IMG/VR virus record: IMGVR_UViG_3300027659_000011
Span: 64,413 to 128,412 of that record
From: a virus
Strand: one strand, 5' to 3'
Length of the DNA stretch: 64,000 bases
Shown here: piece by piece, positions 1-64,000 of the stretch
How the letters are laid out: each line of letters opens with the position of its first letter
How positions within the stretch are numbered: position 1 is the stretch's first letter
Position numbers and translations under genes: made by a program
The notes under the pieces: generated by a model
Databases searched by the model: none
The model's input: the letters and a program-made list of their open reading frames with translations, nothing else
Told to the model about the DNA's origin: nothing

Positions 1-1
1 T

Positions 2-568
2 TCAGGTGTCACAGGGTATCAAGGTGCTTCAGGTGCCACAGGTACAATAGGAGCAACAGGTGCCTCTGGACTAACTGGACAAGGTGTACAAGGTCTACAA
101 GGTACTACAGGTGCTACAGGTGTTACAGGATATCAAGGTGCTACTGGTCAAGGTGCCACAGGCGCATCAGGTGCTAGCGGGTATCAAGGTGCTACAGGTG
201 CCTCTGGGCTAATGGGAGCTACAGGAATAGGAACCTCAGGTCCTGCAGGACCCACAGGTAATATTACTAAAAATTACTTATACTCTGGTAGCTTAACTGT
301 TAATACAGGTACTTTACGTTTTTACCTTGCTAACTCAGCTACTCTTACTAAAATAGTTAGTATTCTTCAAACAGCAGGCTCCTCAGACACTACTTTAGTT
401 GTTAAAAAGAATGGTACTGCTATACAAACTATTACAGTTTCTGCTAGTACAACTACTACTACCTCAAATGTTAGTATTGCTCTTTCAGCCCTCGACTACT
501 TAACAGTAGATATTACTGCCGCAGGAACTTCTGCTGCAAACCTTAATATGACTTTTGTTTACGGATAA
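2..568 (+). CDS. C-terminal part of collagen-like (Gly-X-Y) tail fibre protein, truncated by the window start
   Basis: Frame is open from base 2 with GAT/GAS/GYQ triplets and continues into ORF 212..568. Confidence 0.8.
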
Positions 569-574
569 AATAAC

Positions 575-928
575 ATGAATTATAAATCAATTGTCCAACA
601 TTTAAACTTTCCTGAGTTTTATCAAACTCGTACTGAATGGGAATATTTATATATAATACCTACAGAAACTTGTCATACGTTACAAGATTTTTGCAATTTA
701 ATTACTGAGTACGGTATAAACTGCCAAGAAATAAAAATACACTCTACAGATCAAACCAGTTGGTACGTTATGTTTAAAAAAGGTGGATCTATTAAACCAG
801 ATTTTCCAGGTCAAGTTATAGTAGCAGAGTATACAGAAGATCCAGCGGTTGATACTCCTGTTCAACCAGAATTATACGTACCAGCAGAGGTACCTGAAGA
901 TACAGCTACCCCTACAGTAGGAACATAA
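575..928 (+). CDS. hypothetical protein (possible tail fibre assembly factor)
   Basis: 117 aa ORF tightly packed between fibre genes. Confidence 0.6.
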   Translation: MNYKSIVQHLNFPEFYQTRTEWEYLYIIPTETCHTLQDFCNLITEYGINCQEIKIHSTDQTSWYVMFKKGGSIKPDFPGQVIVAEYTEDPAVDTPVQPELYVPAEVPEDTATPTVGT

Positions 929-929
929 A

Positions 930-2222
930 ATGTTTATAAAATTACTTTTTCATACCGGAACTAATCCACAGTATACTTTTAAAATATTAGATTATTTAAT
1001 TAATCAAAGACCAGCTACAGGTACTAATTTAAAGACTTTGGTAACCGCAGCTAATGCAACTTTAGGTGCACTTATTGATGGAACAAATAGTGCTATATGG
1101 AATAGTGGCACAGGTATAACTGCACTTACCAGCAATACTAAATCTGTTTTTTATAAACCTACTACTAGTGCGTGGGCGTATAGCTGGAACATAGAACTTG
1201 CTGGATATGATAGGCCCAACAACGATAAACACGTAGTGCAATTTTCAGACCCTGGAGCTTATAATGAATCTTATGGGTCTAGCGCACCTTATGTATATAA
1301 TTTTTGGAATACTGCAGGTACATCAATCAGCACGCTAACTGGTGAGGCTATAGGTACTATTAATTTTGGTACCTCTACTACAAGTGGCTCAGGCACTTTA
1401 ACATTAACAAATCAATCTCCTGCTTCTCCAGCTAGTGGTTTTTATGATAGCAGTTTCATGGGTACTAGTTTAACAGGTGCAGTTATGTACATAACTGATA
1501 ACTGTTTTATGTTTAGTTTTAACGGAGCCGGTGTAAAAAGAGAAAATGGATTTCCTGCAGGCGCACACCTTGACAATACAAGTTACTATAGAGGCATACA
1601 TTTTGTAGGACAATACACAAGAACAGATCCTTGGAATACTGCTGCTAATAATGTACCACCTTTTGTATGCTCTCAACATGGTAGTCCAAACAAATATGGT
1701 ATGGGATTTTTAGCTAGTTTAAATCAAGTGTCCGCTTATCAAAATGTTCGCGGTAATAACCCCGGTGTTGCAGCTTTAGTTGCTGATCGTCAATTAGATA
1801 ATAGCTATAGTAGTACTAATAGTACACAACCTTGGGTAGCAAATAAACCTGTTAATTTTGGTTGTGGTAATAGATTTAACGATTGCTGGGGATTAGGTGA
1901 AAGTAATATTGAGCAATACTATAATAGTCAGTTCAATTACAGAGATGGTGCTAATGTTGGGGCTCCTTTAACCAGAACAGCAGGTACAAGGTATCTTTCC
2001 AGTGATTTAAAATCTACTAGCTATGCCTTACTACCTCTTACTTGGGCTAATGCCTGGTATAATAATACTGGTGGCAATATATCTGATAAAACTGGTGTAT
2101 TCTGGTTTAATGGGGACTACTTTCCAGGAGATATATTAACATCAGGTACAAAAACTTATATTTTATGGCCTGGTGCCTTCTCACATACTGAAAGAATAGC
2201 ACTAGCAGTGCCAAGGGAATAA
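930..2222 (+). CDS. putative virion/tail-associated protein, paralog of 2226..3476
   Basis: Shares MxIxL N-terminus, YITDxCF, QYTRxDxWNT and ALLPLTW...FNGxYxPGD...ILWP...AVPxE motifs with the next ORF. Confidence 0.65.
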   Translation: MFIKLLFHTGTNPQYTFKILDYLINQRPATGTNLKTLVTAANATLGALIDGTNSAIWNSGTGITALTSNTKSVFYKPTTSAWAYSWNIELAGYDRPNNDKHVVQFSDPGAYNESYGSSAPYVYNFWNTAGTSISTLTGEAIGTINFGTSTTSGSGTLTLTNQSPASPASGFYDSSFMGTSLTGAVMYITDNCFMFSFNGAGVKRENGFPAGAHLDNTSYYRGIHFVGQYTRTDPWNTAANNVPPFVCSQHGSPNKYGMGFLASLNQVSAYQNVRGNNPGVAALVADRQLDNSYSSTNSTQPWVANKPVNFGCGNRFNDCWGLGESNIEQYYNSQFNYRDGANVGAPLTRTAGTRYLSSDLKSTSYALLPLTWANAWYNNTGGNISDKTGVFWFNGDYFPGDILTSGTKTYILWPGAFSHTERIALAVPRE

Positions 2223-2225
2223 AAA

Positions 2226-3476
2226 ATGTATATAAGATTAATTTATACTGCGGATAAGAATTTAGAACAACTACTTAGAACACTTGCCTATATTATAAAT
2301 ACTCCCACAATTACTAGTGCCGGAACCCTTAATACTGCTTTATCTAATACAGGTATATTTGCCTCAGATATCGGTTCAGGGTTTGACTCCAGTAATAGTG
2401 AAATAATTAGAACTGTAAATTTAAGTAGTACCGTAGCACATATAGCAAAACCTGCTATGAGTAATACTATTAATTTCACACTAGAACAGTCTGTGTATGA
2501 CGCACCAAGTACTAAATACTACTATCAAATAAACCAAATAAACTACTCAGGTGCTGCCCCAAATGTCATGATGGGAAATGGCTTAACTGGTGGAACAATA
2601 ACTAGTAGTCAACTACCACAAACTCAAGCTTCAAGCTCAGCTACTGCTGCTGGTACACTATTAAGTTTAGTTAATAGTAGTTTTGATTATGGTCAGCAAC
2701 AAGCTATAGCAGGTCAAACAAGTTGGCGAGCTTTACATGTATATATAACTGATAAATGTTTTTTGTGGGGTATTAGTGTAGCTGGTGGTCCTACAGGTGT
2801 AGGCTGGAGTGGAACATATAATAATAATGGTAATTACACAGTATCAGGTTTAGGTTGCTGGCAATACACTAGATTAGATCATTGGAATACTGATGCAAAT
2901 GGTATAATACCTGTAGCTGGTGCAAGAATGACAGGTGTAGGTTCAGGAATATATAGTAACAGTAGTCATTGGACTACTGTTACTAATACATCTCCAAGTG
3001 GTGGTGCCTATGTTAATTCATACTATAATTTCTTAAAGGTGTTTAATTTAATAAACTATAACCCAACCTCTACTACCGGTAGTTTTACCAGAGAGTTTAA
3101 CAGATACGTTGCTCACGGATTAGGAGGTATAAGAACCTCAGAAACTAAAGGTCATACAGTTAGTCTAGATCAATCATATACAGGTATGGAAAATGCTGTA
3201 ACTACAAATAAAAGTATTAGTGTTACTGCTGGTGAAAAAGTAGCTAATGCTACAAATACGGGTATGGCTTTTGCCCTATTACCTCTTACATGGACTATGT
3301 CTGGAGGTTCATGTTGGGGAGGTGGAGATATATCTGCTCAGTCGGGGTTTTATATATTTAATGGTGAATATGCTCCAGGAGATACCCTTACATATAGCGG
3401 AAAAACATTTATATTGTGGCCAACTAATCTAGGTCCTGTTACTAGTAGGCTTGCAATAGCTGTGCCAAAGGAGTAA
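2226..3476 (+). CDS. putative virion/tail-associated protein, paralog of 930..2222
   Basis: Same shared motifs; S/T/G/N-rich. Confidence 0.65.
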   Translation: MYIRLIYTADKNLEQLLRTLAYIINTPTITSAGTLNTALSNTGIFASDIGSGFDSSNSEIIRTVNLSSTVAHIAKPAMSNTINFTLEQSVYDAPSTKYYYQINQINYSGAAPNVMMGNGLTGGTITSSQLPQTQASSSATAAGTLLSLVNSSFDYGQQQAIAGQTSWRALHVYITDKCFLWGISVAGGPTGVGWSGTYNNNGNYTVSGLGCWQYTRLDHWNTDANGIIPVAGARMTGVGSGIYSNSSHWTTVTNTSPSGGAYVNSYYNFLKVFNLINYNPTSTTGSFTREFNRYVAHGLGGIRTSETKGHTVSLDQSYTGMENAVTTNKSISVTAGEKVANATNTGMAFALLPLTWTMSGGSCWGGGDISAQSGFYIFNGEYAPGDTLTYSGKTFILWPTNLGPVTSRLAIAVPKE

Positions 3477-3480
3477 GTAG

Positions 3481-4533
3481 ATGGCTGTTATAACTGCTTT
3501 TGAACCATACTTACTTCAAACTAGTTCCATAATACCTGTACAGCCTGTTACATTTAATACAATGACTAACAGTAACCCAGTTTTTGTAGCATTAACCCAA
3601 ACTAACTCAACCATACCAGTAACCCCAATTAACCCTACCCAACAAGTTAATTTTAGAAACGCAAATTTTTCAGGCGGCTCAGCTAGGATTACAGAAGGTT
3701 TAACTATTACAGACGCTGGTAATACTATAAATCTAGGAGCTAATGCAACTGTTGAATTATGGTTATGGGCTGACGAACTTCCAACTGCTGCGTCTAATCT
3801 TATTATTCCTATTATTGCAAAACGTGATAATACAAGTACTTCACCACCTAACTGGTTATTTCTATACTTTGACAGTAACGGATATTTAACCTTACAAGTA
3901 TCTTCCGCCTCAGTTGCAGGAGCCTGGGGTTTATCACAAACAGGTACCAGAGGTATTAGTCCTGCAAGATGGAATCATATTGCTATAGTTAGACAAACTA
4001 CTTCAACTTGGACAGTATATCTTAATGGAGAGTTTTATTTAAGCGGTACTGTTGCAGGAGCTATTAATAATACTACTACTACATTAGTATTAGGAGCAGC
4101 AGATAGTACTCGGTCAGTAATTGGTACTATTGGAAGATTAAGTGGCTATATAGATGGTTTAAGAATAAATACTACAACTGCAGTATATACTTCTGCTTTT
4201 GCACCTACTTATACTATTGCTCCAACAGTTACTCAAGATGCAAATGTTTACAATAATCCAAGTGCAGCTATTGCGTCAGGTACTGTACTAGTATTCGACC
4301 CTCAGTTCGGAGGTACTTTTAGTGATTTAACAGGTACAACAAGAACATTTACTGGAGGATCCACACACTGGTTAACTCCTTTTGAAGGTGCAGTATCTAG
4401 CTCAGGCATAGCAAAACAAGTTGATCAAACTAATAAATCAATACCAGTAACCAACATATCTCCGTTTACACAAACTATTGGTGGCGGTGGTACTGTTGTT
4501 AGTGCTACTACTTTCACAGAAATGTGGATCTAA
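3481..4533 (+). CDS. LamG/concanavalin A-like lectin domain tail protein
   Basis: TVELW...WNHIAIVR...VYLNG...GYIDGLRI pattern typical of LamG domains. Confidence 0.75.
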   Translation: MAVITAFEPYLLQTSSIIPVQPVTFNTMTNSNPVFVALTQTNSTIPVTPINPTQQVNFRNANFSGGSARITEGLTITDAGNTINLGANATVELWLWADELPTAASNLIIPIIAKRDNTSTSPPNWLFLYFDSNGYLTLQVSSASVAGAWGLSQTGTRGISPARWNHIAIVRQTTSTWTVYLNGEFYLSGTVAGAINNTTTTLVLGAADSTRSVIGTIGRLSGYIDGLRINTTTAVYTSAFAPTYTIAPTVTQDANVYNNPSAAIASGTVLVFDPQFGGTFSDLTGTTRTFTGGSTHWLTPFEGAVSSSGIAKQVDQTNKSIPVTNISPFTQTIGGGGTVVSATTFTEMWI

Positions 4534-4539
4534 CTCAGA

Positions 4540-4578
4540 TTCCCGTACTCTAAGTTTTTAGGGGGCGGGAATTTTTTT
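4540..4578 (+). terminator. intrinsic terminator
   Basis: ttcccg...cgggaa stem followed by a T-run after the LamG gene. Confidence 0.6.
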
Positions 4579-4581
4579 ATC

Positions 4582-4610
4582 TTGACACTAATAGCCCAAC
4601 ATGGTATAAT
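4582..4610 (+). promoter_or_regulatory. consensus sigma70 promoter
   Basis: TTGACA-17 nt-TATAAT. Confidence 0.85.
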
Positions 4611-4672
4611 AGAACAAAATTATAGAGGCGTGCTGAATTTACGCTTAAAATATATTAAAGAAAGCGCCGATT

Positions 4673-5026
4673 ATGGAACCAAATGATTTTAATACGGGTT
4701 CAGGCATACTTGTAGGTCTAGGGTTTACTTTAATAAGTATCTCATTTGGCATACAACAATTGGTTAAAGCCTGGAGAAATAACGCAGCTGAGTCAGCTTT
4801 AGTAAAAATGATGCAAGAAGAGTTAGCTCGTATGAGTCAACAAAATACTGCTCTTTCTAATGAAATTGGAAATCTACAAACAGAATTAATTCGTTTGAGT
4901 CAACAATTAACTGATCTAACTATAGAGAATCAGAAACTACAATTAGAAGTTTCTATTTTGAACAAAGAAATTGCCAGACTACATATACTTATGTCTGGGC
5001 CTAATAGTATTGGAGCAAAGAAATGA
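4673..5026 (+). CDS. membrane-anchored coiled-coil protein
   Basis: N-terminal hydrophobic segment followed by heptad Leu repeats. Confidence 0.65.
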   Translation: MEPNDFNTGSGILVGLGFTLISISFGIQQLVKAWRNNAAESALVKMMQEELARMSQQNTALSNEIGNLQTELIRLSQQLTDLTIENQKLQLEVSILNKEIARLHILMSGPNSIGAKK

Positions 5027-5616
5027 CAACACCTGCAAAAATAAATTTTAAAGTTTATCAAGGCAGTACTTTTTCTGAGGTTCTAAGATGGGAAAGTCCT
5101 ACAAAAGTATATAAAAATATCTCTGCGATTACTCAAGCAGCTCCAATGGTTATTACTACTACTACAGCACACGGACTACCACCTAACTGGAGAATGAAAG
5201 TAACAAATGTGCTCGGTATGACAGATATTAACTCTACCGATAACTATCAAATAGCTACAGATGTTACTTCAACAGCAATTACTATAAACTCAATAAACTC
5301 TTTAAGTTATAAGACTTATATAAGTGGTGGTGTAGTAGAATATAATCAACCTGTAGATCTAACAGGATACACTGGTAGGATGCAGATACGATCTGATATT
5401 GACAGTGGGACAGTTATTGCAGAACTAACTACTGCTAATGGTGGTGTCTTAATAGATAACACTTTAAAAACTATTACTTTAACCTTACCCGCATTAACTA
5501 CAACAGGTTTTTTATTTACAACAGCAGTATACGATCTAGAACTAATATCCTCAGGTAACCAAGTAACTCAATTTTGCGGTGGTATTATAACACTGTTCAA
5601 AGAGGTAACTAGATGA
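5023..5616 (+). CDS. putative tail/baseplate adaptor protein
   Basis: YQGSTF...[14 protein letters not shown]...AVYDLEL motif family common beside phage fibre genes. Confidence 0.6.
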
Positions 5617-6944
5617 CCACTGAATTTATAGTAATTGAAACAGATAGTACCGAAACCGTATTAAATAATGATATTACTATAGTATTAGTAGACACTAATG
5701 TTTTACAAACTGTTATTGTACCAGTTACTGAAATAGTAGCTACACAACGAAAAGTTATTGAAACAGCTTCGTATATATCAGAATCAACAGTAGCCTTACA
5801 AACTACTGTACTATCTCCTGTAATTGCTTCAGGAGCACAAGGTCCACAAGGTCCACCAGGTAGAGATGGATCAGCAGTTGCTCAAGGATGGCAAGGTGCT
5901 ACAGGATCTGAAGGTGCCCCAGGACCTCCAGGAGGGCCTATAGGTGCTACAGGAGCTAGTGGTTTACAAGGCGAAATAGGTGCTACAGGTGCTACAGGTG
6001 CAAGTGGTGTTACAGGATTTACAGGTGCTACAGGTGCAAGTGGTGTTACAGGATTTACAGGTGCTACAGGTGCAAGTGGTGTTACAGGATTTACAGGTGC
6101 TACAGGTGCAAGTGGTGTTACAGGATTTACAGGTGCCACAGGTAGTTCTGGTATACAAGGTATACAAGGTATACAAGGTTATGTAGGTGCCACAGGTAGT
6201 TCTGGTATACAAGGATTTACAGGTGCCACAGGTAGTTCTGGTATACAAGGTATACAAGGTATTCAAGGTTATATAGGTGCTACAGGTAGTTCTGGTATAC
6301 AGGGCATACAAGGTGCCACAGGTGAAAAAGGTGATTCAGGTCTGGGCTTTTCAATAGCTAAGACTTATATTTCAGTAGCAGCTTTAATGGCCGATACTAT
6401 ACCCACAGGTATTTTAGTAGGTCAATTTGCTATAATTGATACTGGATCAGTAGAAGATCTTGAAACAAATAAATTATATATATGGACAGGTGTAGCTTAT
6501 AACTATATAAGTGATCTGTCTGGTGCTCAAGGTATTAAAGGTCATACAGGTAGTACGGGTATACAAGGTATACAAGGTTATATAGGTGCTACAGGCAGTA
6601 CAGGTATACAAGGTATACAAGGTACAACAGGTCCTCAAGGTACAACAGGTCCAATAGGTTATATTGGAGCCACAGGTAGTTCTGGTATACAGGGTATACA
6701 AGGAGCAACAGGCCCGCAAGGTATACAAGGTATACAAGGTGCAACAGGCTTGCAAGGTGCAACAGGCCCGCAAGGTGCAACAGGTTTTACTGGTGCAACA
6801 GGTTTTTCAAAGATTAGTGAAGCTACAGATGTTGATAAAGATCAACTAAGTGACGGCTCTTTATTAATTTATGATAATAATACGTCCAAGTGGACGACAA
6901 AGAAACTATTAGACTCACAATCGGTTGATTGTGGACTATTTTAA
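5613..6944 (+). CDS. collagen-like tail fibre protein
   Basis: Long Gly-X-Y tracts (GAT, GIQ, GPQ). Confidence 0.8.
5985..6128 (+). repeat. 4 perfect 36-bp tandem repeats ([12 protein letters not shown])
   Basis: acaggtgctacaggtgcaagtggtgttacaggattt x4. Confidence 0.9.
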
Positions 6945-6956
6945 AAGGACATATAA

Positions 6957-8993
6957 ATGGCTGCTATTTTAAAAATCAAGCGTGGTCTAACGAGTACTTC
7001 GATCCCCACGCTTGCAACAGGTGAACTTGGTTATTCAATGGGCGTTGGCACTAGTGCCAATGGTGGAGACAGGTTATACATAGGTACAGGAGTTGAAACC
7101 GCAGGAGCTGCAGCTAGTGTAGTTGCAATTGGTGGTAAATACTTTACTGAATTACTAAAACAAACTCCCGGTATACTCACAGCATCTGCTGCAATTATTG
7201 TAGATGCAAATAAAAAGATAGATGAATTATTAGTTGATAATTTATCTTTAAATGGTAATACTTTAAGCACTACAGATACTAACGGAGACTTATATTTAAA
7301 TCCTAATGGTACAGGTAGAGTTTCAATAGCTAATGCTTTTAAACTACCACGTACAGATGGTACAGCAAATCAAGTTCTAAAAACAGATGGTGCTGGTAAT
7401 GTAACTTGGGGCAGTGCTGCAGCAAGTGGCGTAACTTCTATTGATGCTAGTGGTGGTACTACAGGATTAACATTCTCTGGTGGGCCAATTACCTCAACCG
7501 GTACATTAACCTTAGCTGGTACTCTTGCAGTAGCCAATGGTGGTACTGGAGTAACTACTAAAACAGGTACAGGTTCAGTTGTTCTATCCGATAGCCCAAC
7601 TTTAGTAACTCCTAATCTTGGTACTCCAACTACTCTAGTCCTTACTAGTGCAACAGGATTACCAGTTGCAACAGGTATCTCAGGATTAGGTGCTGGTGTT
7701 GCTACTGCTCTTGCTGCAGCAACTGGAGCCGCAGGTGGATTTATTACTGTTGGTAGTGCATTAGGTACTCCTTCAAGTATTACACTTACAAACGGTACAG
7801 GCCTTCCTGTTTCAACAGGTATTTCAGGATTAGGTACTGGAGTTTCTACTGCTCTTGGAATTAATACTGGTAGTGCAGGTGCTTTCCTTGTTGATGGCGG
7901 TGCATTAGGTACTCCTTCTTCGGGTACACTTACAAATGCAACAGGTCTTCCAGTTGCAACAGGTATTTCAGGATTAGGTGCAAATGTTGCCTCCTTCTTA
8001 GCAACTCCTTCAAGCTCTAACTTAGCTGCAGCACTTACCACAAAAACTGGTACAGGCTCGGTGGTATTTGGAACATCTCCAACTATTACTACTAGCATTG
8101 TTGCTGGTGGAGCAAGTTTTGACTTATTAAATACTGTAGCAACTACAGTTAACTTTGCTGGTGCAGCTACTGCCTTAAGTATTGGTGCTATCACTGGCAC
8201 AACTACTGTTAATAATGATATTGTCTTAAAAGGCACTACAACAGTAGGTGGACACATCTTACCAGATGTTGATTCCGTAACTGATTTAGGTTCTAGTTCT
8301 AAACGTTTCCGTACTATATTCTTAAAAGGATCAACTATTGATCTAGGCGGAGCCACAATGTCTGGTTCTGCTGTTGGTGGCGTAACCATGACCAGCCTCA
8401 ATGGCACCCCTATCGGTGACGTTGTTCAAAGCACTGGTAAATTTACAACTTTAGAGAGTACTGGTAATGTCATAGTTGGTGGTAACTTAACAGTTAACGG
8501 AACTCTTACCTCCATCAACACAACAGCAGTTGAAGTTACTGATAAGACACTTGAACTTGGTAAAACAGTTACTCCAACAGAAGTTACTGCTAACGGTTCC
8601 GGTATCTTTGTAACAGGCACTAGTGAACACAGTTTCTTATACAACAGTACTACCACAAGCTGGAATTCCTCAGAACACTTAAATATAGCAACAGGTAAAG
8701 TATACGCAATTAATGGTGTATCAGTACTTGAAGCAACTACCCTAGGTACATCAGTTACTGGTTCTAGTTTAACTAGTGTTGGTATACTAACAACAGGTAC
8801 TTGGTCAGCAACTAATATTGCTATGAACAAAGGTGGTACAGGTTCTAGTTTAACAGCAGTTAATGGTGGTATTACTTACTCAACTGGTTCAGCACTAGCT
8901 ATTAGCGCTGCAGGTACTTCAGGTCAGTTTTTCGTATCAGGTGGAGCAGGTGCCCCAACTTGGACAGATACTATTGATGGTGGAACATATTAA
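6957..8993 (+). CDS. tail fibre-like protein
   Basis: IKIKR...LATGELGY N-terminus, internal LGTP..TL..TGLPV.TGISGLG repeats, IDGGTY C-terminus. Confidence 0.75.
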   Translation: MAAILKIKRGLTSTSIPTLATGELGYSMGVGTSANGGDRLYIGTGVETAGAAASVVAIGGKYFTELLKQTPGILTASAAIIVDANKKIDELLVDNLSLNGNTLSTTDTNGDLYLNPNGTGRVSIANAFKLPRTDGTANQVLKTDGAGNVTWGSAAASGVTSIDASGGTTGLTFSGGPITSTGTLTLAGTLAVANGGTGVTTKTGTGSVVLSDSPTLVTPNLGTPTTLVLTSATGLPVATGISGLGAGVATALAAATGAAGGFITVGSALGTPSSITLTNGTGLPVSTGISGLGTGVSTALGINTGSAGAFLVDGGALGTPSSGTLTNATGLPVATGISGLGANVASFLATPSSSNLAAALTTKTGTGSVVFGTSPTITTSIVAGGASFDLLNTVATTVNFAGAATALSIGAITGTTTVNNDIVLKGTTTVGGHILPDVDSVTDLGSSSKRFRTIFLKGSTIDLGGATMSGSAVGGVTMTSLNGTPIGDVVQSTGKFTTLESTGNVIVGGNLTVNGTLTSINTTAVEVTDKTLELGKTVTPTEVTANGSGIFVTGTSEHSFLYNSTTTSWNSSEHLNIATGKVYAINGVSVLEATTLGTSVTGSSLTSVGILTTGTWSATNIAMNKGGTGSSLTAVNGGITYSTGSALAISAAGTSGQFFVSGGAGAPTWTDTIDGGTY

Positions 8994-9054
8994 TTAAAAA
9001 ATATATACAGGTGATTTTTCACCTTTTAGATAACTTGCCTTTTTAGGATACTAA

Positions 9055-10836
9055 ATGTCTAATATTGCTCTTAAAAAATCTTCAGTAAGTGGCAGAGTGC
9101 CTCTTATTGGAGATCTAGCGTATGGGGAACTTGCGCTTAACTATGCAGATGGATTACTGTATTTTAAAAATTCTGTTAATCAAATAAAAGCTTTTAAGTC
9201 TAAAGGATTAGAAGTATCCAGTATTACTGGAACTACTCAAGGCACACCTTTTACAGAAGTAACAAGATTAGTATTTGATGAAGACACAGGGTTTAATTTA
9301 ACTGAATTGTCTGCTGGCGTAGTTAAGGTTGCATTAGGTTCTACATTTAAAACCTGGAAAATAACAGGGCAAAGTGATTTAGTAGCTGTAGGTGAAGATA
9401 CCATACAAATTGTAGCTGGTACAGGAATATCTCTTACCACAGATCCAAATTCAGCAATAAAAAAATTAACAATTAGTTCCACTGTCAGCGCAACCACAAC
9501 AGAATTTGCTTTTCAAAATGTAGGCTTTAACTACTCAGTTACTGGATTTGATGATACTACGTATCCCACACTAACTTTAGTTAGGGGAGAGTTATACTAC
9601 TTTAATTTTACTAATGTTAACAGCACTCATCCGATTGCATTGAGATTAGACAGCGGTAGTGTTTCTCCAGTACCTGGTACTACAGGAAATAACCCTACTT
9701 CAGGGGTTTACGGAAATGGTACAACATCAACAATAGTAGCATATCAAGTACCTCTTGATGCGCCTGCAGTAATATACTATCAATGCGTATTCCACTCTGG
9801 AATGATTGGTGAAATTAACATTATTGGTGGTGGTAGTGTAAGATCAACCAGTGTGGTAAGTGCCAACGGTTTCGCAGGAACAGTAGCAACAAGTACTACA
9901 ACACCAGCTATTACAATTACCACTAGTATAAATGGTATACTAAAAGGTAATGGTACCGCATTATTATCTGCCTCAAGTGGTGTTGATTATGCTCCTGGTA
10001 CTAGTACACTAGCAACTGGTATTATTAAAAGTACAACTGCTACAGGTGTATTGACAATTGCTGCTGCAGGAACTGACTATCAGGCTCCAATAGGCACAAT
10101 TACAGGATTAGTTAAAGGTAATGGAGCAAATGCTCTTACTTCTGCTATAGCCGGTACTGATTATCAGATTCCAATAGGCACAATTACAGGATTAGTTAAA
10201 GGTAATGGAGCAAATGCCCTTACTGCTGCTATAGCTGGTACTGATTATCAGTCAGCACAGAGTGTTAGTGGTATTGTAAAGTCAAGCGGTACAACCCGTT
10301 CAGCAGCAATAAGTGGCGTTGATTATGCCCCTGGTACTAGCACACTAGCAACTGGTATTATTAAAAGTATAACTGCTACAGGTGCATTAACAATTGCTAG
10401 TGCAGGGACTGATTATCAAGCTCCAGTGAGTGTTACAGGTATTTTAAAAAGTAGTGGTGTAAGCGGTAATGTTAGTGCGGCTATAGCCGGTACAGATTAT
10501 CAAACACCTATTACATTAACTACAATTGGATCAAGCGGTGCAGCTAGTTTAATTGGTAATATTTTAAATATACCGCAGTACTCAGGAGGTAGCAGTGGTG
10601 GTTTAGCTGATGCATTTAGCACTTTAGCAGTTAATGGGCAAACAAGTTTAGTAGCAACAGGACAATCAACGTTACAAATTGTTGCAGGACCTGGTATTAT
10701 AATTAATACTAATAACGCAATAAGTCCAAAAAGTTTAACATTAACAAGTACACTTCAAGGGATCAATTTAGATGGCGGACGCCCTGATTCTGTTTATGGT
10801 GGTTCACCCTTAATTGATGGTGGGGGAGTAATTTAA
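9055..10836 (+). CDS. tail fibre-like protein with cupredoxin-like insert and AIAGTDYQ repeats
   Basis: LAYGELALNYADG N-terminus; HP...YYQCVFHSGM motif; repeated AGTDYQ. Confidence 0.7.
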   Translation: MSNIALKKSSVSGRVPLIGDLAYGELALNYADGLLYFKNSVNQIKAFKSKGLEVSSITGTTQGTPFTEVTRLVFDEDTGFNLTELSAGVVKVALGSTFKTWKITGQSDLVAVGEDTIQIVAGTGISLTTDPNSAIKKLTISSTVSATTTEFAFQNVGFNYSVTGFDDTTYPTLTLVRGELYYFNFTNVNSTHPIALRLDSGSVSPVPGTTGNNPTSGVYGNGTTSTIVAYQVPLDAPAVIYYQCVFHSGMIGEINIIGGGSVRSTSVVSANGFAGTVATSTTTPAITITTSINGILKGNGTALLSASSGVDYAPGTSTLATGIIKSTTATGVLTIAAAGTDYQAPIGTITGLVKGNGANALTSAIAGTDYQIPIGTITGLVKGNGANALTAAIAGTDYQSAQSVSGIVKSSGTTRSAAISGVDYAPGTSTLATGIIKSITATGALTIASAGTDYQAPVSVTGILKSSGVSGNVSAAIAGTDYQTPITLTTIGSSGAASLIGNILNIPQYSGGSSGGLADAFSTLAVNGQTSLVATGQSTLQIVAGPGIIINTNNAISPKSLTLTSTLQGINLDGGRPDSVYGGSPLIDGGGVI

Positions 10837-12293
10837 TGGCAATTCAGGTTCAACTAAGACGCGGCACTGCAGCACAATGGTTTAGTGTCAACCCTATTCT
10901 TCAAGAAGGTGAGCTTTGCGTAGAATTAGATACACAAAAGTTTAAGATTGGTAATGGAATATTAGCTTGGAACTCCTTACCGTATGCTTCAGGGCCACTA
11001 GGTGCTACTGGTATACAAGGTCCACAAGGTAATGATGGTAACTTTGGCGGTTCATCGTTTGACTATACATTTGTTACTGATACAACAGATAGTGATCCTG
11101 GAGTAGGAAAATTAAAACTCAATAATGTTGCACTAAATCTTGCAACAATAATGTGGATTGACGATGTAAGTGATACTGCCGTAGATATTCAGGAATATTT
11201 AAGAACTATTGATAATTCTTCTTCTACTATAAAAGGTCACTTTAGAATTTCTAAGAAACTTAATGCTCAGGCATTTGCATTATTCGCAATATCTTCAATT
11301 AACGAAGGCGAAGGGTTTTTTCGTATAAATTCTTCTTTTGTTAGTGCAAGTGTTAATAGCCCTTTTGCAAATCTTGATGATGTAATTATTACTTTTGCTA
11401 GAACGGGTCTTCAAGGTGCTCAAGGTATTCAAGGTCCTCAAGGTAGTCAAGGTCTTCAGGGTTATTCAGGTGCAACAGGTCCACAAGGTATTCAAGGTAT
11501 TCAAGGTATTCAAGGTGTCAAAGGTGATCAAGGTATACAAGGACCTATAGGTAACGGATTTCCTTTTATAATCACTACTAGAAATTATACCGCAGATGGT
11601 ACTACAGCTACATTTGCTGTATCTGCAAATTTAGGAGCTAATAATTTATTAGTAACTGTTAATAATTCAATATTAAGACCCGCTATTGATTATACGGTTT
11701 TTAATAATAATATAGGCTTTACAGTAACCCCTACTAATGGAAGTCTAATTGTAATTAGAGAAATGCTTGGTGATGGCCCTCAAGGCGCTACAGGTAATGC
11801 CTCAATAGTACCAGGACCTCAAGGCTCCGTAGGACCTCAAGGCGATAACGGAGCAACTGGACCACAGGGTGCTACAGGTGCTCCTTCAATAGTACCAGGT
11901 GCTACAGGTACAATAGGTGCCACAGGTACAATAGGTGCCACAGGTATCATAGGGGCAACAGGAGTACAGGGTATTCAAGGACCAATTGGTCCAGTAGGTA
12001 CTACTCCCTACAGCATGGTAACAGAAGCTTTTACAGCAAATGGAAGTACAAATACTTTTACAATTAATCCTAACTTAACTGCTAATACTATTTTTGTGTT
12101 AGTTAATGGTGTAGTATTAAGACCTATTACTGATTATACCGTTTCTGGAACTACTTTAACAATTATTTCTCCGACACTAAATAGTGGAGCTCAGATAGTT
12201 GTCCGAGAGCTATTAGGTGACTCAGTAAGTGCTGAATCAATAGCACAAACTGCCACAGATTTAGCAATTGTAATGGCAATTGCACTAGGATAA
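10836..12293 (+). CDS. collagen-like fibre with Mtd/hyaluronidase-type N-terminal domain
   Basis: QLRRGTAAQW..NPIL..GE...ELDT.KFKIGNG...W..LPY followed by Gly-X-Y tracts. Confidence 0.8.
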   Translation: MAIQVQLRRGTAAQWFSVNPILQEGELCVELDTQKFKIGNGILAWNSLPYASGPLGATGIQGPQGNDGNFGGSSFDYTFVTDTTDSDPGVGKLKLNNVALNLATIMWIDDVSDTAVDIQEYLRTIDNSSSTIKGHFRISKKLNAQAFALFAISSINEGEGFFRINSSFVSASVNSPFANLDDVIITFARTGLQGAQGIQGPQGSQGLQGYSGATGPQGIQGIQGIQGVKGDQGIQGPIGNGFPFIITTRNYTADGTTATFAVSANLGANNLLVTVNNSILRPAIDYTVFNNNIGFTVTPTNGSLIVIREMLGDGPQGATGNASIVPGPQGSVGPQGDNGATGPQGATGAPSIVPGATGTIGATGTIGATGIIGATGVQGIQGPIGPVGTTPYSMVTEAFTANGSTNTFTINPNLTANTIFVLVNGVVLRPITDYTVSGTTLTIISPTLNSGAQIVVRELLGDSVSAESIAQTATDLAIVMAIALG

Positions 12294-12296
12294 AAT

Positions 12297-12617
12297 ATGG
12301 CAACAACATTTATAAATGCAATTTCAAAATCTGTAGGTTCTACTGAAGTAATTAATTTTACTGCTACCGATAAGTCAATTATTATTGGAGGTAATTTAAC
12401 TAACCTTCTTACTACTTCAGTACCTGTTAGTGTAATACTTCGCAGAGGCATTGAAGATACTTATCTTCAAAAGAATAAACGTATTGAGGCAGGTAATGCT
12501 TTTGAAATATTCAAAGGTAATAAACTAGTACTCGCAGCAGGGGATAAATTAATTATCTCTTCTGGCATGGCAGCCAGTATAGACGCTGTATTTTCTATAT
12601 TACAGGGAGTAGCATAA
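12297..12617 (+). CDS. small virion-associated protein
   Basis: 106 aa; GNKLVL..GD motif common in fibre-adjacent phage genes. Confidence 0.6.
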   Translation: MATTFINAISKSVGSTEVINFTATDKSIIIGGNLTNLLTTSVPVSVILRRGIEDTYLQKNKRIEAGNAFEIFKGNKLVLAAGDKLIISSGMAASIDAVFSILQGVA

Positions 12618-12886
12618 TGGCTGGAACTTTTGAACCAGATACTTTCCTTGATACAGCTACAGAAATAGCTGACAAGGTATTTTACGGTTTTAATTTTAAT
12701 CCCACAACTGGGAAATTATACGTTGATATTCTGGATGGCAATGAGCCTGTTACTCTGCCTCAACCAGTATATAACATAGATAGAAATCAATACCAAGCAT
12801 GGTTTTGGTCAAAGAATAGCGTACTATTTTACTGGGGTGACAATAGTACAGTATGGAAAAATAAATTATTAATGAGGCTTCTATAA
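12617..12886 (+). CDS. hypothetical protein
   Basis: 89 aa ORF with TAATG coupling on both sides. Confidence 0.6.
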   Translation: MAGTFEPDTFLDTATEIADKVFYGFNFNPTTGKLYVDILDGNEPVTLPQPVYNIDRNQYQAWFWSKNSVLFYWGDNSTVWKNKLLMRLL

Positions 12887-15762
12887 TGGGACAAATTCTT
12901 GACTTAGGAAAATTACGCCTATCTTTTCAAGGCAACTGGTCGTCAACTACTATATATGAATATAACGACTGTGTTCGCTACGGTGGTAATGTTTATGTTT
13001 ACGTGTACCCTGTTAATGAAGCCGGACGTATACCAACTCTTACCAATTTTTGGTCTTTGTTGGTAGAAGGTATAAAATTTACAGGTGTATATAGCGCTTC
13101 AACAGCTTATAAAGTTGGTGATGGTATTGCATATGGTGGTAGAGTGTATATTGCTATTGCTGATGGCACTAACAACACCCCTCCTAATCTTACATATTGG
13201 TCTCAGTTTGCTGACGGTATTCAATATGAAGCTACCTATTCAGACGCAACTACATACCAAAAAAATGACGTTGTAACATATGGTGGATCAGCATATATAT
13301 CTAAAATAGATACCACTGGAAATAATCCTATAAATACAACATATTGGGATAAACTAGTAGATGGTATATCTTTTGCAGGAACATGGAGTTCAGCAACAGC
13401 TTATGCTGCAGGAAGAATTGTCAGCTATGGTGCTAATACTTTTAAAGCAACCACTAATTCAACTAACCAATTACCTACAGTAGCTAATGGTAGTTTGAAT
13501 TCCGCATACTGGGAAGTATTTACGGAAGGTTTCCGTACAAAAGGTACTTGGACAACTACTACTGAATACTTTATAAATGATATTGTTATTCGTGGTGGAA
13601 CAACCTATGTATGTCTTTTAAGACACCAAGCCTCAACTTTTGCCACAGATTTAAGTGCTTCTAGATGGGCCAGATTTGCGAGCGGTATTCAGTGGAAAGC
13701 TGCTTGGACAGCTACTACAGTTTATGTTAAAGATGACGTTATTAAAAGTGCAACAGGTAGTGTTTACATAGCTGCTCAAGATCACACTGCTGGTTCAGAT
13801 TTTACTGTTGATTTTGCAGCTGGTAAATGGCAAGAATTTGTAGTTGGTGCTTCAGATTTATTGCCTGCTCTTGAAGCAGGAGATGCTGGTAGAAGTTTAA
13901 CAGTTAATGCTGCCGGTAACGGCGTAGACTGGATAGGAGCTACTGAAAGTCTTAATGTAAGATATGTAGCCCCACATGGAACAGACACAGCAGCTAGCGG
14001 TAAAAATAAATCTACTCCTTATGCTTCTATTCGATATGCTTGTGATAATATTGGCAATAATGGTGGTACAATTTTTGTTAGTACAGGTATTTATAACGAA
14101 CAATTACCTATAACAGTTCCAGCAAACGTAGCTATTGTTGGAGATAACCAACGTACTGTAGTTGTTCAGCCTAAATCTGGAAACAGCGATGACGGGTCTG
14201 TTTTAAACATTAACTCTTCTATGTTTTTTATGAACGATGGTTCTATTTTAAACAGAATGACGTTTAAGGGTATGACTGGCTGGGTTCCTGGAACTACTGC
14301 TGCAGACATTACAACTTCGACTATAAGAGGCGTAGTAGTAAGATTAAATCCTAGTGCCCCTATATTGTTTAAATCTCCTTATGTATTAGAATGTTCTTTT
14401 ATTGGATCTGGTGCTGTTGCCGCCCTAGTTGATGGCAGTGTTAATGCACAGGGTAATAAGAGTATGATATTCCATGCGTTTACTGTTATTAATGATAATG
14501 GTGTAGGTTTTTGGGTAAAAGATGGCGGTAAAGCTGAAATTGTTAGTTGTTTTACTTACTATAACTATTTTGGATACAGTGCTAGCGGTGGTGGATTTAT
14601 TCGCTCACTTAATGGTAACAACAGCTACGGGACCTGGGGAGCAACCAGCCGAGGATTTTTAGCAGGTGAAACACCTGTAACTGGTAGTGTATTTGGGCAA
14701 CAAATAAACTTCTTGTACCAAGGCGGCAACATTGCAGTAGGCGATACAGTTACTAATACTGCTACAGCTGCTACAGCCACAGTAACTAATGTACAGGCTA
14801 ATGCTAATAAAGTTTATGTTACTGGTGCTAGTGGAACATTTACACTAGGTAATCCACTAACATTTACAAGTGGCGGTACGGGTGTTGTAAGTGCCGGTGC
14901 TTTAGAGGATCAAAAAGGATTTATACTAGTAGTAACAGGTTTAGCTACTTTACCTAATCCTGGAGCCTCTATTACTATTGCAGGCGATACAATTAGTTAT
15001 GTTATACAAAGTGTAACAGGTACTTATGTAGATGCTACAAGTAAAATAGCTATAGTATTAGCTCAAGAAAAACCCACTGGAAGTCCAAGTGGTTCTTCTG
15101 TTACAATAAGATATAAATATTCACAAATTCGTTTAACAGGACATGACTTTTTAAGTATTGGTACGGGTGGAACAACTACTACTAATTATCCAAATACTCC
15201 TACTCAACCAAGTGCTCAAGGTAATGAAGTTGATGAGGCATACCCTGGTCGTGTTTACTTTGTGTCTACTGACCAAGATGGTAATTTCCGCGTAGGTGAG
15301 TACTTCCGTATTGATCAAGCCACTGGTAGAGCAACTCTAAATGCTAGTGCCTTTGATTTAGCAGGTTTAACTAGTTTAAAACTAGGATCAATTGGAGCAC
15401 AGTTAGGAGAACTAATTAATGAGTTTTCAAGTGACGGCACTCTAAGTGGTAATTCGAATACTGCAGTACCTACTGAATTTGCTGTAAAAACTTATGTAGA
15501 TAATAACGCAGGGGATAAAACTGTTAATTATACCAGTGTCAGTAATGTTGTTTATAGCACTATCAACGGTGCTCCAAGAGTAACCCAGATAGCAGATACT
15601 ACTGGCGTTACTATTAGTAATGTTACTTATGATATCATTGGTCTAGTGATACCACAAACTGTAGTAAAAACTTACCAAGAAGTAAAACAAGGGGTTACAA
15701 AATCAGTTACCCTTACATACAATGATGCTGATTCTAGCATACGGACTATTACAGTGGTTTAA
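12886..15762 (+). CDS. large tail fibre/spike with carbohydrate-binding (CBM5/12-like) repeats and a beta-helix-like region
   Basis: Repeated W...T.Y...D.V.YGG..Y units, then YVAPHGTD...P.ASI..A...G.Y.E pectin-lyase-like start. Confidence 0.7.
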   Translation: MGQILDLGKLRLSFQGNWSSTTIYEYNDCVRYGGNVYVYVYPVNEAGRIPTLTNFWSLLVEGIKFTGVYSASTAYKVGDGIAYGGRVYIAIADGTNNTPPNLTYWSQFADGIQYEATYSDATTYQKNDVVTYGGSAYISKIDTTGNNPINTTYWDKLVDGISFAGTWSSATAYAAGRIVSYGANTFKATTNSTNQLPTVANGSLNSAYWEVFTEGFRTKGTWTTTTEYFINDIVIRGGTTYVCLLRHQASTFATDLSASRWARFASGIQWKAAWTATTVYVKDDVIKSATGSVYIAAQDHTAGSDFTVDFAAGKWQEFVVGASDLLPALEAGDAGRSLTVNAAGNGVDWIGATESLNVRYVAPHGTDTAASGKNKSTPYASIRYACDNIGNNGGTIFVSTGIYNEQLPITVPANVAIVGDNQRTVVVQPKSGNSDDGSVLNINSSMFFMNDGSILNRMTFKGMTGWVPGTTAADITTSTIRGVVVRLNPSAPILFKSPYVLECSFIGSGAVAALVDGSVNAQGNKSMIFHAFTVINDNGVGFWVKDGGKAEIVSCFTYYNYFGYSASGGGFIRSLNGNNSYGTWGATSRGFLAGETPVTGSVFGQQINFLYQGGNIAVGDTVTNTATAATATVTNVQANANKVYVTGASGTFTLGNPLTFTSGGTGVVSAGALEDQKGFILVVTGLATLPNPGASITIAGDTISYVIQSVTGTYVDATSKIAIVLAQEKPTGSPSGSSVTIRYKYSQIRLTGHDFLSIGTGGTTTTNYPNTPTQPSAQGNEVDEAYPGRVYFVSTDQDGNFRVGEYFRIDQATGRATLNASAFDLAGLTSLKLGSIGAQLGELINEFSSDGTLSGNSNTAVPTEFAVKTYVDNNAGDKTVNYTSVSNVVYSTINGAPRVTQIADTTGVTISNVTYDIIGLVIPQTVVKTYQEVKQGVTKSVTLTYNDADSSIRTITVV

Positions 15763-15772
15763 GGAATTAAAT

Positions 15773-16756
15773 ATGTCAGATATATTATTACATAACGCTA
15801 TCGCTAAAGGAACTAGAGATATGCGTGTAAATCTCTTAGGGGCGCCAACAGAACTTGCACCCCTATTAAATAATCCTAACTGCTATCCTATATGGGCATC
15901 TTTGCCACCAAAAATACCTACACCCGCAGGTAATTTGTGCGTATATGATGCAGGTGCGTTTTTTAGAGGTGGAGGTACCTGTACTTGGACAGTACCTGCA
16001 GGTATTACAAAGGCACGATTTGAACTTTGGGGTGCTGGAGCAGGTAGCCAAGGAGGCAATTGTTGTAGCCATGGACCAATAGGTAACTCAGGATCTTATG
16101 CTAGTGTTTGCATGACGGTTACTCCAGGAACCGCCTATGTGCTATGTGCAGGTGCTGCAAGCACAGTAGTATCATGCTGTGAAGTAAGTTGTGATATTAG
16201 TGGATGCCCTAGTTATGTTACTGGTCCAGGTTTAACAAATTTTTGTGCTCTGGGTGGTTGTGCTAATCTGTTGTATACTATGTGCCAAATAGGTAATGTA
16301 ACAGCCGTTGCTAATAACAGATACGCTGGTCATGGATATGGTTGGGGTAGTACCGGTGTACAGATCTGCGGAGATGGATTTGGTGCTATGCGAAATAGTA
16401 GTACTAGGACTTTTGGTGTATTGCGTAGAGACTTTTTACGTGCAACAAGCTTTTTTGGTACTGCTACTAACGCCACAGTTTATGGTCTTAAAAGCCAAAA
16501 TGCAGCTATGATGGCTCAGTATGATATGTATGGTTGCGTTTGTACATACTCATTACCATTACCAAGTGGAGCAATGAGTCCAATTGTATGCGAGAGCTTT
16601 TCCAGCGGTACTTGTCAAGGTAGTCGTTGTGCGGCTTGCCTTGGTTATGCTTTAATTCCTGGGCACGGAGGATGGTGGACTAATATCCAGGGAGGCTCCA
16701 CAAATGGTACAGGTGATTGGGGTCGCACTGGCATGGTAAAAGTTAGTTGGGCATAA
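15773..16756 (+). CDS. Cys/Gly-rich tail-associated protein
   Basis: CTWTVPAG...FELWGAG...GNCC; start placed at MSDILLH after AAGGA RBS. Confidence 0.65.
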   Translation: MSDILLHNAIAKGTRDMRVNLLGAPTELAPLLNNPNCYPIWASLPPKIPTPAGNLCVYDAGAFFRGGGTCTWTVPAGITKARFELWGAGAGSQGGNCCSHGPIGNSGSYASVCMTVTPGTAYVLCAGAASTVVSCCEVSCDISGCPSYVTGPGLTNFCALGGCANLLYTMCQIGNVTAVANNRYAGHGYGWGSTGVQICGDGFGAMRNSSTRTFGVLRRDFLRATSFFGTATNATVYGLKSQNAAMMAQYDMYGCVCTYSLPLPSGAMSPIVCESFSSGTCQGSRCAACLGYALIPGHGGWWTNIQGGSTNGTGDWGRTGMVKVSWA

Positions 16757-16766
16757 GGTATAAATC

Positions 16767-17432
16767 ATGGAAAAAACTTTAACAATAAAAATACCCAACA
16801 AACTTTGGGTAAATGACTTTTCAGAAAATAAAACTGCTGATTTTACATACTCAGGACCAGACAAAGTATGGTTTTTAATTGAAAAAACAGACATTAGCGT
16901 ATTTGTTAATCCCGTTACACATCTAACAGAACCACAAGTACGTGAAAATGAAGTTGCAGTAGCCGTTGAAATAGCTACTGCAACTGAAGCTGAATTAGCC
17001 GCAGCAATTATTTTACAACCAGAGTCAACACCTTATGTATACACTCATACTAAACAAGTAAACTATGATGGAAGCGTATATTATAAAATAGCTAATCCTA
17101 AGCTAAAAGATTATTACAGTGTGGCAAGCAGCCCCGTAGGTGATTTATCTTTAGCATTAGTAGCAAAAGATACACTAAATCCTAATCTAATGCCTGCAAT
17201 AAAGAAACAGCAGCTAATAGAAAAGTACCTAGCAGATCACGAGTTTGATACAGAAGATCGTACAAAAATAGAAGCACTTTTAGTAATTATTTCAGATTAT
17301 GTAACTAAAAATAGAACAGCGTATCCTTGGGAATTTATTAATATTCCAAATGATATTCCTGAAATACCCCCTGAGCTAATGGCTTTATTTAATACATTAC
17401 CTCCTGCAGCAGCTTTACCTGCTGAAGTATAA
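16767..17432 (+). CDS. hypothetical protein (possible fibre chaperone)
   Basis: 221 aa ORF between the two Cys-rich paralogs. Confidence 0.6.
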   Translation: MEKTLTIKIPNKLWVNDFSENKTADFTYSGPDKVWFLIEKTDISVFVNPVTHLTEPQVRENEVAVAVEIATATEAELAAAIILQPESTPYVYTHTKQVNYDGSVYYKIANPKLKDYYSVASSPVGDLSLALVAKDTLNPNLMPAIKKQQLIEKYLADHEFDTEDRTKIEALLVIISDYVTKNRTAYPWEFINIPNDIPEIPPELMALFNTLPPAAALPAEV

Positions 17433-17447
17433 ACTTAAGGAACAAAG

Positions 17448-18533
17448 ATGAGTGATATATTAACAAGTTCAGCAATGATTGAAAATCAAAAAACTTTGGT
17501 AAACTATTTAAGTTCGCTAGGGGGAAGCGGTTTGCCAACACTAACAACTGATGCTGGTTTTAGAGGTGTTACAGGAACTTTAACAGGTTGGCCTCTTTTA
17601 CAAACTAAAAATTGGTGTTGTATTCCGCTTAATGCAGGGGTCTCTCTGCCTGTAGATGCTTGGAAATGCTGGGTTAGTCCGAACATTGAAATTCGAACAA
17701 ATGGTTTTAAAGTATGTAATACTGATGGAAGCTATTGGAGATGCGATGCTAGTTGTACGTGGACCGTACCTGCAGGCGTAACTAGTGCTCAATTTCAAAT
17801 ATGGGGCCCTGGAGGCGGTAATAGTGGGCAATGTTGCTGCGGAGGTGCTCCTTTTGGACCAAGCGGTGCATATATGCTAGCAAAAATGAATGTAACTGCT
17901 GGTGACGTGTTTACACTGTGCGCAGGATGTGCATATTGTTGTTATGCTGATCAAACAACTCCAGGACTTAATGGTTCACCTAGTTATATTACTGGCCCAG
18001 GCATAAGTATTTGCGCTACAGCTGGTAGAGGGTGTACAAGTTGCTGGTCTAAAGATGTTGGTCAGTTAACAAATGCTAATAATATTTGGTATCCATCGCA
18101 GGATGGTTGTGCTGCTACCTCGTGCTCAGGATTTAATTTCTGTTGGGATACTAGTGATGACAACAACTATGTGCCTCATGCTTTCTCCGAAAACGCTCAG
18201 TGGTGTGTAAAATGTGCTGATACAGCCAAAAATCAAACCTACTGGGGCGTACAAGGACTATGGCCTGCAATGGCTCTAGGTTCAAGCATCAGCAGTTGTT
18301 TTCATTCAATATCTACACCCGTGGTTGGCTTTGAAGAGTGTACCCTAGAATTTAATTTCCCTAGTGGTTCTAGTTGTCAAGGTGGAGGATTTGGCGGATG
18401 TTATTGGGGTGGTCCTAGTGGAAGCCTTCGTATTCCTGGAGCAGGCGGAATGGCATTAGCAATGGTCGGAGGTGGTGCCGCCATAGGTGGAGATAGTGGA
18501 CGATTTGGTATGGTTTGTGTTAGTTGGAATTAA
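17448..18533 (+). CDS. Cys/Gly-rich tail-associated protein, paralog of 15773..16756
   Basis: CTWTVPAG...FQIWGPG...QCCCGG; shared G.GMV.VSW C-terminus. Confidence 0.65.
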   Translation: MSDILTSSAMIENQKTLVNYLSSLGGSGLPTLTTDAGFRGVTGTLTGWPLLQTKNWCCIPLNAGVSLPVDAWKCWVSPNIEIRTNGFKVCNTDGSYWRCDASCTWTVPAGVTSAQFQIWGPGGGNSGQCCCGGAPFGPSGAYMLAKMNVTAGDVFTLCAGCAYCCYADQTTPGLNGSPSYITGPGISICATAGRGCTSCWSKDVGQLTNANNIWYPSQDGCAATSCSGFNFCWDTSDDNNYVPHAFSENAQWCVKCADTAKNQTYWGVQGLWPAMALGSSISSCFHSISTPVVGFEECTLEFNFPSGSSCQGGGFGGCYWGGPSGSLRIPGAGGMALAMVGGGAAIGGDSGRFGMVCVSWN

Positions 18534-18561
18534 AGAAAAACAAAATTAATAATAATTATTT

Positions 18562-19602
18562 ATGAAAAAAGCATTTGTAATAAATGGGGGAGCAGGCAGA
18601 GTGTTATGCGCACTGCCTGCTTTAGAATACTATAAAAATAATATCGACAAAGATGTAGTTATTATTGCTGAAGCATGGCCTGAGTTATTTTTACTCAGTC
18701 CAACTTTAAGAAATAATGTATATCATGTTGCCCATAAAAATCTTTTTGAACAAAAACTAAAAGATAGAGAAATTGAATGTCCTGAACCTTACAGATTAAA
18801 TGCTTATTTTAATCAAAAAGCTAATCTTATTCAGGCTTTTGATAAAATTATAAACAACTTAGAAAGCGTACCAAGCTCTAAACCGATCAATTTAGAGCTT
18901 GGTAAAGCCGAACAAGTATATGGATATAATTTAGTAAATCAAGTAAAAGCACAACTTGGAAAAGAAAAGTGTGTAGTATTTCAGCCCTTTGGTAGTGGAG
19001 TACGACTAGAAGGTAATTTTGTATTTGATACTAGTGGTAGAAGTTTTGAACTAAATGACGTTATTAAAATAGTAACAGATCTTAATAAAAATTATGCTGT
19101 AATATTAATGCTTCCTTTTAAGATACCTACAGATAGGGAAATAAATGCAGCAGTTCCAGAAAATATAGATTTAGTTAAATGGGCAGGAGTTATCAAAGCT
19201 TGTGACTACTTTTTAGGATGTGATAGTGTTGGGCAACATTTAGCTCATGCTTTAAATAAACCTACTACAGTTGTAATAGGCTCAACATTTCCTGAAAATA
19301 TATCTTATCCCGATAACAAAAATTTCAATATTATTGATAATGGAAAAGCAACAAGAACATATACTCCAATTAGATTAACTCATGATACAGATGCTGAAAG
19401 AAACAATGAAGATTCAATGATTCTTAGCACCGATACTTACACTAAAATTATTAAAAGTGTAGAAAATAAACTAGGTGTTAGTAAAGTCAAAAAAGATTTT
19501 ACTACAAACGTTAAACCAATAAACACTCAAGCTCAAAGTATGCCAAATTTTGCAAAAAAGGCTACTAGTTTGATTGAAGATGTAATTGCTAAAGAGGCAT
19601 AA
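18562..19602 (+). CDS. GT9-like (heptosyltransferase-type) glycosyltransferase
   Basis: INGGAG N-terminus and DYFLGCDSVGQHLAHALNKPTTVVIG matching the GT9 DSG..H.A.A...P motif. Confidence 0.7.
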   Translation: MKKAFVINGGAGRVLCALPALEYYKNNIDKDVVIIAEAWPELFLLSPTLRNNVYHVAHKNLFEQKLKDREIECPEPYRLNAYFNQKANLIQAFDKIINNLESVPSSKPINLELGKAEQVYGYNLVNQVKAQLGKEKCVVFQPFGSGVRLEGNFVFDTSGRSFELNDVIKIVTDLNKNYAVILMLPFKIPTDREINAAVPENIDLVKWAGVIKACDYFLGCDSVGQHLAHALNKPTTVVIGSTFPENISYPDNKNFNIIDNGKATRTYTPIRLTHDTDAERNNEDSMILSTDTYTKIIKSVENKLGVSKVKKDFTTNVKPINTQAQSMPNFAKKATSLIEDVIAKEA

Positions 19603-21402
19603 ATGGAAAAAACAGGATATATACTTGGAATTAGTCGTGGACATAATGCAGGAGCATGTTTATTAAAAGATGGTAAAATTATTTTTGCTATTGAAGAAGA
19701 ACGACTAAGTAGAGCTAAGTATGATGGTGGACCCTATGCCGCTATGATTAAAGTAAAAGAGTACACTGATAAAGTAGATTTTATTGTAGTTTCACATACT
19801 CAAAGCTTAAAAGAAACTTGCGGTAAAGTTGATTTTTATGGGGATAATATCTATGCAGGACTTGCACGAAAATTAGGTCTAATTGACGGCAGATTAGGAA
19901 CTCCTGATGAACACCCTCAAGTAATTGATCTTAGTAGTCAACACCATAAAATTCATGCAGCAGCAGCATTTTATCGTAGTGGATTTGAAGAGGCAATAGC
20001 AGTTATTGTAGATGGAGCAGGTAGTGCACTGCCAGCTACCTATAAAAATGAACCTATTATTTTATGGGAAGTAGAATCTATTATTGATTGCGAGTATACA
20101 AAACCTTTTAAAACACTATACAAACACTACGCTTCTAGAAGTGCTGTACCTGTATATCATAACTTAGAAGAGTCTAGCGATAAACTAGGTGAAGAAGGTA
20201 CTCATGAAGTATTAATGAGTGGACATGCAGGAATTACTAAAGTTTATGAAGCTGTTACAGAATATTGTGGTTTTCAAGCTATTGAAGCCGGAAAAACTAT
20301 GGGATTATTTCCATATGGTAAACCCAATGATAATATTCCAAAATTATTTAATTCTGATACTAGAATACCTCTTTCAAATGCTAATGTTGTTGTGCCACAA
20401 ATGCCTAATGGGGCAGAAGTTAGTCATATGGCGTATGAAGAGTTACAGACACCTTTTAGTATTGATAATCCCACACTACTACAAAATCGTAGAGACCTTG
20501 CTTATGCTTGTCAAACGGAAACTCAAGAACAAGTTCTTAACCTTATCTTAAAAGGTGTAGAAACTAGCGGTAAAAATAAAGTAGTGTTAAGTGGTGGTTA
20601 TGCTTTAAACTGTGTGGCAAACTACTATTACTTAACAGAATTACATAAACGTGGCATTGAATTATATGTTGAGCCTGTTTCTAATGATGGTGGTACGGCT
20701 ATTGGTGCCGCCTTGGTATTCTATCATATGACGGAACCTGATGCAGTTAATGTAAAACATCCACGAGAAATATACTTAGGACCTGAATACAACTATTCTG
20801 AACAAGATATTGCTAAACTTGCTCATAAATATGATGCAGAAATTAGCGATACTACTAAAGAAGATGTAGTCGACTTAATGACTACAAAAAACATAGTTGC
20901 AATGTTTCAAGGCAGATCTGAAAACGGTCCACGTGCCTTAGGCAATCGCAGTTTGATGTTTGACCCTACGTTCCCAGACGGCAAAGATTTTGTAAATGAA
21001 ATTAAGCATCGTGAGTACTTTAGACCTTTTGCAGGATCTATATTAGAAGAAGATGTTCATGAATGGTTTGATCTTCGCGGTATGCCAAATAGCCCACACA
21101 TGATGTATGCTGTTAACTGTCAACCAGGTGTCGAAGAAAAAATTCCTTCAATTATTCATGTTGATGGTACTTGCCGTATCCAAACAGTTACACGAGAAGA
21201 AAACCCACACTACTATGATGTAATTAAAGCTTTTAAAGATAAAACTGGTATTCCTATTATCTTTAACACAAGCTTTAACTTAGGTGGTGAACCTTTGGTA
21301 GAAACTCTTGATGATGCTCTGTGGACCTTAAGTAAATCTGGTATTGACTATTTGTACTTACCAGAGTATAATAAACTTTTAACAGTTAAAACTAAACAAT
21401 GA
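19603..21402 (+). CDS. carbamoyltransferase (NodU/CmcH family)
   Basis: EEERLSR.K, H..H, VDG.G, GK.MGL, GG.ALNC, GPRALGNRS, RE.FRPFA, NTSFN..GEP. Confidence 0.92.
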   Translation: MEKTGYILGISRGHNAGACLLKDGKIIFAIEEERLSRAKYDGGPYAAMIKVKEYTDKVDFIVVSHTQSLKETCGKVDFYGDNIYAGLARKLGLIDGRLGTPDEHPQVIDLSSQHHKIHAAAAFYRSGFEEAIAVIVDGAGSALPATYKNEPIILWEVESIIDCEYTKPFKTLYKHYASRSAVPVYHNLEESSDKLGEEGTHEVLMSGHAGITKVYEAVTEYCGFQAIEAGKTMGLFPYGKPNDNIPKLFNSDTRIPLSNANVVVPQMPNGAEVSHMAYEELQTPFSIDNPTLLQNRRDLAYACQTETQEQVLNLILKGVETSGKNKVVLSGGYALNCVANYYYLTELHKRGIELYVEPVSNDGGTAIGAALVFYHMTEPDAVNVKHPREIYLGPEYNYSEQDIAKLAHKYDAEISDTTKEDVVDLMTTKNIVAMFQGRSENGPRALGNRSLMFDPTFPDGKDFVNEIKHREYFRPFAGSILEEDVHEWFDLRGMPNSPHMMYAVNCQPGVEEKIPSIIHVDGTCRIQTVTREENPHYYDVIKAFKDKTGIPIIFNTSFNLGGEPLVETLDDALWTLSKSGIDYLYLPEYNKLLTVKTKQ

Positions 21403-21806
21403 AAATTTTTGTAAACGGCACTTTTGACGTTTTACATCCAGGACACCTAGACTTGCTGAACTACGCAAAAAGTCTAGGTGACTTTTTACTGGTTGCAATT
21501 GATTCGGATAGTAGAGTCGCCAGCAAAAAGGGTTTGGATAGACCTGTCAACCCACAATATAATAGAGTTAAACTACTAGAAAATCTCAAGGCGGTTGATG
21601 AAGTAGTTGTGTTTGACAGCGACATAGAACTAGCACAAACAGTAAAAATACTTAGACCTGACATAATGATTGTTGGATCAGATTATAAAGATAAAACCGT
21701 AATTGGTTCGGAATATGCAAAGCAACTTAGATTCTATAATAGAACAACACCTTTCTCAAGTACCCAAATCTTGGAAGATTTTATTAATAGGCGACACTTG
21801 TGTTGA
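21399..21806 (+). CDS. heptose-1-phosphate adenylyltransferase (HldC/RfaE domain II type)
   Basis: NGTFDVLHPGH, KG..RP, G.DY, SST motifs. Confidence 0.85.
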   Translation: MKIFVNGTFDVLHPGHLDLLNYAKSLGDFLLVAIDSDSRVASKKGLDRPVNPQYNRVKLLENLKAVDEVVVFDSDIELAQTVKILRPDIMIVGSDYKDKTVIGSEYAKQLRFYNRTTPFSSTQILEDFINRRHLC

Positions 21807-22500
21807 CCAATATGTATATGGTCATATTGATAGATTAAGCCCTGAAGCTCCAGTTCCTGTATTTGTACCTGCGCACGAAGAAACTCGCAGAGGTATGGCA
21901 GGAAATGTTGAAGAAAACTTAAAATCTCTGGGTTGTACAGTACAGTTACTGACTATAAAAGGCAGTGTGAAAACTAGATTTATAGATGCAAGGTCTAATC
22001 AACATATTATGCGCTTAGATCAAGACGCTACTGGTGGACCTTTTGAGATTGAGTACCCACTACCCCCTATATTTGACGCAGTAGTAGTCAGCGACTATAA
22101 CAAAGGCTGTGTTAGCTACGAATTAGTTGAACAACTAATAAGGATGTTCCCTTGCCCTATATTTGTTGACACTAAGAAAACAGATTTAGCTAGATTTGAA
22201 GGCACCTTTGTAAAGATTAATAATTTAGAAAATTCACTAGCTAAAACGTTTCCAAGTCAATTAATTGTAACACTTGGTAAACACGGTACACGTTATAACG
22301 ATGTTGTCTATCCTGCACCCGTTGTAGAAGTAGCAGATGTTTGTGGGGCAGGAGATACCTTTTTAGCAGCATTAACTTATGAATACTTAAATACAAAAGA
22401 TATGGTTAAAGCTATTGAGTTTGCTAATCGTGCAGCTGCAATAACAGTAAAACATATGGGTGTTTATGCACCCACATTGAAAGAAATAAATGAGGCTTAA
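21715..22500 (+). CDS. heptose-7-phosphate kinase (HldA/RfaE domain I, PfkB family)
   Basis: RLSPEAPVPV, SDYNKG, DVCGAGDTFLA; start uncertain. Confidence 0.88.
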   Translation: MQSNLDSIIEQHLSQVPKSWKILLIGDTCVDQYVYGHIDRLSPEAPVPVFVPAHEETRRGMAGNVEENLKSLGCTVQLLTIKGSVKTRFIDARSNQHIMRLDQDATGGPFEIEYPLPPIFDAVVVSDYNKGCVSYELVEQLIRMFPCPIFVDTKKTDLARFEGTFVKINNLENSLAKTFPSQLIVTLGKHGTRYNDVVYPAPVVEVADVCGAGDTFLAALTYEYLNTKDMVKAIEFANRAAAITVKHMGVYAPTLKEINEA

Positions 22501-22846
22501 TGGGTTTGTAGAAAAAGGTTGGGGCTCAGAGTTAATTTGGGCAACTAATGATAAATATTGTGGTAAGTTAATGAAATTTAACAAAGACGCAAAATTTTCA
22601 ATGCACTTTCACGCTGAAAAAGATGAAAGCTGGTATATCTTAGAAGGCAGATTTCTTATTAAGTTTATTGAGACCAATGACGCAAGCCTACACGAAGTAG
22701 TGTTAAAAGCTGGGGAAGTGTGGCGAAATAGACCCCTACAACCTCACCAAGTTGTTTGCATTGAAGCAGGTACAATTATTGAGGTTAGTACACCAGATTC
22801 AGTAGAAGATAATTATAGAATTATGCCAGGTGATAGTCAACAATGA
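22490..22846 (+). CDS. cupin-fold sugar isomerase-like protein
   Basis: KGWG.E, SMHFH..KDE.W, PHQ, EVST. Confidence 0.75.
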   Translation: MRLNGFVEKGWGSELIWATNDKYCGKLMKFNKDAKFSMHFHAEKDESWYILEGRFLIKFIETNDASLHEVVLKAGEVWRNRPLQPHQVVCIEAGTIIEVSTPDSVEDNYRIMPGDSQQ

Positions 22847-23151
22847 AATATATTATAGATATTGACGGAACAATTTGCTCAGTTGTTCTTAACGATGATG
22901 GCAGTGTAAACTATGATAAAACACAGCCGTACAAAGACAGAATTAAAAAAATCAATAAGTTAATAAGTGAAGGTCACGAAATAACTTATTGGACAGCCAG
23001 AGGATCTGCATCTGGCGTTGATAGGTCAGAATTGACCAGAAAACAGCTCACAGAGTGGGGAGCAAGATATCACGAACTGTTATTTTATAAACCTGTTTAT
23101 GATATTTGGATTGATGACAAAGCCATTAACTCAGAACAATACTTTAAATGA
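22843..23151 (+). CDS. small HAD-family phosphatase (possible GmhB substitute)
   Basis: DIDGTI, WTARG, KP.YD.WIDDK. Confidence 0.75.
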   Translation: MKYIIDIDGTICSVVLNDDGSVNYDKTQPYKDRIKKINKLISEGHEITYWTARGSASGVDRSELTRKQLTEWGARYHELLFYKPVYDIWIDDKAINSEQYFK

Positions 23152-23930
23152 AAATTTTATTAACAGGACACCGCGGTTTTATTGGCAAAAACTTATTAAA
23201 AGTCTTAGAAAACGCCGACCACGAGATTAGTACGTTTGAGTGGGATGATGGAAATATGCCCAGCGTTATGGAACAAGACTGGGTCATACACATTGGTGGA
23301 ATTAGCTCAACTACTGAGCGTGATGTTGACAAAATTATGCGACAAAATTATGATTTTAGTCGCCAACTATTTGCTGCTTGTAAAATTTACGGAGTAAATT
23401 TACAGTATGCAAGCAGCGCTAGCATATACGGTTTAGGGTCAGATTTTAAAGAAACAGCACCTGTAGATCCAAGAAATGCCTATGCTTGGTCTAAATATAT
23501 GTTTGAACGATACCATCAACAACATCAAGGTGGTAATATAGTACAAGGATTTCGTTACTTCAATGTATATGGATTAGGTGAAGACCACAAAGGATCTCAG
23601 GCTAGTCCCTACCACCAATTTAAAAATCAAGCAGTTAAAGATGGTAAAATAAAAGTATTTGAAAATAGCCAAGATTATAGAAGAGATTTTGTACCAGTTG
23701 AGCAGATAGTTGCTACTCATCTGGCTTTTTTAAATAGTCAAGAATCAGGTATATTCAACATTGGCACAGGTACTACACAAAGCTTTTTAGAAGTAGCTGA
23801 GTATTTTAATGTTCCAATTGAAACAATACCAATGCCTGAACAACTAAAGGCAAGTTACCAAAAGTATACTTGTGCTGACATGACTAAAACACGTAAGATT
23901 TATGACTACACTAAAAGAACTGACGCATGA
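23148..23930 (+). CDS. hldD: ADP-L-glycero-D-manno-heptose 6-epimerase
   Basis: G..GFIG, SSTTE, YASSAS.YG, Y..SK, FRYFNVYG..E.HKG, RDFV, YQ.YT.AD. Confidence 0.85.
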   Translation: MKILLTGHRGFIGKNLLKVLENADHEISTFEWDDGNMPSVMEQDWVIHIGGISSTTERDVDKIMRQNYDFSRQLFAACKIYGVNLQYASSASIYGLGSDFKETAPVDPRNAYAWSKYMFERYHQQHQGGNIVQGFRYFNVYGLGEDHKGSQASPYHQFKNQAVKDGKIKVFENSQDYRRDFVPVEQIVATHLAFLNSQESGIFNIGTGTTQSFLEVAEYFNVPIETIPMPEQLKASYQKYTCADMTKTRKIYDYTKRTDA

Positions 23931-24441
23931 AAACCATGCAAAAGCAGAGGCTCATCCGTTCACAAAATTATTAATAACAGGTAATCTTCCTAGTCATGTA
24001 TATGCCGACTACTTATATAATCAATTAGCTGCATATAATGCACTAGAAATATTATGTGAACAGCATGGTTTATTAGAAGGTATTGAAGATATTAAAAGAT
24101 CAGAAAAGATAATTAATGATTTAAATGAATTTATTGATGAATATCCTGAAGTACAGATTTACCCTTCTACATTAGACTATGTAGACTATTTAGAAAAAGC
24201 ATCGAGTAAACAGTTATTAGCTCATCTATATGTACGTCATATGGGCGATATGTATGGTGGACAGCTTATAAAAACAAAGATACCTGGTAATGGTACTATG
24301 TATGATTTTGAAAATCGTAAAGAGCTTATTCAAAAACTACGTGAAAGATTAACTGAAGATTTAGCAACAGAAGCAAATTATTGTTTTGAGCAAATTTTTT
24401 CAACATTCACGGAGTTAGCTAATGAGCACAATATTCTATAA
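23902..24441 (+). CDS. hemO: heme oxygenase
   Basis: LKELT...H..AE, AHLYVRHMGDMYGGQ, EA..CF. Confidence 0.9.
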   Translation: MTTLKELTHENHAKAEAHPFTKLLITGNLPSHVYADYLYNQLAAYNALEILCEQHGLLEGIEDIKRSEKIINDLNEFIDEYPEVQIYPSTLDYVDYLEKASSKQLLAHLYVRHMGDMYGGQLIKTKIPGNGTMYDFENRKELIQKLRERLTEDLATEANYCFEQIFSTFTELANEHNIL

Positions 24442-25114
24442 ATTAAAAGCTCATGCACTAGAATTAGAATCAATTCTTAGTGCTAGAGCTTTTTCTTCGC
24501 CTTCAGAAATCACCTCAGAATGGTACACTAAGAATTTTTCTAGTGCTTGGGTTCGTAGAGCTAACCTAGATGTTATTGACGTATCAGATTCTAAAAAACT
24601 GTATATGATGCATCTATGTATATTTCCCCATACATATGACGCTGCTCCTATATATGGATTCGATATCATAGCTGGTACAAATAAAATTACAGGTGCCTTT
24701 TTAGATTTTTCACCTACAGGAGATCCTGAACATCCACTATGTAAGTGGTTTCAAGAGTTTGTAGAGCCAACATCATGGGCAAAACCCAGAGAATTACCTG
24801 AATGGGCACGAAACATATTTTCAAATCGTATGGTTGCTGCAGGTAATATTAATACTGATTTTGAATTAGCCGTATTACTAGAAATAAGTAAAAAGTCATT
24901 GGTTCACTATTTAGACAATATATCAAAACATCGCCCAATGTTAAAGTATGAAGATATGATATCACAGAATAATTTTACTGAAAAGCAAAATTATTACTGT
25001 CAGCAACAAAAATGCAATCCACATACTCCAAGAGTATTAAAAACATTAGGGTTTAATGATGAACAAGTACATGAGTACATACATAAAGAGCTATTTCCTG
25101 AAATCCCCGTTTAG
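24422..25114 (+). CDS. pcyX: ferredoxin-dependent bilin reductase (PcyX/PcyA-like)
   Basis: MMHLCIFP, PIYGFDIIAG, GAFLDFSP, RELPEWA..IFS, QNYYC.QQ..NPHT; directly after heme oxygenase. Confidence 0.82.
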   Translation: MSTIFYKLKAHALELESILSARAFSSPSEITSEWYTKNFSSAWVRRANLDVIDVSDSKKLYMMHLCIFPHTYDAAPIYGFDIIAGTNKITGAFLDFSPTGDPEHPLCKWFQEFVEPTSWAKPRELPEWARNIFSNRMVAAGNINTDFELAVLLEISKKSLVHYLDNISKHRPMLKYEDMISQNNFTEKQNYYCQQQKCNPHTPRVLKTLGFNDEQVHEYIHKELFPEIPV

Positions 25115-25201
25115 TACAGAATACATATATTATTTATCAGGATTAGTTTACTGGGAAGATTTCCACAGTACGACTCCTAGCCCTTAAAAAATAAATTTAA
25201 A

Positions 25202-25235
25202 AAAGTTCTGAGTACGAGTATACCAAGAACTTTTT
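25202..25235 (+). terminator. probable intrinsic terminator
   Basis: aaagttct...agaacttt stem with T-run. Confidence 0.45.
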
Positions 25236-25342
25236 GTTTTATCAAAATTTTAACAAAACTATTTGTTAAATCTCTTTATCTTGGATAATTAACTGTGTTA
25301 ATAATCCTTCTTTTATAAAAAACTTTTTTTGGAAAAACAAAA

Positions 25343-26077
25343 ATGGAAATAGACTGCCCCGTAGAAGCCCAATATAAAGAGGTTAATTTAGCTAATCACC
25401 TCTTGGCTATAAAATTAGCTAATTTAGGTCCAGCAGATCCTCGTCAACCTAATACCCTATATTGGGGCGATAAAATGTCCTTGTGGATGGTTGAAGAAGG
25501 TGTAGCACGTACGCAACTCTGCATGAACTGCGGTTATTATGATAAAAGCCCAGAAATGTTAGCTTACATTGCACAAGGCGAAGGTGGAACCTTAAAACCC
25601 AGTGAATTACCCGTTGAGCCTCGTTGGGCGGATATTCAAGGTATGCCTGCAGCAATTTGTACACGTTGGAATATTACTTGTTCAGCTATGCGCACTTGTG
25701 ATAACTGGGAATCTTGTGAATCAGAAGAAGGGCACGAATCTGAAACTGAAGTCGAAGATATGCCACAAGTTGTAGATATGATGGCTACTCAAATTGAGAT
25801 GGAAAAAACACTACTAGAAAAAGCTGCAAAACTAAAAACTGGTGATAGTGTTAGTTGGAATAGTAGTGGCGGTACTGCCAGAGGTAAAATTACTAAAATT
25901 ATTACTAGCGGCTCAGAGCAAGTGCCTGACAGTAGTTTTACAATTACAGGTACAGAAGAAGATCCTGGTGCTCTTATTCGCTTATATCGCCCTGATGCAG
26001 ACAATAAGTATAAGCCAACAGACACTATTGTAGGTCACAAAGTAAAAACTTTAACAAAAATTCCTTCGTTAACATAA
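25343..26077 (+). CDS. hypothetical protein, Cys-cluster N-terminal domain plus C-terminal Tudor/DUF2945-like domain
   Basis: CMNC...C...C...C; GDSVSWNSSGG.ARGKI. Confidence 0.55.
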   Translation: MEIDCPVEAQYKEVNLANHLLAIKLANLGPADPRQPNTLYWGDKMSLWMVEEGVARTQLCMNCGYYDKSPEMLAYIAQGEGGTLKPSELPVEPRWADIQGMPAAICTRWNITCSAMRTCDNWESCESEEGHESETEVEDMPQVVDMMATQIEMEKTLLEKAAKLKTGDSVSWNSSGGTARGKITKIITSGSEQVPDSSFTITGTEEDPGALIRLYRPDADNKYKPTDTIVGHKVKTLTKIPSLT

Positions 26078-26088
26078 GTAGGATAAAA

Positions 26089-26772
26089 ATGACAAAATCA
26101 TATGAAACTCTTATAAAAGAGCTCGAACAGCTAGACCACTTAATAGAAACAATCTTAGATGAGATTGATAACAGCGTTAAAGAAGCTAAAATGTATACTC
26201 CCACAGACGGTATGGCAGCAGCAGCAGTACGTGCTTTAAAGTGGCGTGAAGAAGGTCATCAAGGCGGTACTATGGTAGGTCTTGCTCGCGCAAATCAGTT
26301 AAAGAATAAAGAAAATCTATCTGAAAGCACAGTGCTAAGAATGCATAGTTTTTTCAGCCGTCATGCCGTTGATAAACAAGCAACAGGATTTTCAAGTGGA
26401 GAAGAAGGCTTTCCTAGTAAAGGTCGTGTGGCTTGGGATTTATGGGGAGGTGATCCTGGTGAGTCATGGTCACAACAAAAACGAGATCAAATTATGCGTG
26501 ATCGAGAAAACAAATCTTTACCGTTAGCAAAACTAATTGTAAAAGGTTCTGTATCTGCAACCCATAGAATGGCAGCAGCACAAGTACTTGAAGACTATGC
26601 AAACGAAAATATTAGCGAAGAATTAGAAGCATTTGGTCAATTTATGTATCATGCCGAGTTGTTACGAAATGATCACTTAGACGTATATTTAATAGACCTA
26701 CATATGGTAGAACAACCATATCGTGATATGCTAGTTAATATATTTAGTAGTTTTCATAATATGGAATCATAA
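26089..26772 (+). CDS. conserved phage protein of unknown function
   Basis: GGT.VG.ARANQL...RM.SFFSRH...AW.LWGGD motif recurrent in phages. Confidence 0.55.
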   Translation: MTKSYETLIKELEQLDHLIETILDEIDNSVKEAKMYTPTDGMAAAAVRALKWREEGHQGGTMVGLARANQLKNKENLSESTVLRMHSFFSRHAVDKQATGFSSGEEGFPSKGRVAWDLWGGDPGESWSQQKRDQIMRDRENKSLPLAKLIVKGSVSATHRMAAAQVLEDYANENISEELEAFGQFMYHAELLRNDHLDVYLIDLHMVEQPYRDMLVNIFSSFHNMES

Positions 26773-27200
26773 TGTGGATAATGAACTTTTTACCTAGCTG
26801 GATATTTCACTTACTATTTGCAGCAGGAGTACTAGCTCTAGTAGCTAGTTTTATAGTAAAAGCTATACCACTTTTAACTCAGTATAGAATACCAGTACAA
26901 ATAGCTGCAGTAGCAGCTATTTTAATAGCTACCTGGTTTGAAGGAGCTATTAGTAATCAAAATGCCTGGGTAGCTAAAGTTAAAGAGATGGAAGTAAAAG
27001 TAGCTGAAGCTGAAAAACAAGCAGAAAATACTAATACTGAAATCAAAGAAAAAATAGTTAAACAAATACAAATTGTTAAAACTAGAGGTAACGATGTAAT
27101 ACAGTATGTTGACAGAGAAGTTGTAAAATACGATTCTCGTTGTGAAATACCACAAGAGTTTGTAAAAGCGCATAATGCAGCAGCAGAAAAAATAAAATGA
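26772..27200 (+). CDS. i-spanin (Rz-like)
   Basis: N-terminal TM segments, coiled coil and a C-terminal Cys; precedes lipoprotein and endolysin. Confidence 0.7.
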   Translation: MWIMNFLPSWIFHLLFAAGVLALVASFIVKAIPLLTQYRIPVQIAAVAAILIATWFEGAISNQNAWVAKVKEMEVKVAEAEKQAENTNTEIKEKIVKQIQIVKTRGNDVIQYVDREVVKYDSRCEIPQEFVKAHNAAAEKIK

Positions 27201-27460
27201 AATATTTATTATTATCTTTATTACTACTTACAGGATGCACTACTGTACCAATTACAGCACGTTTTCCAGAAGCTCCGGGCTTACAGTCTCAAACAGCTTG
27301 CCCTAATTTAAAGAAATTAGAAGAAAATTCCAAGTTATCAGAACTAGCTAAGACTATTACTGTTAATTATACAGAGTATTATACTTGTGCAGTTAAACTT
27401 GACGCCTGGATAGAATGGTATGCTAAGCAAAAAATTATTTTTGAGGGAATTAGTAAATGA
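27197..27460 (+). CDS. o-spanin lipoprotein (Rz1-like)
   Basis: Lipobox LLTGC, Pro-rich, two further Cys. Confidence 0.75.
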   Translation: MKYLLLSLLLLTGCTTVPITARFPEAPGLQSQTACPNLKKLEENSKLSELAKTITVNYTEYYTCAVKLDAWIEWYAKQKIIFEGISK

Positions 27461-28080
27461 ACTTAACATTAGTGCAATTAAAACAATTGTTACCTAAAAA
27501 TCCTTATGTAGCTCAATGGCATAGTGCCTTAGAACAACTACTACCAGACTACGGAATTGATACTCCTCAACGTATTGCAGCATTTATTGCTCAGTGTGCT
27601 CACGAATCTGGCGGATTTATAGCACTTAAAGAAAATCTTAACTATAAAGCAGCTAGTCTTAGAAAGACATTTGCAAAATATTTTCCAGATGAAGATACAG
27701 CACAACATTATGCCAATCTACCAAATAAACAACAAGCCATAGCTAATCGTGTATATGCTAATCGTATGGGCAATGGTGATGAAGCTTCAGGAGACGGTTA
27801 TCGTTATTGCGGCCGTGGTCTAATACAGCTAACAGGTAAAGATAATTATACCTGGTTTGCAGCAAGTTTAAATATACCTGTAGAAGAAGCCTCAGAATAC
27901 CTAGAAACTTTTGAAGGTGCTGCACAATCGGCATGCTGGTTTTGGGAAACTAATAATTTAAATCAATGGGCGGATAAAGACGATATCCTTACCCTAACTA
28001 AACGTATCAACGGTGGCACAATTGGCCTAGAAGATCGAAAAAAACATTATGAACATGCCAAGCATGTACTAGGAGCATAA
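27457..28080 (+). CDS. GH19 family endolysin
   Basis: FIAQCAHESGG, ENLNY, Y.GRGLIQLTGK.NY, INGG..GL.DR. Confidence 0.92.
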   Translation: MNLTLVQLKQLLPKNPYVAQWHSALEQLLPDYGIDTPQRIAAFIAQCAHESGGFIALKENLNYKAASLRKTFAKYFPDEDTAQHYANLPNKQQAIANRVYANRMGNGDEASGDGYRYCGRGLIQLTGKDNYTWFAASLNIPVEEASEYLETFEGAAQSACWFWETNNLNQWADKDDILTLTKRINGGTIGLEDRKKHYEHAKHVLGA

Positions 28081-28083
28081 GCG

Positions 28084-28227
28084 GTGCTATCCGCAGTGCT
28101 AATTTCCTTAACATTATTAGCCCAAGCCAAACCTGAATACGAATGTGTTAGGTGGACATGGACTGGAGACGTATACAACAGAAAAGTAATTTGTTTAGAA
28201 TGGCGAAAAAAAGCCGATAGGAGGTAA
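28084..28227 (+). CDS. small secreted protein (47 aa)
   Basis: GTG start after AGGAG; signal-like N-terminus then ECVRWTWTGDVYNRKVICLEWR; not in ORF track. Confidence 0.55.
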   Translation: MLSAVLISLTLLAQAKPEYECVRWTWTGDVYNRKVICLEWRKKADRR

Positions 28228-28229
28228 GT

Positions 28230-28727
28230 ATGATAGATCCAATCACAGCATTAGCGGGTATTACATCAGCTATTAGCATGGTTAAAAAGGCAGCTAAGGT
28301 TGCTAACGATTTAGGGTCGTTGGCTCCTATGATCGGTAAAATGTTTGATGCTAAAAGCACTGCCACTAAAGCATTGATGGAAGCTAAATCGTCAAAAAAA
28401 GGGTCAAACATGGGTACGGCTCTTCAAATTGAGATGGCACTAGAACAGGCCAGGGCATTTGAAGAAGAGCTTAAAATGTTGTTTATGCAGACAGGCAAGA
28501 TTGACGTATGGAATAAAATTAAAGCTCGTCAAGCAGAAATGGATTCAGACGATGCTCAAGAAGTTAGACTTTTTAATGCACAAGAACGTAAACGCAAAGA
28601 AAAAGAAGCAGAGTTAAATGAGTGGGGAATGATTATAGGTGCAGTTGCATTTGTCGTATTCATATTTTTTATCGGCACTTATGAATTGATAGAATGGTGC
28701 CAAACAAGTGCTAGGTGTGGCAGATGA
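28230..28727 (+). CDS. hypothetical protein with C-terminal TM
   Basis: MIDPITALAG start, strong AGGAGG RBS, hydrophobic tail. Confidence 0.7.
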   Translation: MIDPITALAGITSAISMVKKAAKVANDLGSLAPMIGKMFDAKSTATKALMEAKSSKKGSNMGTALQIEMALEQARAFEEELKMLFMQTGKIDVWNKIKARQAEMDSDDAQEVRLFNAQERKRKEKEAELNEWGMIIGAVAFVVFIFFIGTYELIEWCQTSARCGR

Positions 28728-28876
28728 ATGAGTACCAAAAAACCTTCGATATATGCTTAAAAATATTTATTTACGGATGCGTAGCACTTTGGTTTTTAGG
28801 CTTCTTAAAATTCTTACCGGATGATTTATCAGATAGATTAGTCAATGGTTTGATAGGTAGATTTTTACCTGGTTAA
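28724..28876 (+). CDS. small membrane protein (50 aa)
   Basis: ATGA overlap; MNEYQKTFD...IFIYGCVALWFLGFL. Confidence 0.55.
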   Translation: MNEYQKTFDICLKIFIYGCVALWFLGFLKFLPDDLSDRLVNGLIGRFLPG

Positions 28877-28890
28877 TAAAAGGAAAAGTT

Positions 28891-29007
28891 ATGTTAGATA
28901 TTTTACTATGGTTAGCAGTAGGTGCATTTATTGGATGGAATTTCCCTCAGCCATCATGGGCCAAAATAGTGCAAGAAAAAATACAAGCAATAATTGCTAA
29001 AAAATAA
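28891..29007 (+). CDS. small membrane protein (38 aa)
   Basis: AAGGA RBS; MLDILLWLAVGAFIGWNFPQP. Confidence 0.55.
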   Translation: MLDILLWLAVGAFIGWNFPQPSWAKIVQEKIQAIIAKK

Positions 29008-29019
29008 ACAGGCAAGTAA

Positions 29020-29325
29020 ATGCACAATGATATAAAACTATTTAAGTGGGCAATAGCTCTATTATTAATACCTGTAGGTTTAGCATTTTTTGGTAAAGAC
29101 AGCTTTCGCTACCCCTGCCACGACCCTGCAAACTGGGAAAAAGATTTTTGTAAAGTACCCGTATGTGACGTTACCCGAACTTGTCCAGAACATATTTTTA
29201 AAGGCCAACGTGATCCAAGATTAGGACCTCCCAAAGATGGACAAACTCAAACATTTAATCAATCAGTTGCACCAACAGGTGCTTGTGTGGTACAACAAAA
29301 ACAAGGAGCTAACTGTGGAAAGTAA
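29020..29325 (+). CDS. membrane-anchored Cys-containing protein
   Basis: TM then FRYPC.DP.NW...C..P.C.V...CP. Confidence 0.6.
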   Translation: MHNDIKLFKWAIALLLIPVGLAFFGKDSFRYPCHDPANWEKDFCKVPVCDVTRTCPEHIFKGQRDPRLGPPKDGQTQTFNQSVAPTGACVVQQKQGANCGK

Positions 29326-29770
29326 TCCAATTATATATACTGAAGATCAGCTCATGGCGCGCCTAAAATTCTTTATTGGCATCTGTCTTGCGCTTACGCT
29401 AACTGGCATTGTGTTTGTAGTGCTATACTCAATTATTTTTATTACCCAGCCATTAAACGCTATTAGTCCTATTGACCAAAAGTTTTTTGAAATGATTATT
29501 CCAATTGCTACTTTTCTAACAGGTACACTATCAGGAATTATGTTAGCGGGTGGTAGCAAAGAAGAAATGGACATGAAACGCGACATGATTAAGCAAGCAC
29601 AAGAAAATTCAAATACTTATGCTAAAGCTAATCCAGTAAAAATAGAGCCTACATTTAATCCAGGATTTTCTACTACTCAAGGTTTTAATGGAACCAGTGC
29701 CCCTAGTACTAACATTATTTACATTAATGGTAAGCCTGCTCCTCAACAAGCACCGCATCCGGAGATTTAA
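29315..29770 (+). CDS. two-TM holin-like protein
   Basis: Two hydrophobic helices; GTG start after AAGGAG preferred to 29237. Confidence 0.55.
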   Translation: MESNPIIYTEDQLMARLKFFIGICLALTLTGIVFVVLYSIIFITQPLNAISPIDQKFFEMIIPIATFLTGTLSGIMLAGGSKEEMDMKRDMIKQAQENSNTYAKANPVKIEPTFNPGFSTTQGFNGTSAPSTNIIYINGKPAPQQAPHPEI

Positions 29771-29989
29771 ATGGAACCTTTAAAAACTATGTTATCTGAC
29801 AGTAGAGCAATTAGTAGTAAACGAGTCATTACTTTTTTAGCATTTTTAATGTGTGCCACTGCTTTTATAGCTATGATACTTGGTCACACAATAGATACAA
29901 AACTATTTGATTCTATGATGTATATTGTAATTGCAGGTTTAGGATTTACAGCAAGTGAAAGATTTGCTACAACTAAGGATGTCAAATAG
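29771..29989 (+). CDS. small two-TM holin-like protein
   Basis: SSKRV..F motif plus two TM segments in the lysis region. Confidence 0.55.
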   Translation: MEPLKTMLSDSRAISSKRVITFLAFLMCATAFIAMILGHTIDTKLFDSMMYIVIAGLGFTASERFATTKDVK

Positions 29990-30177
29990 TGATTGATGCG
30001 TACGATTTACAACAAAAGATTATGGCACAATGGGGGCAGTTAGCTTTAATACCTAGCGCGGCCTCTATTAATAAAAAGTATAACGAAGTTCCAGTATATG
30101 TTATTTTAAATAATAATACTTATACAGTAATAGATGTTATTACCAGAGATGGAAAAATAATTTTGGAGATTATATGA
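29989..30177 (+). CDS. hypothetical protein
   Basis: 62 aa coupled ORF. Confidence 0.5.
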   Translation: MIDAYDLQQKIMAQWGQLALIPSAASINKKYNEVPVYVILNNNTYTVIDVITRDGKIILEII

Positions 30178-30356
30178 AAAATATTATATTTGTAGCAGGT
30201 TTATGTTTACTACTATCTAGTCCAGTATTAGCTGCAGAAACTAAAAAGGTTTGTGTGGAACAAAAAGACGCTAAAACTGGTAAAATTAAAGAAGTCTGTA
30301 AAGATGTTAAACAACATAAAAAATTAGAAGGTACTAAAGTTCCTGATAAAAAGTAA
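30174..30356 (+). CDS. small secreted basic protein
   Basis: Signal peptide (VLA-A), two Cys. Confidence 0.6.
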   Translation: MKNIIFVAGLCLLLSSPVLAAETKKVCVEQKDAKTGKIKEVCKDVKQHKKLEGTKVPDKK

Positions 30357-30414
30357 TCTAATTAAGTGTCCAACGCTTAGTTTGCGTTGGTTTATTAACT
30401 AACCAGGTGTAAGT

Positions 30415-31104
30415 ATGGCAAGTTCATCAGGAAAAAGAGCTCGTAGAGCGCAAAGTTCTCAACCAAAAAATCCAATTGAGTTTGGGTTTAAAGATGTTAA
30501 ACCTTTGAATTTTATTCAAGGAGAGTATTTAGAAGCTATCAAAAATAATGAAATTATTTTTGGTATAGGTTCAGCAGGTACAGGAAAAACATTTGTAGCA
30601 GCTTCATACGCTGCAGGAGAGCTATTCCATAGAAGAATAGAAAAAATTATTTTAACAAGACCTAACGTAGAAACTGGTAGAGGATTAGGATTCTTACCAG
30701 GAGAACTAGAGGAAAAATATGCCCCTTACTTAGATCCTTTTGACCAAGTATTTAAACGCTCACTTGGCGCAGGATTTTATGAATACGCTCTAAAAACTAA
30801 AACTATAGATCCAAAACCTTTGGGTTTTATGCGAGGAGCTAGCTTTGAAAACTCAATTATATTAGTGGATGAAGTCCAAAATATGACTAAAACTGAGTTT
30901 AAGATGTTGCTTTCCAGAATAGGTAGAAACTGTAAAGTAATACTGTCTGGAGACCCCGATCAAACAGATATTCAAGACTCAGGTCTTAAAGATGCTGTTG
31001 ACAGATTAGAAGGTTTGGAAAGTATAGAAGTAATTAGATTTCTAGATGAAGATATCGTTCGTAGTAAAATGTGTAAACAAATTATTATAGCCTACAGAGA
31101 GTGA
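30415..31104 (+). CDS. phoH: PhoH-like ATPase
   Basis: GSAGTGKT, LGFLPG...EK, FMRG, DE.QN, GD..Q.D, DIVRS. Confidence 0.93.
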   Translation: MASSSGKRARRAQSSQPKNPIEFGFKDVKPLNFIQGEYLEAIKNNEIIFGIGSAGTGKTFVAASYAAGELFHRRIEKIILTRPNVETGRGLGFLPGELEEKYAPYLDPFDQVFKRSLGAGFYEYALKTKTIDPKPLGFMRGASFENSIILVDEVQNMTKTEFKMLLSRIGRNCKVILSGDPDQTDIQDSGLKDAVDRLEGLESIEVIRFLDEDIVRSKMCKQIIIAYRE

Positions 31105-31143
31105 AAAAAAAGCCCCTATACTTTACAGTATAGGGGCTTTTTT
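31105..31143. terminator. bidirectional intrinsic terminator at the strand switch
   Basis: A-run gcccctatac-tttaca-gtataggggc T-run between convergent genes. Confidence 0.88.
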
Positions 31144-31325
31144 CATTCTGCTACTGGTTGAGCAGCAGGTTCAGCAGCGGTAATTTCAGCGAAATCTTTA
31201 ATCATTTTGCTAATCAGTGGCTGAGATACTTTAAAAGGTAACTCGCTAAGAGAAGCAATAATCATATTTAATTCATCTTGAGTAAAGCTCATGCTGTACT
31301 GTTTTGGGGGTTCAATTTGTTCCAT
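31143..31325 (-). CDS. hypothetical protein
   Basis: 60 aa; L.ELPFK.S.PLI motif. Confidence 0.6.
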   Translation of the reverse strand: MEQIEPPKQYSMSFTQDELNMIIASLSELPFKVSQPLISKMIKDFAEITAAEPAAQPVAE

Positions 31326-33290
31326 TTATTTTATAGGGCAAGCGCCAGTTGAGCAGTCATCAGATACAATTTCGTCAAAACTATTTGTATCGTCTAAACT
31401 AACGGGTTGAAGAAACTTAATGTATTCGTTATAATCTTGTTCACTTACTACTTCTTGTGGAAGATATAAATATCCAAGATCTTTAGCTGTCATACTTGGA
31501 TCAGTACGATAGATAAAGCTAACACCTACATAGCAATCCCAGTTATTTAGCAGCCACTGAATAATATCTTCTACTTCGTCTAAGGAGTAAGAGATCGTTA
31601 CTGAAGTGTTCTGCTGAGTCCAGCTGGTCTGGATTAATTTGTATTTCTCTAGCTGTTCTACTGCGGAGTCTAAGTTTACTTCCTTACCATTAACTTTATG
31701 GAAAGGAACATCATCCCACTTTACTGGGAAAGTAATTAAAACACCTGAATCATCAGTTGGATGATTGATAACAGTATATCCAGCAGCTTTTAATTTTTCA
31801 ACTACTGGATCGTATTTAGAGAACTGAACATTGTTAAAAATATATTTACCCAAAGGCTTATGAATACCTTCAGTAGTGTCCATAATTTTACTTAATGTAC
31901 CTGAAGGTTTAACACAAGTAATATTTTTAGGGCTAGGTAAATCTAATTCATCTGACATACCAATAGCAGCAGCAGTTGCTGTGCGTTTTAGATATTCGTA
32001 ATCATATCCACCCATATCAGGGCGTTTGGCAATACCAGTAAGGCCGACACCGCACAGACGAAGAAAATAGTTATTAAGATGCCAAGATTCTTGAAGGATA
32101 CCATCATTTAAGTTTACGCAAGTTTGGCGATAGTTTGCTCGTGCAGCAAGTCTGATCGCTTCATGTAAGCCTGCAGTATCTCCTTTGAATTTACCAATAT
32201 CTGTTTCGGTAAGATTACAGAACGATTTATTTCCCAAAAGGATTTCAACGCACGGGTTGCATCCTGAGAACCAAGGGGCTCTACGGGTAGCTTCCACTGC
32301 ATTAATAAATCCAGGTTCACTACCGCCTGCATCTTCCATGAGATCAAATATTTTTCGTAGATCTTCATAAAGGGGTTTTTCTTTAAATACTAGGGAGTTA
32401 TTAGACTGTTGGCGGTGTGAATTATTATGCAACCACCAATCTTTTTTAGCTACTGCAAATTCTTCCCACTCTGGTTGTCCGTATTCAAATAGAGCGATCT
32501 CAGCACTTCTACGACTACTAAGAATGGTACCAAGATGATTGATAATATCAAGAATATCCATGCGAGTGAGCAGACTATCAGCCCTGCCGTTAAGTATATT
32601 AGCAATTGCCACATAAGCTGTGCTGATTGCCGAATCGCCTGAGCTAATCCATCCATATCCTTTTAACCTTTCACCTGCTGGTCGTAACTGCGAGAAATCT
32701 AGTACTAACTCTTTAGCAGGATATTTACCTGCCATTAGTTTACCTACTGATTTAGCCCAAGCTTCTGCGGAATCACCGACCTGAATAGTCCATGTTTTAT
32801 TTTCTGAGTCCCAGGTTTCTGTATTGTGCTCGTTACCACCTTTAGCAGTACGAGTTGATCGCACTACTCTGATATTTTTAATTGGCTTTGAGAAACCATT
32901 TAGTGTTCCAACTACTGGTTTAAACCCAACTCCGCATCCTTGTAGTAATAGCCATAGGCAGTCTACTACGTCATAAATTGTTTCTACTTGTGTAAATGAA
33001 CAATTAAATTGTGATGCTTCTCTTTTTTGGGCGACTGTTGTACCGCCTAACCAAAGAGAACGACCGCTCATAGAGACTTTACGATCTAACATTAGCTGCT
33101 CTAAATCATATAGTTCAGCAAATTCAAGATCTGTTAACTCTCTATTAGCGGCTCGTTCCCATAACCATTGTTGATGGTCTATTACTCTGGAAACTGTTTG
33201 TTCCCAGCTTTCAAATTGTTTTCCGTCGTCTGTAAGTGGTCTGTTGTATGTTCTTCGTGTTATTACTTGTGCTCTTGTGGATACATTCAT
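31326..33290 (-). CDS. nrdJ: class II (adenosylcobalamin-dependent) ribonucleotide reductase
   Basis: RRTYNR, FNC, NPC.EI, CNL.E, T.VKPSGT.S, C-terminal C.TGACPIK; no beta subunit adjacent. Confidence 0.88.
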   Translation of the reverse strand: MNVSTRAQVITRRTYNRPLTDDGKQFESWEQTVSRVIDHQQWLWERAANRELTDLEFAELYDLEQLMLDRKVSMSGRSLWLGGTTVAQKREASQFNCSFTQVETIYDVVDCLWLLLQGCGVGFKPVVGTLNGFSKPIKNIRVVRSTRTAKGGNEHNTETWDSENKTWTIQVGDSAEAWAKSVGKLMAGKYPAKELVLDFSQLRPAGERLKGYGWISSGDSAISTAYVAIANILNGRADSLLTRMDILDIINHLGTILSSRRSAEIALFEYGQPEWEEFAVAKKDWWLHNNSHRQQSNNSLVFKEKPLYEDLRKIFDLMEDAGGSEPGFINAVEATRRAPWFSGCNPCVEILLGNKSFCNLTETDIGKFKGDTAGLHEAIRLAARANYRQTCVNLNDGILQESWHLNNYFLRLCGVGLTGIAKRPDMGGYDYEYLKRTATAAAIGMSDELDLPSPKNITCVKPSGTLSKIMDTTEGIHKPLGKYIFNNVQFSKYDPVVEKLKAAGYTVINHPTDDSGVLITFPVKWDDVPFHKVNGKEVNLDSAVEQLEKYKLIQTSWTQQNTSVTISYSLDEVEDIIQWLLNNWDCYVGVSFIYRTDPSMTAKDLGYLYLPQEVVSEQDYNEYIKFLQPVSLDDTNSFDEIVSDDCSTGACPIK

Positions 33291-33727
33291 TCTACCCCTT
33301 CTCTAGTTATAAAACTAGCTAATATTTCTTGTTCTGGTCTATTCAAATTTGTAAACATATATGCATTGTCTTGCTTACACAGTTCTAATGCAGTTTTTTC
33401 TGAAATAACCCTACTAGACACGATTGTTTCTGTTAAATGTTCTTGCGAAAACTCTTTAGCTTGATTCATAGTAACTGTATCTAATGCCCATTCTTGTTTG
33501 CCTTTTGGCACTTCTACTAAATATCTTATACGAAACTGATTTACACACTCTACTAAAACAAGATCCATCTCTTGCTTATGTAAAGACCATGAACCATTAC
33601 CTAGATCTGTCCATTCTAGTTTATCTCCTTCTTTCCAGCCAGTAGACTGTAAAAGATCGGTAGGAAATTCTAGTATACCATCCCCTGTATCGGGGTCTTC
33701 TTGAATAGTTAGAGTCCAGCGGTTCAT
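33287..33727 (-). CDS. AbrB-like N-terminal domain protein
   Basis: ILEFP..LL...GWKEGD.LEW. Confidence 0.55.
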   Translation of the reverse strand: MNRWTLTIQEDPDTGDGILEFPTDLLQSTGWKEGDKLEWTDLGNGSWSLHKQEMDLVLVECVNQFRIRYLVEVPKGKQEWALDTVTMNQAKEFSQEHLTETIVSSRVISEKTALELCKQDNAYMFTNLNRPEQEILASFITREGVE

Positions 33728-33736
33728 AGTATTATT

Positions 33737-33982
33737 TTAGGTTAAATCAAACATATAGTTAACATCTTCTTCAGGAATATCACGAGTAATCGTTAATTCC
33801 ATTTCATCGAGGTCAAAACCTTCATCTTCAAATAAGCCACCAAGCTCATAGGCTGCTTGTGAGCCCGCAGTGCCTTGACCTAATCTTACATGAGATACCA
33901 ATGTATTAATTGTGATTAAATGATCCTCTGTGAGACCTTTTAGTGTGTAATGACCATCTTTTTTATATTTAAGTTCTAACAT
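33737..33982 (-). CDS. hypothetical protein
   Basis: 81 aa ORF with AAGGA RBS. Confidence 0.6.
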   Translation of the reverse strand: MLELKYKKDGHYTLKGLTEDHLITINTLVSHVRLGQGTAGSQAAYELGGLFEDEGFDLDEMELTITRDIPEEDVNYMFDLT

Positions 33983-33997
33983 TTTATTTTCCTTTAT

Positions 33998-34474
33998 TTA
34001 AGTTCCTGTACTACCAAAACCACCTGTGCCACGTTCAGTATCGTTCCAAACGTCTACAAACTTAGGTAGTAAAACTGGCATAATTACCAGTTGAGCAATT
34101 CTATCACCACGAGAAATTTTATAAGGATCTTCTGAAATATTTTTCAAAAGCACTTTTATTTCTCCACGATAATCTGCATCAATAACGCCTACTGAGTGAG
34201 GGATAGTAATTCCCTTTTTACCCTGACTGCTTCTATTAAATACAAAGCCTGCATAGCCTTCTGGAATTTTTGTTGCTACTCCTGTGCCAACAAGTTTTTG
34301 TTCGCCAGGATAGATTTCCAAATCTTCTTTACTCATTAGGTCTGCACCAGCATCTGTGCAGTTTGCACGACGTGGCAGAAATTCTTTACTGTCTACTAAG
34401 CAGAAAATTTCGTTCTTAATTTCACAATCTCTAGCATAGTCCCATGTTCTATTAATATTCATAAAGTTGTTCAT
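33998..34474 (-). CDS. dut: trimeric dUTPase
   Basis: AGADL, RSS, GVIDADYRGE, RIAQL, RG.GGFGSTG. Confidence 0.95.
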   Translation of the reverse strand: MNNFMNINRTWDYARDCEIKNEIFCLVDSKEFLPRRANCTDAGADLMSKEDLEIYPGEQKLVGTGVATKIPEGYAGFVFNRSSQGKKGITIPHSVGVIDADYRGEIKVLLKNISEDPYKISRGDRIAQLVIMPVLLPKFVDVWNDTERGTGGFGSTGT

Positions 34475-35319
34475 TTTAAATAAAGTTCTAGGATTTCATC
34501 TATTTGTTTACAATTTTCAGTACCAATTGCTTCTTCACAAAAGGTAACCAAATCCATTAATTTATAATTTAATTCTAATTGATCTTTACATTGATTTAGG
34601 GCTTCGATGTATTTATACTTACCACTAATTGGAATACTCGCAATAATATCGTAAGTACTGCCGTATTCATTAACCAATCCCACGGCTCGCTTAGGTCCAA
34701 TACCAGGCACCCCAATAACATTATCACCACTATCGCCTGTAAGACATTTAATGCTAATATAGTCTTCGGGCTGGAAATCATAATGGTCATTCCAGTTATC
34801 AACTGTGATTTCTTTTCTGGTGACATAACTAAATCTTGATACTTTAGGTTGAACTAGCAAATCCCAATCCTTATCGGAGGATACTAGCCAGATCTGGTCT
34901 AACTCATAACGCTTGCGTTTTGCTACTATGTAAGCTGCAATATCGTCTGCTTCAACTCCCTGAAAACGAACTACAGGAAACTTGCCTTCTTCTTCGTACA
35001 TAGATAAAATCTTTTGTACTTCTGCAAAGAATTCTTCAAACTCTTGTTGTTCTTCTTCAGTTTGGTTTGCGTATTTATCTTTACGATTCTGTTTATAAAG
35101 CGGATAAATTGCTTTACGATATGAACTTGAGCCCATATCGCCTGCAATTATAAGTTTTTTAGTTTTATAAGATTTTTGCAGGCTCTCGACTGTTCTCATA
35201 TAGTCAGTAGCAAAATCTACTGCCTTTGAGTGTTTATATCGAAATGCAAGATTCAAGGAATCCAAAATCATTAACGATTTAGGGTCAGTGTGGTTTATTT
35301 GTTCAAATGTTTTTGTCAT
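34471..35319 (-). CDS. 5'-3' flap endonuclease (T5 D15-like)
   Basis: YK.NR, EADD, S.DKD, GD.GDN..GVPGIG.K.A. Confidence 0.92.
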   Translation of the reverse strand: MTKTFEQINHTDPKSLMILDSLNLAFRYKHSKAVDFATDYMRTVESLQKSYKTKKLIIAGDMGSSSYRKAIYPLYKQNRKDKYANQTEEEQQEFEEFFAEVQKILSMYEEEGKFPVVRFQGVEADDIAAYIVAKRKRYELDQIWLVSSDKDWDLLVQPKVSRFSYVTRKEITVDNWNDHYDFQPEDYISIKCLTGDSGDNVIGVPGIGPKRAVGLVNEYGSTYDIIASIPISGKYKYIEALNQCKDQLELNYKLMDLVTFCEEAIGTENCKQIDEILELYLK

Positions 35320-35325
35320 GTGAAT

Positions 35326-35354
35326 ATTATATCAAAATTGACAAGATGTGTCAA
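35326..35354 (-). promoter_or_regulatory. sigma70 promoter
   Basis: TTGACA-17-TATAAT on the minus strand. Confidence 0.85.
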
Positions 35355-35803
35355 GAGATAAATTTTGGATCCTCGTACTTCACAAAGTCTTCCAGTAAGG
35401 AAACATAGACTTCATAACCCAATGCATTTATAAATATATATCTATAATCACAAGTAGGCATAGCTTCAAATGCACAGAATACTTTTGAACGATCATGTTT
35501 AAATATAAGCAAAGGAGTTTTATCAACCTGTTTACCTTGTCTTACTGCTTGTGACCACCACTCAAAAAATTGAGGACTTTTACCACTAAGAATAGCACTT
35601 GTTAAATGATCTTCTTCGTAGTGTTTTACCTCTACTGAATAAAGATTCTTTTCACCTGGCACGTATAGATCACCCTTTAATTGGTGTCTAGGGTCAAGAG
35701 CACCTGATGCAGGCACCCTTTCCCATTTTAGACTTGTTGCTTGACGTAATTGATCACGTATAAGAGTCTCTGCTCTAGCACCTTTAGCTCTAGGGTCAAC
35801 CAT
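35351..35803 (-). CDS. Holliday junction resolvase-like nuclease (T5 D14-like)
   Basis: R.KG..AE, R.P.SGA, GD, EVK PD-(D/E)xK pattern. Confidence 0.8.
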   Translation of the reverse strand: MVDPRAKGARAETLIRDQLRQATSLKWERVPASGALDPRHQLKGDLYVPGEKNLYSVEVKHYEEDHLTSAILSGKSPQFFEWWSQAVRQGKQVDKTPLLIFKHDRSKVFCAFEAMPTCDYRYIFINALGYEVYVSLLEDFVKYEDPKFIS

Positions 35804-37604
35804 TGTCTATCCTTGATATATTTCGTTGTTTTACTACTTGCAACTTTTCTAGCAAAGGATGTGAGAATCCATGAGATATTAGGAAGGTGTTTAAGTTTTC
35901 TTCTTTCAAGAGAACTTCAATTAACTTTTCTTTACCTTCTGCATCTAGATTCTCTACTGTTTCATCTAGAATTAGTAGATTAGTTCTAGAGTTAGATAAA
36001 GTTTGCATTAGTTTGCGAATAGCAAGTAATGTAGCTACATTAACACGAGCACGTTCTCCACTAGATAAAGCTAAGATATCTACATCATGACTATTATCTG
36101 TAATAACAACATTTAACTTATCTGAGGAAGCGATTTTAAAAGATAATTGAAATCTTCCATCTGCTAACTCAGCTAAATACTCATTGGTAAGAGTTTCCAG
36201 ATCTTTAACTAGACACTCTATTTTATAAGCTACTAACCCTGTTGTAGAGAAGGCTTTTACTAAAACCTGTAAATTAGATAATTCTGAGGTATGTGTAACT
36301 AACTCAGCTGTATATTCTGCTAGCTCAGAACGCATATCTGCCATTTGACTAGAAATAACTGTTACTTTTGAGTTATGCTCATTAACAGTTTTATTCTTAT
36401 TACGTACTTTGGTAATTGCGTTATTAATTTCATTAATAACTTTTTCTAGTTCAGTAATTTTATTAGATAGTTCGTTCTTATCCAATACTTCACTAGTGAG
36501 GTCGTTATCAATTAAAGCGTAATACTTTTCCCACTCAGAAAAGTTTTTCTGGTAAGATTGATAGTTTGCTACTTTGCTATCTAAAGTTTTTATTTGCGCT
36601 TTAATATTAACAATATCTTCTTCAAGACCTACCTTATTTACATTGAACTGCTCTACTAAGCTAAACATCGTACTGTTATCCATATCTTGAGAACAGGTAG
36701 GGCATTTAATAGTAGGGCCAGAACATTTTTTAGATAATGCAATACCTTCTTTAAGCTGATAATCTTTGTTTGCAAGTTTAGTTTTTAAACCCGCCAATAC
36801 TGAATCATCTACCTTTTCTGGTACAGGATCATCTACTACTATTTTTGATAAAACTTGTTTGTACGTATTATTTTGAACTATTTTTCTATTAGTAGACTCT
36901 ATGTTAGTTAGTTCATGTTTTAATAAAGTTGTTTTTGATACTAATTCGCTAGGAGCACTAGGTTCCTCTTCTAGTTCTTTTAAAGTTAGATCTTCTTTTT
37001 CATACTTAGTTAACCAAGCCCTAACTGTAGATAGCTTGGCTTGTACAGCATCAACTTGTTTATTAGCATCTGATGCTAATTCTTTAAATCTTTCAGATGC
37101 CTTAGTATATATCGATAGATTTAGTAATTCTATTAAGAACTTTTTTCTAGCAGTATCTGTTGCTGTTAAAAACTCTAAACTAGAAACACTACTCTGATAA
37201 ACAATTTGGCTAAAAGTTTTATGATCAAAGCCGATTATACCTTCTATCTGTTTATATGTATTAGTACTAGTATGACTACTAATATCTTTACCATCTTTAT
37301 ATAACTTTATAGTAGTTGAAGCACTACTTCTATTAGTTTTAATAGTATAATCAGAATTATCTTTATTAAAGTCTAGTTCTATTGAATAAGACTTATCAGA
37401 GCTATATCTATTTAATATATCTGCTTTTTTTATTTTTTTGGAGTTTTGGTTGTATAATACTTCTTCCAAGATAAGTGCAATAGAACTTTTACCGTGTCCA
37501 TTTTTACCAACTATTTGTGTAAGTGGTGCACTATCTAATTTAATTGTATTATCTATACCATATGAAAAAGCATTACCCCATCTAATTTCTTTAAATGTAA
37601 TCAT
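35796..37604 (-). CDS. SbcC/Rad50-like ATPase (T5 D13-like)
   Basis: G.NG.GKS, CPTC zinc hook, LSSGE, LILDE. Confidence 0.92.
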   Translation of the reverse strand: MITFKEIRWGNAFSYGIDNTIKLDSAPLTQIVGKNGHGKSSIALILEEVLYNQNSKKIKKADILNRYSSDKSYSIELDFNKDNSDYTIKTNRSSASTTIKLYKDGKDISSHTSTNTYKQIEGIIGFDHKTFSQIVYQSSVSSLEFLTATDTARKKFLIELLNLSIYTKASERFKELASDANKQVDAVQAKLSTVRAWLTKYEKEDLTLKELEEEPSAPSELVSKTTLLKHELTNIESTNRKIVQNNTYKQVLSKIVVDDPVPEKVDDSVLAGLKTKLANKDYQLKEGIALSKKCSGPTIKCPTCSQDMDNSTMFSLVEQFNVNKVGLEEDIVNIKAQIKTLDSKVANYQSYQKNFSEWEKYYALIDNDLTSEVLDKNELSNKITELEKVINEINNAITKVRNKNKTVNEHNSKVTVISSQMADMRSELAEYTAELVTHTSELSNLQVLVKAFSTTGLVAYKIECLVKDLETLTNEYLAELADGRFQLSFKIASSDKLNVVITDNSHDVDILALSSGERARVNVATLLAIRKLMQTLSNSRTNLLILDETVENLDAEGKEKLIEVLLKEENLNTFLISHGFSHPLLEKLQVVKQRNISRIDNG

Positions 37605-38557
37605 TCTGTAGTAATCTTATCCAAATTGTTATTTAACACTTGTACTATACTTTCAACAGTATTATCTGGTAGTTGCAAGATGTACAATAAATACTCTTTT
37701 AACTCAGCTGCTAAAGTCATACTAGGATCTAAAATTAGTGCAGTGTCTGTTTCTCTTCGCACTATTTTTTTATCTATTAGAGTGTTATCCTCCATGGCGC
37801 CCAGCTCACTCATGTCACCTTCAACTTCATATATGGTATGATCGTAGTCAGTACCTGGCATTTGTTCACCTGCCTTGATAGTTTTACGAATAAGTTGTGG
37901 TAGCTGTAGTTCTCGCCACTCATGTTCTAAACTATCCGTATCAAGTATAATAACTCCAGTAGCCACATTATGACGATGAAAGCTAGTAGTGACTGGACTT
38001 CCAGGATAGAGAATGTTTCTTTGAGAATTTTCATAACTGTGTAAATCCCCTGCTAAAACAACATCGTAGTCGGCAAACAGCTCTAGATCCATTTCAGGTT
38101 TTACGTGCGGGGGTATTTCCCCACGAACATGAGTAAAACATATCTTACCAGGATTTATGTGTGGAGATGCTTCAAAATCTTTTAGTTTATTATACGGAAT
38201 AAAATCCATATCTTCTAAAGAATAAAAATCATCTATTACTGTAACATCTTTGTTTAGTCTCTGTGTACTACGCTTTAAACTAGTAAAGAAAGTAGTATCT
38301 TTCTTTAAAGCTTCGTGATTGCCAGCATATATAATGCAAGGAATCGAAATGGAGGATATTAGATCAAAATATATTTCTAACTCATCCATTGTAGGCATAC
38401 GATCAAATATATCGCCGCCCAATACTAAAAGGTCACATTCTTGTTGAATATCTCTAAGCTGTTTAATAAACAGTTCATAGCGATTTTTAGCCCACTCTAC
38501 AGGAACATTTTTTTGACCTAATTTAATATGAATATCTGCTGTGAATAAAACTTTCAT
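37601..38557 (-). CDS. SbcD/Mre11-like nuclease (T5 D12-like)
   Basis: DIH, GDIFD, GNHE, GDLH, YPGS. Confidence 0.92.
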   Translation of the reverse strand: MKVLFTADIHIKLGQKNVPVEWAKNRYELFIKQLRDIQQECDLLVLGGDIFDRMPTMDELEIYFDLISSISIPCIIYAGNHEALKKDTTFFTSLKRSTQRLNKDVTVIDDFYSLEDMDFIPYNKLKDFEASPHINPGKICFTHVRGEIPPHVKPEMDLELFADYDVVLAGDLHSYENSQRNILYPGSPVTTSFHRHNVATGVIILDTDSLEHEWRELQLPQLIRKTIKAGEQMPGTDYDHTIYEVEGDMSELGAMEDNTLIDKKIVRRETDTALILDPSMTLAAELKEYLLYILQLPDNTVESIVQVLNNNLDKITTE

Positions 38558-38568
38558 TATTTATAGTC

Positions 38569-38604
38569 AAAAAAGCCCCTAAGTTAGTGATACTTAGGGG
38601 CTTT
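38569..38604 (-). terminator. intrinsic terminator
   Basis: aaaaaagcccctaagt...acttaggggcttt. Confidence 0.85.
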
Positions 38605-38608
38605 ATTA

Positions 38609-39250
38609 TTAAGCTGTTAAATCGCTAACTGCTTCAGAGTCTGTAGCAGAATCTTCTTCCGGTACAGCTCCAGTAACAATACGTTCTAGTGTAGCTTTTA
38701 CTTCTTCTGCAGTTTGACGTGGATATTTCATATCAATACTTTCAGAAGCTGTCGCCGCCTGTTTTTCTTCGTCAGTAAGTGGGCGTTTCTTGCAACGTAA
38801 TACTGATAAAGTATATTCTACGTTAAATGGCAAGGGTCCGGTCTTAACACGTTTGAATACAACATCCCACCCTGTATCAGTATCCGTAGGATCGCCTAAA
38901 TCTTCTGCAGCTGAACAAATTTGTTCAAATAATTTCTTTTTCAAATTAAGGATTTTTACTTTCCCATCTTTTAAGTCAATACAGTTAGCACTGTAAGACC
39001 AAGAACACTTCTTATCAGAAAAATATTCAGGAACATGATCATGTTCTTTATTGTTAAATTTTTCTGCATCACGATCAAAAGCTAAACACTCAACGGGAAT
39101 ATCCTTTCCGTTAGTACCTTTTAACCAATAAACGTAACGAGGTAAAATTCCCCCAATTAATCGTATTGTATTTTCTCCGTCTTTGTATTCAAAGGCGTCA
39201 AAAGATTTTTTAACTGCTTTACCTTTAGTTGCTGTAAATGCTAATGCCAT
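38609..39250 (-). CDS. ssDNA-binding protein (T5 D11-like)
   Basis: LPRYVYW, C.WSY, LKKKLF.QI, GDPTD...GWD; acidic tail; synteny. Confidence 0.7.
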   Translation of the reverse strand: MALAFTATKGKAVKKSFDAFEYKDGENTIRLIGGILPRYVYWLKGTNGKDIPVECLAFDRDAEKFNNKEHDHVPEYFSDKKCSWSYSANCIDLKDGKVKILNLKKKLFEQICSAAEDLGDPTDTDTGWDVVFKRVKTGPLPFNVEYTLSVLRCKKRPLTDEEKQAATASESIDMKYPRQTAEEVKATLERIVTGAVPEEDSATDSEAVSDLTA

Positions 39251-39252
39251 TT

Positions 39253-39633
39253 TTAATTTTCCTCGTATTTAAAGAGTATTTCTGTTTCTGTTATTATTAA
39301 TAACGGATTGTTTTTAATTAGATCAATGTTTATATCGGGGAAATAGGATAATTCTAATCCTCGATATTTGTACTGTTTATATAAATTGTAATCACGTCTA
39401 GCTGCTAGTTTTAGATATTGAATTTTGAATAGTATATCTGTTGACTTATCTGCAAATAGGGGTGCTGGATTTAATATAAAACAGCTACCAGTTAGAGGTA
39501 TTTTGCTTGGTTTAAACCTAGAGTACTTTAATGGCAATTTTTTAGAATAATGATATTCTAGCATAGCCATAAATTTACTCGCATCACCGTTTGACTGTTC
39601 TTCAAGTGTTTTTAGGTTAAAGAATAGAGCCAT
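39253..39633 (-). CDS. conserved T5-like hypothetical protein
   Basis: Start at MALFFN downstream of promoter; position between D10 and D11. Confidence 0.6.
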   Translation of the reverse strand: MALFFNLKTLEEQSNGDASKFMAMLEYHYSKKLPLKYSRFKPSKIPLTGSCFILNPAPLFADKSTDILFKIQYLKLAARRDYNLYKQYKYRGLELSYFPDINIDLIKNNPLLIITETEILFKYEEN

Positions 39634-39652
39634 AATTACTGCTGGAACATAT

Positions 39653-39681
39653 ATTATATCACTGTTTAAATACATTTGCAA
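39653..39681 (-). promoter_or_regulatory. sigma70 promoter
   Basis: TTGCAA-17-TATAAT. Confidence 0.75.
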
Positions 39682-39690
39682 GTGTATTTT

Positions 39691-40986
39691 TTACAAGCCT
39701 AATATAGTCCATCCCTTTCGCAAATAAAATGCTATACGGTCTTTGTTTTGTTTTCTATCGCTTACCCCACTAAACTGCATATCTAGAACTAAGGGCGATA
39801 ATTTATTTTCATGCTGACGCATTATTCGCCCAATAATTTGTTCTAGTAAACCATCATTGGCGATAGGTACTGCTAAGATTACACAGCTAAGGATATTGAC
39901 CGATATACCTTCTGCAAAGATTTGTCGGCTTCCAGCAATGCAATTCTTTTTTCCTGATTCAACTTGTTCTTTGAGCAGGACTCTTTCTTCATAGGTTGTT
40001 CCACCAGTAATGCACACACACGTTTCACCAATTAGTTCTCCTACTTGTTGTAAAAACTCTACCCTATCTGCAACTATAAGCACTTTATGACCTTTAGCAA
40101 TCTGAAGATTTGCTGCTGCAGCTATAAATCTTTGATAATCTGTGTCATATAGTAAGTTGTTAATTTTCTTAACCCAAGTGTCTCCAGGAGACAGCGCAAT
40201 TCCAGTTTTTACTATTTGAACTGTAGGTGTTAATGTGTTTTCTTGAGGTGGTTGATATAGTTTACTACCAAAGAAGTCTCTAAATAGTACTTGCTTGCCA
40301 TCTTTACGCTGCATAGTACCACTAAGACCTATTTTATATCTAGCATACATACCATCAATAAATGTTGTAAAAGTACTGGCGGGGCAGTGGTGTGCTTCGT
40401 CAACTATAACAGTACCAAACTCTTTGCAAATTTTAGGCACTAACTTAGTTAAGGTTTGAATATTGCCTACAACTATAGAGTGATCAATATCAAACTCTCC
40501 TGAACCAATTACACCTACAGGCATTTCAAATAGTTTTTCTACTTCTTCTACCCACTGATCTCTAAGCATTGTATTATGGCATACAATCAAAGTCTTTTGA
40601 CCTAGCTTCCTAGCAATATGTAGGGCAGTGAATGTCTTACCCCAACCTACCATAGCATTAATAAAGCAAGTATCATCTACTTCATTAAATACGTCAAGTT
40701 GTGTTCCTCTTAGTGGAAATTTAGGGTCAGGGAAGGGAAGATCACATATAATTCTTTTATCTTGAATTTCATAATTCTCAGGAATTAAATCAATTCTACC
40801 AACTGGTATAGACATAATACTATTAGGAAGTACTTTATAGTTTTTTATTATATCGTATTGTACAAAATGGTTTTTAACACCAGGAATATTTCTACGTATT
40901 TTATAAGTAAGATTATTAATTAATTTTTTTGCTATCTCAGGCGTAACATCCAAATATATTTTATTTGAAATTATAGCTTTTGCCAT
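39691..40986 (-). CDS. SF2 helicase (T5 D10/UvsW-like)
   Basis: G.GKT, DEAHH, LSGT, EQ.IGRI.R. Confidence 0.9.
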   Translation of the reverse strand: MAKAIISNKIYLDVTPEIAKKLINNLTYKIRRNIPGVKNHFVQYDIIKNYKVLPNSIMSIPVGRIDLIPENYEIQDKRIICDLPFPDPKFPLRGTQLDVFNEVDDTCFINAMVGWGKTFTALHIARKLGQKTLIVCHNTMLRDQWVEEVEKLFEMPVGVIGSGEFDIDHSIVVGNIQTLTKLVPKICKEFGTVIVDEAHHCPASTFTTFIDGMYARYKIGLSGTMQRKDGKQVLFRDFFGSKLYQPPQENTLTPTVQIVKTGIALSPGDTWVKKINNLLYDTDYQRFIAAAANLQIAKGHKVLIVADRVEFLQQVGELIGETCVCITGGTTYEERVLLKEQVESGKKNCIAGSRQIFAEGISVNILSCVILAVPIANDGLLEQIIGRIMRQHENKLSPLVLDMQFSGVSDRKQNKDRIAFYLRKGWTILGL

Positions 40987-41537
40987 TATATCCTTCTCCA
41001 AGTTTTTGAGTGTTCCTGACTATAAAAACCATATAAAATTAAAGATTTTCCATAGTTTAAAATGCCTGCATATCTATTAGCACTTTCAGGAGTATATAAG
41101 GCTTTAAATCTAGTACTTATATTTTCTACTTCTATTATAGCACCACCAGTTTTAATTGGTATTACTTGTATAACTTTATGAAAAGTTAATTCAGCTTTAG
41201 TGCTTTTTATATATTTAAATATTACACCTTTGGAATCTATAAACCAAGTATGTGGTGTAGATAATTTTATTAAATCACCTAAAAAGTAAATTGCTTTACT
41301 TATTTTAAATAAATCAATATTTTCTGATTTTAATTTAAGTCTGCGTAAGGATAAAGTATCTTTTTTAATATTTAGATCATCTACTATTTTTAATTTACTA
41401 ACTTGTTCCTGCTCATCGGAAACATATTGATATAAGTAAAATATTACCCCATCAACAGTTTCCGGTTTATTTAAACCTAGTTTAAATATTGGATAAGCTA
41501 GTTCCTTCAATGAGATACTGTTTATCGAATTTTCCAA
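40986..41537 (-). CDS. conserved T5-like hypothetical protein
   Basis: Between polymerase and D10; start uncertain. Confidence 0.6.
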   Translation of the reverse strand: MENSINSISLKELAYPIFKLGLNKPETVDGVIFYLYQYVSDEQEQVSKLKIVDDLNIKKDTLSLRRLKLKSENIDLFKISKAIYFLGDLIKLSTPHTWFIDSKGVIFKYIKSTKAELTFHKVIQVIPIKTGGAIIEVENISTRFKALYTPESANRYAGILNYGKSLILYGFYSQEHSKTWRRI

Positions 41538-43767
41538 AGCTGTAATCCTGACCTATTTCTTGATCTACTCCAATAGGGTGTCCTTTAATTGAGCATCCGC
41601 GATCTTTTTGAGTATTTCTTTTTAAGATTTCGCAATATTCTTCTACACATTCGTCTTTAACTAAAGCTACTATTGAGTCATGAACCAACATAAATATTTG
41701 TGCATCTATATTTTTAGATTTAATTTCACTGATAGTATCCATAGCCCCAAATAGATTCATGTCTGAGGCTAGGGATTGTATTTCTGCGTTAATACCACTT
41801 CTAACTTCGTGCGCCGCAATTCCTTTATCAGAGGAAAACACATTGATAAGACGACGCTTCCTACCAAAGAAACTATAAGTATAACCATTAGCTTCAATAA
41901 ATTCTTTGCGCGACTTAAGCCAACCTTTGAGTTTGTTAAACTTATCAAAGTAGGACTTAATATCTTGTTTTGCTCTATCGATACCATAATATTCTCCAGT
42001 TGATTTAGATACTGTATCTGATACTTTCTGTGGTCCAGAACCATACAGAATACCAAAAGAAATTGCTTTAGCAGATTGACGCATAGAACCAAACTTATTC
42101 TTAACATCATCAACTTCACAAGTTAGATCAAACACCATTTTAGCAATAGTTGAGTGAAAGTCGCCACCGCTAGTAAAAACTTGTTGCAGATTTTTATCAT
42201 TACTTAATACTGCTGCGTAATACATTTCAGCAGTAGTCAAATCTTGAGATACTATTTTATATCCTTTAGGTGCTTTAATACACCCTTTAATGATTGGATT
42301 ATCTCTAGGTATTTGCTGAGCATTAAACTTGCCACTACTAGACAAACGCCCGCTAGTGGTAAAAATAAGATTAAAGTTTGTACGAATTCGTTCATCTTTA
42401 TCAAGTTCCGGTAAAATTTTACTAATGTAAGTATTCTTAATCTTTCCAAGCTGACGTACTTTTAAAATAGCAGCAGGAAGGGGATGTTTCTCTGATAGCT
42501 CTTCTAATACCTCGGCATCTGTAGATATTGCTCCAGTGCCTGTTTTCTTTCCTGTAGGAGTAAGCTTAACATAGTCAAACAATACTTTACGTAACTGTTG
42601 TACTGAGTTTGGGTTAAATATAATCCCAGCATCTGCTTCGAATTGTTTAACGTGTTCAAAACCATAAACAGCTTGTTTAGCCTCAGCAATTTGTGTATCT
42701 AAAAAGCCTTCAGCCGCTGTCATTCTTTCTCTATCAATAGGGATTCCTACTTCTTCCATATCCATAAGGAATAAGGTGCCAGGAATTAAAATTGTTTTAT
42801 ACACTGATAGAATTTTAAGATTATTTTGAAGATTAGGCCAGAACTTATTAAATAGAGTAATTGTTACTGCTGTATCAATAGCAGCATACTTTGATATTAC
42901 ATCAAACGGAATAAGATCATAGGTAAAATCTTCAAGTAGCATACTTTTACTTGAACAGTATGTCTTTTTAAAGTCATCTAGTTCAGAGTCATAGTCACCA
43001 TACTCTGTATACTTTAGAGCTAGTTGTTTTAATCCGTGACTATCATTTTCATCTAGAGCATAGTGCATTAACATTGTGTCATGTACCCTATCTCTATTAA
43101 ATTTAAGACCAATATGATATTCGATCATTTTAATGTCAAATTTCATATTGTGAAAAACTATATCGTACTTTTTAACGATCTCTTCTAAGAGATCAGTACA
43201 TACACTATCAAGACAATCAGTAGATATGTAAGCACCGTGTTTATCCTTATAACTAATGGATAGACCTAGCACATATCCGTCTCTTGGGTATAGAGCAGTA
43301 GTTTCTGTATCCATTGCTACATAGCCTTGAGCATTTTCTAAAACTTCTGTTAGAAATTTTACTGCTTGCTTTGTATCAACGATACCTAAGTAATCACCTG
43401 TAATACTGGCGTTACTAATACTACCCTCAACATACTTATGAATACGGTCAACTGATCTCTGGAAGTCTGGTTTTCCTTCTGGCTTAAAGTGTAGCATTGC
43501 TGGATTTGTAATGCATACAAATTTGTCATGCATTAACTGTCCTGCATAATTAGTTACTGAACTAATCTTTGCATATTCTTTTGCGGCTTCAGAGCCTACT
43601 AGAACTACCATGTCATACTCATCTAAACTAACTTCTAAGTCTACATCTTTTTTAAGTAACTTAGTAATTGGTACTGAACTCATATGATAGAGATCAAAAT
43701 CAAAATTAAAATAATTACTATAATTATTTTTACTTGGTGCTTTGTCTATAATTGCAATTTTTTTCAT
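41482..43767 (-). CDS. polA: family A DNA polymerase with 3'-5' exonuclease
   Basis: DTET, HN.KFD, YAA.D, SGRLSS, DL..AE, R..AKAI.FGILYG, VHDS. Confidence 0.95.
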   Translation of the reverse strand: MKKIAIIDKAPSKNNYSNYFNFDFDLYHMSSVPITKLLKKDVDLEVSLDEYDMVVLVGSEAAKEYAKISSVTNYAGQLMHDKFVCITNPAMLHFKPEGKPDFQRSVDRIHKYVEGSISNASITGDYLGIVDTKQAVKFLTEVLENAQGYVAMDTETTALYPRDGYVLGLSISYKDKHGAYISTDCLDSVCTDLLEEIVKKYDIVFHNMKFDIKMIEYHIGLKFNRDRVHDTMLMHYALDENDSHGLKQLALKYTEYGDYDSELDDFKKTYCSSKSMLLEDFTYDLIPFDVISKYAAIDTAVTITLFNKFWPNLQNNLKILSVYKTILIPGTLFLMDMEEVGIPIDRERMTAAEGFLDTQIAEAKQAVYGFEHVKQFEADAGIIFNPNSVQQLRKVLFDYVKLTPTGKKTGTGAISTDAEVLEELSEKHPLPAAILKVRQLGKIKNTYISKILPELDKDERIRTNFNLIFTTSGRLSSSGKFNAQQIPRDNPIIKGCIKAPKGYKIVSQDLTTAEMYYAAVLSNDKNLQQVFTSGGDFHSTIAKMVFDLTCEVDDVKNKFGSMRQSAKAISFGILYGSGPQKVSDTVSKSTGEYYGIDRAKQDIKSYFDKFNKLKGWLKSRKEFIEANGYTYSFFGRKRRLINVFSSDKGIAAHEVRSGINAEIQSLASDMNLFGAMDTISEIKSKNIDAQIFMLVHDSIVALVKDECVEEYCEILKRNTQKDRGCSIKGHPIGVDQEIGQDYSFGKFDKQYLIEGTSLSNI

Positions 43768-44618
43768 ATTTTTGTATATTCTATTAAAGAGTTTACATCC
43801 TCTTGCGTGATTACACCAGGATCTTGTCCCTCTGGTAAATCAATAATTTCGGTTAAGAATCCGGCCTCTTCGATTAAAGGTTTAATCTTTTTAGCGGCTT
43901 CTCTACCTGCTTCGTCTCCGTCATAAAGAATGAATACTTTTTCAATACCCATAACTTTATAACTCAACATTTTTTCTTTAGTTTCGTTTAGTAATTTGCT
44001 TGTACCAAAAGTACATACAGTATTTTTTAAACCTTTGTCATAACAATTAAGCATATCAAATATGCCTTCTACTAGAACAATGGTTTTGTGCTTTTCTTGA
44101 AATTTTGCTGGGAATAATGGAATAGAAGCGCCGCTAGGATAGTTCACATATCTAGGGTTTCCATTTGACATACTATGTCTTCCAACATAGCACATTGTTT
44201 TTCCTCTAACGTCAGTTATTGGGAAAACAATTCTATCAATCATTTTTTCTACTTGATCGGTTTCAAACGCTTTAAAGTGTTTTAATGTCTGTGTAGATAT
44301 ATTTCTAAATGAACGATTAATTGGTTTAGCTCCGTCTAAGGGCTCTAAACCATTTGTTGATTCTTTTAAAGTATTAAGTTTCTCTTTTAGTTTGGCTACT
44401 CTAACTGAAACATTATTAGTTAATAAACCATAATATTTAAATATATTTGTTTTAAAGCCACAAGAGAAACAGTGCGCTATTCCTGTACCTCTATCAATTC
44501 TAAAACTAGGGTTAGAGTCGTTGTGGTCAGGATTAAAACATTTAGTAACATAGTCTCTACCAGACACAGAAAAAGCAACACCTTTATCTTTAAGTAATTC
44601 TAGTACTGGGTCGCTCAT
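43764..44618 (-). CDS. DNA primase (Zn finger + TOPRIM)
   Basis: C..PDH...HCFSC, VEGIFD, YDGDEAG, DPG. Confidence 0.9.
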   Translation of the reverse strand: MSDPVLELLKDKGVAFSVSGRDYVTKCFNPDHNDSNPSFRIDRGTGIAHCFSCGFKTNIFKYYGLLTNNVSVRVAKLKEKLNTLKESTNGLEPLDGAKPINRSFRNISTQTLKHFKAFETDQVEKMIDRIVFPITDVRGKTMCYVGRHSMSNGNPRYVNYPSGASIPLFPAKFQEKHKTIVLVEGIFDMLNCYDKGLKNTVCTFGTSKLLNETKEKMLSYKVMGIEKVFILYDGDEAGREAAKKIKPLIEEAGFLTEIIDLPEGQDPGVITQEDVNSLIEYTKI

Positions 44619-45997
44619 TATGTATCCCAAGGTAGATCAGCAGCAGGTTCTTCTACCTTACCTGCTCGCTTAATCTTTTTAGGTTTATCTTCTGGTTGGG
44701 TTGGTTTTTCAATAGATATAGGACTAATTCGTAAACTTTCCCAATCCATACCGCTAGTAAATTTCATTTCTTTAGCGCCACGAATTTTTGTGGTTTCAAA
44801 ACTCATTGCGGCATCTTCCTTGGTATTAGCTTCCATAAGCAAGGCAATATCTGCTGCATCTAGAATACCTTTAGCAAATCGAGTTTCACCACTATTATCA
44901 ATTTGATATGGGCTAACCATTACGATGTCATATTTACGTGCCATCTCTTTTAGTTTCTTAGAGATAATAATTTGTGGTTGCCAATCGAATTGACTAGCTC
45001 CCTCTACTACAATTTGATTTAAGTAATCAATGACGGCAACCGCAAACTTATCTCCAAAACGGGATTTCATTTTTCCAAGGTGTAAATCTATCGAACTTAG
45101 GGTCAATGCCCTATCATCAATAATTACCATTTGATTATGTTCTTTAAGACTACATTCTCTTACTAAGGTTTCTTCAAACTTATATTGATCTTTATCTTTA
45201 AGAAAATCCATTACTAATTTGTCAGAGTCTTCGTACATATTTGCACGAGCTTTTACTACTTTTAATAGTTCAATATCAGTTAAAGTATTGTTCTTAAGAT
45301 TTTGGTGATTAACATTAGCTAAGATACTCATGTTGCGTTGTAGTGTCTCGTGAGCTTCCATCTCAATAGTAAAATAGATGCAAGCATTACCCGCTTCATA
45401 TTGGTTAATCATAATATTACTACAAGTAATAGACTTACCAGAGCCACGCTTACCACCAATTAATATTAGTTCTTGTCTAGCTACACCACCTAGTACAGAA
45501 TCAAAAGTATTATTCAATCCTAAGTGTACACGATTTTTAGCTAGTTCATCAGGGCGAACAAATACCATGATATCGTTCATGGTATACACACCCTCTGTTG
45601 TTAGAGTTTTTTCATCTAAGGTTAGTACTATACTCGCTAAATTATCTTTTATTTCTGTACTATCGTATACTGGTAATTTATCAATAAATTTATCCAATAA
45701 AGCAATAGCTTGATTTTGGGTATACTGATCTATAAGGGCATCTAATGCCACTTCAGCAGTAATTTCAGTCTCATCAATAAGACGAAGAGTTGCTAGCGTT
45801 TTTTGTGCCAACCCCTCTCTAGCAATAGCGTCTAGATCATCGAACGATGGTATAGTACTATACTTGTCATAGTATCTAGTAATTAAACTATATACCGAGG
45901 AGTAGGCAGGGTCAAGAAACGCGAGCTTTAATTTGCTCCAAACATCTAAATTCTTTTCTGTTAGTAGTTTATTAATGACAACTGCGCTAATATCCAT
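44618..45997 (-). CDS. DnaB-like replicative helicase (T5 D6-like)
   Basis: G.RGSGKS, FTIEM, IDYLN, PYQ, LDAAD. Confidence 0.88.
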   Translation of the reverse strand: MDISAVVINKLLTEKNLDVWSKLKLAFLDPAYSSVYSLITRYYDKYSTIPSFDDLDAIAREGLAQKTLATLRLIDETEITAEVALDALIDQYTQNQAIALLDKFIDKLPVYDSTEIKDNLASIVLTLDEKTLTTEGVYTMNDIMVFVRPDELAKNRVHLGLNNTFDSVLGGVARQELILIGGKRGSGKSITCSNIMINQYEAGNACIYFTIEMEAHETLQRNMSILANVNHQNLKNNTLTDIELLKVVKARANMYEDSDKLVMDFLKDKDQYKFEETLVRECSLKEHNQMVIIDDRALTLSSIDLHLGKMKSRFGDKFAVAVIDYLNQIVVEGASQFDWQPQIIISKKLKEMARKYDIVMVSPYQIDNSGETRFAKGILDAADIALLMEANTKEDAAMSFETTKIRGAKEMKFTSGMDWESLRISPISIEKPTQPEDKPKKIKRAGKVEEPAADLPWDT

Positions 45998-46297
45998 TTA
46001 CTCTACCTTACTTTCGTTGTCAATAATTACTTGGTCTAAAATTTCTTGTAATTTATATAGAGTTTCATTGCGTAATTTTTGAATACTTGCCTGGTAACCA
46101 AACTTATCGTCAAAGAGAAGTCCCAGTTGTTGGTGTGTTATGATTTGTTGTAGTCCAAAGTATATTAAATCATGAGGCTTATTAGACTCAGGTGTAATAT
46201 CCACTTTAATAGACTTACCATAGTTATGTTCAGCTTGCTTAACTACTTCTTCTGCAGTGAAGGAATCTGTATCGTGGTATGTAATTGTGATTTTCAT
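45998..46297 (-). CDS. hypothetical protein
   Basis: Start at MKITITY; the longer track start runs into the terminator. Confidence 0.55.
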   Translation of the reverse strand: MKITITYHDTDSFTAEEVVKQAEHNYGKSIKVDITPESNKPHDLIYFGLQQIITHQQLGLLFDDKFGYQASIQKLRNETLYKLQEILDQVIIDNESKVE

Positions 46298-46306
46298 AGT
46301 ACAAAT

Positions 46307-46343
46307 AAAAAAGGCCAAGAGCTAAAAATAACTCCTGGCCTTT
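46307..46343 (-). terminator. intrinsic terminator after D5
   Basis: A-run ggcca...tggcc. Confidence 0.65.
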
Positions 46344-46364
46344 AAGTAACTTTAAGTGTTACAA

Positions 46365-47108
46365 TTAAGCTGCTTTAGCTTCGGCTTTGGCTTTCTTAGC
46401 TGCACCATCATAATCCTTAACGGAAATACCACGGCGAGTAAGAAGGGTCTTAAGACCACGTTCTGTCTTATCAACAGCTTTAGCAATTTCAGCAACTGTC
46501 ATGCTAACGATATCGTTGCCCAATGCTTGCACTGGATCAATAACGTTTTTAGCATGGCTATCTTTTTGTGCAGGGATACGATCAATTTGACCCTTACGTG
46601 TCAAGCTGAGAGCTTTACCACGCACTGAAGGGATGCTCTTACCTAAGGCAACAGCAATTTCTTCAATATATTTACCTGCTTGAGCCATTTTGATAAATGT
46701 GGCTTCTTCTTGCTCTGTATATGTACGAGCAGCTTCAACTTTTTCAGCTGGCTTAACATTGCCAGTCAATTCTAAAGCAAGTAATTTGCCTTGAATTTGC
46801 TTAGCAGTGAAAGTACCTTGCGCGAAGCGTTCAGCGATTTCTTTATAAGTCATTGCACCAGAATTGCTTGTTACCAAGTTAGACAGTGCAGCGCCCTGCT
46901 CAGGTGTAAAGGCAGAAACCTTTTCCTTAGCCATAGAAGCAACTTCACGGTCTAGTTGACGCAATTTGGCTCCTACTGAACGTACAGTTACGTTCAAGGC
47001 TTCAGCTGCTTGCTCAACCCGCTCGACACTTACTGGACTCTGATTGCCTACGATGGACAAAAGTTGAGCAACAGCTTGGTCAGACCATTTTTTAGCTTTT
47101 TCAGTCAT
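46365..47108 (-). CDS. DNA-binding protein (T5 D5-like)
   Basis: Tandem HTH-like repeats, IQGKLL.LELT, KT.RG.KT.LTRRG...DYDG. Confidence 0.8.
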   Translation of the reverse strand: MTEKAKKWSDQAVAQLLSIVGNQSPVSVERVEQAAEALNVTVRSVGAKLRQLDREVASMAKEKVSAFTPEQGAALSNLVTSNSGAMTYKEIAERFAQGTFTAKQIQGKLLALELTGNVKPAEKVEAARTYTEQEEATFIKMAQAGKYIEEIAVALGKSIPSVRGKALSLTRKGQIDRIPAQKDSHAKNVIDPVQALGNDIVSMTVAEIAKAVDKTERGLKTLLTRRGISVKDYDGAAKKAKAEAKAA

Positions 47109-47123
47109 TTATTTTTCTCTTTT

Positions 47124-47879
47124 TTAAATTTTCGATACAAAATCTTTTAGATTTGTTACTATTGTTACGCCATATTCTTCTGCTTTTTTGCGTTTGGTAC
47201 TTCCTTTATCTTCTTCATCTATTAAGTATTTTAACGTCTTTGTTACAGACTCTACTACTATCAAACCTGCGGCCTCTAATATCTTAGTTGCTTCGGCTTT
47301 TGTTTTAAATGAAGTCAATTTACCAGTAATACAGACAGTGGGGCCATCAGTCTTACTAGATTTAACATTGTCGGACTTGAGAGAGAATGGCAAGAACTCT
47401 TTCATTTCTGGATATTCCAGATTAATCCAATTCAGTAAGTTAGAAGTAACTTTTTCACCAAGACCTGCTTGTTTACAAGTTTCTTGAGTAATTTCTTCTA
47501 TAGAACTAACTACACCAGCAATTTTTTTAGAAGCTGTTCCACCCACTAATGGGATAGAAAAAGCGGCTAAAACGGTGGCTAGATCAGCACCTTTAGCTCT
47601 CTCGATTTCATCTAAGAGCTTATCCACTACTTTTTCACTACCTAAAGACTCTATTGCAGAATCCCTATCTAAGTAAAAAAGTTCAGTTATATCAGCTAGA
47701 CCTAGTTTTTCTATAGTCTTTGGTCCAAAACCTTTGATACCAAGAGTTTTAGTAAAATGCTCTAGCTTTTTACCTAATTGAGCCTCGCACGATAGATTTC
47801 TACAAAACAGTTGTTCATTTACCATTTCCAGTTTATAGGAACAGCAAGGACAAGTTGTAGGAATTTCAATCTTTTGCAT
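47124..47879 (-). CDS. NAD-dependent DNA ligase, C-terminal subunit (Zn finger, HhH, BRCT)
   Basis: CPCC...C.N..C, IKG.G, CITGKL...K.EA, SVTK. Confidence 0.88.
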   Translation of the reverse strand: MQKIEIPTTCPCCSYKLEMVNEQLFCRNLSCEAQLGKKLEHFTKTLGIKGFGPKTIEKLGLADITELFYLDRDSAIESLGSEKVVDKLLDEIERAKGADLATVLAAFSIPLVGGTASKKIAGVVSSIEEITQETCKQAGLGEKVTSNLLNWINLEYPEMKEFLPFSLKSDNVKSSKTDGPTVCITGKLTSFKTKAEATKILEAAGLIVVESVTKTLKYLIDEEDKGSTKRKKAEEYGVTIVTNLKDFVSKI

Positions 47880-47901
47880 AGTTTTTTCAATTTAAGTAGT
47901 A

Positions 47902-47930
47902 ATTATACAGGAAATGGAATGCTTTGACAA
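47902..47930 (-). promoter_or_regulatory. sigma70 promoter between the ligase halves
   Basis: TTGTCA-17-TATAAT. Confidence 0.75.
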
Positions 47931-47977
47931 GTCTATTTTTTGTATGCCTAGACCATAGCTCGAATAATTGAATTTTA

Positions 47978-48931
47978 TTATGCTGCTACCTTGTGAGTAA
48001 TACAGGGAATAATTTCTCCACCTAGTACTACACCGACACGATCGCCTATACAAATATCCAACATCTCTATGAACCCAGGGTTATTTAATGTTGCTTTACT
48101 CACTAACTTGTCACCAATATAAATTGGATCTAAATGAGCTACTGGAGTAACTTTACCAGACTTACCCACACTCCATTCAACAGATAGGATTGTAGTCTCT
48201 ACAGCCTCTTGACGCTCTTTTCTAGCGTAAGCACCTCGTGGATGTTTGGCTGTGTATCCAAAGTTTTCAAATTCTTCGTTATTGTTTGCTCTAAATACTA
48301 ACCCATCACAGGGGTAAATATTATGCAAATCTTTTTCTAGAACTGTTTGAAACCCTTGGACTTTCAATAGTATCATATCTTTTACAAATTCACTAGCTTG
48401 ATATGGGTATACTCCATATGCATAGAATGAAATTGCACGGGTTTTAAATTCATTAAAGTCTTTAAGATTCAATGAACCAGCAGCATAATTACGACTATTA
48501 GGAATCTCTTTTATTGCTACAATTTCTCCAGTAACCTGAAACATACCTAATCTTTGGACTGTTAAAGGAACTAAGTCTTTTCTAGAAATTAGTTTTTCTG
48601 TAATGTCGGTGCCTTCAATACCATCACCACGAGTTAGTGCTTGTACTAACTCGCCATTGATATAAAGAAGACTTACTGCTGCACCATCAAGTTTAGGTGT
48701 TGTACTAATGTTTGTAACACCTTTTAAAGGGGCTTCACCCTCATCAGCATAATACTTTTGCAAACTATACATAGGGTATAAATGTTTAGCAATATTATCA
48801 TGCTGTTTAGCACCTAACTTAGAATATCCTGAACTTTCTGCTAGACGATCAAAAGCCTCATCAGAGATGATGGGGCTTCCAGAATAATAGGAAATTGAGG
48901 CTTCGTCAAGGTAGGCTTTTAATTTATTCAT
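47978..48931 (-). CDS. NAD-dependent DNA ligase, adenylation + OB subunit
   Basis: YY...ISD..FD, KLDG, TRGDG..G.DIT, RN.AAGSL, DGLV, G.SG.VTPV, GEIIP. Confidence 0.9.
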   Translation of the reverse strand: MNKLKAYLDEASISYYSGSPIISDEAFDRLAESSGYSKLGAKQHDNIAKHLYPMYSLQKYYADEGEAPLKGVTNISTTPKLDGAAVSLLYINGELVQALTRGDGIEGTDITEKLISRKDLVPLTVQRLGMFQVTGEIVAIKEIPNSRNYAAGSLNLKDFNEFKTRAISFYAYGVYPYQASEFVKDMILLKVQGFQTVLEKDLHNIYPCDGLVFRANNNEEFENFGYTAKHPRGAYARKERQEAVETTILSVEWSVGKSGKVTPVAHLDPIYIGDKLVSKATLNNPGFIEMLDICIGDRVGVVLGGEIIPCITHKVAA

Positions 48932-48938
48932 AATCTAT

Positions 48939-48967
48939 ATTATACAATATTTAATAATAAAGTTCAA
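48939..48967 (-). promoter_or_regulatory. sigma70 promoter
   Basis: TTGAAC-17-TATAAT. Confidence 0.7.
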
Positions 48968-48976
48968 GTCAGAATT

Positions 48977-49627
48977 TTATTCGTTCACTAGTTCTTTTAC
49001 AAAGTCTGCCAATAATTCTTTGTGAGTCCATTTATAATAATCATGTTTATAATTATCTTCAACATCATCGTACCATGAAGGCTGTGCTTCAGGATGACAC
49101 CCAATAACGCCTATGTTACCTTGGATAACCGCCATAGCACTACCATTTGCGTATCTAGCAACTACTCCATCCATATTGTCTCCCACGATAGCACAGCCAT
49201 CATAGAAGTACATTGTTTCAGGACTACCATCCCATATTACATTTGCAACAGTAGGTCCTTCATAGTCAATATCTGCAACAGGTTGTGTAATATACTGTGT
49301 TACCTCTAGATCAACTACTACATCAAAGTAGTCAGGTCCTGCCCAATATGCTCCCATGCAAATACCTAAATACTTGCCGTTAAATACACCTATGAAAGTA
49401 TGTATGGCATCAATGTGAGTTTCAGTAAAAATATCAAAGAAATCATCTGCATCGCCAATACCACCAGGAAATGCAACTGCATCTACTGTTCGTAAGAATT
49501 CAATATTAAGTTCAGCAATACCAAAAGTACGGATGTTGAAGTCATTAACTAATCCTTCAATCATACCCAAAGCACATTCAGTTTCACATTGTGGGTTGTG
49601 TATAAATACTGCAACTGTCTTTTTCAT
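48977..49627 (-). CDS. class I glutamine amidotransferase-like (BPL_N-type) protein
   Basis: FPGG, YLGICMGAY, HPE catalytic-type triad. Confidence 0.75.
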   Translation of the reverse strand: MKKTVAVFIHNPQCETECALGMIEGLVNDFNIRTFGIAELNIEFLRTVDAVAFPGGIGDADDFFDIFTETHIDAIHTFIGVFNGKYLGICMGAYWAGPDYFDVVVDLEVTQYITQPVADIDYEGPTVANVIWDGSPETMYFYDGCAIVGDNMDGVVARYANGSAMAVIQGNIGVIGCHPEAQPSWYDDVEDNYKHDYYKWTHKELLADFVKELVNE

Positions 49628-49650
49628 GGCTTTTCCTTAATTTATAATAT

Positions 49651-49679
49651 ATTATAACAAATTAAAGAGTCTAGGGCAA
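49651..49679 (-). promoter_or_regulatory. sigma70 promoter
   Basis: TTGCCC-17-TATAAT. Confidence 0.6.
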
Positions 49680-49976
49680 GCTAGAGTTTTTAGTAGCTAA
49701 CTTAGCACTAAAAAACTCAAGTATAGTGGCATCTGACTCCTCAAAAGAACATATTTCCATTAGTCCTTCTAGTAAGGATAAGATATTATGAATGGAAGCC
49801 TCCATACTTACACCTTCTCTACTAGGTATATATTCACCTTCATACGATAAGAAATATTTACGTAGGTGTATATACTGAAGCCCCCTAAATTCATTAACAA
49901 CTAACTTTAGCTGATAACCTTTTGGCTCGTTCTCGTATATTAGTTTTTCATAGAATTCAGGTTCGTGTTCAGTCAT
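49671..49976 (-). CDS. PC4-like ssDNA-binding protein
   Basis: VNEFRG.QYIHLRKY...GEY.P..EGVS. Confidence 0.75.
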   Translation of the reverse strand: MTEHEPEFYEKLIYENEPKGYQLKLVVNEFRGLQYIHLRKYFLSYEGEYIPSREGVSMEASIHNILSLLEGLMEICSFEESDATILEFFSAKLATKNSSLP

Positions 49977-49977
49977 T

Positions 49978-50604
49978 TTAAATCCTTACACCAAGTTCAC
50001 GAAGATGTTGTAATGAAGCCAACTCGTAAGCTTCTTGATTAGCTGACTGTAGCCATTTTTCTGCTAACAACCATACTCTATAAATATAACCATACTTTTG
50101 TGTTTTTTGTTCTGCATCAATACGGGCTAAACTATCATATCGCGCAGAGTAAACTATTTCCCCAACTTGAAATCTTTCACGCATAGCGCCTTCAGGTATA
50201 AGTTCTGGTTTAAAGTATGTGTGACCAGGAATTCTAATTGGTACAGAATTTGATTCTAATATATGTTTAATAAAATTACTAGAACGATAGGTCATCTTGG
50301 AAATTGCGTCAATGGTTTCACCATTGAGATATTCAGATATAATATAAACTATATCTTCTTTACTTGCAGGCTTACCACGTAACGCAGCCCTGCGTTCAGC
50401 ATTACGGGCTTGTGTCTTTTTGAAATCCTCAATAATAGTACCAAGACGTGTAGTATTATACGCCATACCAAGAATTTGGCAAGCGTCTTTTTTAGTAATA
50501 GGTTTGACACCTTCTTCAGTAGGTTCAAGTAGACGGATAACTCGAATAATATTCGATTCTGTCATTAATTCGTCTTCACTAGCTGATTTTTTGCGTGTCG
50601 CCAT
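49978..50604 (-). CDS. conserved T5-like DNA-binding protein
   Basis: ITKK.AC.IL...YNTTRL, HTH-like middle. Confidence 0.6.
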   Translation of the reverse strand: MATRKKSASEDELMTESNIIRVIRLLEPTEEGVKPITKKDACQILGMAYNTTRLGTIIEDFKKTQARNAERRAALRGKPASKEDIVYIISEYLNGETIDAISKMTYRSSNFIKHILESNSVPIRIPGHTYFKPELIPEGAMRERFQVGEIVYSARYDSLARIDAEQKTQKYGYIYRVWLLAEKWLQSANQEAYELASLQHLRELGVRI

Positions 50605-50636
50605 ATAAGTTCTCCGTGTAAACCTTAATTATAAAT

Positions 50637-50660
50637 AAAAAAGGCAGCACTAGGCTGCCT
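50637..50660 (-). terminator. intrinsic terminator
   Basis: A-run ggcagc-actag-gctgcc. Confidence 0.7.
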
Positions 50661-50665
50661 AATTA

Positions 50666-51022
50666 TTAACCAGTAATAACTTTAGTGAAATATGCAGCTG
50701 CTTTACCAGTCAGCTTGCTAAGAATTTCATCGTCAATTTCGCCACCTTTTGCTTCAATAGCTGTGCGGAGTTCAGCAATTTGCGACTCTTTACTAACTCT
50801 TGGAGCACCTGTGGATTTAGATGTACTAGTTTTACTTGTTGAGGTTGATGCCTCTTTCTTCACATAAACACCAGCCTGCACTAGAACCATGCGGACACCA
50901 TTAGCGCTTTGTTCCATGTCTTCAGCAATTTCTTTAATCAACTCTGTAGAGTTTTCAGGAGTAGGGTTACCTGCTTTATATGCTTCGATAACTGATTGTT
51001 TGTCTTCGTCTGTCCATGCCAT
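50666..51022 (-). CDS. T5 D3-like protein
   Basis: MAWTDE, NGVRM.L..AGVYVKK, KLTGKAA.YF. Confidence 0.7.
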   Translation of the reverse strand: MAWTDEDKQSVIEAYKAGNPTPENSTELIKEIAEDMEQSANGVRMVLVQAGVYVKKEASTSTSKTSTSKSTGAPRVSKESQIAELRTAIEAKGGEIDDEILSKLTGKAAAYFTKVITG

Positions 51023-51033
51023 TTTATTTTTCC

Positions 51034-51318
51034 TTAATGAATGTTATTTTTATTTAAACCTGCAAGATTAATATTAGATTGAATTAAACCTTCAGCTAAT
51101 AATTTTTCGTACATTGAGATATAGCAACTAGTTAAATCGTAAAGAGTTTCTGTAGGTAATGTTGAAATTAGTACTTCGTTTTCTTCTAGAGTTTTTTCTG
51201 AACTCATTATTGATTCTTCAATTGCGGTTTGATACTGTACACATAACTGTAAGCTATCATGTAGTAGTTTACTATCCCAAACTCTAAATTTTCTAGGATT
51301 ATTAATTTTTTGTTCCAT
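51034..51318 (-). CDS. hypothetical protein
   Basis: 94 aa ORF. Confidence 0.55.
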   Translation of the reverse strand: MEQKINNPRKFRVWDSKLLHDSLQLCVQYQTAIEESIMSSEKTLEENEVLISTLPTETLYDLTSCYISMYEKLLAEGLIQSNINLAGLNKNNIH

Positions 51319-51353
51319 AATTACTACATAACTGTTTCGACTTTAGTCAATAC

Positions 51354-51626
51354 TTAAACAACTTCAATCTCAACATCAGTCATTTTAGTAGGATCAAACC
51401 TACGATAATTGTTGTTCAAGTCATACTCATCTTTAATAAGAGTTACTTTATTAAGATAATCTGTATAAGCTGCATCCATAGCTACTTCAAACATAGCCAT
51501 TTCTACTGACTCAAGACTACTGATATCAATGCCTTCATACATAGTATTAGGAGATACCATTACTGCCAGTACTCGATTTGATGTTGTTCCGTCTGCTTTT
51601 GTGTATTTAAATGATAGTGTTTTCAT
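51354..51626 (-). CDS. hypothetical protein (WYL/SH3-like)
   Basis: F.YTKADG..S.R...YRRF; start after promoter. Confidence 0.5.
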   Translation of the reverse strand: MKTLSFKYTKADGTTSNRVLAVMVSPNTMYEGIDISSLESVEMAMFEVAMDAAYTDYLNKVTLIKDEYDLNNNYRRFDPTKMTDVEIEVV

Positions 51627-51653
51627 GATTGTTGATTTGCTGTTTAAGTATAT

Positions 51654-51682
51654 ATTATACACAATTTGGCACTACAGTGCAA
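51654..51682 (-). promoter_or_regulatory. sigma70 promoter
   Basis: TTGCAC-17-TATAAT. Confidence 0.7.
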
Positions 51683-51693
51683 CTGCAAATTTT

Positions 51694-51945
51694 TTATTCT
51701 TCAGGGAATAGCCCTTTATGAAGAGAAGTTTTAAATCGTTCTCCCCATGATGGAATTATACAGCTAAAAAATATAAAAGGAGCAAACATAGTACTTATTA
51801 CAATAAATACTGTATAAATTGTTAGTTTTGAATCAACTGTTCCTGCATTTTCAGTTTGTTTTAGTATAACAGGATGAAGTAGTTCTATTGCTGCTGTAAT
51901 TGCTGTTGTTAAACAAAATAGTATATAACAATCTAAAATATCCAT
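51694..51945 (-). CDS. two-TM membrane protein
   Basis: Two hydrophobic segments. Confidence 0.6.
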   Translation of the reverse strand: MDILDCYILFCLTTAITAAIELLHPVILKQTENAGTVDSKLTIYTVFIVISTMFAPFIFFSCIIPSWGERFKTSLHKGLFPEE

Positions 51946-51947
51946 CC

Positions 51948-52322
51948 TTACTTACCGCCCTGAAGGCGAGCACCAAGTGAGAAGAAATTTTTATCTGACA
52001 CTTGCATTAGTTTTTGTGATTGTTGTACAAACTTACCAGGTTTTTGTAGAGCTGATCCTGCTACTGCTTGATTTGAACTCATAATACTACGATCAAACCT
52101 ACCCGAGAATAATTTAAATAATTTTGCTATGCGAATCCAGCTTTTTGACCATTCACGATTAGTAGGAGTTTTACGACGACGATGAATATTTTGCAAAGCT
52201 AACTTTACTTGTTCATTGTTTGGCTGCAACTTTAACTGTTTTTCCAATTTACGTTTACGATTAACTTCCCATCTGTTTGATTTTCCAGACGGGGCTGGTG
52301 TTGCTTTATTCTTAGTTGCCAC
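51948..52322 (-). CDS. basic hypothetical protein
   Basis: GTG start after AAGGA; Lys/Arg rich. Confidence 0.6.
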   Translation of the reverse strand: MATKNKATPAPSGKSNRWEVNRKRKLEKQLKLQPNNEQVKLALQNIHRRRKTPTNREWSKSWIRIAKLFKLFSGRFDRSIMSSNQAVAGSALQKPGKFVQQSQKLMQVSDKNFFSLGARLQGGK

Positions 52323-52343
52323 TTAATTTCCTTACTAGTTGTT

Positions 52344-52420
52344 TGGTGGGCCGTGAGTGATTCGAACACTCCACCAATGGATTATGAGTCCACTGCTCTA
52401 ACCTAATGAGCTAACAGCCC
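52344..52420 (-). tRNA. tRNA-Ile2/Met (CAT)
   Basis: Cloverleaf, anticodon arm GTGGA-CTCATAA-TCCAT, CCA encoded; body resembles Ile2. Confidence 0.88.
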
Positions 52421-52428
52421 TGCTGACT

Positions 52429-52513
52429 TGGTGCGAGTGGCCGGAATCGAACCGGCATGCCTTGCGGCGAGGGATTTTAAGTCCCTTGCGTCTACCTATT
52501 TCACCACACTCGC
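52429..52513 (-). tRNA. tRNA-Leu (TAA)
   Basis: AGGGA-CTTAAAA-TCCCT, long variable arm, ACCA. Confidence 0.93.
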
Positions 52514-52561
52514 AAAATTTACTTTTCACTCTAATAACTATAATCGAATGAATAGATTGAT

Positions 52562-52590
52562 ATTATATCAAACTTTAATGCACTATTCAA
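52562..52590 (-). promoter_or_regulatory. sigma70 promoter for the tRNA pair
   Basis: TTGAAT-17-TATAAT. Confidence 0.75.
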
Positions 52591-52621
52591 GTGCATATTT
52601 ATAGATTCAAAATTACAAACT

Positions 52622-52655
52622 AAAAAGAGGACTAACCTAATGGCTAGTCCTCTTT
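52622..52655 (-). terminator. intrinsic terminator after hsp20
   Basis: aaaaagaggacta...tagtcctcttt. Confidence 0.75.
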
Positions 52656-52660
52656 ATGGT

Positions 52661-53080
52661 TTACTCTATTTCAATGATACGAGGTTTTTTAGATTCTGGC
52701 AATTTTCTTTCTAATACTACTGTAAGAATACCGTCTTCCATTGAAGCGGACTTTACAACCATATGCTCAGCAATAGTAAACTGATGATTAAAACTTCTAG
52801 CACTTAATCCGTGATGTAAGTACTGTTGCTTTTGTTCATCTTTTTGTTTTATACCTTTTATCAGTAATTGTTCCTTATCTAACTGTACTGTAATTTCTTT
52901 CTTCTTGAAGCCTGCTACCGCAACTTCAACAGTGTAATTATTCTCATCGGATTTAATTACATTATAAGGTGGATAATTTACTGAGTTTCGATACTCTAAA
53001 GTGTCAAAAACCTGATCAAATCCAATTAACGTACGATTAAATGGTCCAAAATTAATGGTACCAACTCTAAGTTCTGTCAT
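52661..53080 (-). CDS. small heat shock protein (Hsp20/IbpA-like)
   Basis: IGFD, YPPYN, E.AVAGF, YLH.GLS.R.F, A.MEDGIL. Confidence 0.92.
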   Translation of the reverse strand: MTELRVGTINFGPFNRTLIGFDQVFDTLEYRNSVNYPPYNVIKSDENNYTVEVAVAGFKKKEITVQLDKEQLLIKGIKQKDEQKQQYLHHGLSARSFNHQFTIAEHMVVKSASMEDGILTVVLERKLPESKKPRIIEIE

Positions 53081-53151
53081 ATATTTTCTCCTTTTATAAG
53101 CAAGAACATTTGGGCAATCTGCCCGTGTGCAACCTCATAATGAGCATTGCA
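53081..53151 (-). promoter_or_regulatory. ROSE-like RNA thermometer in the hsp20 5' UTR
   Basis: Three hairpins; the last is UUCUUGCUU-AUAA-AAGGAGAA with a bulged G opposite the SD. Confidence 0.65.
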
Positions 53152-53157
53152 AAATTA

Positions 53158-53232
53158 TGGCGGTACCAGAGGGTAACGATCCCTCTCCTCAGCAGTGACA
53201 GTGCTGTGTGCGTCCATGAACACCTTGGAACC
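53158..53232 (-). tRNA. tRNA-Asp (GTC), atypical T-loop
   Basis: CAGCA-CTGTCAC-TGCTG, G73-CCA; T-loop ATCGTTA. Confidence 0.82.
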
Positions 53233-53238
53233 TAAAAC

Positions 53239-53316
53239 TGGAACAACGGGTGAGATTTGAACTCACGGTTTTCAGGATTTGCAATCCCGTGCATTTGACC
53301 ACTCTGCCACCGTTGC
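53239..53316 (-). tRNA. tRNA-Cys (GCA)
   Basis: CGGGA-TTGCAAA-TCCTG, U73-CCA. Confidence 0.9.
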
Positions 53317-53320
53317 GTAT

Positions 53321-53394
53321 TGGAGCGGGGTAACAGAATCGAACTGTCAGCATTAGCTTGGAAGGCTAAGGTATTACCACTATACGAACCCCGC
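53321..53394 (-). tRNA. tRNA-Gly (TCC)
   Basis: TTAGC-CTTCCAA-GCTAA, U73-CCA. Confidence 0.93.
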
Positions 53395-53401
53395 ATAAAT
53401 A

Positions 53402-53629
53402 TTATTTATATCTTGATGGTGGTAGCTCACTTAGTGAGCACTCAGTATATTCGCCAGTATCTGAATTGACTTCTGCACCTGCAATAATTTGTTTAATTTG
53501 CTCATCTGTAAGCGCACCATCATCAGCCTCATATTCTGGCTTATTATCTCTAGCAAATATAGCATCCCAACGTGAGGCATACTCTTCGTTAGCAACACTA
53601 AAGGGTCTAGGGGTTGAGCCTTTACTCAT
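53402..53629 (-). CDS. hypothetical protein
   Basis: Start at MSKGSTPRP...YASRWDAIF. Confidence 0.55.
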   Translation of the reverse strand: MSKGSTPRPFSVANEEYASRWDAIFARDNKPEYEADDGALTDEQIKQIIAGAEVNSDTGEYTECSLSELPPSRYK

Positions 53630-53900
53630 ATATAGTTGACCATTGTTTAAGTTTTTCCAATTTAGCACGGGCAGCTGCCTCAATACTATGCTCATTTACT
53701 AATTTAGTTTCACACATGATATTGATCATGGCAACTAAATCACCTAATTCTTCTTCTAGGTGTTGTCTATTAGTTTTATTGTTTCCTGGCTTAAAATTAT
53801 CTAAACCAAAACGATTTACTTTACTAACTGCTTGGATTACTTCTGCACACTCTTCTTGCAGAATACCCGTAATTTCTTTAAGTTGACTTTCTGTTGTCAA
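53622..53900 (-). CDS. MazG-like nucleotide pyrophosphohydrolase
   Basis: EECAEVIQA.SK..RFG...LEEELGD. Confidence 0.8.
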   Translation of the reverse strand: MTTESQLKEITGILQEECAEVIQAVSKVNRFGLDNFKPGNNKTNRQHLEEELGDLVAMINIMCETKLVNEHSIEAAARAKLEKLKQWSTIYE

Positions 53901-54151
53901 AATGGTATGTCCTCAAATGGTAATATTTCTTCTTGATAATGTTTTTCATTATCTCTTACACTTTTTAATAATATACATCTATCTACGACTTCTGAGTTAA
54001 ACATATTTTGATTGTTATTGTGTAAGAACATTATATAATTATAATCCATTTCAACTATAGAGTCAACCCTACAATTCTGATACTTTCCGAAATCAAAGAA
54101 ATCAAGTAATCCTAATTTTAGGGATTTAATACTTTTAAATGTTATTGCCAT
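53897..54151 (-). CDS. hypothetical protein (FGKY motif)
   Basis: Start at MAITFK; FGKY...Y..F; DIPF C-terminus. Confidence 0.55.
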   Translation of the reverse strand: MAITFKSIKSLKLGLLDFFDFGKYQNCRVDSIVEMDYNYIMFLHNNNQNMFNSEVVDRCILLKSVRDNEKHYQEEILPFEDIPF

Positions 54152-54154
54152 ATG

Positions 54155-54246
54155 TGGTACCCCCAGCGGGAGTCGAACCCACATGAACCAATTATCTGTT
54201 GCTTACGGGATATAAATCCGCCGTTTTACCATTAAACTATAGGGGT
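54155..54246 (-). tRNA. tRNA-Ile (TAT) with extra-long variable arm
   Basis: Acceptor ACCCCTA/TGGGGGT, A73-CCA, loop TTTATAT, 22-nt variable region. Confidence 0.75.
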
Positions 54247-54251
54247 ATGTT

Positions 54252-54326
54252 TGGGCAGGCGTACGAGAATTGAACTCATGATATCGGAATCACAATCCGA
54301 GGTTTTACCACTAAACTAACACCTGC
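54252..54326 (-). tRNA. tRNA-His (GTG)
   Basis: G-1:C73, TCGGA-TTGTGAT-TCCGA. Confidence 0.92.
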
Positions 54327-54331
54327 ATACT

Positions 54332-54544
54332 TTATTTTATGTCTAACTTACGTGCAAGTTCTTTAATATTAATAAAAAATTCTTCTAACTCTTTATCTTC
54401 AGCCTCTAGATCTTCTATTCGCGAAGCTGCTTCTTCTAATAAATCTGCAATACGGTCAGGAGCGCCCTCTTGAACACTTTTCCGATCTTTAATTTGTCTA
54501 CGTATTTCTGCACGTTTACGTAATCTGTATACTAGTGATTCCAT
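54332..54544 (-). CDS. hypothetical protein
   Basis: LVYRLRKRAEIRRQI..RKSV.EG..DRIADLLEEAA. Confidence 0.65.
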   Translation of the reverse strand: MESLVYRLRKRAEIRRQIKDRKSVQEGAPDRIADLLEEAASRIEDLEAEDKELEEFFINIKELARKLDIK

Positions 54545-54545
54545 A

Positions 54546-55016
54546 TTATGCCGTTTTCAAACTATTATATCTATCGGCTGCATAACTGGCAGCAAATGCA
54601 TTTGGTTTAACCATTGGTATTACATTACACGTACCTTTTATATAACCAATAGCTTGCTGAACAACACAGCTAGATGCGTGAGAGACATCAGGATTAATAT
54701 CTAGATGTACTTCTACCTTACGATCTTCTAGAACTTCTTTTAAATTCTGAAATAGCTCAGATACTTTATACACTTCATTCATAAGTCTCATGGAGGGTTT
54801 ACTCTGCTTTTGGTCATAATCTAATTCTGTATGTGTTTCACCAAAAATTTTACAACCATGACAACCATCAATATGTACTACAACTACTAACGTATATTCA
54901 GCATACCAGCGATTATGTCGCTTTACTCTTATAGAGTCTGCACCAATATAGATTTTAGTACTTGGACTTTGTGACTCTATATAAGCTTTAACTTGCTGAA
55001 TATTTAATTTTTTCAT
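54546..55016 (-). CDS. RNase H-like protein (YkuK/DUF458 family)
   Basis: IYIG.DS, RL..EV, EVHLDIN, KP.AFAAS.AAD. Confidence 0.78.
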   Translation of the reverse strand: MKKLNIQQVKAYIESQSPSTKIYIGADSIRVKRHNRWYAEYTLVVVVHIDGCHGCKIFGETHTELDYDQKQSKPSMRLMNEVYKVSELFQNLKEVLEDRKVEVHLDINPDVSHASSCVVQQAIGYIKGTCNVIPMVKPNAFAASYAADRYNSLKTA

Positions 55017-55027
55017 CTTGTACTAAT

Positions 55028-55098
55028 TGGTTGCGGCGGAAGGACTCGAACCTTCTAGGCGGAGCTTATGAGACTTGCCTTTACCCTGACTCACCGCG
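55028..55098 (-). tRNA. D-arm-deficient tRNA-fMet-like RNA (CAT)
   Basis: C1xA72 acceptor, CTCATAA loop, canonical T arm, no D stem. Confidence 0.65.
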
Positions 55099-55103
55099 AT
55101 ATT

Positions 55104-55445
55104 TGGTGCCAGTATTCTGTTACGAGGAACTGGCGGAACCCTAAGCAGAGTTTAGGCTGCTAATGCGAACTGTGAGTCGTTTGCGTTTACTTTTGTTTAG
55201 TGTTAACGACAACTCTGTCGGACCGTCCATCTTTGTACTTATTGCCCTGTCGATTCTAAAACAGGCCCACCATAATACGTCTAGCATGTCTTCTGGAATA
55301 ATTGTTAATACAAATGTAGTTGACACAATCTACATTAACAAACTTCCAAAGTGAATATGTTTCATCCATGTTAAATCCTATTATGGTGGACCTGGGGGGA
55401 TTCGCACCCCCGTCCAGAACTACTTTCGATTAACTTCATACGATC
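55104..55445 (-). ncRNA. ssrA: circularly permuted two-piece tmRNA
   Basis: Acceptor piece ending CAGGTCCACCA (55384) precedes coding piece starting GGGCCTG (55268); G3:U70; tag ANDSQFALAA* at 55152-55184; outer ends approximate. Confidence 0.9.
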
Positions 55446-55451
55446 ATACTT

Positions 55452-55526
55452 TGGCACACCCCCAGGGATTTGAACCCTGACTAACGGTTTTGGAGACCGA
55501 CGTGCTGCCAATTACACTAGAGGCAT
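55452..55526 (-). tRNA. tRNA-Trp (CCA)
   Basis: TCGGT-CTCCAAA-ACCGT, G73-CCA. Confidence 0.9.
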
Positions 55527-55531
55527 ACTAA

Positions 55532-55603
55532 TTATTTCTTTTTTAGTACTCGTTTTGCTGTAGCTTTAATACTACGCTTATGGTGCGCTTTAAATTTAGC
55601 CAC
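55532..55603 (-). CDS. 23-aa highly basic peptide
   Basis: GTG start; MAKFKAHHKRSIKATAKRVLKKK. Confidence 0.45.
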   Translation of the reverse strand: MAKFKAHHKRSIKATAKRVLKKK

Positions 55604-55605
55604 AA

Positions 55606-55671
55606 TTATTTACGCTTACGTAGTTGTCTACGTACAGCTGCCTGAGTTTTAGTTTTTGCTCTGTAAGCCAT
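55606..55671 (-). CDS. 21-aa highly basic peptide
   Basis: MAYRAKTKTQAAVRRQLRKRK. Confidence 0.45.
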   Translation of the reverse strand: MAYRAKTKTQAAVRRQLRKRK

Positions 55672-55680
55672 AATGTATCT

Positions 55681-55785
55681 TTAATATTTAGGTTTCTTTT
55701 TTGGAGGTGTCATAGGCATTGCAGGAACACGAGGTCCTGCTGGCTGCATTGGGATTGAACCGACAGGTTTTTTAGGTTTTACCAT
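55681..55785 (-). CDS. 34-aa Pro/Lys-rich peptide
   Basis: MVKPKKPVGSIPMQPAGPRVPAMPMTPPKKKPKY. Confidence 0.45.
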   Translation of the reverse strand: MVKPKKPVGSIPMQPAGPRVPAMPMTPPKKKPKY

Positions 55786-55786
55786 A

Positions 55787-56281
55787 TTAAAATTCTTTCT
55801 TTAGGGAATGATTATCAATAGCAGAACGTAAAGCACGTTCCACTAATTGGTTAAAAGTAATGTCTTTTTCATGTGCAGTACGAGCAAACACCATAAAGTC
55901 TTCATCACTAAGTTCAAAGGGCACTGAAACTCTAGTATCATAAGCTCTACCATCAACAATAGCAGATGCTTTTTCTAGAATATCTTCTGCAACTTCTAAT
56001 TCACAGTATTTTTTACCTACAGCATTTGTTTGTTTTTCTTGTGTTTCCACAAAGTCTTGTGTAGTCCAGCGATAGTAGTTTTCTTGTGCGTAATCTTCAG
56101 CTGTGATTTCTAAAATTTCTTGACTGACTACATCAAATACGCACGTTAAGTAGTGATCTGAATTACCATAACTAATCTCACATACCAAGTCTGTTTCTTG
56201 GTTGTAGATTGTGTTTTCTAAAAATGATTTATCGTGTATGGTGTAATTGATAACATTTAAAAACTTATTTAATTTAATCAT
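55787..56281 (-). CDS. hypothetical protein
   Basis: 164 aa; C-terminal YDTRV.VP...AHE.DITFNQ.VE..L. Confidence 0.65.
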   Translation of the reverse strand: MIKLNKFLNVINYTIHDKSFLENTIYNQETDLVCEISYGNSDHYLTCVFDVVSQEILEITAEDYAQENYYRWTTQDFVETQEKQTNAVGKKYCELEVAEDILEKASAIVDGRAYDTRVSVPFELSDEDFMVFARTAHEKDITFNQLVERALRSAIDNHSLKKEF

Positions 56282-56292
56282 TTTATTATATC

Positions 56293-56928
56293 CTAAACCT
56301 TCAATTTAAAATTACCAGAAACACTAATTCGATATTCATCGCTAGAAAAAAATGGGTATACCATATGTTGAAAATTAGAGGGGAAAATTACTATATTATT
56401 TTCTCTTTTTTTATCTACTGGAATATTACAGGATTTTATTGCTCCAATACTATCATTGTATAAAAAACTAAACATTCCAGCCGTATTAAAATTAGATTCA
56501 ACTCCAGGAGATAATTTGCGCTCTTCTTCCATGTAATATGGAACACTAGTCCATATTACGAAACTATATAGTCCTGAGTGGTTGTGTATAGGATTAAACT
56601 CATATTTCTTTTGAAAATTGACCCAAAATGTATCTAATACAATTTCTATATTACCTGTTGTAATATTAAAGTTTTTTAGGTAATTAAATTCTTTATCATA
56701 TGCATCGAGCAGAGGTACTAACAGTTGTTCAATATAAGTTTTAGACTTTACTAATTCATACTCTCGTTTAATATTTCCAGCTAATTCTGTATTGTATTTT
56801 TGCTTTTCATATAACTCAAAATTATTTTGTATATTATGGATTTCTTTTTTTAAAGGTGCTAAATCAGATTCTGAAAATTTAGCACTAAGAAATCCGTAAT
56901 TTTTTAAACCAGTTACATTATATTGCAT
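56293..56928 (-). CDS. 2OG-Fe(II) oxygenase
   Basis: WVN...NP.HNH...SFVIW, FPS...H.VYPF, RISVSGN. Confidence 0.82.
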   Translation of the reverse strand: MQYNVTGLKNYGFLSAKFSESDLAPLKKEIHNIQNNFELYEKQKYNTELAGNIKREYELVKSKTYIEQLLVPLLDAYDKEFNYLKNFNITTGNIEIVLDTFWVNFQKKYEFNPIHNHSGLYSFVIWTSVPYYMEEERKLSPGVESNFNTAGMFSFLYNDSIGAIKSCNIPVDKKRENNIVIFPSNFQHMVYPFFSSDEYRISVSGNFKLKV

Positions 56929-56992
56929 TATTATTCTTTTACGGCTCAAATAGAAACTCAGGACTTTCACCTGATTGTCCCGTAAGGATCTT

Positions 56993-57161
56993 AATTTTAT
57001 AACTGTTCTACTGTGATTTTAAGAAGCTATATGCTTCACCTATACCCATGCGAATTTAATCTCAAGGCTTTTATGTTTCTTGGACTTTGAAACTATAGGC
57101 AGATTGATACCTTAGTAGATAGGCCGATTGTCCTAACTTTCCCATTCACAGTTATAAAATT
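56993..57161 (-). ncRNA. candidate structured RNA (strand inferred from context)
   Basis: Intergenic, closed by a perfect 14-bp inverted repeat with internal hairpins. Confidence 0.4.
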
Positions 57162-57210
57162 CCTCTTTGCAGAGGAAAGTGTAAGAATTCCACTTACTAT
57201 CACATCGCTT

Positions 57211-57444
57211 TTAAGTCTGCGTGTCCAAGACTTTTTTTGTAAAAAACTCTTTATCAACGTAGAACTGTATTAGTTCTCTTTGGAGTTGTGTTATTAAATC
57301 ACCATGAGCATCATTAAGTACAAAACGTACAGGGCATGTACCCCACTTACGAGTTGCATTAAATTCTGCAAACCATTTTCGATGTTCCTTATTGTTAGCA
57401 TCAAATACTACATAAGTACGTCCATGCAACTGCAAGCTGCTCAT
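57211..57444 (-). CDS. hypothetical protein
   Basis: FDA.NKEHRKWF..F.....WG.CPVRF. Confidence 0.65.
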   Translation of the reverse strand: MSSLQLHGRTYVVFDANNKEHRKWFAEFNATRKWGTCPVRFVLNDAHGDLITQLQRELIQFYVDKEFFTKKVLDTQT

Positions 57445-57611
57445 TGTGATTTCCTAATATTAAATGTATGTGTGATTTGTTTTTACGACGAATTCGTATT
57501 TTCTTTGTAGCTGTTCTACTTCGTATACCGACTTTGGGTCGTGATCTTCAATAAAACGTTGCATAGGCATATCTTTTTCTAGTAGCTGTTTAAGATAAGA
57601 TAAAAAACTCA

Positions 57612-57836
57612 TTATTTTTTATTCACAAAAGAATAAAACTCTTGAGCTTGATCAAGAATATCTTTTGTAGTAGGAAATGACATTTTAGGCATATTTTCAG
57701 TTGCAGCTACTCCAGCATCTACCATTTTCATGTATGCTTCTGTAGTAAACTTAAGATTAGCCGTGTACTGTTTTTCTAAATGATCTTGTGCAAGTTTTAA
57801 AAGGTCTGCACGAATTTCAAATGGAGATTTAGTCAT
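57612..57836 (-). CDS. hypothetical protein
   Basis: PFEIR..LL.LA...FPT...I...A..FY.FV. Confidence 0.65.
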   Translation of the reverse strand: MTKSPFEIRADLLKLAQDHLEKQYTANLKFTTEAYMKMVDAGVAATENMPKMSFPTTKDILDQAQEFYSFVNKK

Positions 57837-58059
57837 TTTTAGATGCCTTTGCTTTTGTTGGATTAAAAATGTCAGAAAATCCGTCTACTGAGTACTTGCT
57901 CATATCAGTAGTATTCTGAACCAACATTTTAGCAAACTGGGTTTGTGCATCAATAAACTTATGAGCAACTTTGTTCAGTTTAGGGTCAGTAAAAATTTGA
58001 TTTGTGATAAGTTTCTTTGTTGATTGAAAGTTATCAATGTAAAATTCGATAGTAAACAT
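57829..58059 (-). CDS. hypothetical protein (phasin-like amphipathic)
   Basis: FYID.FQ..KK...FIDAQT.FAK; AAGGA RBS. Confidence 0.55.
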   Translation of the reverse strand: MFTIEFYIDNFQSTKKLITNQIFTDPKLNKVAHKFIDAQTQFAKMLVQNTTDMSKYSVDGFSDIFNPTKAKASKND

Positions 58060-58090
58060 AATGTTTCCTTAGTGTGTTGTGTGAAAAAGT

Positions 58091-58164
58091 TGGTGGAGAT
58101 AGCGAGAATCAGACTCGCGTTTTTAGAATCGGAATCTAGTGTTCTATCATTGAACTATATCCCC
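58091..58164 (-). tRNA. tRNA with CCG (Arg) anticodon and Ala-type acceptor stem
   Basis: GGGGATA/TATCTCC-A-CCA; CTAGA-TTCCGAT-TCTAA; T-loop TCTGATT. Confidence 0.75.
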
Positions 58165-58214
58165 CCAAAAGAAGTTTTAAAGATGCCTCTTAACATCTAT
58201 AATCTTTATATTAG

Positions 58215-58290
58215 TGGTCTCTCTACAAGGATTCGAACCTTGACCACACGGCCCCAAACCGTGTACGCAACCTGATAACGCTTTAGAGAG
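58215..58290 (-). tRNA. tRNA-Pro (TGG)
   Basis: C1:G72, CACGG-TTTGGGG-CCGTG, A73-CCA. Confidence 0.9.
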
Positions 58291-58295
58291 ATAGC

Positions 58296-58378
58296 TGGTG
58301 CCCCAACCGAGACTCGAACTCGGATGCTTGCGCACTGGCTTCTAAGACCAGCGTGTCTACCAATTCCACCATCGGGGC
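58296..58378 (-). tRNA. tRNA-Leu (TAG)
   Basis: CTGGT-CTTAGAA-GCCAG, variable arm, ACCA. Confidence 0.93.
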
Positions 58379-58383
58379 AAATA

Positions 58384-58539
58384 TTACCAATGCCTAATAA
58401 CTCCAGCAATAATAAATAAGTTTGTTACTATATACCCTAGTACTATACAAGTTCTAATAATAGCCACCCGATCAGCTTGATTATCCTCACCTGCTTTTTC
58501 TCCTAGAGCTTTTGCCCATAGTTTCCATAATGATTTCAT
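58384..58539 (-). CDS. small membrane protein (51 aa)
   Basis: LWKLWAKALGEKAG...ADRVAIIRT...IIAGVIRHW; not in ORF track. Confidence 0.6.
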   Translation of the reverse strand: MKSLWKLWAKALGEKAGEDNQADRVAIIRTCIVLGYIVTNLFIIAGVIRHW

Positions 58540-58633
58540 AAATAAGGATCTGAGGTAACTGCGCCCGTGATTTTAGGTTCGCAATAATTATTGCCAATGG
58601 GCTAGGTGGTACGCTTGTGTACCTCAGAAAAAA

Positions 58634-58831
58634 TTATTTTAAATTTTTAAATTCTTTAATTGCTTCTGCATCTAAGGAAGCATAAACGCGAAACTTGTCA
58701 CGACCAACTTGATCATACAAGTCAGAAGCCATTTTTTCCATACTCTCTAGTGTATCAATAGATAAAAGCGTACACGTAATATATCTGCTCATAAAAGCAT
58801 CTATTAAAAATTCTTTATTATATCCTGCCAT
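58634..58831 (-). CDS. hypothetical protein
   Basis: MAGYNKEFLIDAF..RY; GGAG RBS after promoter. Confidence 0.6.
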   Translation of the reverse strand: MAGYNKEFLIDAFMSRYITCTLLSIDTLESMEKMASDLYDQVGRDKFRVYASLDAEAIKEFKNLK

Positions 58832-58853
58832 AATAATCTCCAATTAAGTATAT

Positions 58854-58882
58854 ATTATACTCTAATTTGAGATCAAAGTCAA
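58854..58882 (-). promoter_or_regulatory. sigma70 promoter
   Basis: TTGACT-17-TATAAT. Confidence 0.8.
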
Positions 58883-58891
58883 GTGTATATT

Positions 58892-58966
58892 TGGTCCAGC
58901 GACTAGGAATCGAACCTAGATTGATAGCTTAGAAGGCTATTGTTCTGTCCATTGAACTATCGCCAG
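58892..58966 (-). tRNA. tRNA-Arg (TCT)
   Basis: ATAGC-CTTCTAA-GCTAT, GGA in D-loop, ACCA. Confidence 0.92.
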
Positions 58967-59094
58967 TATTTCTGGGTTTTAGTATCTATGTACCATTTAA
59001 CGTCTTCTTTATATATTTGCCATACAGAAATACTTATTACTAATAATATTTCAAGTATAAAGATAATAGTTATTATTGAGCCTAATATTGTCAT
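58957..59094 (-). CDS. small single-TM protein (45 aa)
   Basis: ATGA overlap with uvsE stop; hydrophobic N-terminal half. Confidence 0.4.
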   Translation of the reverse strand: MTILGSIITIIFILEILLVISISVWQIYKEDVKWYIDTKTQKYWR

Positions 59095-60098
59095 ACATGA
59101 CCTATTTCTTCTGCAAACTGTCTACTGGCTGTATTCTTTTGTTTAGACTCACACATAATGTCTGCTGACTCTAAGAAAGTTCCAGCCCACTGATTAACTT
59201 CTTTGTTCCAGTAAAATTCTGAATGTGCACGAAGTTTAGCTGAGGTAAAACCCTGTGATTTGAGTTCACGAAAGTCTGGGCGAGTTTGTCCACAATGATC
59301 AATGAGTATGTCTTCTCTGCTAATAGAGTAGTGAATAACTGGTCTGACACCACGCCATGAATCTTGAATTCGCTTAACCTTAGGGTCATTTGGCTGAATA
59401 TACTCACCACTAGCAATCCAGTGATGATGAATGTCAAGAACTAAGGCACAGTGGTCTACTAATTCTAGTGAGGCATCAATACCCCATGAGAACTCTGCGT
59501 TCTCGATGGTAAGTGTATTACGTGCTTCGGGTGTTAGTCGCTTTAGAGCTGAGATAATCCCTTTGGGACCTTGTTTGCCACCTACGTGTACATTGCATTT
59601 AAAGTCTTGAAACTTACGACCGTAACCCATGTAACGAATAATATCTGCATGATACTCAAACTCAGTAATTGACTTTTCAACTGTGCCTTCATTATCTGAG
59701 GCAAGCACACAAAACTGACCTGGATGAAAGCTAACGCGTACATCTGCTGCACGGAACTTATCACCGATACGGGAAAGATTCTTTTCTAGAAAGTCTACTA
59801 CATCTGCTTGGAAGTAGAACCACATCCAGTCATCGTGTGAATATCCAGTAAGTAGATCACTACTTAATCTAAACATACGTAGACCTGCGGGTTGTTGTGC
59901 CATCCAGTCAGCTTGATTTTCAAGAGCTTGAATATTAGTACGCATCAAAGCCCATAGTCTTTCAGCAGCTATGTCTTTAGATTGCTTATTAAGCCATGTG
60001 ATGGTAGTGCCTTTAGTTTGGCAATTCACTACATCTGTAGATTCTGAACTTTGAATTTTACACGCAAAGCCAACGCGTTTTTGATTTTGATTAAACAT
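59091..60098 (-). CDS. uvsE: UV damage endonuclease
   Basis: FRLSS, R.SFHPGQF.VL.S, NVH.GG, IEN.E, LDIHHH, HYS, AHS, DIMCE.K.K. Confidence 0.92.
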   Translation of the reverse strand: MFNQNQKRVGFACKIQSSESTDVVNCQTKGTTITWLNKQSKDIAAERLWALMRTNIQALENQADWMAQQPAGLRMFRLSSDLLTGYSHDDWMWFYFQADVVDFLEKNLSRIGDKFRAADVRVSFHPGQFCVLASDNEGTVEKSITEFEYHADIIRYMGYGRKFQDFKCNVHVGGKQGPKGIISALKRLTPEARNTLTIENAEFSWGIDASLELVDHCALVLDIHHHWIASGEYIQPNDPKVKRIQDSWRGVRPVIHYSISREDILIDHCGQTRPDFRELKSQGFTSAKLRAHSEFYWNKEVNQWAGTFLESADIMCESKQKNTASRQFAEEIGHV

Positions 60099-60105
60099 AG
60101 TAGTT

Positions 60106-60134
60106 ATTATACTAAATTCAACCTCTCAAGTCAA
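60106..60134 (-). promoter_or_regulatory. sigma70 promoter of uvsE
   Basis: TTGACT-17-TATAAT. Confidence 0.8.
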
Positions 60135-60219
60135 GAGAGTAATTTGAAGACCGGCCCAAGCAACCATTAAACGTTTTTTACTGTAATAGTGTGTTTACTT
60201 TGTCGCTGGGCTGCTTCAA

Positions 60220-60693
60220 TTATCGTATAATACCTTTTTCTAGTCGCTCAGATACTAAGCGAGCATATCCAGCAATATCAACCCAGCTATCTGCATAGTC
60301 TGGTCGGCCGTTTAAGATGCGCGCTATTTTGTGCACTATCATCTCTAAACTTTCCTGTTGATCTGCATCCATATTTTCCCAGCTTGGCGCAGCGTGTAGA
60401 ATTTCTTTAAGGTTTTGTGTAATGGTTGCCATATCAATAAATGGACCATAATTTTTTGCACGTTCGTCTAAAATATTTAGAGTAGAATCTTCTTCATACT
60501 CGTCATCAGCAAATACAAATGTTGCACCACCCGTAGTTCCTGGCATAGGAATAGTAATAGTATCTGTACTGTTATTAGCTGTAATAAAAGTAGGAGAATA
60601 CATTGTATTATCTATTTTAGGTCCCTGCTCTGGTTTGGAAGTAGGAAAGGGCCAGTTTGGCCATACTTGGTTTAATTCTAGTTCTTTTGTCAT
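60220..60693 (-). CDS. DUF6378-like protein
   Basis: L.ER...YG.F, MI.HKIARI.NG.P...DSW.DIAGYA.L. Confidence 0.7.
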   Translation of the reverse strand: MTKELELNQVWPNWPFPTSKPEQGPKIDNTMYSPTFITANNSTDTITIPMPGTTGGATFVFADDEYEEDSTLNILDERAKNYGPFIDMATITQNLKEILHAAPSWENMDADQQESLEMIVHKIARILNGRPDYADSWVDIAGYARLVSERLEKGIIR

Positions 60694-60931
60694 AATTTTA
60701 TATATTAAGGATTAGTATAAGATTCATAGAACCTTATAATAATCCCTCCTAAGAGGAATTACCGTACATGCTTTCTGCAAAAAGACTCACAGTACTACAT
60801 TCAGTCTGTCCCGCTCAGCCGTGCAGGGCTATGCTTCGATGATGAATTGTAAGGATTAGGATTAATTTGAAAACGCAGGCAAAGCTCAAATCCTGCGCAA
60901 TAAGTAATTATACCCGAATTCTTCTGTCAGG

Positions 60932-61126
60932 TCAAGAGTATTTTTCCGGAGCCCTTAGCAGAGCAGGTAATTGTTTCTTAGTTTTAATCTGTTTTATTAA
61001 TTCAGGATTAATACCGTACAGAGTATTAACTGATCCCGCTGCTTTTTGATATTTTTCGTAAACAGGTAAGAGCTGATCAAGTATTAATAATTCTAACTCT
61101 TTAACGTAAGTATGTGAAGAATTCAT
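60932..61126 (-). CDS. hypothetical protein
   Basis: 64 aa, AAGG RBS, own promoter. Confidence 0.55.
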   Translation of the reverse strand: MNSSHTYVKELELLILDQLLPVYEKYQKAAGSVNTLYGINPELIKQIKTKKQLPALLRAPEKYS

Positions 61127-61147
61127 ATGGTACCTTTAGTTTGCCCT

Positions 61148-61176
61148 ATTATATCACTGTTACCTGTTAGTGTCAA
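61148..61176 (-). promoter_or_regulatory. sigma70 promoter
   Basis: TTGACA-17-TATAAT. Confidence 0.85.
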
Positions 61177-61214
61177 TACTAAAAATTTTTATCCTATAAT
61201 TTTATAGGCAAAAC

Positions 61215-61244
61215 AAAAGCCCCAGAACGAATCTTGGGGCTTTT
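61215..61244 (-). terminator. intrinsic terminator ending the long ncRNA
   Basis: aaaagcccca...tggggctttt. Confidence 0.8.
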
Positions 61245-61249
61245 GAAAG

Positions 61250-62110
61250 TATTTGCTGTTGCAACAGCGTTATCTTTTTTAACTCTAGCAGGGCTTTTAA
61301 GGGAATCACCACGACCTGACCTTAAACTGTAGCACGTTGGCTACTTACAACCTTTGGTGATGAGTCCATCGCGAGGCTGTTTAAGTGAGTGTTGCACGTT
61401 TCAGTCCTTTCGCTACCAACGCATAGGATATCCGTGACTAACTATACCATGTCAACCTCTACAGTAAACCATGTAGGTAGACTGTTGGGTATGCTTGGCA
61501 ACTGGTTTAACGACTTGCGGGTCGGGAGTGTGTTTACGAATCTGCCCAAACGACTATTTTTTCAATTATTTTAAAGACCCGCTACAGTTCAGGGTCTAAA
61601 GTATTAAAGTGTTTCTCCCGTATACTTCGTCAGGGGACTAGCCCTGTAACGTGGACAAGTTCGACTACTTAATATTTTGCGACCCTGCAGTTTAGGGTCG
61701 ATGCGCACCATTATTTAATTACCCTTGCTAGGTATCGCTAGTGAGATTCCATACTCACATTACAGTCACTAAAGTCTGCTCTTGGTTAGAAGATAGCTGT
61801 ATTTGAAAGAGTTCTTTCTCTGGAGTTCCTACCTTGTTGTCACTCCGAACCAGCTTTAGCTTTACGATGCCATCGGCATAAGGCAATAACGCTACCTTGC
61901 ACTCATCGAATAATTTTATACTCTATTATTATATGAGTCTTGCTATTGTTTCGGCTCGCAACAAGAACGAGCATTTTGAAGGCTTAACCTTGACTCGTAG
62001 CGTCTAATACATTAAGTTGAAAGGGTGAAAGTCTTAATGTATTAGATACTGCTAGAGTTTCGCCTAAATTACATAGGCTCATCAGAAGGTTTCTTATTAT
62101 TATCAATTTA
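61250..62110 (-). ncRNA. large structured non-coding RNA (about 860 nt) with 5' hammerhead
   Basis: No minus-strand ORF in the track, own promoter and terminator, many hairpins and long-range complementarities. Confidence 0.7.
61986..62091 (-). ncRNA. type I hammerhead ribozyme
   Basis: AACCTT-CTGATGA-GCCTA/TAGGC-GAAA-CTC...GAG-TC^AAGGTT; cleavage predicted between 61992 and 61991. Confidence 0.88.
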
Positions 62111-62117
62111 TGTATGA

Positions 62118-62146
62118 ATTATACAGTAAATAAACATACAATTCAA
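62118..62146 (-). promoter_or_regulatory. sigma70 promoter of the long ncRNA
   Basis: TTGAAT-17-TATAAT. Confidence 0.8.
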
Positions 62147-62163
62147 GTAAATAATTTTATTCT

Positions 62164-62239
62164 TGGTACTCGGTACGGGATTCGAACCCATGTGAATGCC
62201 GTGAAAGGGCACGATCCTAGGCCGCTAGATGAACCGAGT
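62164..62239 (-). tRNA. tRNA-Glu (TTC)
   Basis: GTGCC-CTTTCAC-GGCAT, CCA encoded. Confidence 0.92.
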
Positions 62240-62246
62240 GTACGAA

Positions 62247-62545
62247 ATAGGCGGCAACTAGAGATTTCAGTCGTCATTAAAAACTTATCCAGCCACAAAG
62301 AGTTGGTCTCGGTTTACCTATAAATTAGTGCTATCGTGCCGATTCTGGAAGTAGCCGCTAAGCTCCCCAATGCCATTGGCAGTTATATCAGGATCAGTTA
62401 CTGGCAGTGCATGATCCGTTAGTCTAAGCGTCCTCAGCGCATACCTTGATAACACTAATTTATAAGTAAAGGGCTGTGGCTCGGGTAATTATTCCCCACA
62501 ATTAAGACGCATAACAGATAGATCCTGTTTCCGCTGTCGCCCTAT
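62247..62545 (-). ncRNA. candidate structured RNA (about 300 nt)
   Basis: Paired termini, 23-bp helix with two G-U pairs on the minus strand, own promoter. Confidence 0.6.
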
Positions 62546-62559
62546 CAATTTATATAATA

Positions 62560-62588
62560 ATTATACAGCGTTTAGCTATACATTTCAA
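62560..62588 (-). promoter_or_regulatory. sigma70 promoter
   Basis: TTGAAA-17-TATAAT. Confidence 0.78.
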
Positions 62589-62597
62589 GAAAAAAAT

Positions 62598-62724
62598 AAC
62601 AGTCGTTGCCACTATGAACTGGCTTCGCAGGTGTGTCGACATACAGTGACTGATTGGTGAGCGAAGAGATCGTTGACAAACGGGCAGCATTTTCATGCTA
62701 TTCATTAAGCCCTTCCCGACTGTT
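62598..62724 (-). ncRNA. candidate small structured RNA (about 127 nt)
   Basis: AACAGTCG...CGACTGTT closing stem, promoter just upstream, U-run downstream. Confidence 0.5.
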
Positions 62725-62732
62725 TATAAATA

Positions 62733-62762
62733 ATTATACAACATAATAGGCAATCAGATCAA
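62733..62762 (-). promoter_or_regulatory. sigma70 promoter
   Basis: TTGATC-18-TATAAT with extended -10 TG. Confidence 0.65.
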
Positions 62763-62834
62763 GTATAAATTTTTATACCTATTTTTTAAATGATGCTATT
62801 TTTGTACAAAATTTCTTAAATTTATTTAAAGTAT

Positions 62835-62863
62835 ATTATAATCTAAATTTACTTGAGTTTCAA
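62835..62863 (-). promoter_or_regulatory. sigma70 promoter
   Basis: TTGAAA-17-TATAAT. Confidence 0.65.
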
Positions 62864-62878
62864 GTATTAAATTTCTGT

Positions 62879-63058
62879 CTAAAAACTCCAGCCCGCTTCT
62901 TCTAAGGCTTCCTGTGCTACATCTTCTGGCGACATTCCGTGATTCCAACTACTCCAATAATCATAATCAGGTATATCTTCAATACCTAAACCACAACTAT
63001 TAATTACATGCTGGTTAACTACTTTCATCCAGTCTTCAAAAGCAATTTCTTTTTTCAT
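62879..63058 (-). CDS. small acidic hypothetical protein (59 aa)
   Basis: MKKEIAFEDWMK.V...GLG.EDIPDYDY..W..G.SP..A; AAGGA RBS. Confidence 0.6.
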   Translation of the reverse strand: MKKEIAFEDWMKVVNQHVINSCGLGIEDIPDYDYWSSWNHGMSPEDVAQEALEEAGWSF

Positions 63059-63076
63059 TGTGTTTCCTTTTAAAAA

Positions 63077-63184
63077 TTATTCTTGTATACTGATAGCTTC
63101 AAGATTTTCGGATAGCATTTCTCGGATAAGTTCATGAAGGTTTGAGAAGTCTCCGTAGAAAAAAGCCGCTTCAATTTCTGTCAT
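63077..63184 (-). CDS. small hypothetical protein (35 aa)
   Basis: GGAG RBS directly after promoter; MTEIEAAFFYG. Confidence 0.45.
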   Translation of the reverse strand: MTEIEAAFFYGDFSNLHELIREMLSENLEAISIQE

Positions 63185-63206
63185 TTGTTTCTCCAAATTA
63201 ATAACT

Positions 63207-63319
63207 ATTATACAAAATTTTTAAAAAAATTTCAATTTTATGATTTTTGCCGTTACAGCCTGTGGTTGGGTAGCGTGCGTAAAAATTAACTTGATTTTTA
63301 CAGCTAAAGAGCTTATAAT
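63207..63319. promoter_or_regulatory. divergent promoter pair
   Basis: Minus TTGAAA-17-TATAAT (63207-63235); plus TTGATT-17-TATAAT (63291-63319). Confidence 0.7.
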
Positions 63320-63352
63320 GTTATTTCGATTATTATTATTTTAAATAAACTC

Positions 63353-63640
63353 ATGGATATAGCAACTGCACTGGATGCTGGAACATTAGAATACTTAGCT
63401 GATGGCACACAAATGCCCCGTCCACCAACAGCTTTAGCTATAAGAGCAGCAAAACACATTCGTAACTTAGAGGGACAACATCAAGTGCATTTACAAGCAC
63501 TTATGCAATCTCAAAATAGAGAGGCTACCCTTCTACAAGATTTGGATAGCTGCAGACTAAAATTAAAGGAGTTAGATGCAGAGTTACAAAATCTTCGCAC
63601 ATCAGGATCGGCAACTAGCAGCATGGATAGTTCAAGCTGA
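63353..63640 (+). CDS. hypothetical coiled-coil protein
   Basis: 95 aa ORF after the plus-strand promoter. Confidence 0.6.
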   Translation: MDIATALDAGTLEYLADGTQMPRPPTALAIRAAKHIRNLEGQHQVHLQALMQSQNREATLLQDLDSCRLKLKELDAELQNLRTSGSATSSMDSSS

Positions 63641-63724
63641 AAGTTATCTAGAAGCAATAGAATTAGTTAGACAAGAAACAGAGATAACTTCGGCAATATT
63701 ATGTTTATTAGAGGAGAGTGCTAA

Positions 63725-64000
63725 ATGAATATCATAAAAGCAATAATCCTTTCTGCAACTTTAATTATACCAATTTTTATAGTTCAAAAAGCTTACGAAT
63801 TTAGGGTCAATCGTTTAGGTGAGTATAACCAGCAAACAACAAAAACTTTTAGTTCTGTTACGGAAATGGAAAGAGAACTAAAGTGTATGACTCGTAATAT
63901 ATACTACGAAGCTGGCAGTGAGCCAGTTGAGGGTAAGATTGCAGTAGCACAGGTAACATTAAATCGTGCAAAAGATGGCAGGTTTGGCGCAGGTATTTGC
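63725..64000 (+). CDS. SleB-like cell wall hydrolase (Hydrolase_2), truncated by the window end
   Basis: N-terminal TM then CMTRNIYYEAGSEPVEGKIAVAQVTLNR. Confidence 0.85.
   Translation, partial: MNIIKAIILSATLIIPIFIVQKAYEFRVNRLGEYNQQTTKTFSSVTEMERELKCMTRNIYYEAGSEPVEGKIAVAQVTLNRAKDGRFGAGIC

Follow-up and report, generated by a model that had tools for sequence, protein, structure and literature searches.

Gene content and tRNA structure at the locus

The stretch of DNA analysed here (hereafter the window) comprises 64,000 nucleotides of a freshwater phage, corresponding to positions 64,413 to 128,412 of IMG/VR record IMGVR_UViG_3300027659_000011. A cluster of tRNA genes on its minus strand includes tRNA-Leu(UAG), tRNA-Pro(UGG) and a third tRNA with the anticodon CCG, which reads the arginine codon CGG (Table 1). 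The acceptor stem of this third tRNA comprises G1:C72, G2:C71, G3:U70, G4:C69, A5:U68, U6:A67 and A7:U66, followed by the discriminator A73. The Rfam tRNA model (RF00005) matches 58094-58164 end to end (model positions 1-71) at 60.8 bits, against a gathering score of 29, which is the third best of 12 tRNA matches in 50000-64000. The cloverleaf is the minimum-free-energy fold (−19.3 kcal/mol, 60% of the ensemble, z −2.76). ARAGORN at default settings misses the gene, and reports it as Arg(ccg) only at a 95% threshold (-ps95).

Table 1. Positions, in window coordinates, of the CCG tRNA, its parts and neighbouring features.
Feature	Position	Strand	Details
tRNA with anticodon CCG, alanine-type acceptor stem and encoded CCA	58091..58164	-	
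Anticodon CCG	58130..58132	-	In loop UUCCGAU, with A37
5' acceptor strand, positions 1-7	58158..58164	-	G3 at 58162; pairs with 58095-58101
3' acceptor strand, discriminator and CCA	58091..58101	-	Strand 58095-58101 (U70 at 58097), A73 at 58094, CCA at 58091-58093
D loop AAUGAUA	58145..58151	-	G18, A19 in place of G19, U20 in place of the arginine determinant A20
T loop UCUGAUU	58107..58113	-	U54, C55, U56; in place of UUCGAUU
tRNA-Pro(UGG)	58215..58290	-	Upstream neighbour in the cluster (ARAGORN)
tRNA-Leu(UAG)	58296..58378	-	Upstream in the cluster (ARAGORN)
76-aa ORF	57829..58059	-	Directly downstream; tblastn 67% identity to 60426-60644 of the related phage contig G001, where the orthologue lies 23 nt after tRNA-Ala(UGC) (60330-60403)
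51-aa ORF containing a CGG codon	58384..58539		
Promoter-like site, TTGACT-17-TATAAT (11 of 12)	58854..58882	-	Could drive the Leu-Pro-CCG tRNA unit; consensus scan only
tRNA-Arg(UCU)	58892..58966		G3.U70, A73, C1:G72, U2.G71, A20

The original prediction described a tRNA with complete alanine identity but an arginine anticodon, U20 and a compensatory change of the elbow pair G19:C56 to A19:U56. That observation holds, as every listed sequence feature is present. In addition, position 55 is C rather than U, and thus both elbow contacts are changed (18:55 G-C and 19:56 A-U), while 27:43 is a C-A mismatch that leaves a 4-bp anticodon stem. A read-level error in the anticodon, which would have undermined the observation, is ruled out: identical copies lie in two other metagenome contigs (L120 and L125), a copy with three changes and the same anticodon lies in a third contig (L001), and contigs of four separate runs cover 58091-58164 with no base change.

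Comparison with published identity sets (PMC9976931) shows that the gene carries the full bacterial acceptor-stem set for alanine. Of the bacterial alanine determinants (A73, G2-C71, G3.U70, G4-C69 and G20) only G20, a minor determinant, is missing; some true phage tRNA-Ala genes also have U20, for example those of contig L008 and of Synechococcus phage S-CAM7. Of the bacterial arginine determinants (A/G73, A20, C35 and U/G36) the tRNA has A73, C35 and G36 but lacks A20, the main determinant for E. coli ArgRS. In an alignment of 25 ordinary phage tRNA-Arg genes the A after G18-G19 is at least 90% conserved.

The order Leu(UAG)-Pro(UGG)-next tRNA is shared with related phages. Of 15 loci with this pair, the next tRNA is Ala(UGC) in nine, the CCG tRNA in three (the window, L120 and L001) and Trp in one, while the contig ends in two. 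As the downstream ORF is also orthologous, the CCG tRNA occupies the tRNA-Ala(UGC) slot of related phages, and this genome has no other tRNA-Ala. With ordinary phage and bacterial tRNA-Ala(UGC) it also shares the acceptor identity set and the encoded CCA. BLAST of the window tRNA or its 3-kb surroundings against 50,697 phage records found no near match, and the only distant matches were to neighbouring genes. RNA-library contigs cover the region, although contigs cannot show transcription. No sequence complementary to the anticodon loop lies elsewhere in the window.

Recurrence in other phages

Pattern scans found the same combination as cloverleaf tRNAs in 5 of 14 viral stretches and 16 of 27 metagenome stretches, including cyanomyovirus-like contigs. 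It also occurs in cultured S-CAM7 isolate 0910SB42, where it is annotated tRNA-Arg-CCG and lies beside a true tRNA-Ala(UGC) with the same T arm and 3' acceptor strand. Of the 25 listed BLAST rows for the S-CAM7 copy, two are itself and 23 are annotated tRNA-Ala. The gene is present in two S-CAM7 records and absent from two, and isolates 0910SB42 and 0910CC49 thus provide natural plus and minus variants on Synechococcus.

Across 13 distinct copies 95.7% of cells are paired and 14 of 23 pairs change on both sides, values that none of 500 shuffles reaches. G3:U70 is present in all 13 copies and the G1-G4 acceptor set stays fixed while the rest of the stem varies, although the search pattern required these bases. 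A20 is absent in all 13, with U, C or G at this position; the cyanophage copies have C20 and contig L122 has G20. The 19:56 pair is G-C in 11 copies and A-U in two, and the cyanophage copies have a canonical elbow and T loop. The 17-nt T arm of the window copy, together with a G18-A19 D loop, also occurs in a tRNA-Asp of the unrelated contigs L081 and L082.

A phage tRNA-Ala model outscores a tRNA-Arg model in 10 scored copies other than the window copy, for example 64.2 versus 48.4 and 59.9 versus 51.0 bits. The window copy, by contrast, scores 47.0 bits on the Ala model and 52.6 on the Arg model, and the L001 copy 45.3 and 50.4. Both are far below true members (73-82 and 60-82 bits, respectively), and thus overall similarity does not place the window copy. 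By global identity the nearest neighbours of the window copy are the other CCG/Ala-type tRNAs (0.66-0.71), followed by the local tRNA-Ala (0.65) and tRNA-Arg(UCU) (0.64). As the search pattern fixes about 20 shared bases, these values do not discriminate between common descent and convergence, and we claim only that the window copy occupies the same slot. A partial scan for the D arm of the cyanophage copies returned mostly Thr, Met, Asn, Gly and His tRNAs, indicating that the arm is generic; it yielded one more member (contig L172), which lacks an encoded CCA.

Use and meaning of CGG

CGG is the rarest sense codon of the phage, accounting for 18 of 37,961 codons in a crude set of 145 ORFs, consistent with the original prediction. 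It is similarly scarce in S-CAM7 (67 of 64,129) and in G006, the sequence paired with S-CAM7 for comparison (19 of 30,177). This rarity is explained by composition alone, as the CGG/CGA ratio of 0.14 is in line with the 0.08-0.17 of other NNG/NNA pairs. CGG does have the lowest G000/G001 (window phage to relative) frequency ratio of 61 codons (0.48; 18 versus 34), but the other NCG codons are also low (0.60-0.78) and the counts are small; we do not consider this evidence for special depletion in the tRNA-bearing phage. Similarly, S-CAM7 isolates with and without the tRNA have 67 and 66 CGG codons, and thus no purging is visible, although their 98.6% identity makes this test weak.

The suggestion in the original prediction that CGG is common in the host could be examined only for the cyanophage analogues and not for the host of this freshwater phage. 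A published table gives CGG as 2.48% and 2.31% of codons in two Synechococcus strains, compared with 0.25% in phage Syn9 (PMC11726456). A back-translated pattern for the tmRNA tag matched 0 of 401 genomes of one class, which is uninformative regarding the host.

Alignment of CGG positions with homologues rejected recoding of CGG to Ala. CGG codons of the window phage align with Ala in G001 at 0 of 10 positions (six R, two K, one S and one V), and in the reverse direction at 0 of 18. The CGG position in the 51-aa ORF (Table 1) is R in four, K in one and Q in one of six homologues, giving 0 Ala at 11 positions in this phage. Between S-CAM7 and G006, in both directions, the figure is 0 of 42, whereas in a control GCG codons aligned with Ala in 77 of 105. 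In S-CAM7 compared with G006, CGG positions are Arg in 12 of 26, against 59 of 69 for CGA and 197 of 219 for CGC, which might suggest that CGG is kept away from conserved arginines. However, G001, which lacks the tRNA, shows the same pattern (nine R of 18), and this property is therefore not specific to carriers.

A possible mistranslating tRNA and the alternatives

The explanation we favour, although it is about as likely as not, is that this is a functional phage tRNA built on alanine identity but carrying the arginine anticodon CCG. In this view it would be transcribed with tRNA-Leu(UAG) and tRNA-Pro(UGG) and matured like its neighbours. The host alanyl-tRNA synthetase, which reads the acceptor stem and not the anticodon, would charge it with alanine, while arginyl-tRNA synthetase would handle it poorly because A20 is missing. 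On the ribosome it would compete with the host's single CGG-reading tRNA-Arg(CCG) and insert alanine at CGG codons. As the phage hardly uses CGG and likely hosts use it much more, the Arg to Ala damage would fall mostly on host proteins made during infection. The analysis itself establishes the gene, its fold and identity marks, its position in the tRNA-Ala slot, its recurrence and covariation in other phages, and the rarity and arginine sense of CGG in phage genes. Alanine charging (more likely than not), decoding of CGG and host-directed mistranslation as the selected purpose (less likely than not) are inferred from sequence. The interpretation in the original prediction is therefore partly supported: the identity elements, the tRNA-Ala(UGC) slot, the recurrence in other phage lineages with compensatory stem changes and codon rarity are in its favour, while the stalling relief and decoy roles that it also raised are neither supported nor excluded.

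Several observations temper this view. C35, G36 and A73 are arginine determinants, and thus dual charging is possible. The phage's ordinary tRNA-Arg(UCU) also carries G3.U70 and A73, and as AGA is the commonest Arg codon of the phage (535), G3:U70 alone cannot be strongly mis-charging in this host. C55 replaces the near-universal U55 and 27:43 is mismatched, either of which could lower activity. The 18 CGG codons that remain, at positions that are mostly Arg or Lys in relatives, mean that the phage would mistranslate itself too.

It is possible, although unlikely, that the tRNA functions with arginine, or with both amino acids, simply supplying a decoder for the few CGG codons of the phage, with the alanine-like acceptor as inherited baggage. 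The retained arginine determinants, the slightly higher Arg model score of the window copy, the tolerance of G3.U70 in tRNA-Arg(UCU) and the Arg-like CGG positions in phage genes are consistent with this proposal. The absence of A20 from all copies argues against it, as does the observation that a phage needing an Arg decoder could carry a normal one: the lineage represented by L081 and L082 has an ordinary tRNA-Arg(CCG), which in L081 has A20 and scores 70.2 bits on the Arg model. Moreover, all other tRNAs of the window phage match codons that it uses often (AGA 535, UUA 1458, CUA 686, GGA 884 and GAA 1578). A role outside decoding appears less likely still, whether as a decoy or sponge presenting an arginine-type anticodon loop to a tRNA-cleaving defence nuclease, to ArgRS or to a modification enzyme, or as a donor of alanine to a non-ribosomal acceptor. 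There are anticodon nucleases and phage tRNAs that counter them, the elbow of the window copy is unusual, and the phage invests heavily in translation rescue, encoding its own two-piece tmRNA. However, the elbow of the cyanophage copies is canonical, a decoy for an Arg-tRNA nuclease would not need an intact alanine acceptor, and no partner gene is consistently adjacent, the neighbours being tRNAs and small ORFs.

It is similarly improbable that the gene is a near-neutral passenger, or a decaying tRNA-Ala whose anticodon drifted and which persists because CGG is so rare in the phage. The 27:43 mismatch, C55, the default ARAGORN miss, the dispensability of the gene within S-CAM7 and the lack of CGG purging are compatible with such a fate. 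Conversely, UGC to CCG requires three changes, yet CCG is found on alanine-type bodies in at least three sequence-distinct groups, with covarying stems. The three differences between the window and L001 copies fall at the already mismatched 27:43 pair and at position 67, where U:A becomes U:G, while flanking DNA is 89-92% identical. In one run (X17) a strain's contig shows 19 differences in the flanking 236 nt (57834-58069), whereas the single contig aligned over the tRNA shows none. Reassignment of CGG to alanine in the phage's own genes, as phages do with stop codons, is contradicted by the codon alignments, even though the same tRNA design accompanies an inferred CGG-to-Ala code in Clostridia.

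A more far-reaching possibility, which remains doubtful, is that phages of at least two unrelated kinds (a T5-like freshwater siphovirus and marine cyanomyoviruses) have replaced or supplemented their tRNA-Ala(UGC) with an AlaRS-charged tRNA that reads CGG, the codon with the steepest host-over-phage usage. Such a tRNA would act as a codon-selective weapon, corrupting newly made host proteins, including induced defences, while CGG-poor phage genes are largely spared, a form of host takeover by programmed mistranslation. Viral tRNAs are usually explained as supplying codons that the virus uses and the host reads poorly. This tRNA does the opposite, reading the codon that the phage uses least while carrying the marks of the wrong amino acid. 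If charged with alanine, it would be a natural, virus-delivered mistranslating tRNA and a new way of taking over a host, by codon-selective sabotage, and would link to the code newly proposed in Clostridia. Full-text literature searches found no paper on a phage tRNA with alanine identity and a CCG anticodon, although subscription journals lay largely outside the library searched. The finding also bears on annotation, as such genes are at present labelled tRNA-Arg from the anticodon alone.

Mismatches between anticodon and charging identity that exploit the indifference of AlaRS to the anticodon have precedents in natural mistranslating or identity-swapped tRNAs, such as yeast tRNA-Ala(CAG), human tRNA-Ala anticodon variants and the bacterial tRNA-ProX family (PMC11415595, PMC10404621). 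Those are cellular genes, and the word 'phage' does not occur in the main text of the 2024 review (PMC11415595), whereas the gene described here is carried by a virus and its anticodon is directed at a codon that the virus avoids. Phage suppressor tRNAs used in stop-codon recoding also change how a codon is read during infection, but they read stop codons, and the phage's own late genes depend on them. The CCG anticodon is not complementary to a stop codon, and the phage's own genes do not use the proposed new meaning. The closest precedent is a putative Ala-tRNA(CCG) of Clostridia genus RGIG3102, reported in a 2026 preprint (10.64898/2026.04.02.715157), which lacks A20, has G3:U70 and G1:C72, and accompanies CGG inferred to be read as alanine. 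There the tRNA is the cell's own decoder in a genome whose CGG positions look like Ala, whereas cultured hosts of the cyanophage analogue use the standard code with abundant CGG; in the phage setting the tRNA would mistranslate rather than translate. A chromosomal example of this design was also found here in an Oscillospiraceae MAG (L162).

A tRNA gene with a CCG anticodon and an alanine-type acceptor stem

The 74-nt gene matches the Rfam tRNA model end to end at 60.8 bits against a gathering score of 29, the third highest of 12 tRNA matches in window positions 50000-64000. The cloverleaf is its minimum-free-energy fold (-19.3 kcal/mol, 60% of the ensemble, z -2.76). ARAGORN at default settings lists 13 RNA genes in the window but not this one, while at a 95% threshold it reports tRNA-Arg(ccg) at exactly these coordinates; the miss is likely due to the T loop, which is UCUGAUU instead of UUCGAUU. 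The sequence displays the acceptor pairs G1:C72, G2:C71, G3:U70, G4:C69, A5:U68, U6:A67 and A7:U66, the discriminator A73, an encoded CCA, a D loop of AAUGAUA (G18, A19, U20), an anticodon loop of UUCCGAU (CCG, A37) and a T loop with U54, C55 and U56. A C-A mismatch at 27:43 leaves a 4-bp anticodon stem. Every sequence feature in the original prediction, which described an alanine-type acceptor, a CCG anticodon, U20 and an A19:U56 elbow, is therefore present, although C55 and the 27:43 mismatch had not been noted.

The gene is not an artefact. Identical copies lie in two metagenome contigs (L120 and L125), and a copy with three changes (positions 27, 43 and 67) lies in a viral contig (L001) whose surrounding DNA is 89-92% identical to the window. 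Twenty public freshwater runs hold the stretch, and in the contigs of four of these, which cannot show transcription, no base differs within the gene. The only change is a one-base length difference in the C run at its 5' edge, seen in one run; in that same run one strain's contig shows 19 differences in the flanking 236 nt at 57834-58069.

The window is the second half of a 128,412-bp phage record of 36.7% GC, in which all of the tRNAs and a two-piece tmRNA lie in the last 12 kb. The other tRNAs read codons that the phage uses heavily (AGA 535, UUA 1458, CUA 686, GGA 884, GAA 1578, CCA 502), whereas CGG, in a crude set of 145 ORFs, is the rarest sense codon at 18 of 37,961. A tRNA-Ile(UAU) with a long extra arm faces a common codon (ATA, 1018). 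The genome contains no tRNA-Ala(UGC). A promoter-like site, identified by a consensus scan only, could drive the Leu(UAG)-Pro(UGG)-CCG unit.

Coordinates of the features discussed
Feature	Sequence	Position	Strand	Details
tRNA with anticodon CCG	window	58091-58164	-	74 nt
51-aa ORF containing a CGG codon	window	58384-58539
Promoter-like site	window	58882-58854
tRNA-Arg(UCU)	window	58892-58966	-	A20, G3.U70, A73, C1:G72, U2.G71
Two-piece (permuted) tmRNA	window	55061-55526	-	tag ANDSQFALAA; Rfam tmRNA_permuted 112.5 bits, beta_tmRNA 107.8 bits
Same tmRNA tag	G001 (relative)	63358-63717
tRNA-Trp	window	55452-55526		G3.U70, G73
tRNA-Ile(UAU)	window	54155-54246	-	92 nt; ARAGORN; Rfam 56.1 bits
tRNA-Asp(GUC)	L081 (IMG/VR contig)	4359-4433		T loop UCUGAUU, G18-A19 D loop; also in IMG/VR contig L082
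tRNA-like gene, alanine-type acceptor	L161 (Skermanella stibiiresistens SB22 contig)	6954-7028		G3:U70, A73
tRNA-like gene, alanine-type acceptor	L106	689-763		G3:U70, A73
tRNA with anticodon CCG	L162 (Oscillospiraceae MAG)	5906-5981		G1-G4 alanine-type acceptor, U20
tRNA-Gln(UUG)	L008 (related phage)	10586-10659		G3.U70, G73, U1-U72
tRNA-Gln(UUG)	L014 (related phage)	18779-18852		G3.U70, G73, U1-U72
tRNA-Gln(UUG)	L015 (related phage)	13209-13282		G3.U70, G73, U1-U72

The genomic position of the gene is that of a tRNA-Ala in related phages. The neighbouring UvdE gene was used to retrieve 80 related viral loci; 13 of these, together with the window and contig L120, carry the Leu(UAG)-Pro(UGG) pair. 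In these 15 loci the next tRNA downstream is Ala(UGC) in nine, the CCG tRNA in three (the window, L120 and L001) and Trp in one, while in two the contig ends before any further tRNA. In the complete 123,962-bp relative G001, to which 90 of the 145 ORFs of the window phage have matches at a mean identity of 66%, tRNA-Ala(UGC) ends 23 nt before the orthologue of the 76-aa ORF that follows the CCG tRNA here. Sequence similarity does not tell whether the CCG gene descends from that tRNA-Ala, as its identity to the local tRNA-Ala is 0.65 and to the local tRNA-Arg(UCU) 0.64.

Bacterial alanine identity comprises A73, G2-C71, G3.U70, G4-C69 and G20, while bacterial arginine identity comprises A/G73, A20, C35 and U/G36, with A20 the main determinant for E. 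coli ArgRS (Giege and Eriani, PMC9976931). The window tRNA contains every acceptor-stem alanine mark and lacks only the minor G20; it has the anticodon and discriminator marks of arginine but not A20. In an alignment of 25 ordinary phage tRNA-Arg genes from the retrieved loci the A that follows G18-G19 is at least 90% conserved, and the two rows that depart in that column carry the same GGA one column later. Covariance models were built from 13 phage tRNA-Ala and from these 25 tRNA-Arg, on which true members score 73-82 bits (Ala) and 60-82 bits (Arg). The window copy scores 47.0 (Ala) and 52.6 (Arg), and the L001 copy 45.3 and 50.4, so that overall similarity is uninformative for this copy. 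All 10 other copies scored favour the Ala model despite their anticodon.

Recurrence of the combination in other phages

A pattern that fixes G1-G4, U8 A9 G10, A14, the CCG loop, U70-C72, A73 and CCA was used to explore how widely the combination occurs. In viral contigs it returned 14 stretches, of which 5 are cloverleaf tRNAs; in metagenome contigs 27 stretches, of which 16 are cloverleaf tRNAs; and in one genome for each of 185,579 species 13 stretches, of which 3 are tRNA-like. Most of the tRNAs belong to cyanomyovirus-like contigs of about 39-46% GC, where the gene lies between Thr(UGU) and Asn(GUU), while one lies in a contig of 33% GC (L122).

BLAST against isolated phages identified the gene in two records of Synechococcus phage S-CAM7, where it is annotated tRNA-Arg-CCG. 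It is absent from two other S-CAM7 records, which have Met-Ala(UGC)-Asn at that place. Two isolates (KU686213.1 and KU686212.1) that are 98.6% identical differ by a three-tRNA block, Ser(UGA)-Thr(UGU)-CCG tRNA, inserted between Ala(UGC) and Asn(GUU), and thus form a natural presence/absence pair. In isolate 0910SB42 the CCG tRNA shares its T arm and 3' acceptor strand with the true tRNA-Ala(UGC) 360 nt upstream, and of the 25 listed BLAST rows for that copy 2 are itself and 23 are annotated tRNA-Ala.

Across 13 distinct copies 95.7% of pair cells are standard pairs and 14 of 23 pairs change on both sides; no shuffle of 500 reaches the observed values. The invariance of the acceptor top and the anticodon in this set is largely by construction of the search. 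The elbow pair 19:56 is G-C in 11 copies and A-U in 2, while the 18:55 contact is G-U in 11 and G-C in 2. The altered elbow of the window copy recurs, with the identical 17-nt T arm, in the tRNA-Asp of the unrelated contigs L081 and L082, which supports it as a working variant and suggests a recurrent alternative elbow (18:55 G-C, 19:56 A-U) in phage tRNAs that default tRNA finders may miss.

CGG codons in phage and host genes

The CGG codons of the phages that could be aligned do not occupy alanine positions. Of the 18 in the window phage, 10 align to G001, where they are 6 Arg, 2 Lys, 1 Ser and 1 Val; of the 34 in G001, 18 align back, to 9 Arg, 7 Lys and 2 Thr. The CGG in the 51-aa ORF, singled out for alignment in the original prediction, is R in 4, K in 1 and Q in 1 of 6 homologues. 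Between S-CAM7 and the 97,656-bp carrier contig G006, in both directions, 42 aligned CGG positions give 22 Arg, 6 Lys, 7 Gln, 7 others and 0 Ala, while GCG control codons align to Ala in 77 of 105. These data show that the phages have not recoded CGG and, if the tRNA inserts alanine, that is mistranslation.

Special avoidance of CGG could not be demonstrated. The CGG/CGA ratio is 0.14, within the range of other NNG/NNA ratios (0.08-0.17). CGG has the lowest carrier/non-carrier frequency ratio of all 61 codons (0.48), but on 18 against 34 counts, and the other NCG codons are at 0.60-0.78. S-CAM7 isolates with and without the gene have 67 and 66 CGG codons, respectively, 65 of them shared, at 98.6% genome identity.

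With respect to the host, a published table gives CGG as 2.48% and 2.31% of codons in Synechococcus WH5701 and WH8102, and 0.25% in cyanophage Syn9 (PMC11726456); S-CAM7 has 0.10%. For the cyanophage analogues the codon is thus 10- to 20-fold commoner in the host. Attempts to find the host of the window phage yielded none; the runs are freshwater, and the phage tmRNA, whose tag also occurs in G001, matches the betaproteobacterial two-piece family.

Inferred function and related tRNAs

The observation made in the original prediction is thus confirmed and extends to other phages. Its interpretation, that the tRNA would insert Ala at CGG codons with the host as a possible target, is supported in part. 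The most likely mechanism is alanine charging by host AlaRS and alanine insertion at CGG, with the burden falling mainly on host proteins, a view held overall with intermediate confidence. Alanine charging is considered rather more likely than not, while host sabotage as the selected role is a tentative proposal. The gene, its fold, its identity marks, its genomic slot, its recurrence and the sense of CGG in the phages are established by the sequence analyses, whereas charging, decoding and any effect on host proteins are inferred from them.

This phage's ordinary tRNA-Arg(UCU) also has G3.U70 and A73, but in a C1:G72, U2.G71 context and with A20. Close relatives (the loci L002, L007, L008, L011 and L013) have C70, so the change is specific to the lineage that also carries the CCG tRNA. 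As AGA is the main arginine codon of the phage, G3:U70 alone cannot cause heavy alanine charging in this host, and the case for the CCG tRNA rests on the complete G1-G4 set together with the missing A20. G3.U70 also occurs, with G73, in tRNA-Gln(UUG) genes of three related phages, which have a U1-U72 end, and in three phage tRNA-Trp genes (in the window, L026 and L027). C55 and the 4-bp anticodon stem might weaken the CCG tRNA or alter its decoding. A 2026 paper proposes that 4-bp stems let C34 also read A-ending codons (PMC13092985) and, if so, this tRNA would also read CGA.

Other explanations carry less weight. A decoder charged with Arg, or with both amino acids, is unlikely but the strongest of these; a decoy that does not act in decoding is less likely still, closely followed by a tolerated passenger. 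Self-recoding of CGG by the phage is all but excluded.

Identity-swapped or mistranslating tRNAs are already known; the gene described here differs in being phage-borne. The word 'phage' does not occur in the main text of a 2024 review of tRNA-based mistranslation (PMC11415595), and full-text literature searches found nothing on a phage tRNA of this kind. A 2026 preprint (10.64898/2026.04.02.715157) tentatively reports CGG read as alanine in the Clostridia genus RGIG3102, supported by a tRNA(CCG) that lacks A20 and has G3:U70 and G1:C72. One chromosomal example of this design was found in the Oscillospiraceae MAG, flanked by Rnf, ribulose-phosphate epimerase, trigger-factor and TadA-like deaminase genes, and may be another case of the code proposed for Clostridia. 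The tRNA-like genes of L161 and L106 lie in DNA of 62-66% GC; their anticodon arm folds with a 6-nt or an 8-nt loop containing CCG, and ARAGORN reports a two-base anticodon.

What the first reader, a model, noticed from the sequence alone, without database searches (positions are those of the whole stretch)
61250..62110. Large (about 860 nt) ornate non-coding RNA with its own promoter and terminator
Seen: no minus-strand ORF of 60 aa or more, raised GC and many hairpins. Two related GACCC..AACUG..GGGUC hairpins lie at 61576-61596 and 61681-61699; the first loop (AACUGUAGC) is perfectly complementary to GCUACAGUU about 250 nt downstream (61325-61333), and the second loop can partly pair with the same site. 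Established: GOLLD and ROOL are large phage RNAs found near tRNAs. I cannot assign this RNA to either, so it may be a new class.
Basis: partly seen in the sequence, partly recalled or inferred. Interest (0 to 1): 0.8.

Follow-up and report, generated by a model that had tools for sequence, protein, structure and literature searches.

The report
Self-cleaving, abundant large phage RNA
This gene-free stretch of an uncultured freshwater T5-like phage encodes a conserved, folded RNA of about 780 bases that is most likely freed by a built-in hammerhead ribozyme, is far more abundant in lake RNA data than the neighbouring genes, and matches no described RNA family.

Summary
Window 61208-62146 (minus strand) has no conserved ORF and has a promoter, a terminator and both hairpins where stated. 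The loop/site complementarity is real and extends to 16 nt.

The transcript has two parts. Its first ~105 nt are a canonical hammerhead ribozyme, open at stem I, predicted to cut after C61992. The remaining ~780 nt are a conserved structured body.

- **Family:** I found 33 loci, giving 18 distinct full sequences, in uncultured freshwater phage contigs. All 27 loci with enough 5' flank carry the hammerhead.
- **Structure:** Compensatory changes support the hammerhead, a cloverleaf-like four-way junction and other body helices.
- **Expression:** In four lake metatranscriptomes, contig depth over 61171-62005 is 3,000-105,000 in 19 of 20 bin/run values. Every flank, including the hammerhead, reads 0-71.
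- **Known families:** Rfam 15 gives no hit for GOLLD, ROOL, introns or anything else.
- **Relatives:** In 17 relatives a ~170-nt upstream domain (window 62247-62545) abuts the hammerhead directly. Here tRNA-Glu and a second promoter lie between them.

Function is unknown. I read it as a self-processed, stable, trans-acting scaffold or sponge RNA, a new family of the GOLLD/ROOL kind. This scan had already noted related RNAs in three other genomes.

The parts
62118..62146 (-). Sigma-70-type promoter of the hammerhead-plus-body transcript (TTGAAT, 17 nt, TATAAT)
   Evidence: 10 of 12 matches. The same arrangement is read by eye in L007 and L014. The start site about 7 nt downstream is inferred.
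61986..62091 (-). Hammerhead ribozyme, open at stem I. Stem I is 62091-62086 with 61991-61986. The CUGAUGA core is 62085-62079. Stem II is 62078-62062. GAAA is 62061-62058. Stem III is long, with a 16-nt loop at 62032-62017. The predicted cut is between C61992 and A61991.
   Evidence: The MFE of 131 nt gives exactly this three-way junction, z = -3.8. 16 core pairs are 96.7% paired, 9 with compensatory change, and 0 of 500 shuffles reach the observed paired cells or covariation score. The only Rfam signal is Hammerhead_3 at 18.3 bits, below the 48.5-bit gathering score.
61212..61991 (-). Mature body of the large RNA, from the predicted 5'-OH end to the terminator U tract
   Evidence: There are 18 distinct homologues of 724-988 nt. 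60 body pairs are 94.5% paired, 18 with compensatory change against 5.0 +/- 1.8 in shuffles. Metatranscriptome contig depth here is 3,000-105,000 in 19 of 20 bin/run values, against 0-71 in the flanks.
61728..61858 (-). Nearly invariant 5' core: two hairpins (61845-61823 and 61822-61807) and a cloverleaf-like four-way junction. The junction has a closing stem (61797-61794 with 61740-61737) and three hairpins (61793-61780, 61779-61762, 61758-61741).
   Evidence: Model R1 scores 133.7 bits here. On 26 distinct sequences the structure is 97.3% paired, with 14 of 27 pairs showing compensatory change against 4.2 +/- 1.4 in shuffles.
61680..61700 (-).
   Evidence: The word is found in 1-3 sense copies in 17 of 18 homologues.
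61575..61597 (-). Second GACCCUGAAC hairpin. Its 5' half and loop (61596-61582) are the 5' arm of the long-range helix.
61318..61333 (-). Antisense copy of the word (GCUACAGUUUAAGGUC), the 3' arm of the long-range helix. It closes a domain of about 250 nt.
   Evidence: Inverted repeat I3. Mean pair probability is 0.52-0.57 over 17 separately folded sequences. All 19 one-sided changes keep a wobble pair on the RNA strand.
61275..61447 (-). Conserved 3' core. It includes stem 61438-61433 with 61398-61394, and the short helix 61316-61314 with 61294-61292.
   Evidence: The internal structure is only partly resolved.
61208..61245 (-). Intrinsic terminator (11-bp stem, 10-nt loop, U tract)
   Evidence: Inverted repeat I6. 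Stem pairs covary among homologues. Depth falls about 1000-fold beyond it.
62247..62545 (-). Upstream domain A. It belongs to the same unit in relatives, and this copy carries a ~178-nt insertion.
   Evidence: Domain A signature words lie 127-169 nt upstream of the hammerhead core, with no tRNA between, in 17 loci. A short-form variant is seen in RNA contigs as the joint 62292->62471. Depth here is only 8-70.
62164..62239 (-). tRNA-Glu(UUC), lying between domain A and the hammerhead
   Evidence: The same insertion is found in 5 of 33 loci: window, L110, L007, L115 and L014.

Best explanation
The region is the gene of a phage-encoded, self-processed, very abundant structured RNA.

Proposed sequence of events:
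1. Host RNA polymerase starts at the promoter at 62146-62118, or reads through from the domain A/tRNA-Glu promoter upstream.
2. The hammerhead at 62091-61986 folds first and cuts after C61992. This discards the leader and leaves a ~780-nt body with a 5'-hydroxyl end.
3. The body runs to the intrinsic terminator at 61245-61208.
4. The body folds into a nearly invariant cloverleaf-like four-way junction, one to three GACCCUAAAC hairpin modules, a long-range helix that closes a ~250-nt domain, and a conserved 3' core. It then accumulates far above the neighbouring transcripts.

Shown here: conservation, covariation, the canonical ribozyme core, transcription, and the abundance step close to the predicted cut.

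Inferred: cleavage itself, the chemistry of the ends, and the function.

My committed reading of function is a trans-acting binding platform, that is a scaffold or sponge for a protein or for more copies of itself, acting during infection alongside the phage's tRNA and tmRNA genes. That is the same kind of role proposed for GOLLD and ROOL. I put about 0.85 on the anatomy and processing, and about 0.35 on the scaffold/sponge function.
For: **Non-coding, no known family:**

**Hammerhead:** the core is canonical and the MFE fold is exact. 9 of 16 pairs show compensatory change, and slid controls are only 25-46% paired. 27 of 33 loci have the core 197-400 nt upstream of the anchor block. The other 6 have only 44-217 nt of flank.

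**Body:** there are 18 distinct sequences at 46-99% identity. Body helices show 18 pairs with compensatory change, against 3-7 in slid controls and 5.0 in shuffles. The 5' core shows 14 of 27.

**Expression:** four metatranscriptome runs from four studies were laid. Depth bins 61171-62005 read 3,000-105,000 in 19 of 20 bin/run values. The exception is X14, which reads 0 in bin 61839-62005. All other bins read 0-71, including the hammerhead bin 62006-62172 at 4-23. Exact-match contigs are 61533-61763 at depth 17,358 and 61355-61764 at depths 4,785 and 9,471, while exact flank contigs are at 5-37. One contig runs into a sequencing adapter at 61981, 10 nt inside the predicted cut.

**Role of the hammerhead:** a homologue without a hammerhead (L130) starts directly at a promoter. 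That fits a hammerhead whose job is to define the 5' end of a body made from a longer precursor.
Against: - Cleavage was not measured.
- The reads laid are assembled contigs. The tool warns that contig depth is a poor measure of expression and cannot show exact ends. No DNA run was laid as a control.
- Depth in the most conserved bin sums over related phages.
- X14 has no cover in the bin that holds the predicted cut (61839-62005).
- The hammerhead scores below Rfam's threshold.
- Much of the body is too conserved to covary. The body structure was derived from the same sequences it is counted on, and the alignment is fitted to the model.
- The 3' core is only partly solved, and a competing pairing exists for the 61318-61333 site.
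- Nothing here shows a binding partner or oligomer.
Confidence: 0.8

Rival explanations
1. It is a divergent member of GOLLD or ROOL, the known large phage RNAs found beside tRNA genes.
For: It shares the setting: a phage, a tRNA array 2-10 kb away and a tRNA inside the unit. It shares the size range and high abundance. GOLLD has a variable 5' part that sometimes holds tRNAs (PMC12286853, passages read).
Against: Neither family matches at gathering score, or at E<=10 on the window, or at E<=1 on four divergent homologues. No hammerhead is mentioned for GOLLD or ROOL in the passages I read.
Confidence: 0.05
2. The conserved features are DNA signals, such as operators, an injection-stop region or an origin-like region as proposed for the untranslated region of T5. 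On this view the RNA is incidental.
For: The 10-nt word GACCCTAAAC recurs in the phage DNA outside the RNA: 12 matches with up to 1 mismatch against 3.2 expected, and 7 exact against 0 for the control. In L130 and L131 an inverted pair of the word brackets or overlaps the promoter of the RNA unit. T5 has a conserved 1.66-kb untranslated region that is read as DNA signals (bioRxiv 10.1101/866236, passages read).
Against: The stretch is transcribed to very high levels. Compensatory and wobble-only changes are specific to the RNA strand. A ribozyme is attached. Model R1 finds nothing in T5 4000-12000, best 10.6 bits at E 0.55. None of the 9 raw hammerhead-core pattern matches in T5 shows a stem II hairpin by my reading.
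Confidence: 0.07
3. It is a cis-acting leader or long 5' UTR of the downstream 64-aa gene (61126-60932).
For: The two are on the same strand and adjacent.
Against: A strong terminator and a perfect 12-of-12 promoter (61176..61148) lie between them. Depth falls about 1000-fold at the terminator. In L091-type relatives the downstream neighbour is different and convergent.
Confidence: 0.03
4. The body is excised at two hammerhead-like sites and circularised, like viroid or retrozyme RNAs. That would explain its stability.
For: In L091-type relatives the word at the cleavage site (UUAGGGUC then AGG) recurs in the 3' core. The same ribozyme strands could pair there, by my reading.
Against: No back-joint between 61318 and 61991 appears among the joints of four RNA runs. 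The tail 61317-61212 is itself at depths of thousands. In the window, stem I pairing at the second site would be only about 3 bp by my reading. The phage encodes no RtcB or Rnl2-type ligase.
Confidence: 0.04

Closest known systems
Hammerhead ribozyme, stem I open (type I topology); hammerheads in phage and prophage transcripts (Perreault et al. 2011, PMC3088659, passages read)
   Same: The core is canonical: CUGANGA, GAAA and a GUC cut site. Three helices surround it, all with compensatory changes. Phage hammerheads are proposed to process long transcripts.
   Different: Here it sits at the head of a large non-coding RNA and not between genes. Stem III carries a ~50-60 nt extension with a conserved loop. 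It scores only 18.3 bits on Rfam's Hammerhead_3.
GOLLD RNA (Rfam RF01998)
   Same: It is large, phage-borne, next to tRNA genes and abundant, with a variable 5' part that can hold a tRNA and an unknown function (PMC12286853 and PMC5737381, passages read).
   Different: There is no match to the covariance model. This RNA has a hammerhead at its 5' end and a different conserved core. Its oligomeric state is unknown.
ROOL RNA (Rfam RF03087)
   Same: Same setting, and reported abundance comparable to rRNA in one strain.
   Different: There is no match to the covariance model. This RNA is longer, at about 780 nt mature against an average of 581 nt.
The large untranslated region (injection stop signal) of phage T5 (Davison, bioRxiv 10.1101/866236, passages read)
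   Same: It is an ORF-free region of more than 1 kb, conserved and repeat-rich, in T5-like phages.
   Different: It is read as DNA signals with DnaA boxes. There is no sequence or model match in T5, and no convincing hammerhead core in T5. The position of my RNA relative to the genome ends is not known.

Membership tests
Hammerhead ribozyme | Conserved catalytic core: CUGANGA, GAAA, A15.1-U16.1 and an NUH cut site. The core definition is recalled and agrees with PMC3088659. | tested here: met
   The window has CUGAUGA, GAAA, and A62058 paired with U61993 followed by C61992. The core is invariant in 18 of 18 aligned sequences except at position 7, which is U, C or G.
Hammerhead ribozyme | Three helices around the core, kept by compensatory change | tested here: met
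   16 pairs in 3 helices are 96.7% paired. 9 pairs show change on both sides. Slid controls are 25-46% paired.
Hammerhead ribozyme | Reaches Rfam's gathering score | tested here: not met
   Hammerhead_3 scores 18.3 bits against a 48.5-bit gathering score, over a partial match at 62052-62096. Four homologue loci give no hit at E<=1. I attribute this to the long stem III insert and the open stem I; that is inference.
Hammerhead ribozyme | Self-cleavage at the predicted site | not testable with these tools
   Support is indirect only. There is a roughly 1000-fold depth step between bins 61839-62005 and 62006-62172, and an adapter junction at 61981.
GOLLD RNA | Match to the family's covariance model (conserved 3' domain) | tested here: not met
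   No hit at gathering score or at E<=10 on the window, or at E<=1 on L091, L103, L111 and L117.
GOLLD RNA | Phage-borne and near tRNA genes | tested here: met
   The window holds 13 tRNA/tmRNA genes at 52-62 kb, and tRNA-Glu abuts the promoter. Phage genes are confirmed.
ROOL RNA | Match to the family's covariance model | tested here: not met
GOLLD/ROOL kind | Homo-oligomeric RNA-only assembly | not testable with these tools
   This needs cryo-EM or SEC-MALS.
tRNA or tRNA-like element | Cloverleaf recognised by tRNA finders | tested here: not met
   Neither ARAGORN nor the Rfam tRNA model calls the four-way junction at 61797-61737. It shares only the topology of four helices with 0-3 nt linkers.
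T5 untranslated (iss) region | Sequence or structure homology to the T5 region | tested here: not met
   blastn against 50,697 phage records matches only the tRNA. R1 on T5 4000-12000 scores 10.6 bits at best.

The most novel reading that the evidence does not exclude
This is a third, unrelated class of giant phage RNA of the GOLLD/ROOL kind. It is made by ribozyme self-processing. Its repeated GACCCUAAAC hairpins and single antisense copy would serve either to link copies into a multimer, or to titrate the phage regulator that reads the same word in promoter DNA. On the second reading it is an RNA decoy of an operator. Its invariant cloverleaf-like junction would engage the tRNA or translation machinery.
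Probability: 0.2. Interest if true: 0.9.

Novelty: new variant of a known kind. Interest (0 to 1): 0.75.

Why it matters
Only a few bacterial and phage RNAs of this size and conservation are known, and two of them (GOLLD and ROOL) proved to form RNA-only nanocages.

This is a further family from a different phage lineage. It has a clean processing mechanism and extreme abundance in natural lake communities. It also has a small standalone version of its core (L132).

That gives a well-defined target for cryo-EM and for testing what such RNAs do during infection. It also gives a natural example of a hammerhead that matures a non-coding RNA and does not cut between genes.

Tried and rejected
**Known families.** Rfam at gathering score and at E<=10 gave only tRNAs, tmRNA and a weak Hammerhead_3 match.

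**Cultured phages and genomes.** blastn matched only the tRNA-Glu in cultured phage records. An exact pattern scan of 185,579 species genomes gave 0 matches.

**Nearby relatives.** Model R1 found nothing else in 80 UV-endonuclease loci, 887 kb in all.

**T5 itself.** There was no R1 match, and only raw core-pattern matches without a stem II by my reading.

**Ligases.** The phage record has no RtcB or Rnl2-type ligase.

**Coding.** No conserved ORF was found.

**The 11-nt perfect complement.** The match between the hammerhead stem III strand (62049-62059) and the 3' end (61281-61291) is not kept in L091-type or L014 sequences by my reading. I do not count it as structure.

**Second-site cleavage and circularisation.** No back-joint was seen, and the 3' tail is abundant.

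**3' core.** RNAalifold on A5 gave only 21 pairs, and my manual attempts at further helices were not column-consistent. The AUCACC/GGUGAU pairing with its U-A to C-G switch is read by eye and was not counted by a tool.

**Limits of the read data.**
- No listed contig bridges 61992/61991. That is only a weak hint, because 403 pieces were not shown and no DNA run was laid.
- The adapter junction at 61237 is a single contig and I did not interpret it.

**Papers.**
- Four searches found no description of this RNA.
- Fremin et al. 2023 (PMC10690425, passages read) list 8,495 phage candidates averaging 67 nt.
- Supplements were closed, so pieces of this RNA could be in that paper's tables or in those of Weinberg et al. 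2017.

Full report
**Setting.** The window is the right half of a 128,412-nt IMG/VR virus record that CheckV rates complete. The phage has a family A DNA polymerase, many tail-fibre genes, a UV-damage endonuclease, 12 tRNA genes and a permuted tmRNA. The finding lies on the minus strand, between tRNA-Glu (62239-62164) and a 64-aa ORF (61126-60932).

**Observation.**
- No minus-strand ORF in the stretch exceeds 43 aa.
- GC is 0.43-0.47, against 0.30-0.35 beside it.
- The 911-nt transcript folds better than shuffles, z = -3.7 over 20 shuffles.
- The two hairpins and the GCUACAGUU site are at the stated coordinates.
- The complementarity extends to 16 nt at 88%, and the other hairpin pairs with the same site over 15 nt at 87%.
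- The promoter is at 62146..62118.
- The terminator is an 11-bp perfect stem at 61245-61214 followed by a U tract.

**The 5' end is a hammerhead.** A weak Rfam match (Hammerhead_3, 18.3 bits against a 48.5-bit gathering score) led me to read 62091-61986. That stretch contains a six-pair stem I, CUGAUGA, a five-pair stem II, GAAA, a long stem III and GUC. The minimum-energy fold of 131 nt is exactly this junction, at -31.4 kcal/mol against -19.3 +/- 3.2, with 0 of 200 shuffles as good. The predicted cut is after C61992.

Across 18 aligned sequences, including two types in which the ribozyme sits in another context (L010, L012), the core is invariant except at position 7. The 16 core pairs are 96.7% paired. 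Nine of them show change on both sides, 0 of 500 shuffles reach the observed paired cells or covariation score, and slid controls are only 25-46% paired.

**Relatives.**
- Cultured phages match only in the tRNA.
- Anchoring on the UV endonuclease gave 80 viral loci. Of these, L006/L007 and L014 hold the whole RNA, and L009-L013 hold only the hammerhead.
- Pattern scans with the hammerhead and with two invariant blocks of the body gave further viral loci (one chance hit, L093, was dropped).
- The metagenome scan gave 26 contigs.
- Species genomes gave none.
- In all I examined 33 loci. 27 show a hammerhead core 197-400 nt upstream of the anchor block. The other 6 have only 44-217 nt of upstream flank.
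- There are 18 distinct full-length sequences of 724-988 nt at 46-99% identity.
- None has a conserved ORF.
- Four divergent loci give no Rfam family at E<=1.

**Structure of the body.** I combined RNAalifold with pair probabilities averaged over 17 separately folded sequences. That gave 60 body pairs in 12 helices. They are 94.5% paired, against 29-41% when slid. 18 pairs show change on both sides, against 5.0 +/- 1.8 in shuffles (0 of 500 as high) and 3-7 when slid.

The caveat is that the structure was derived from the same sequences it was then counted on.

The most conserved part is a 5' core (61858-61728). It has two hairpins and a four-way junction whose three hairpins abut each other like a cloverleaf. 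A covariance model of it (R1) aligned 32 matches, 26 of them distinct. On that alignment the structure is 97.3% paired, and 14 of 27 pairs show compensatory change against 4.2 +/- 1.4 in shuffles. That alignment is fitted to the model.

Its 19 one-sided changes all keep a wobble pair on the RNA strand. A competing local partner for the 61318-61333 site exists, with a U-A to C-G switch. I could not decide between the two.

**Expression.** Six RNA runs hold 58-76% of the stretch's sampled words. I laid four of them, from four studies, on 59000-64000. In the five bins from 61171 to 62005, 19 of 20 bin/run depths are 2,934-104,953. The exception is X14, which reads 0 in bin 61839-62005. Every other bin reads 0-71. 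That includes the hammerhead bin 62006-62172 at 4-23, domain A at 8-70, and the bin just past the terminator at 0-71.

Contigs with no differences from the window are:
- 61533-61763 at depth 17,358
- 61355-61764 at depths 4,785 and 9,471
- flank contigs at depths 5-37

One contig runs into a sequencing adapter at 61981, 10 nt inside the predicted cut.

The tool warns that contig depth is a poor measure of expression and cannot show ends. The most conserved bin also sums over related phages, and I laid no DNA run. Even so, a step of two to three orders of magnitude that coincides with the ribozyme on one side and the terminator on the other is what the self-processing model predicts. A joint that skips 61627-61704 at high depth in all four runs is a family variant lacking one hairpin module.

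**The wider unit.**
- In 17 loci, words typical of the window's 62545-62247 domain (domain A) lie 127-169 nt upstream of the hammerhead core with no tRNA between.
- In 5 loci (window, L110, L007, L115, L014), tRNA-Glu lies between domain A and the hammerhead.
- L111 has domain A at -282. L105, L117 and L118 lack the exact words. L123 has no upstream flank.
- So the commonest form is promoter, domain A, hammerhead, body, terminator. In the window, domain A has been separated from the hammerhead by tRNA-Glu and a second promoter.

Whole-record searches with R1 covered 23 records and hit 4.
- G023 holds the known L007-type copy (L129, 116 bits).
- L130 has the body without domain A or hammerhead, starting at its own promoter. 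This is the same phage whose tRNA region holds a lone hammerhead.
- L131 is a divergent full unit.
- L132 is a ~170-nt mini form, consisting of one hairpin, the four-way junction and a terminator.

The modules are therefore separable, and the junction is the common denominator.

**The repeated word.** GACCCTAAAC occurs 12 times in the window with up to 1 mismatch, against 3.2 expected. It occurs 7 times exactly in the record, against 0 for the reversed control. Some of these copies lie inside genes.

Within the 18 RNAs there are 30 sense and 15 antisense copies, against 0.19 in shuffles. These are not independent, because the sequences are homologous.

In L130 and L131 an inverted pair of the word brackets or overlaps the promoter of the RNA unit. 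The word also follows the stop codons of small GcrA-like genes. The Pfam GcrA match is E = 8.6e-4, below the family's cut-off. Four paralogues of this gene lie in this phage at 9.8-16.3 kb.

This raises two possibilities that I could not separate. Either the copies inside the RNA gene act as DNA sites, or the RNA presents the same word as a decoy or as a self-pairing module. The RNA-strand-specific wobble pattern favours selection at the RNA level for the long-range helix.

**Comparison with what is known.** GOLLD and ROOL are large, phage-borne, tRNA-adjacent, abundant RNAs of unknown function that form RNA-only cages. GOLLD has a variable 5' part that sometimes holds tRNAs (PMC12286853 and PMC5737381, passages read). 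This RNA shares the setting but not the models, and it adds a hammerhead.

Phage hammerheads are known and are thought to process long transcripts (PMC3088659, passages read).

T5 has a conserved 1.66-kb untranslated region interpreted as DNA signals (bioRxiv 10.1101/866236, passages read). I found no homology to it.

Four paper searches found no description of this RNA. Supplements were closed.

Earlier notes of this scan describe related self-cleaving, abundant RNAs in three other T5-like phage genomes. My results agree with them. I did not examine those genomes.

**Verdict.** This is a real, conserved, self-processed and very abundant phage RNA. It is a new family of the GOLLD/ROOL kind. 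Its function is unknown, and I read it as a scaffold or sponge.

Noticed in passing
window 62247-62545 (-); L091 6094-6270: The ~300-nt RNA upstream of tRNA-Glu is the 5' domain of the same unit in 17 relatives, where it abuts the hammerhead. The window copy carries a ~178-nt insertion (62293-62470) that the short form lacks. The short form appears in RNA contigs at depth 20-63.
   Followed up: partly
window 23431, 57978, 61587, 61690, 63799 and others (-); G000 8668, 10092, 10863 (+); L130 1240-1290; L131 845-895: The 10-nt word GACCCTAAAC is over-represented in the phage DNA. In two relatives it forms an inverted pair around the promoter of the RNA unit. It also follows the stop codons of small GcrA-like genes. 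This looks like an operator or a cassette boundary.
   Followed up: partly
L132 1520-1700: A more distant phage has a mini version: one hairpin, the four-way junction, then a terminator straight away. It is about 170 nt, follows a small ORF, and has no hammerhead.
   Followed up: partly
L010 4158-4990; L130 1290-2045: In one complete phage record (G001) the hammerhead and the body are about 18 kb apart. The hammerhead ends a ~630-nt non-coding stretch after a tRNA. The body has its own promoter and no ribozyme.
   Followed up: partly
L123 about 260-330; L014 about 800-830; L130 about 1365-1385; L010 about 4495-4525: Hairpins that look like tRNA T arms (GGUUCGA.UCC-type loops) are inserted at different variable places in several family members.
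   Followed up: no
window 61759 and 61747 (-): Two unpaired positions of the third junction hairpin change together without forming a standard pair: U with A in 10 sequences, C with C in 5, U with G in 2, out of 17. This was read by eye. It may be a tertiary contact or shared ancestry.
   Followed up: no
window 62101-62111 and 62543-62553 (-): Both promoters are followed by the same 11-nt box, ATAAATTGATA. These are the only two exact copies in the window.
   Followed up: no
window 61281-61291 and 62049-62059: An 11-nt perfect complement links the hammerhead stem III strand to the 3' end of the body. It would compete with the ribozyme fold, and it is not conserved in the commoner L091-type relatives.
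   Followed up: partly
window 61627-61704: All four metatranscriptomes hold high-depth contigs (704-8,295) that skip these 78 nt. These are family variants with one hairpin module fewer.
   Followed up: no
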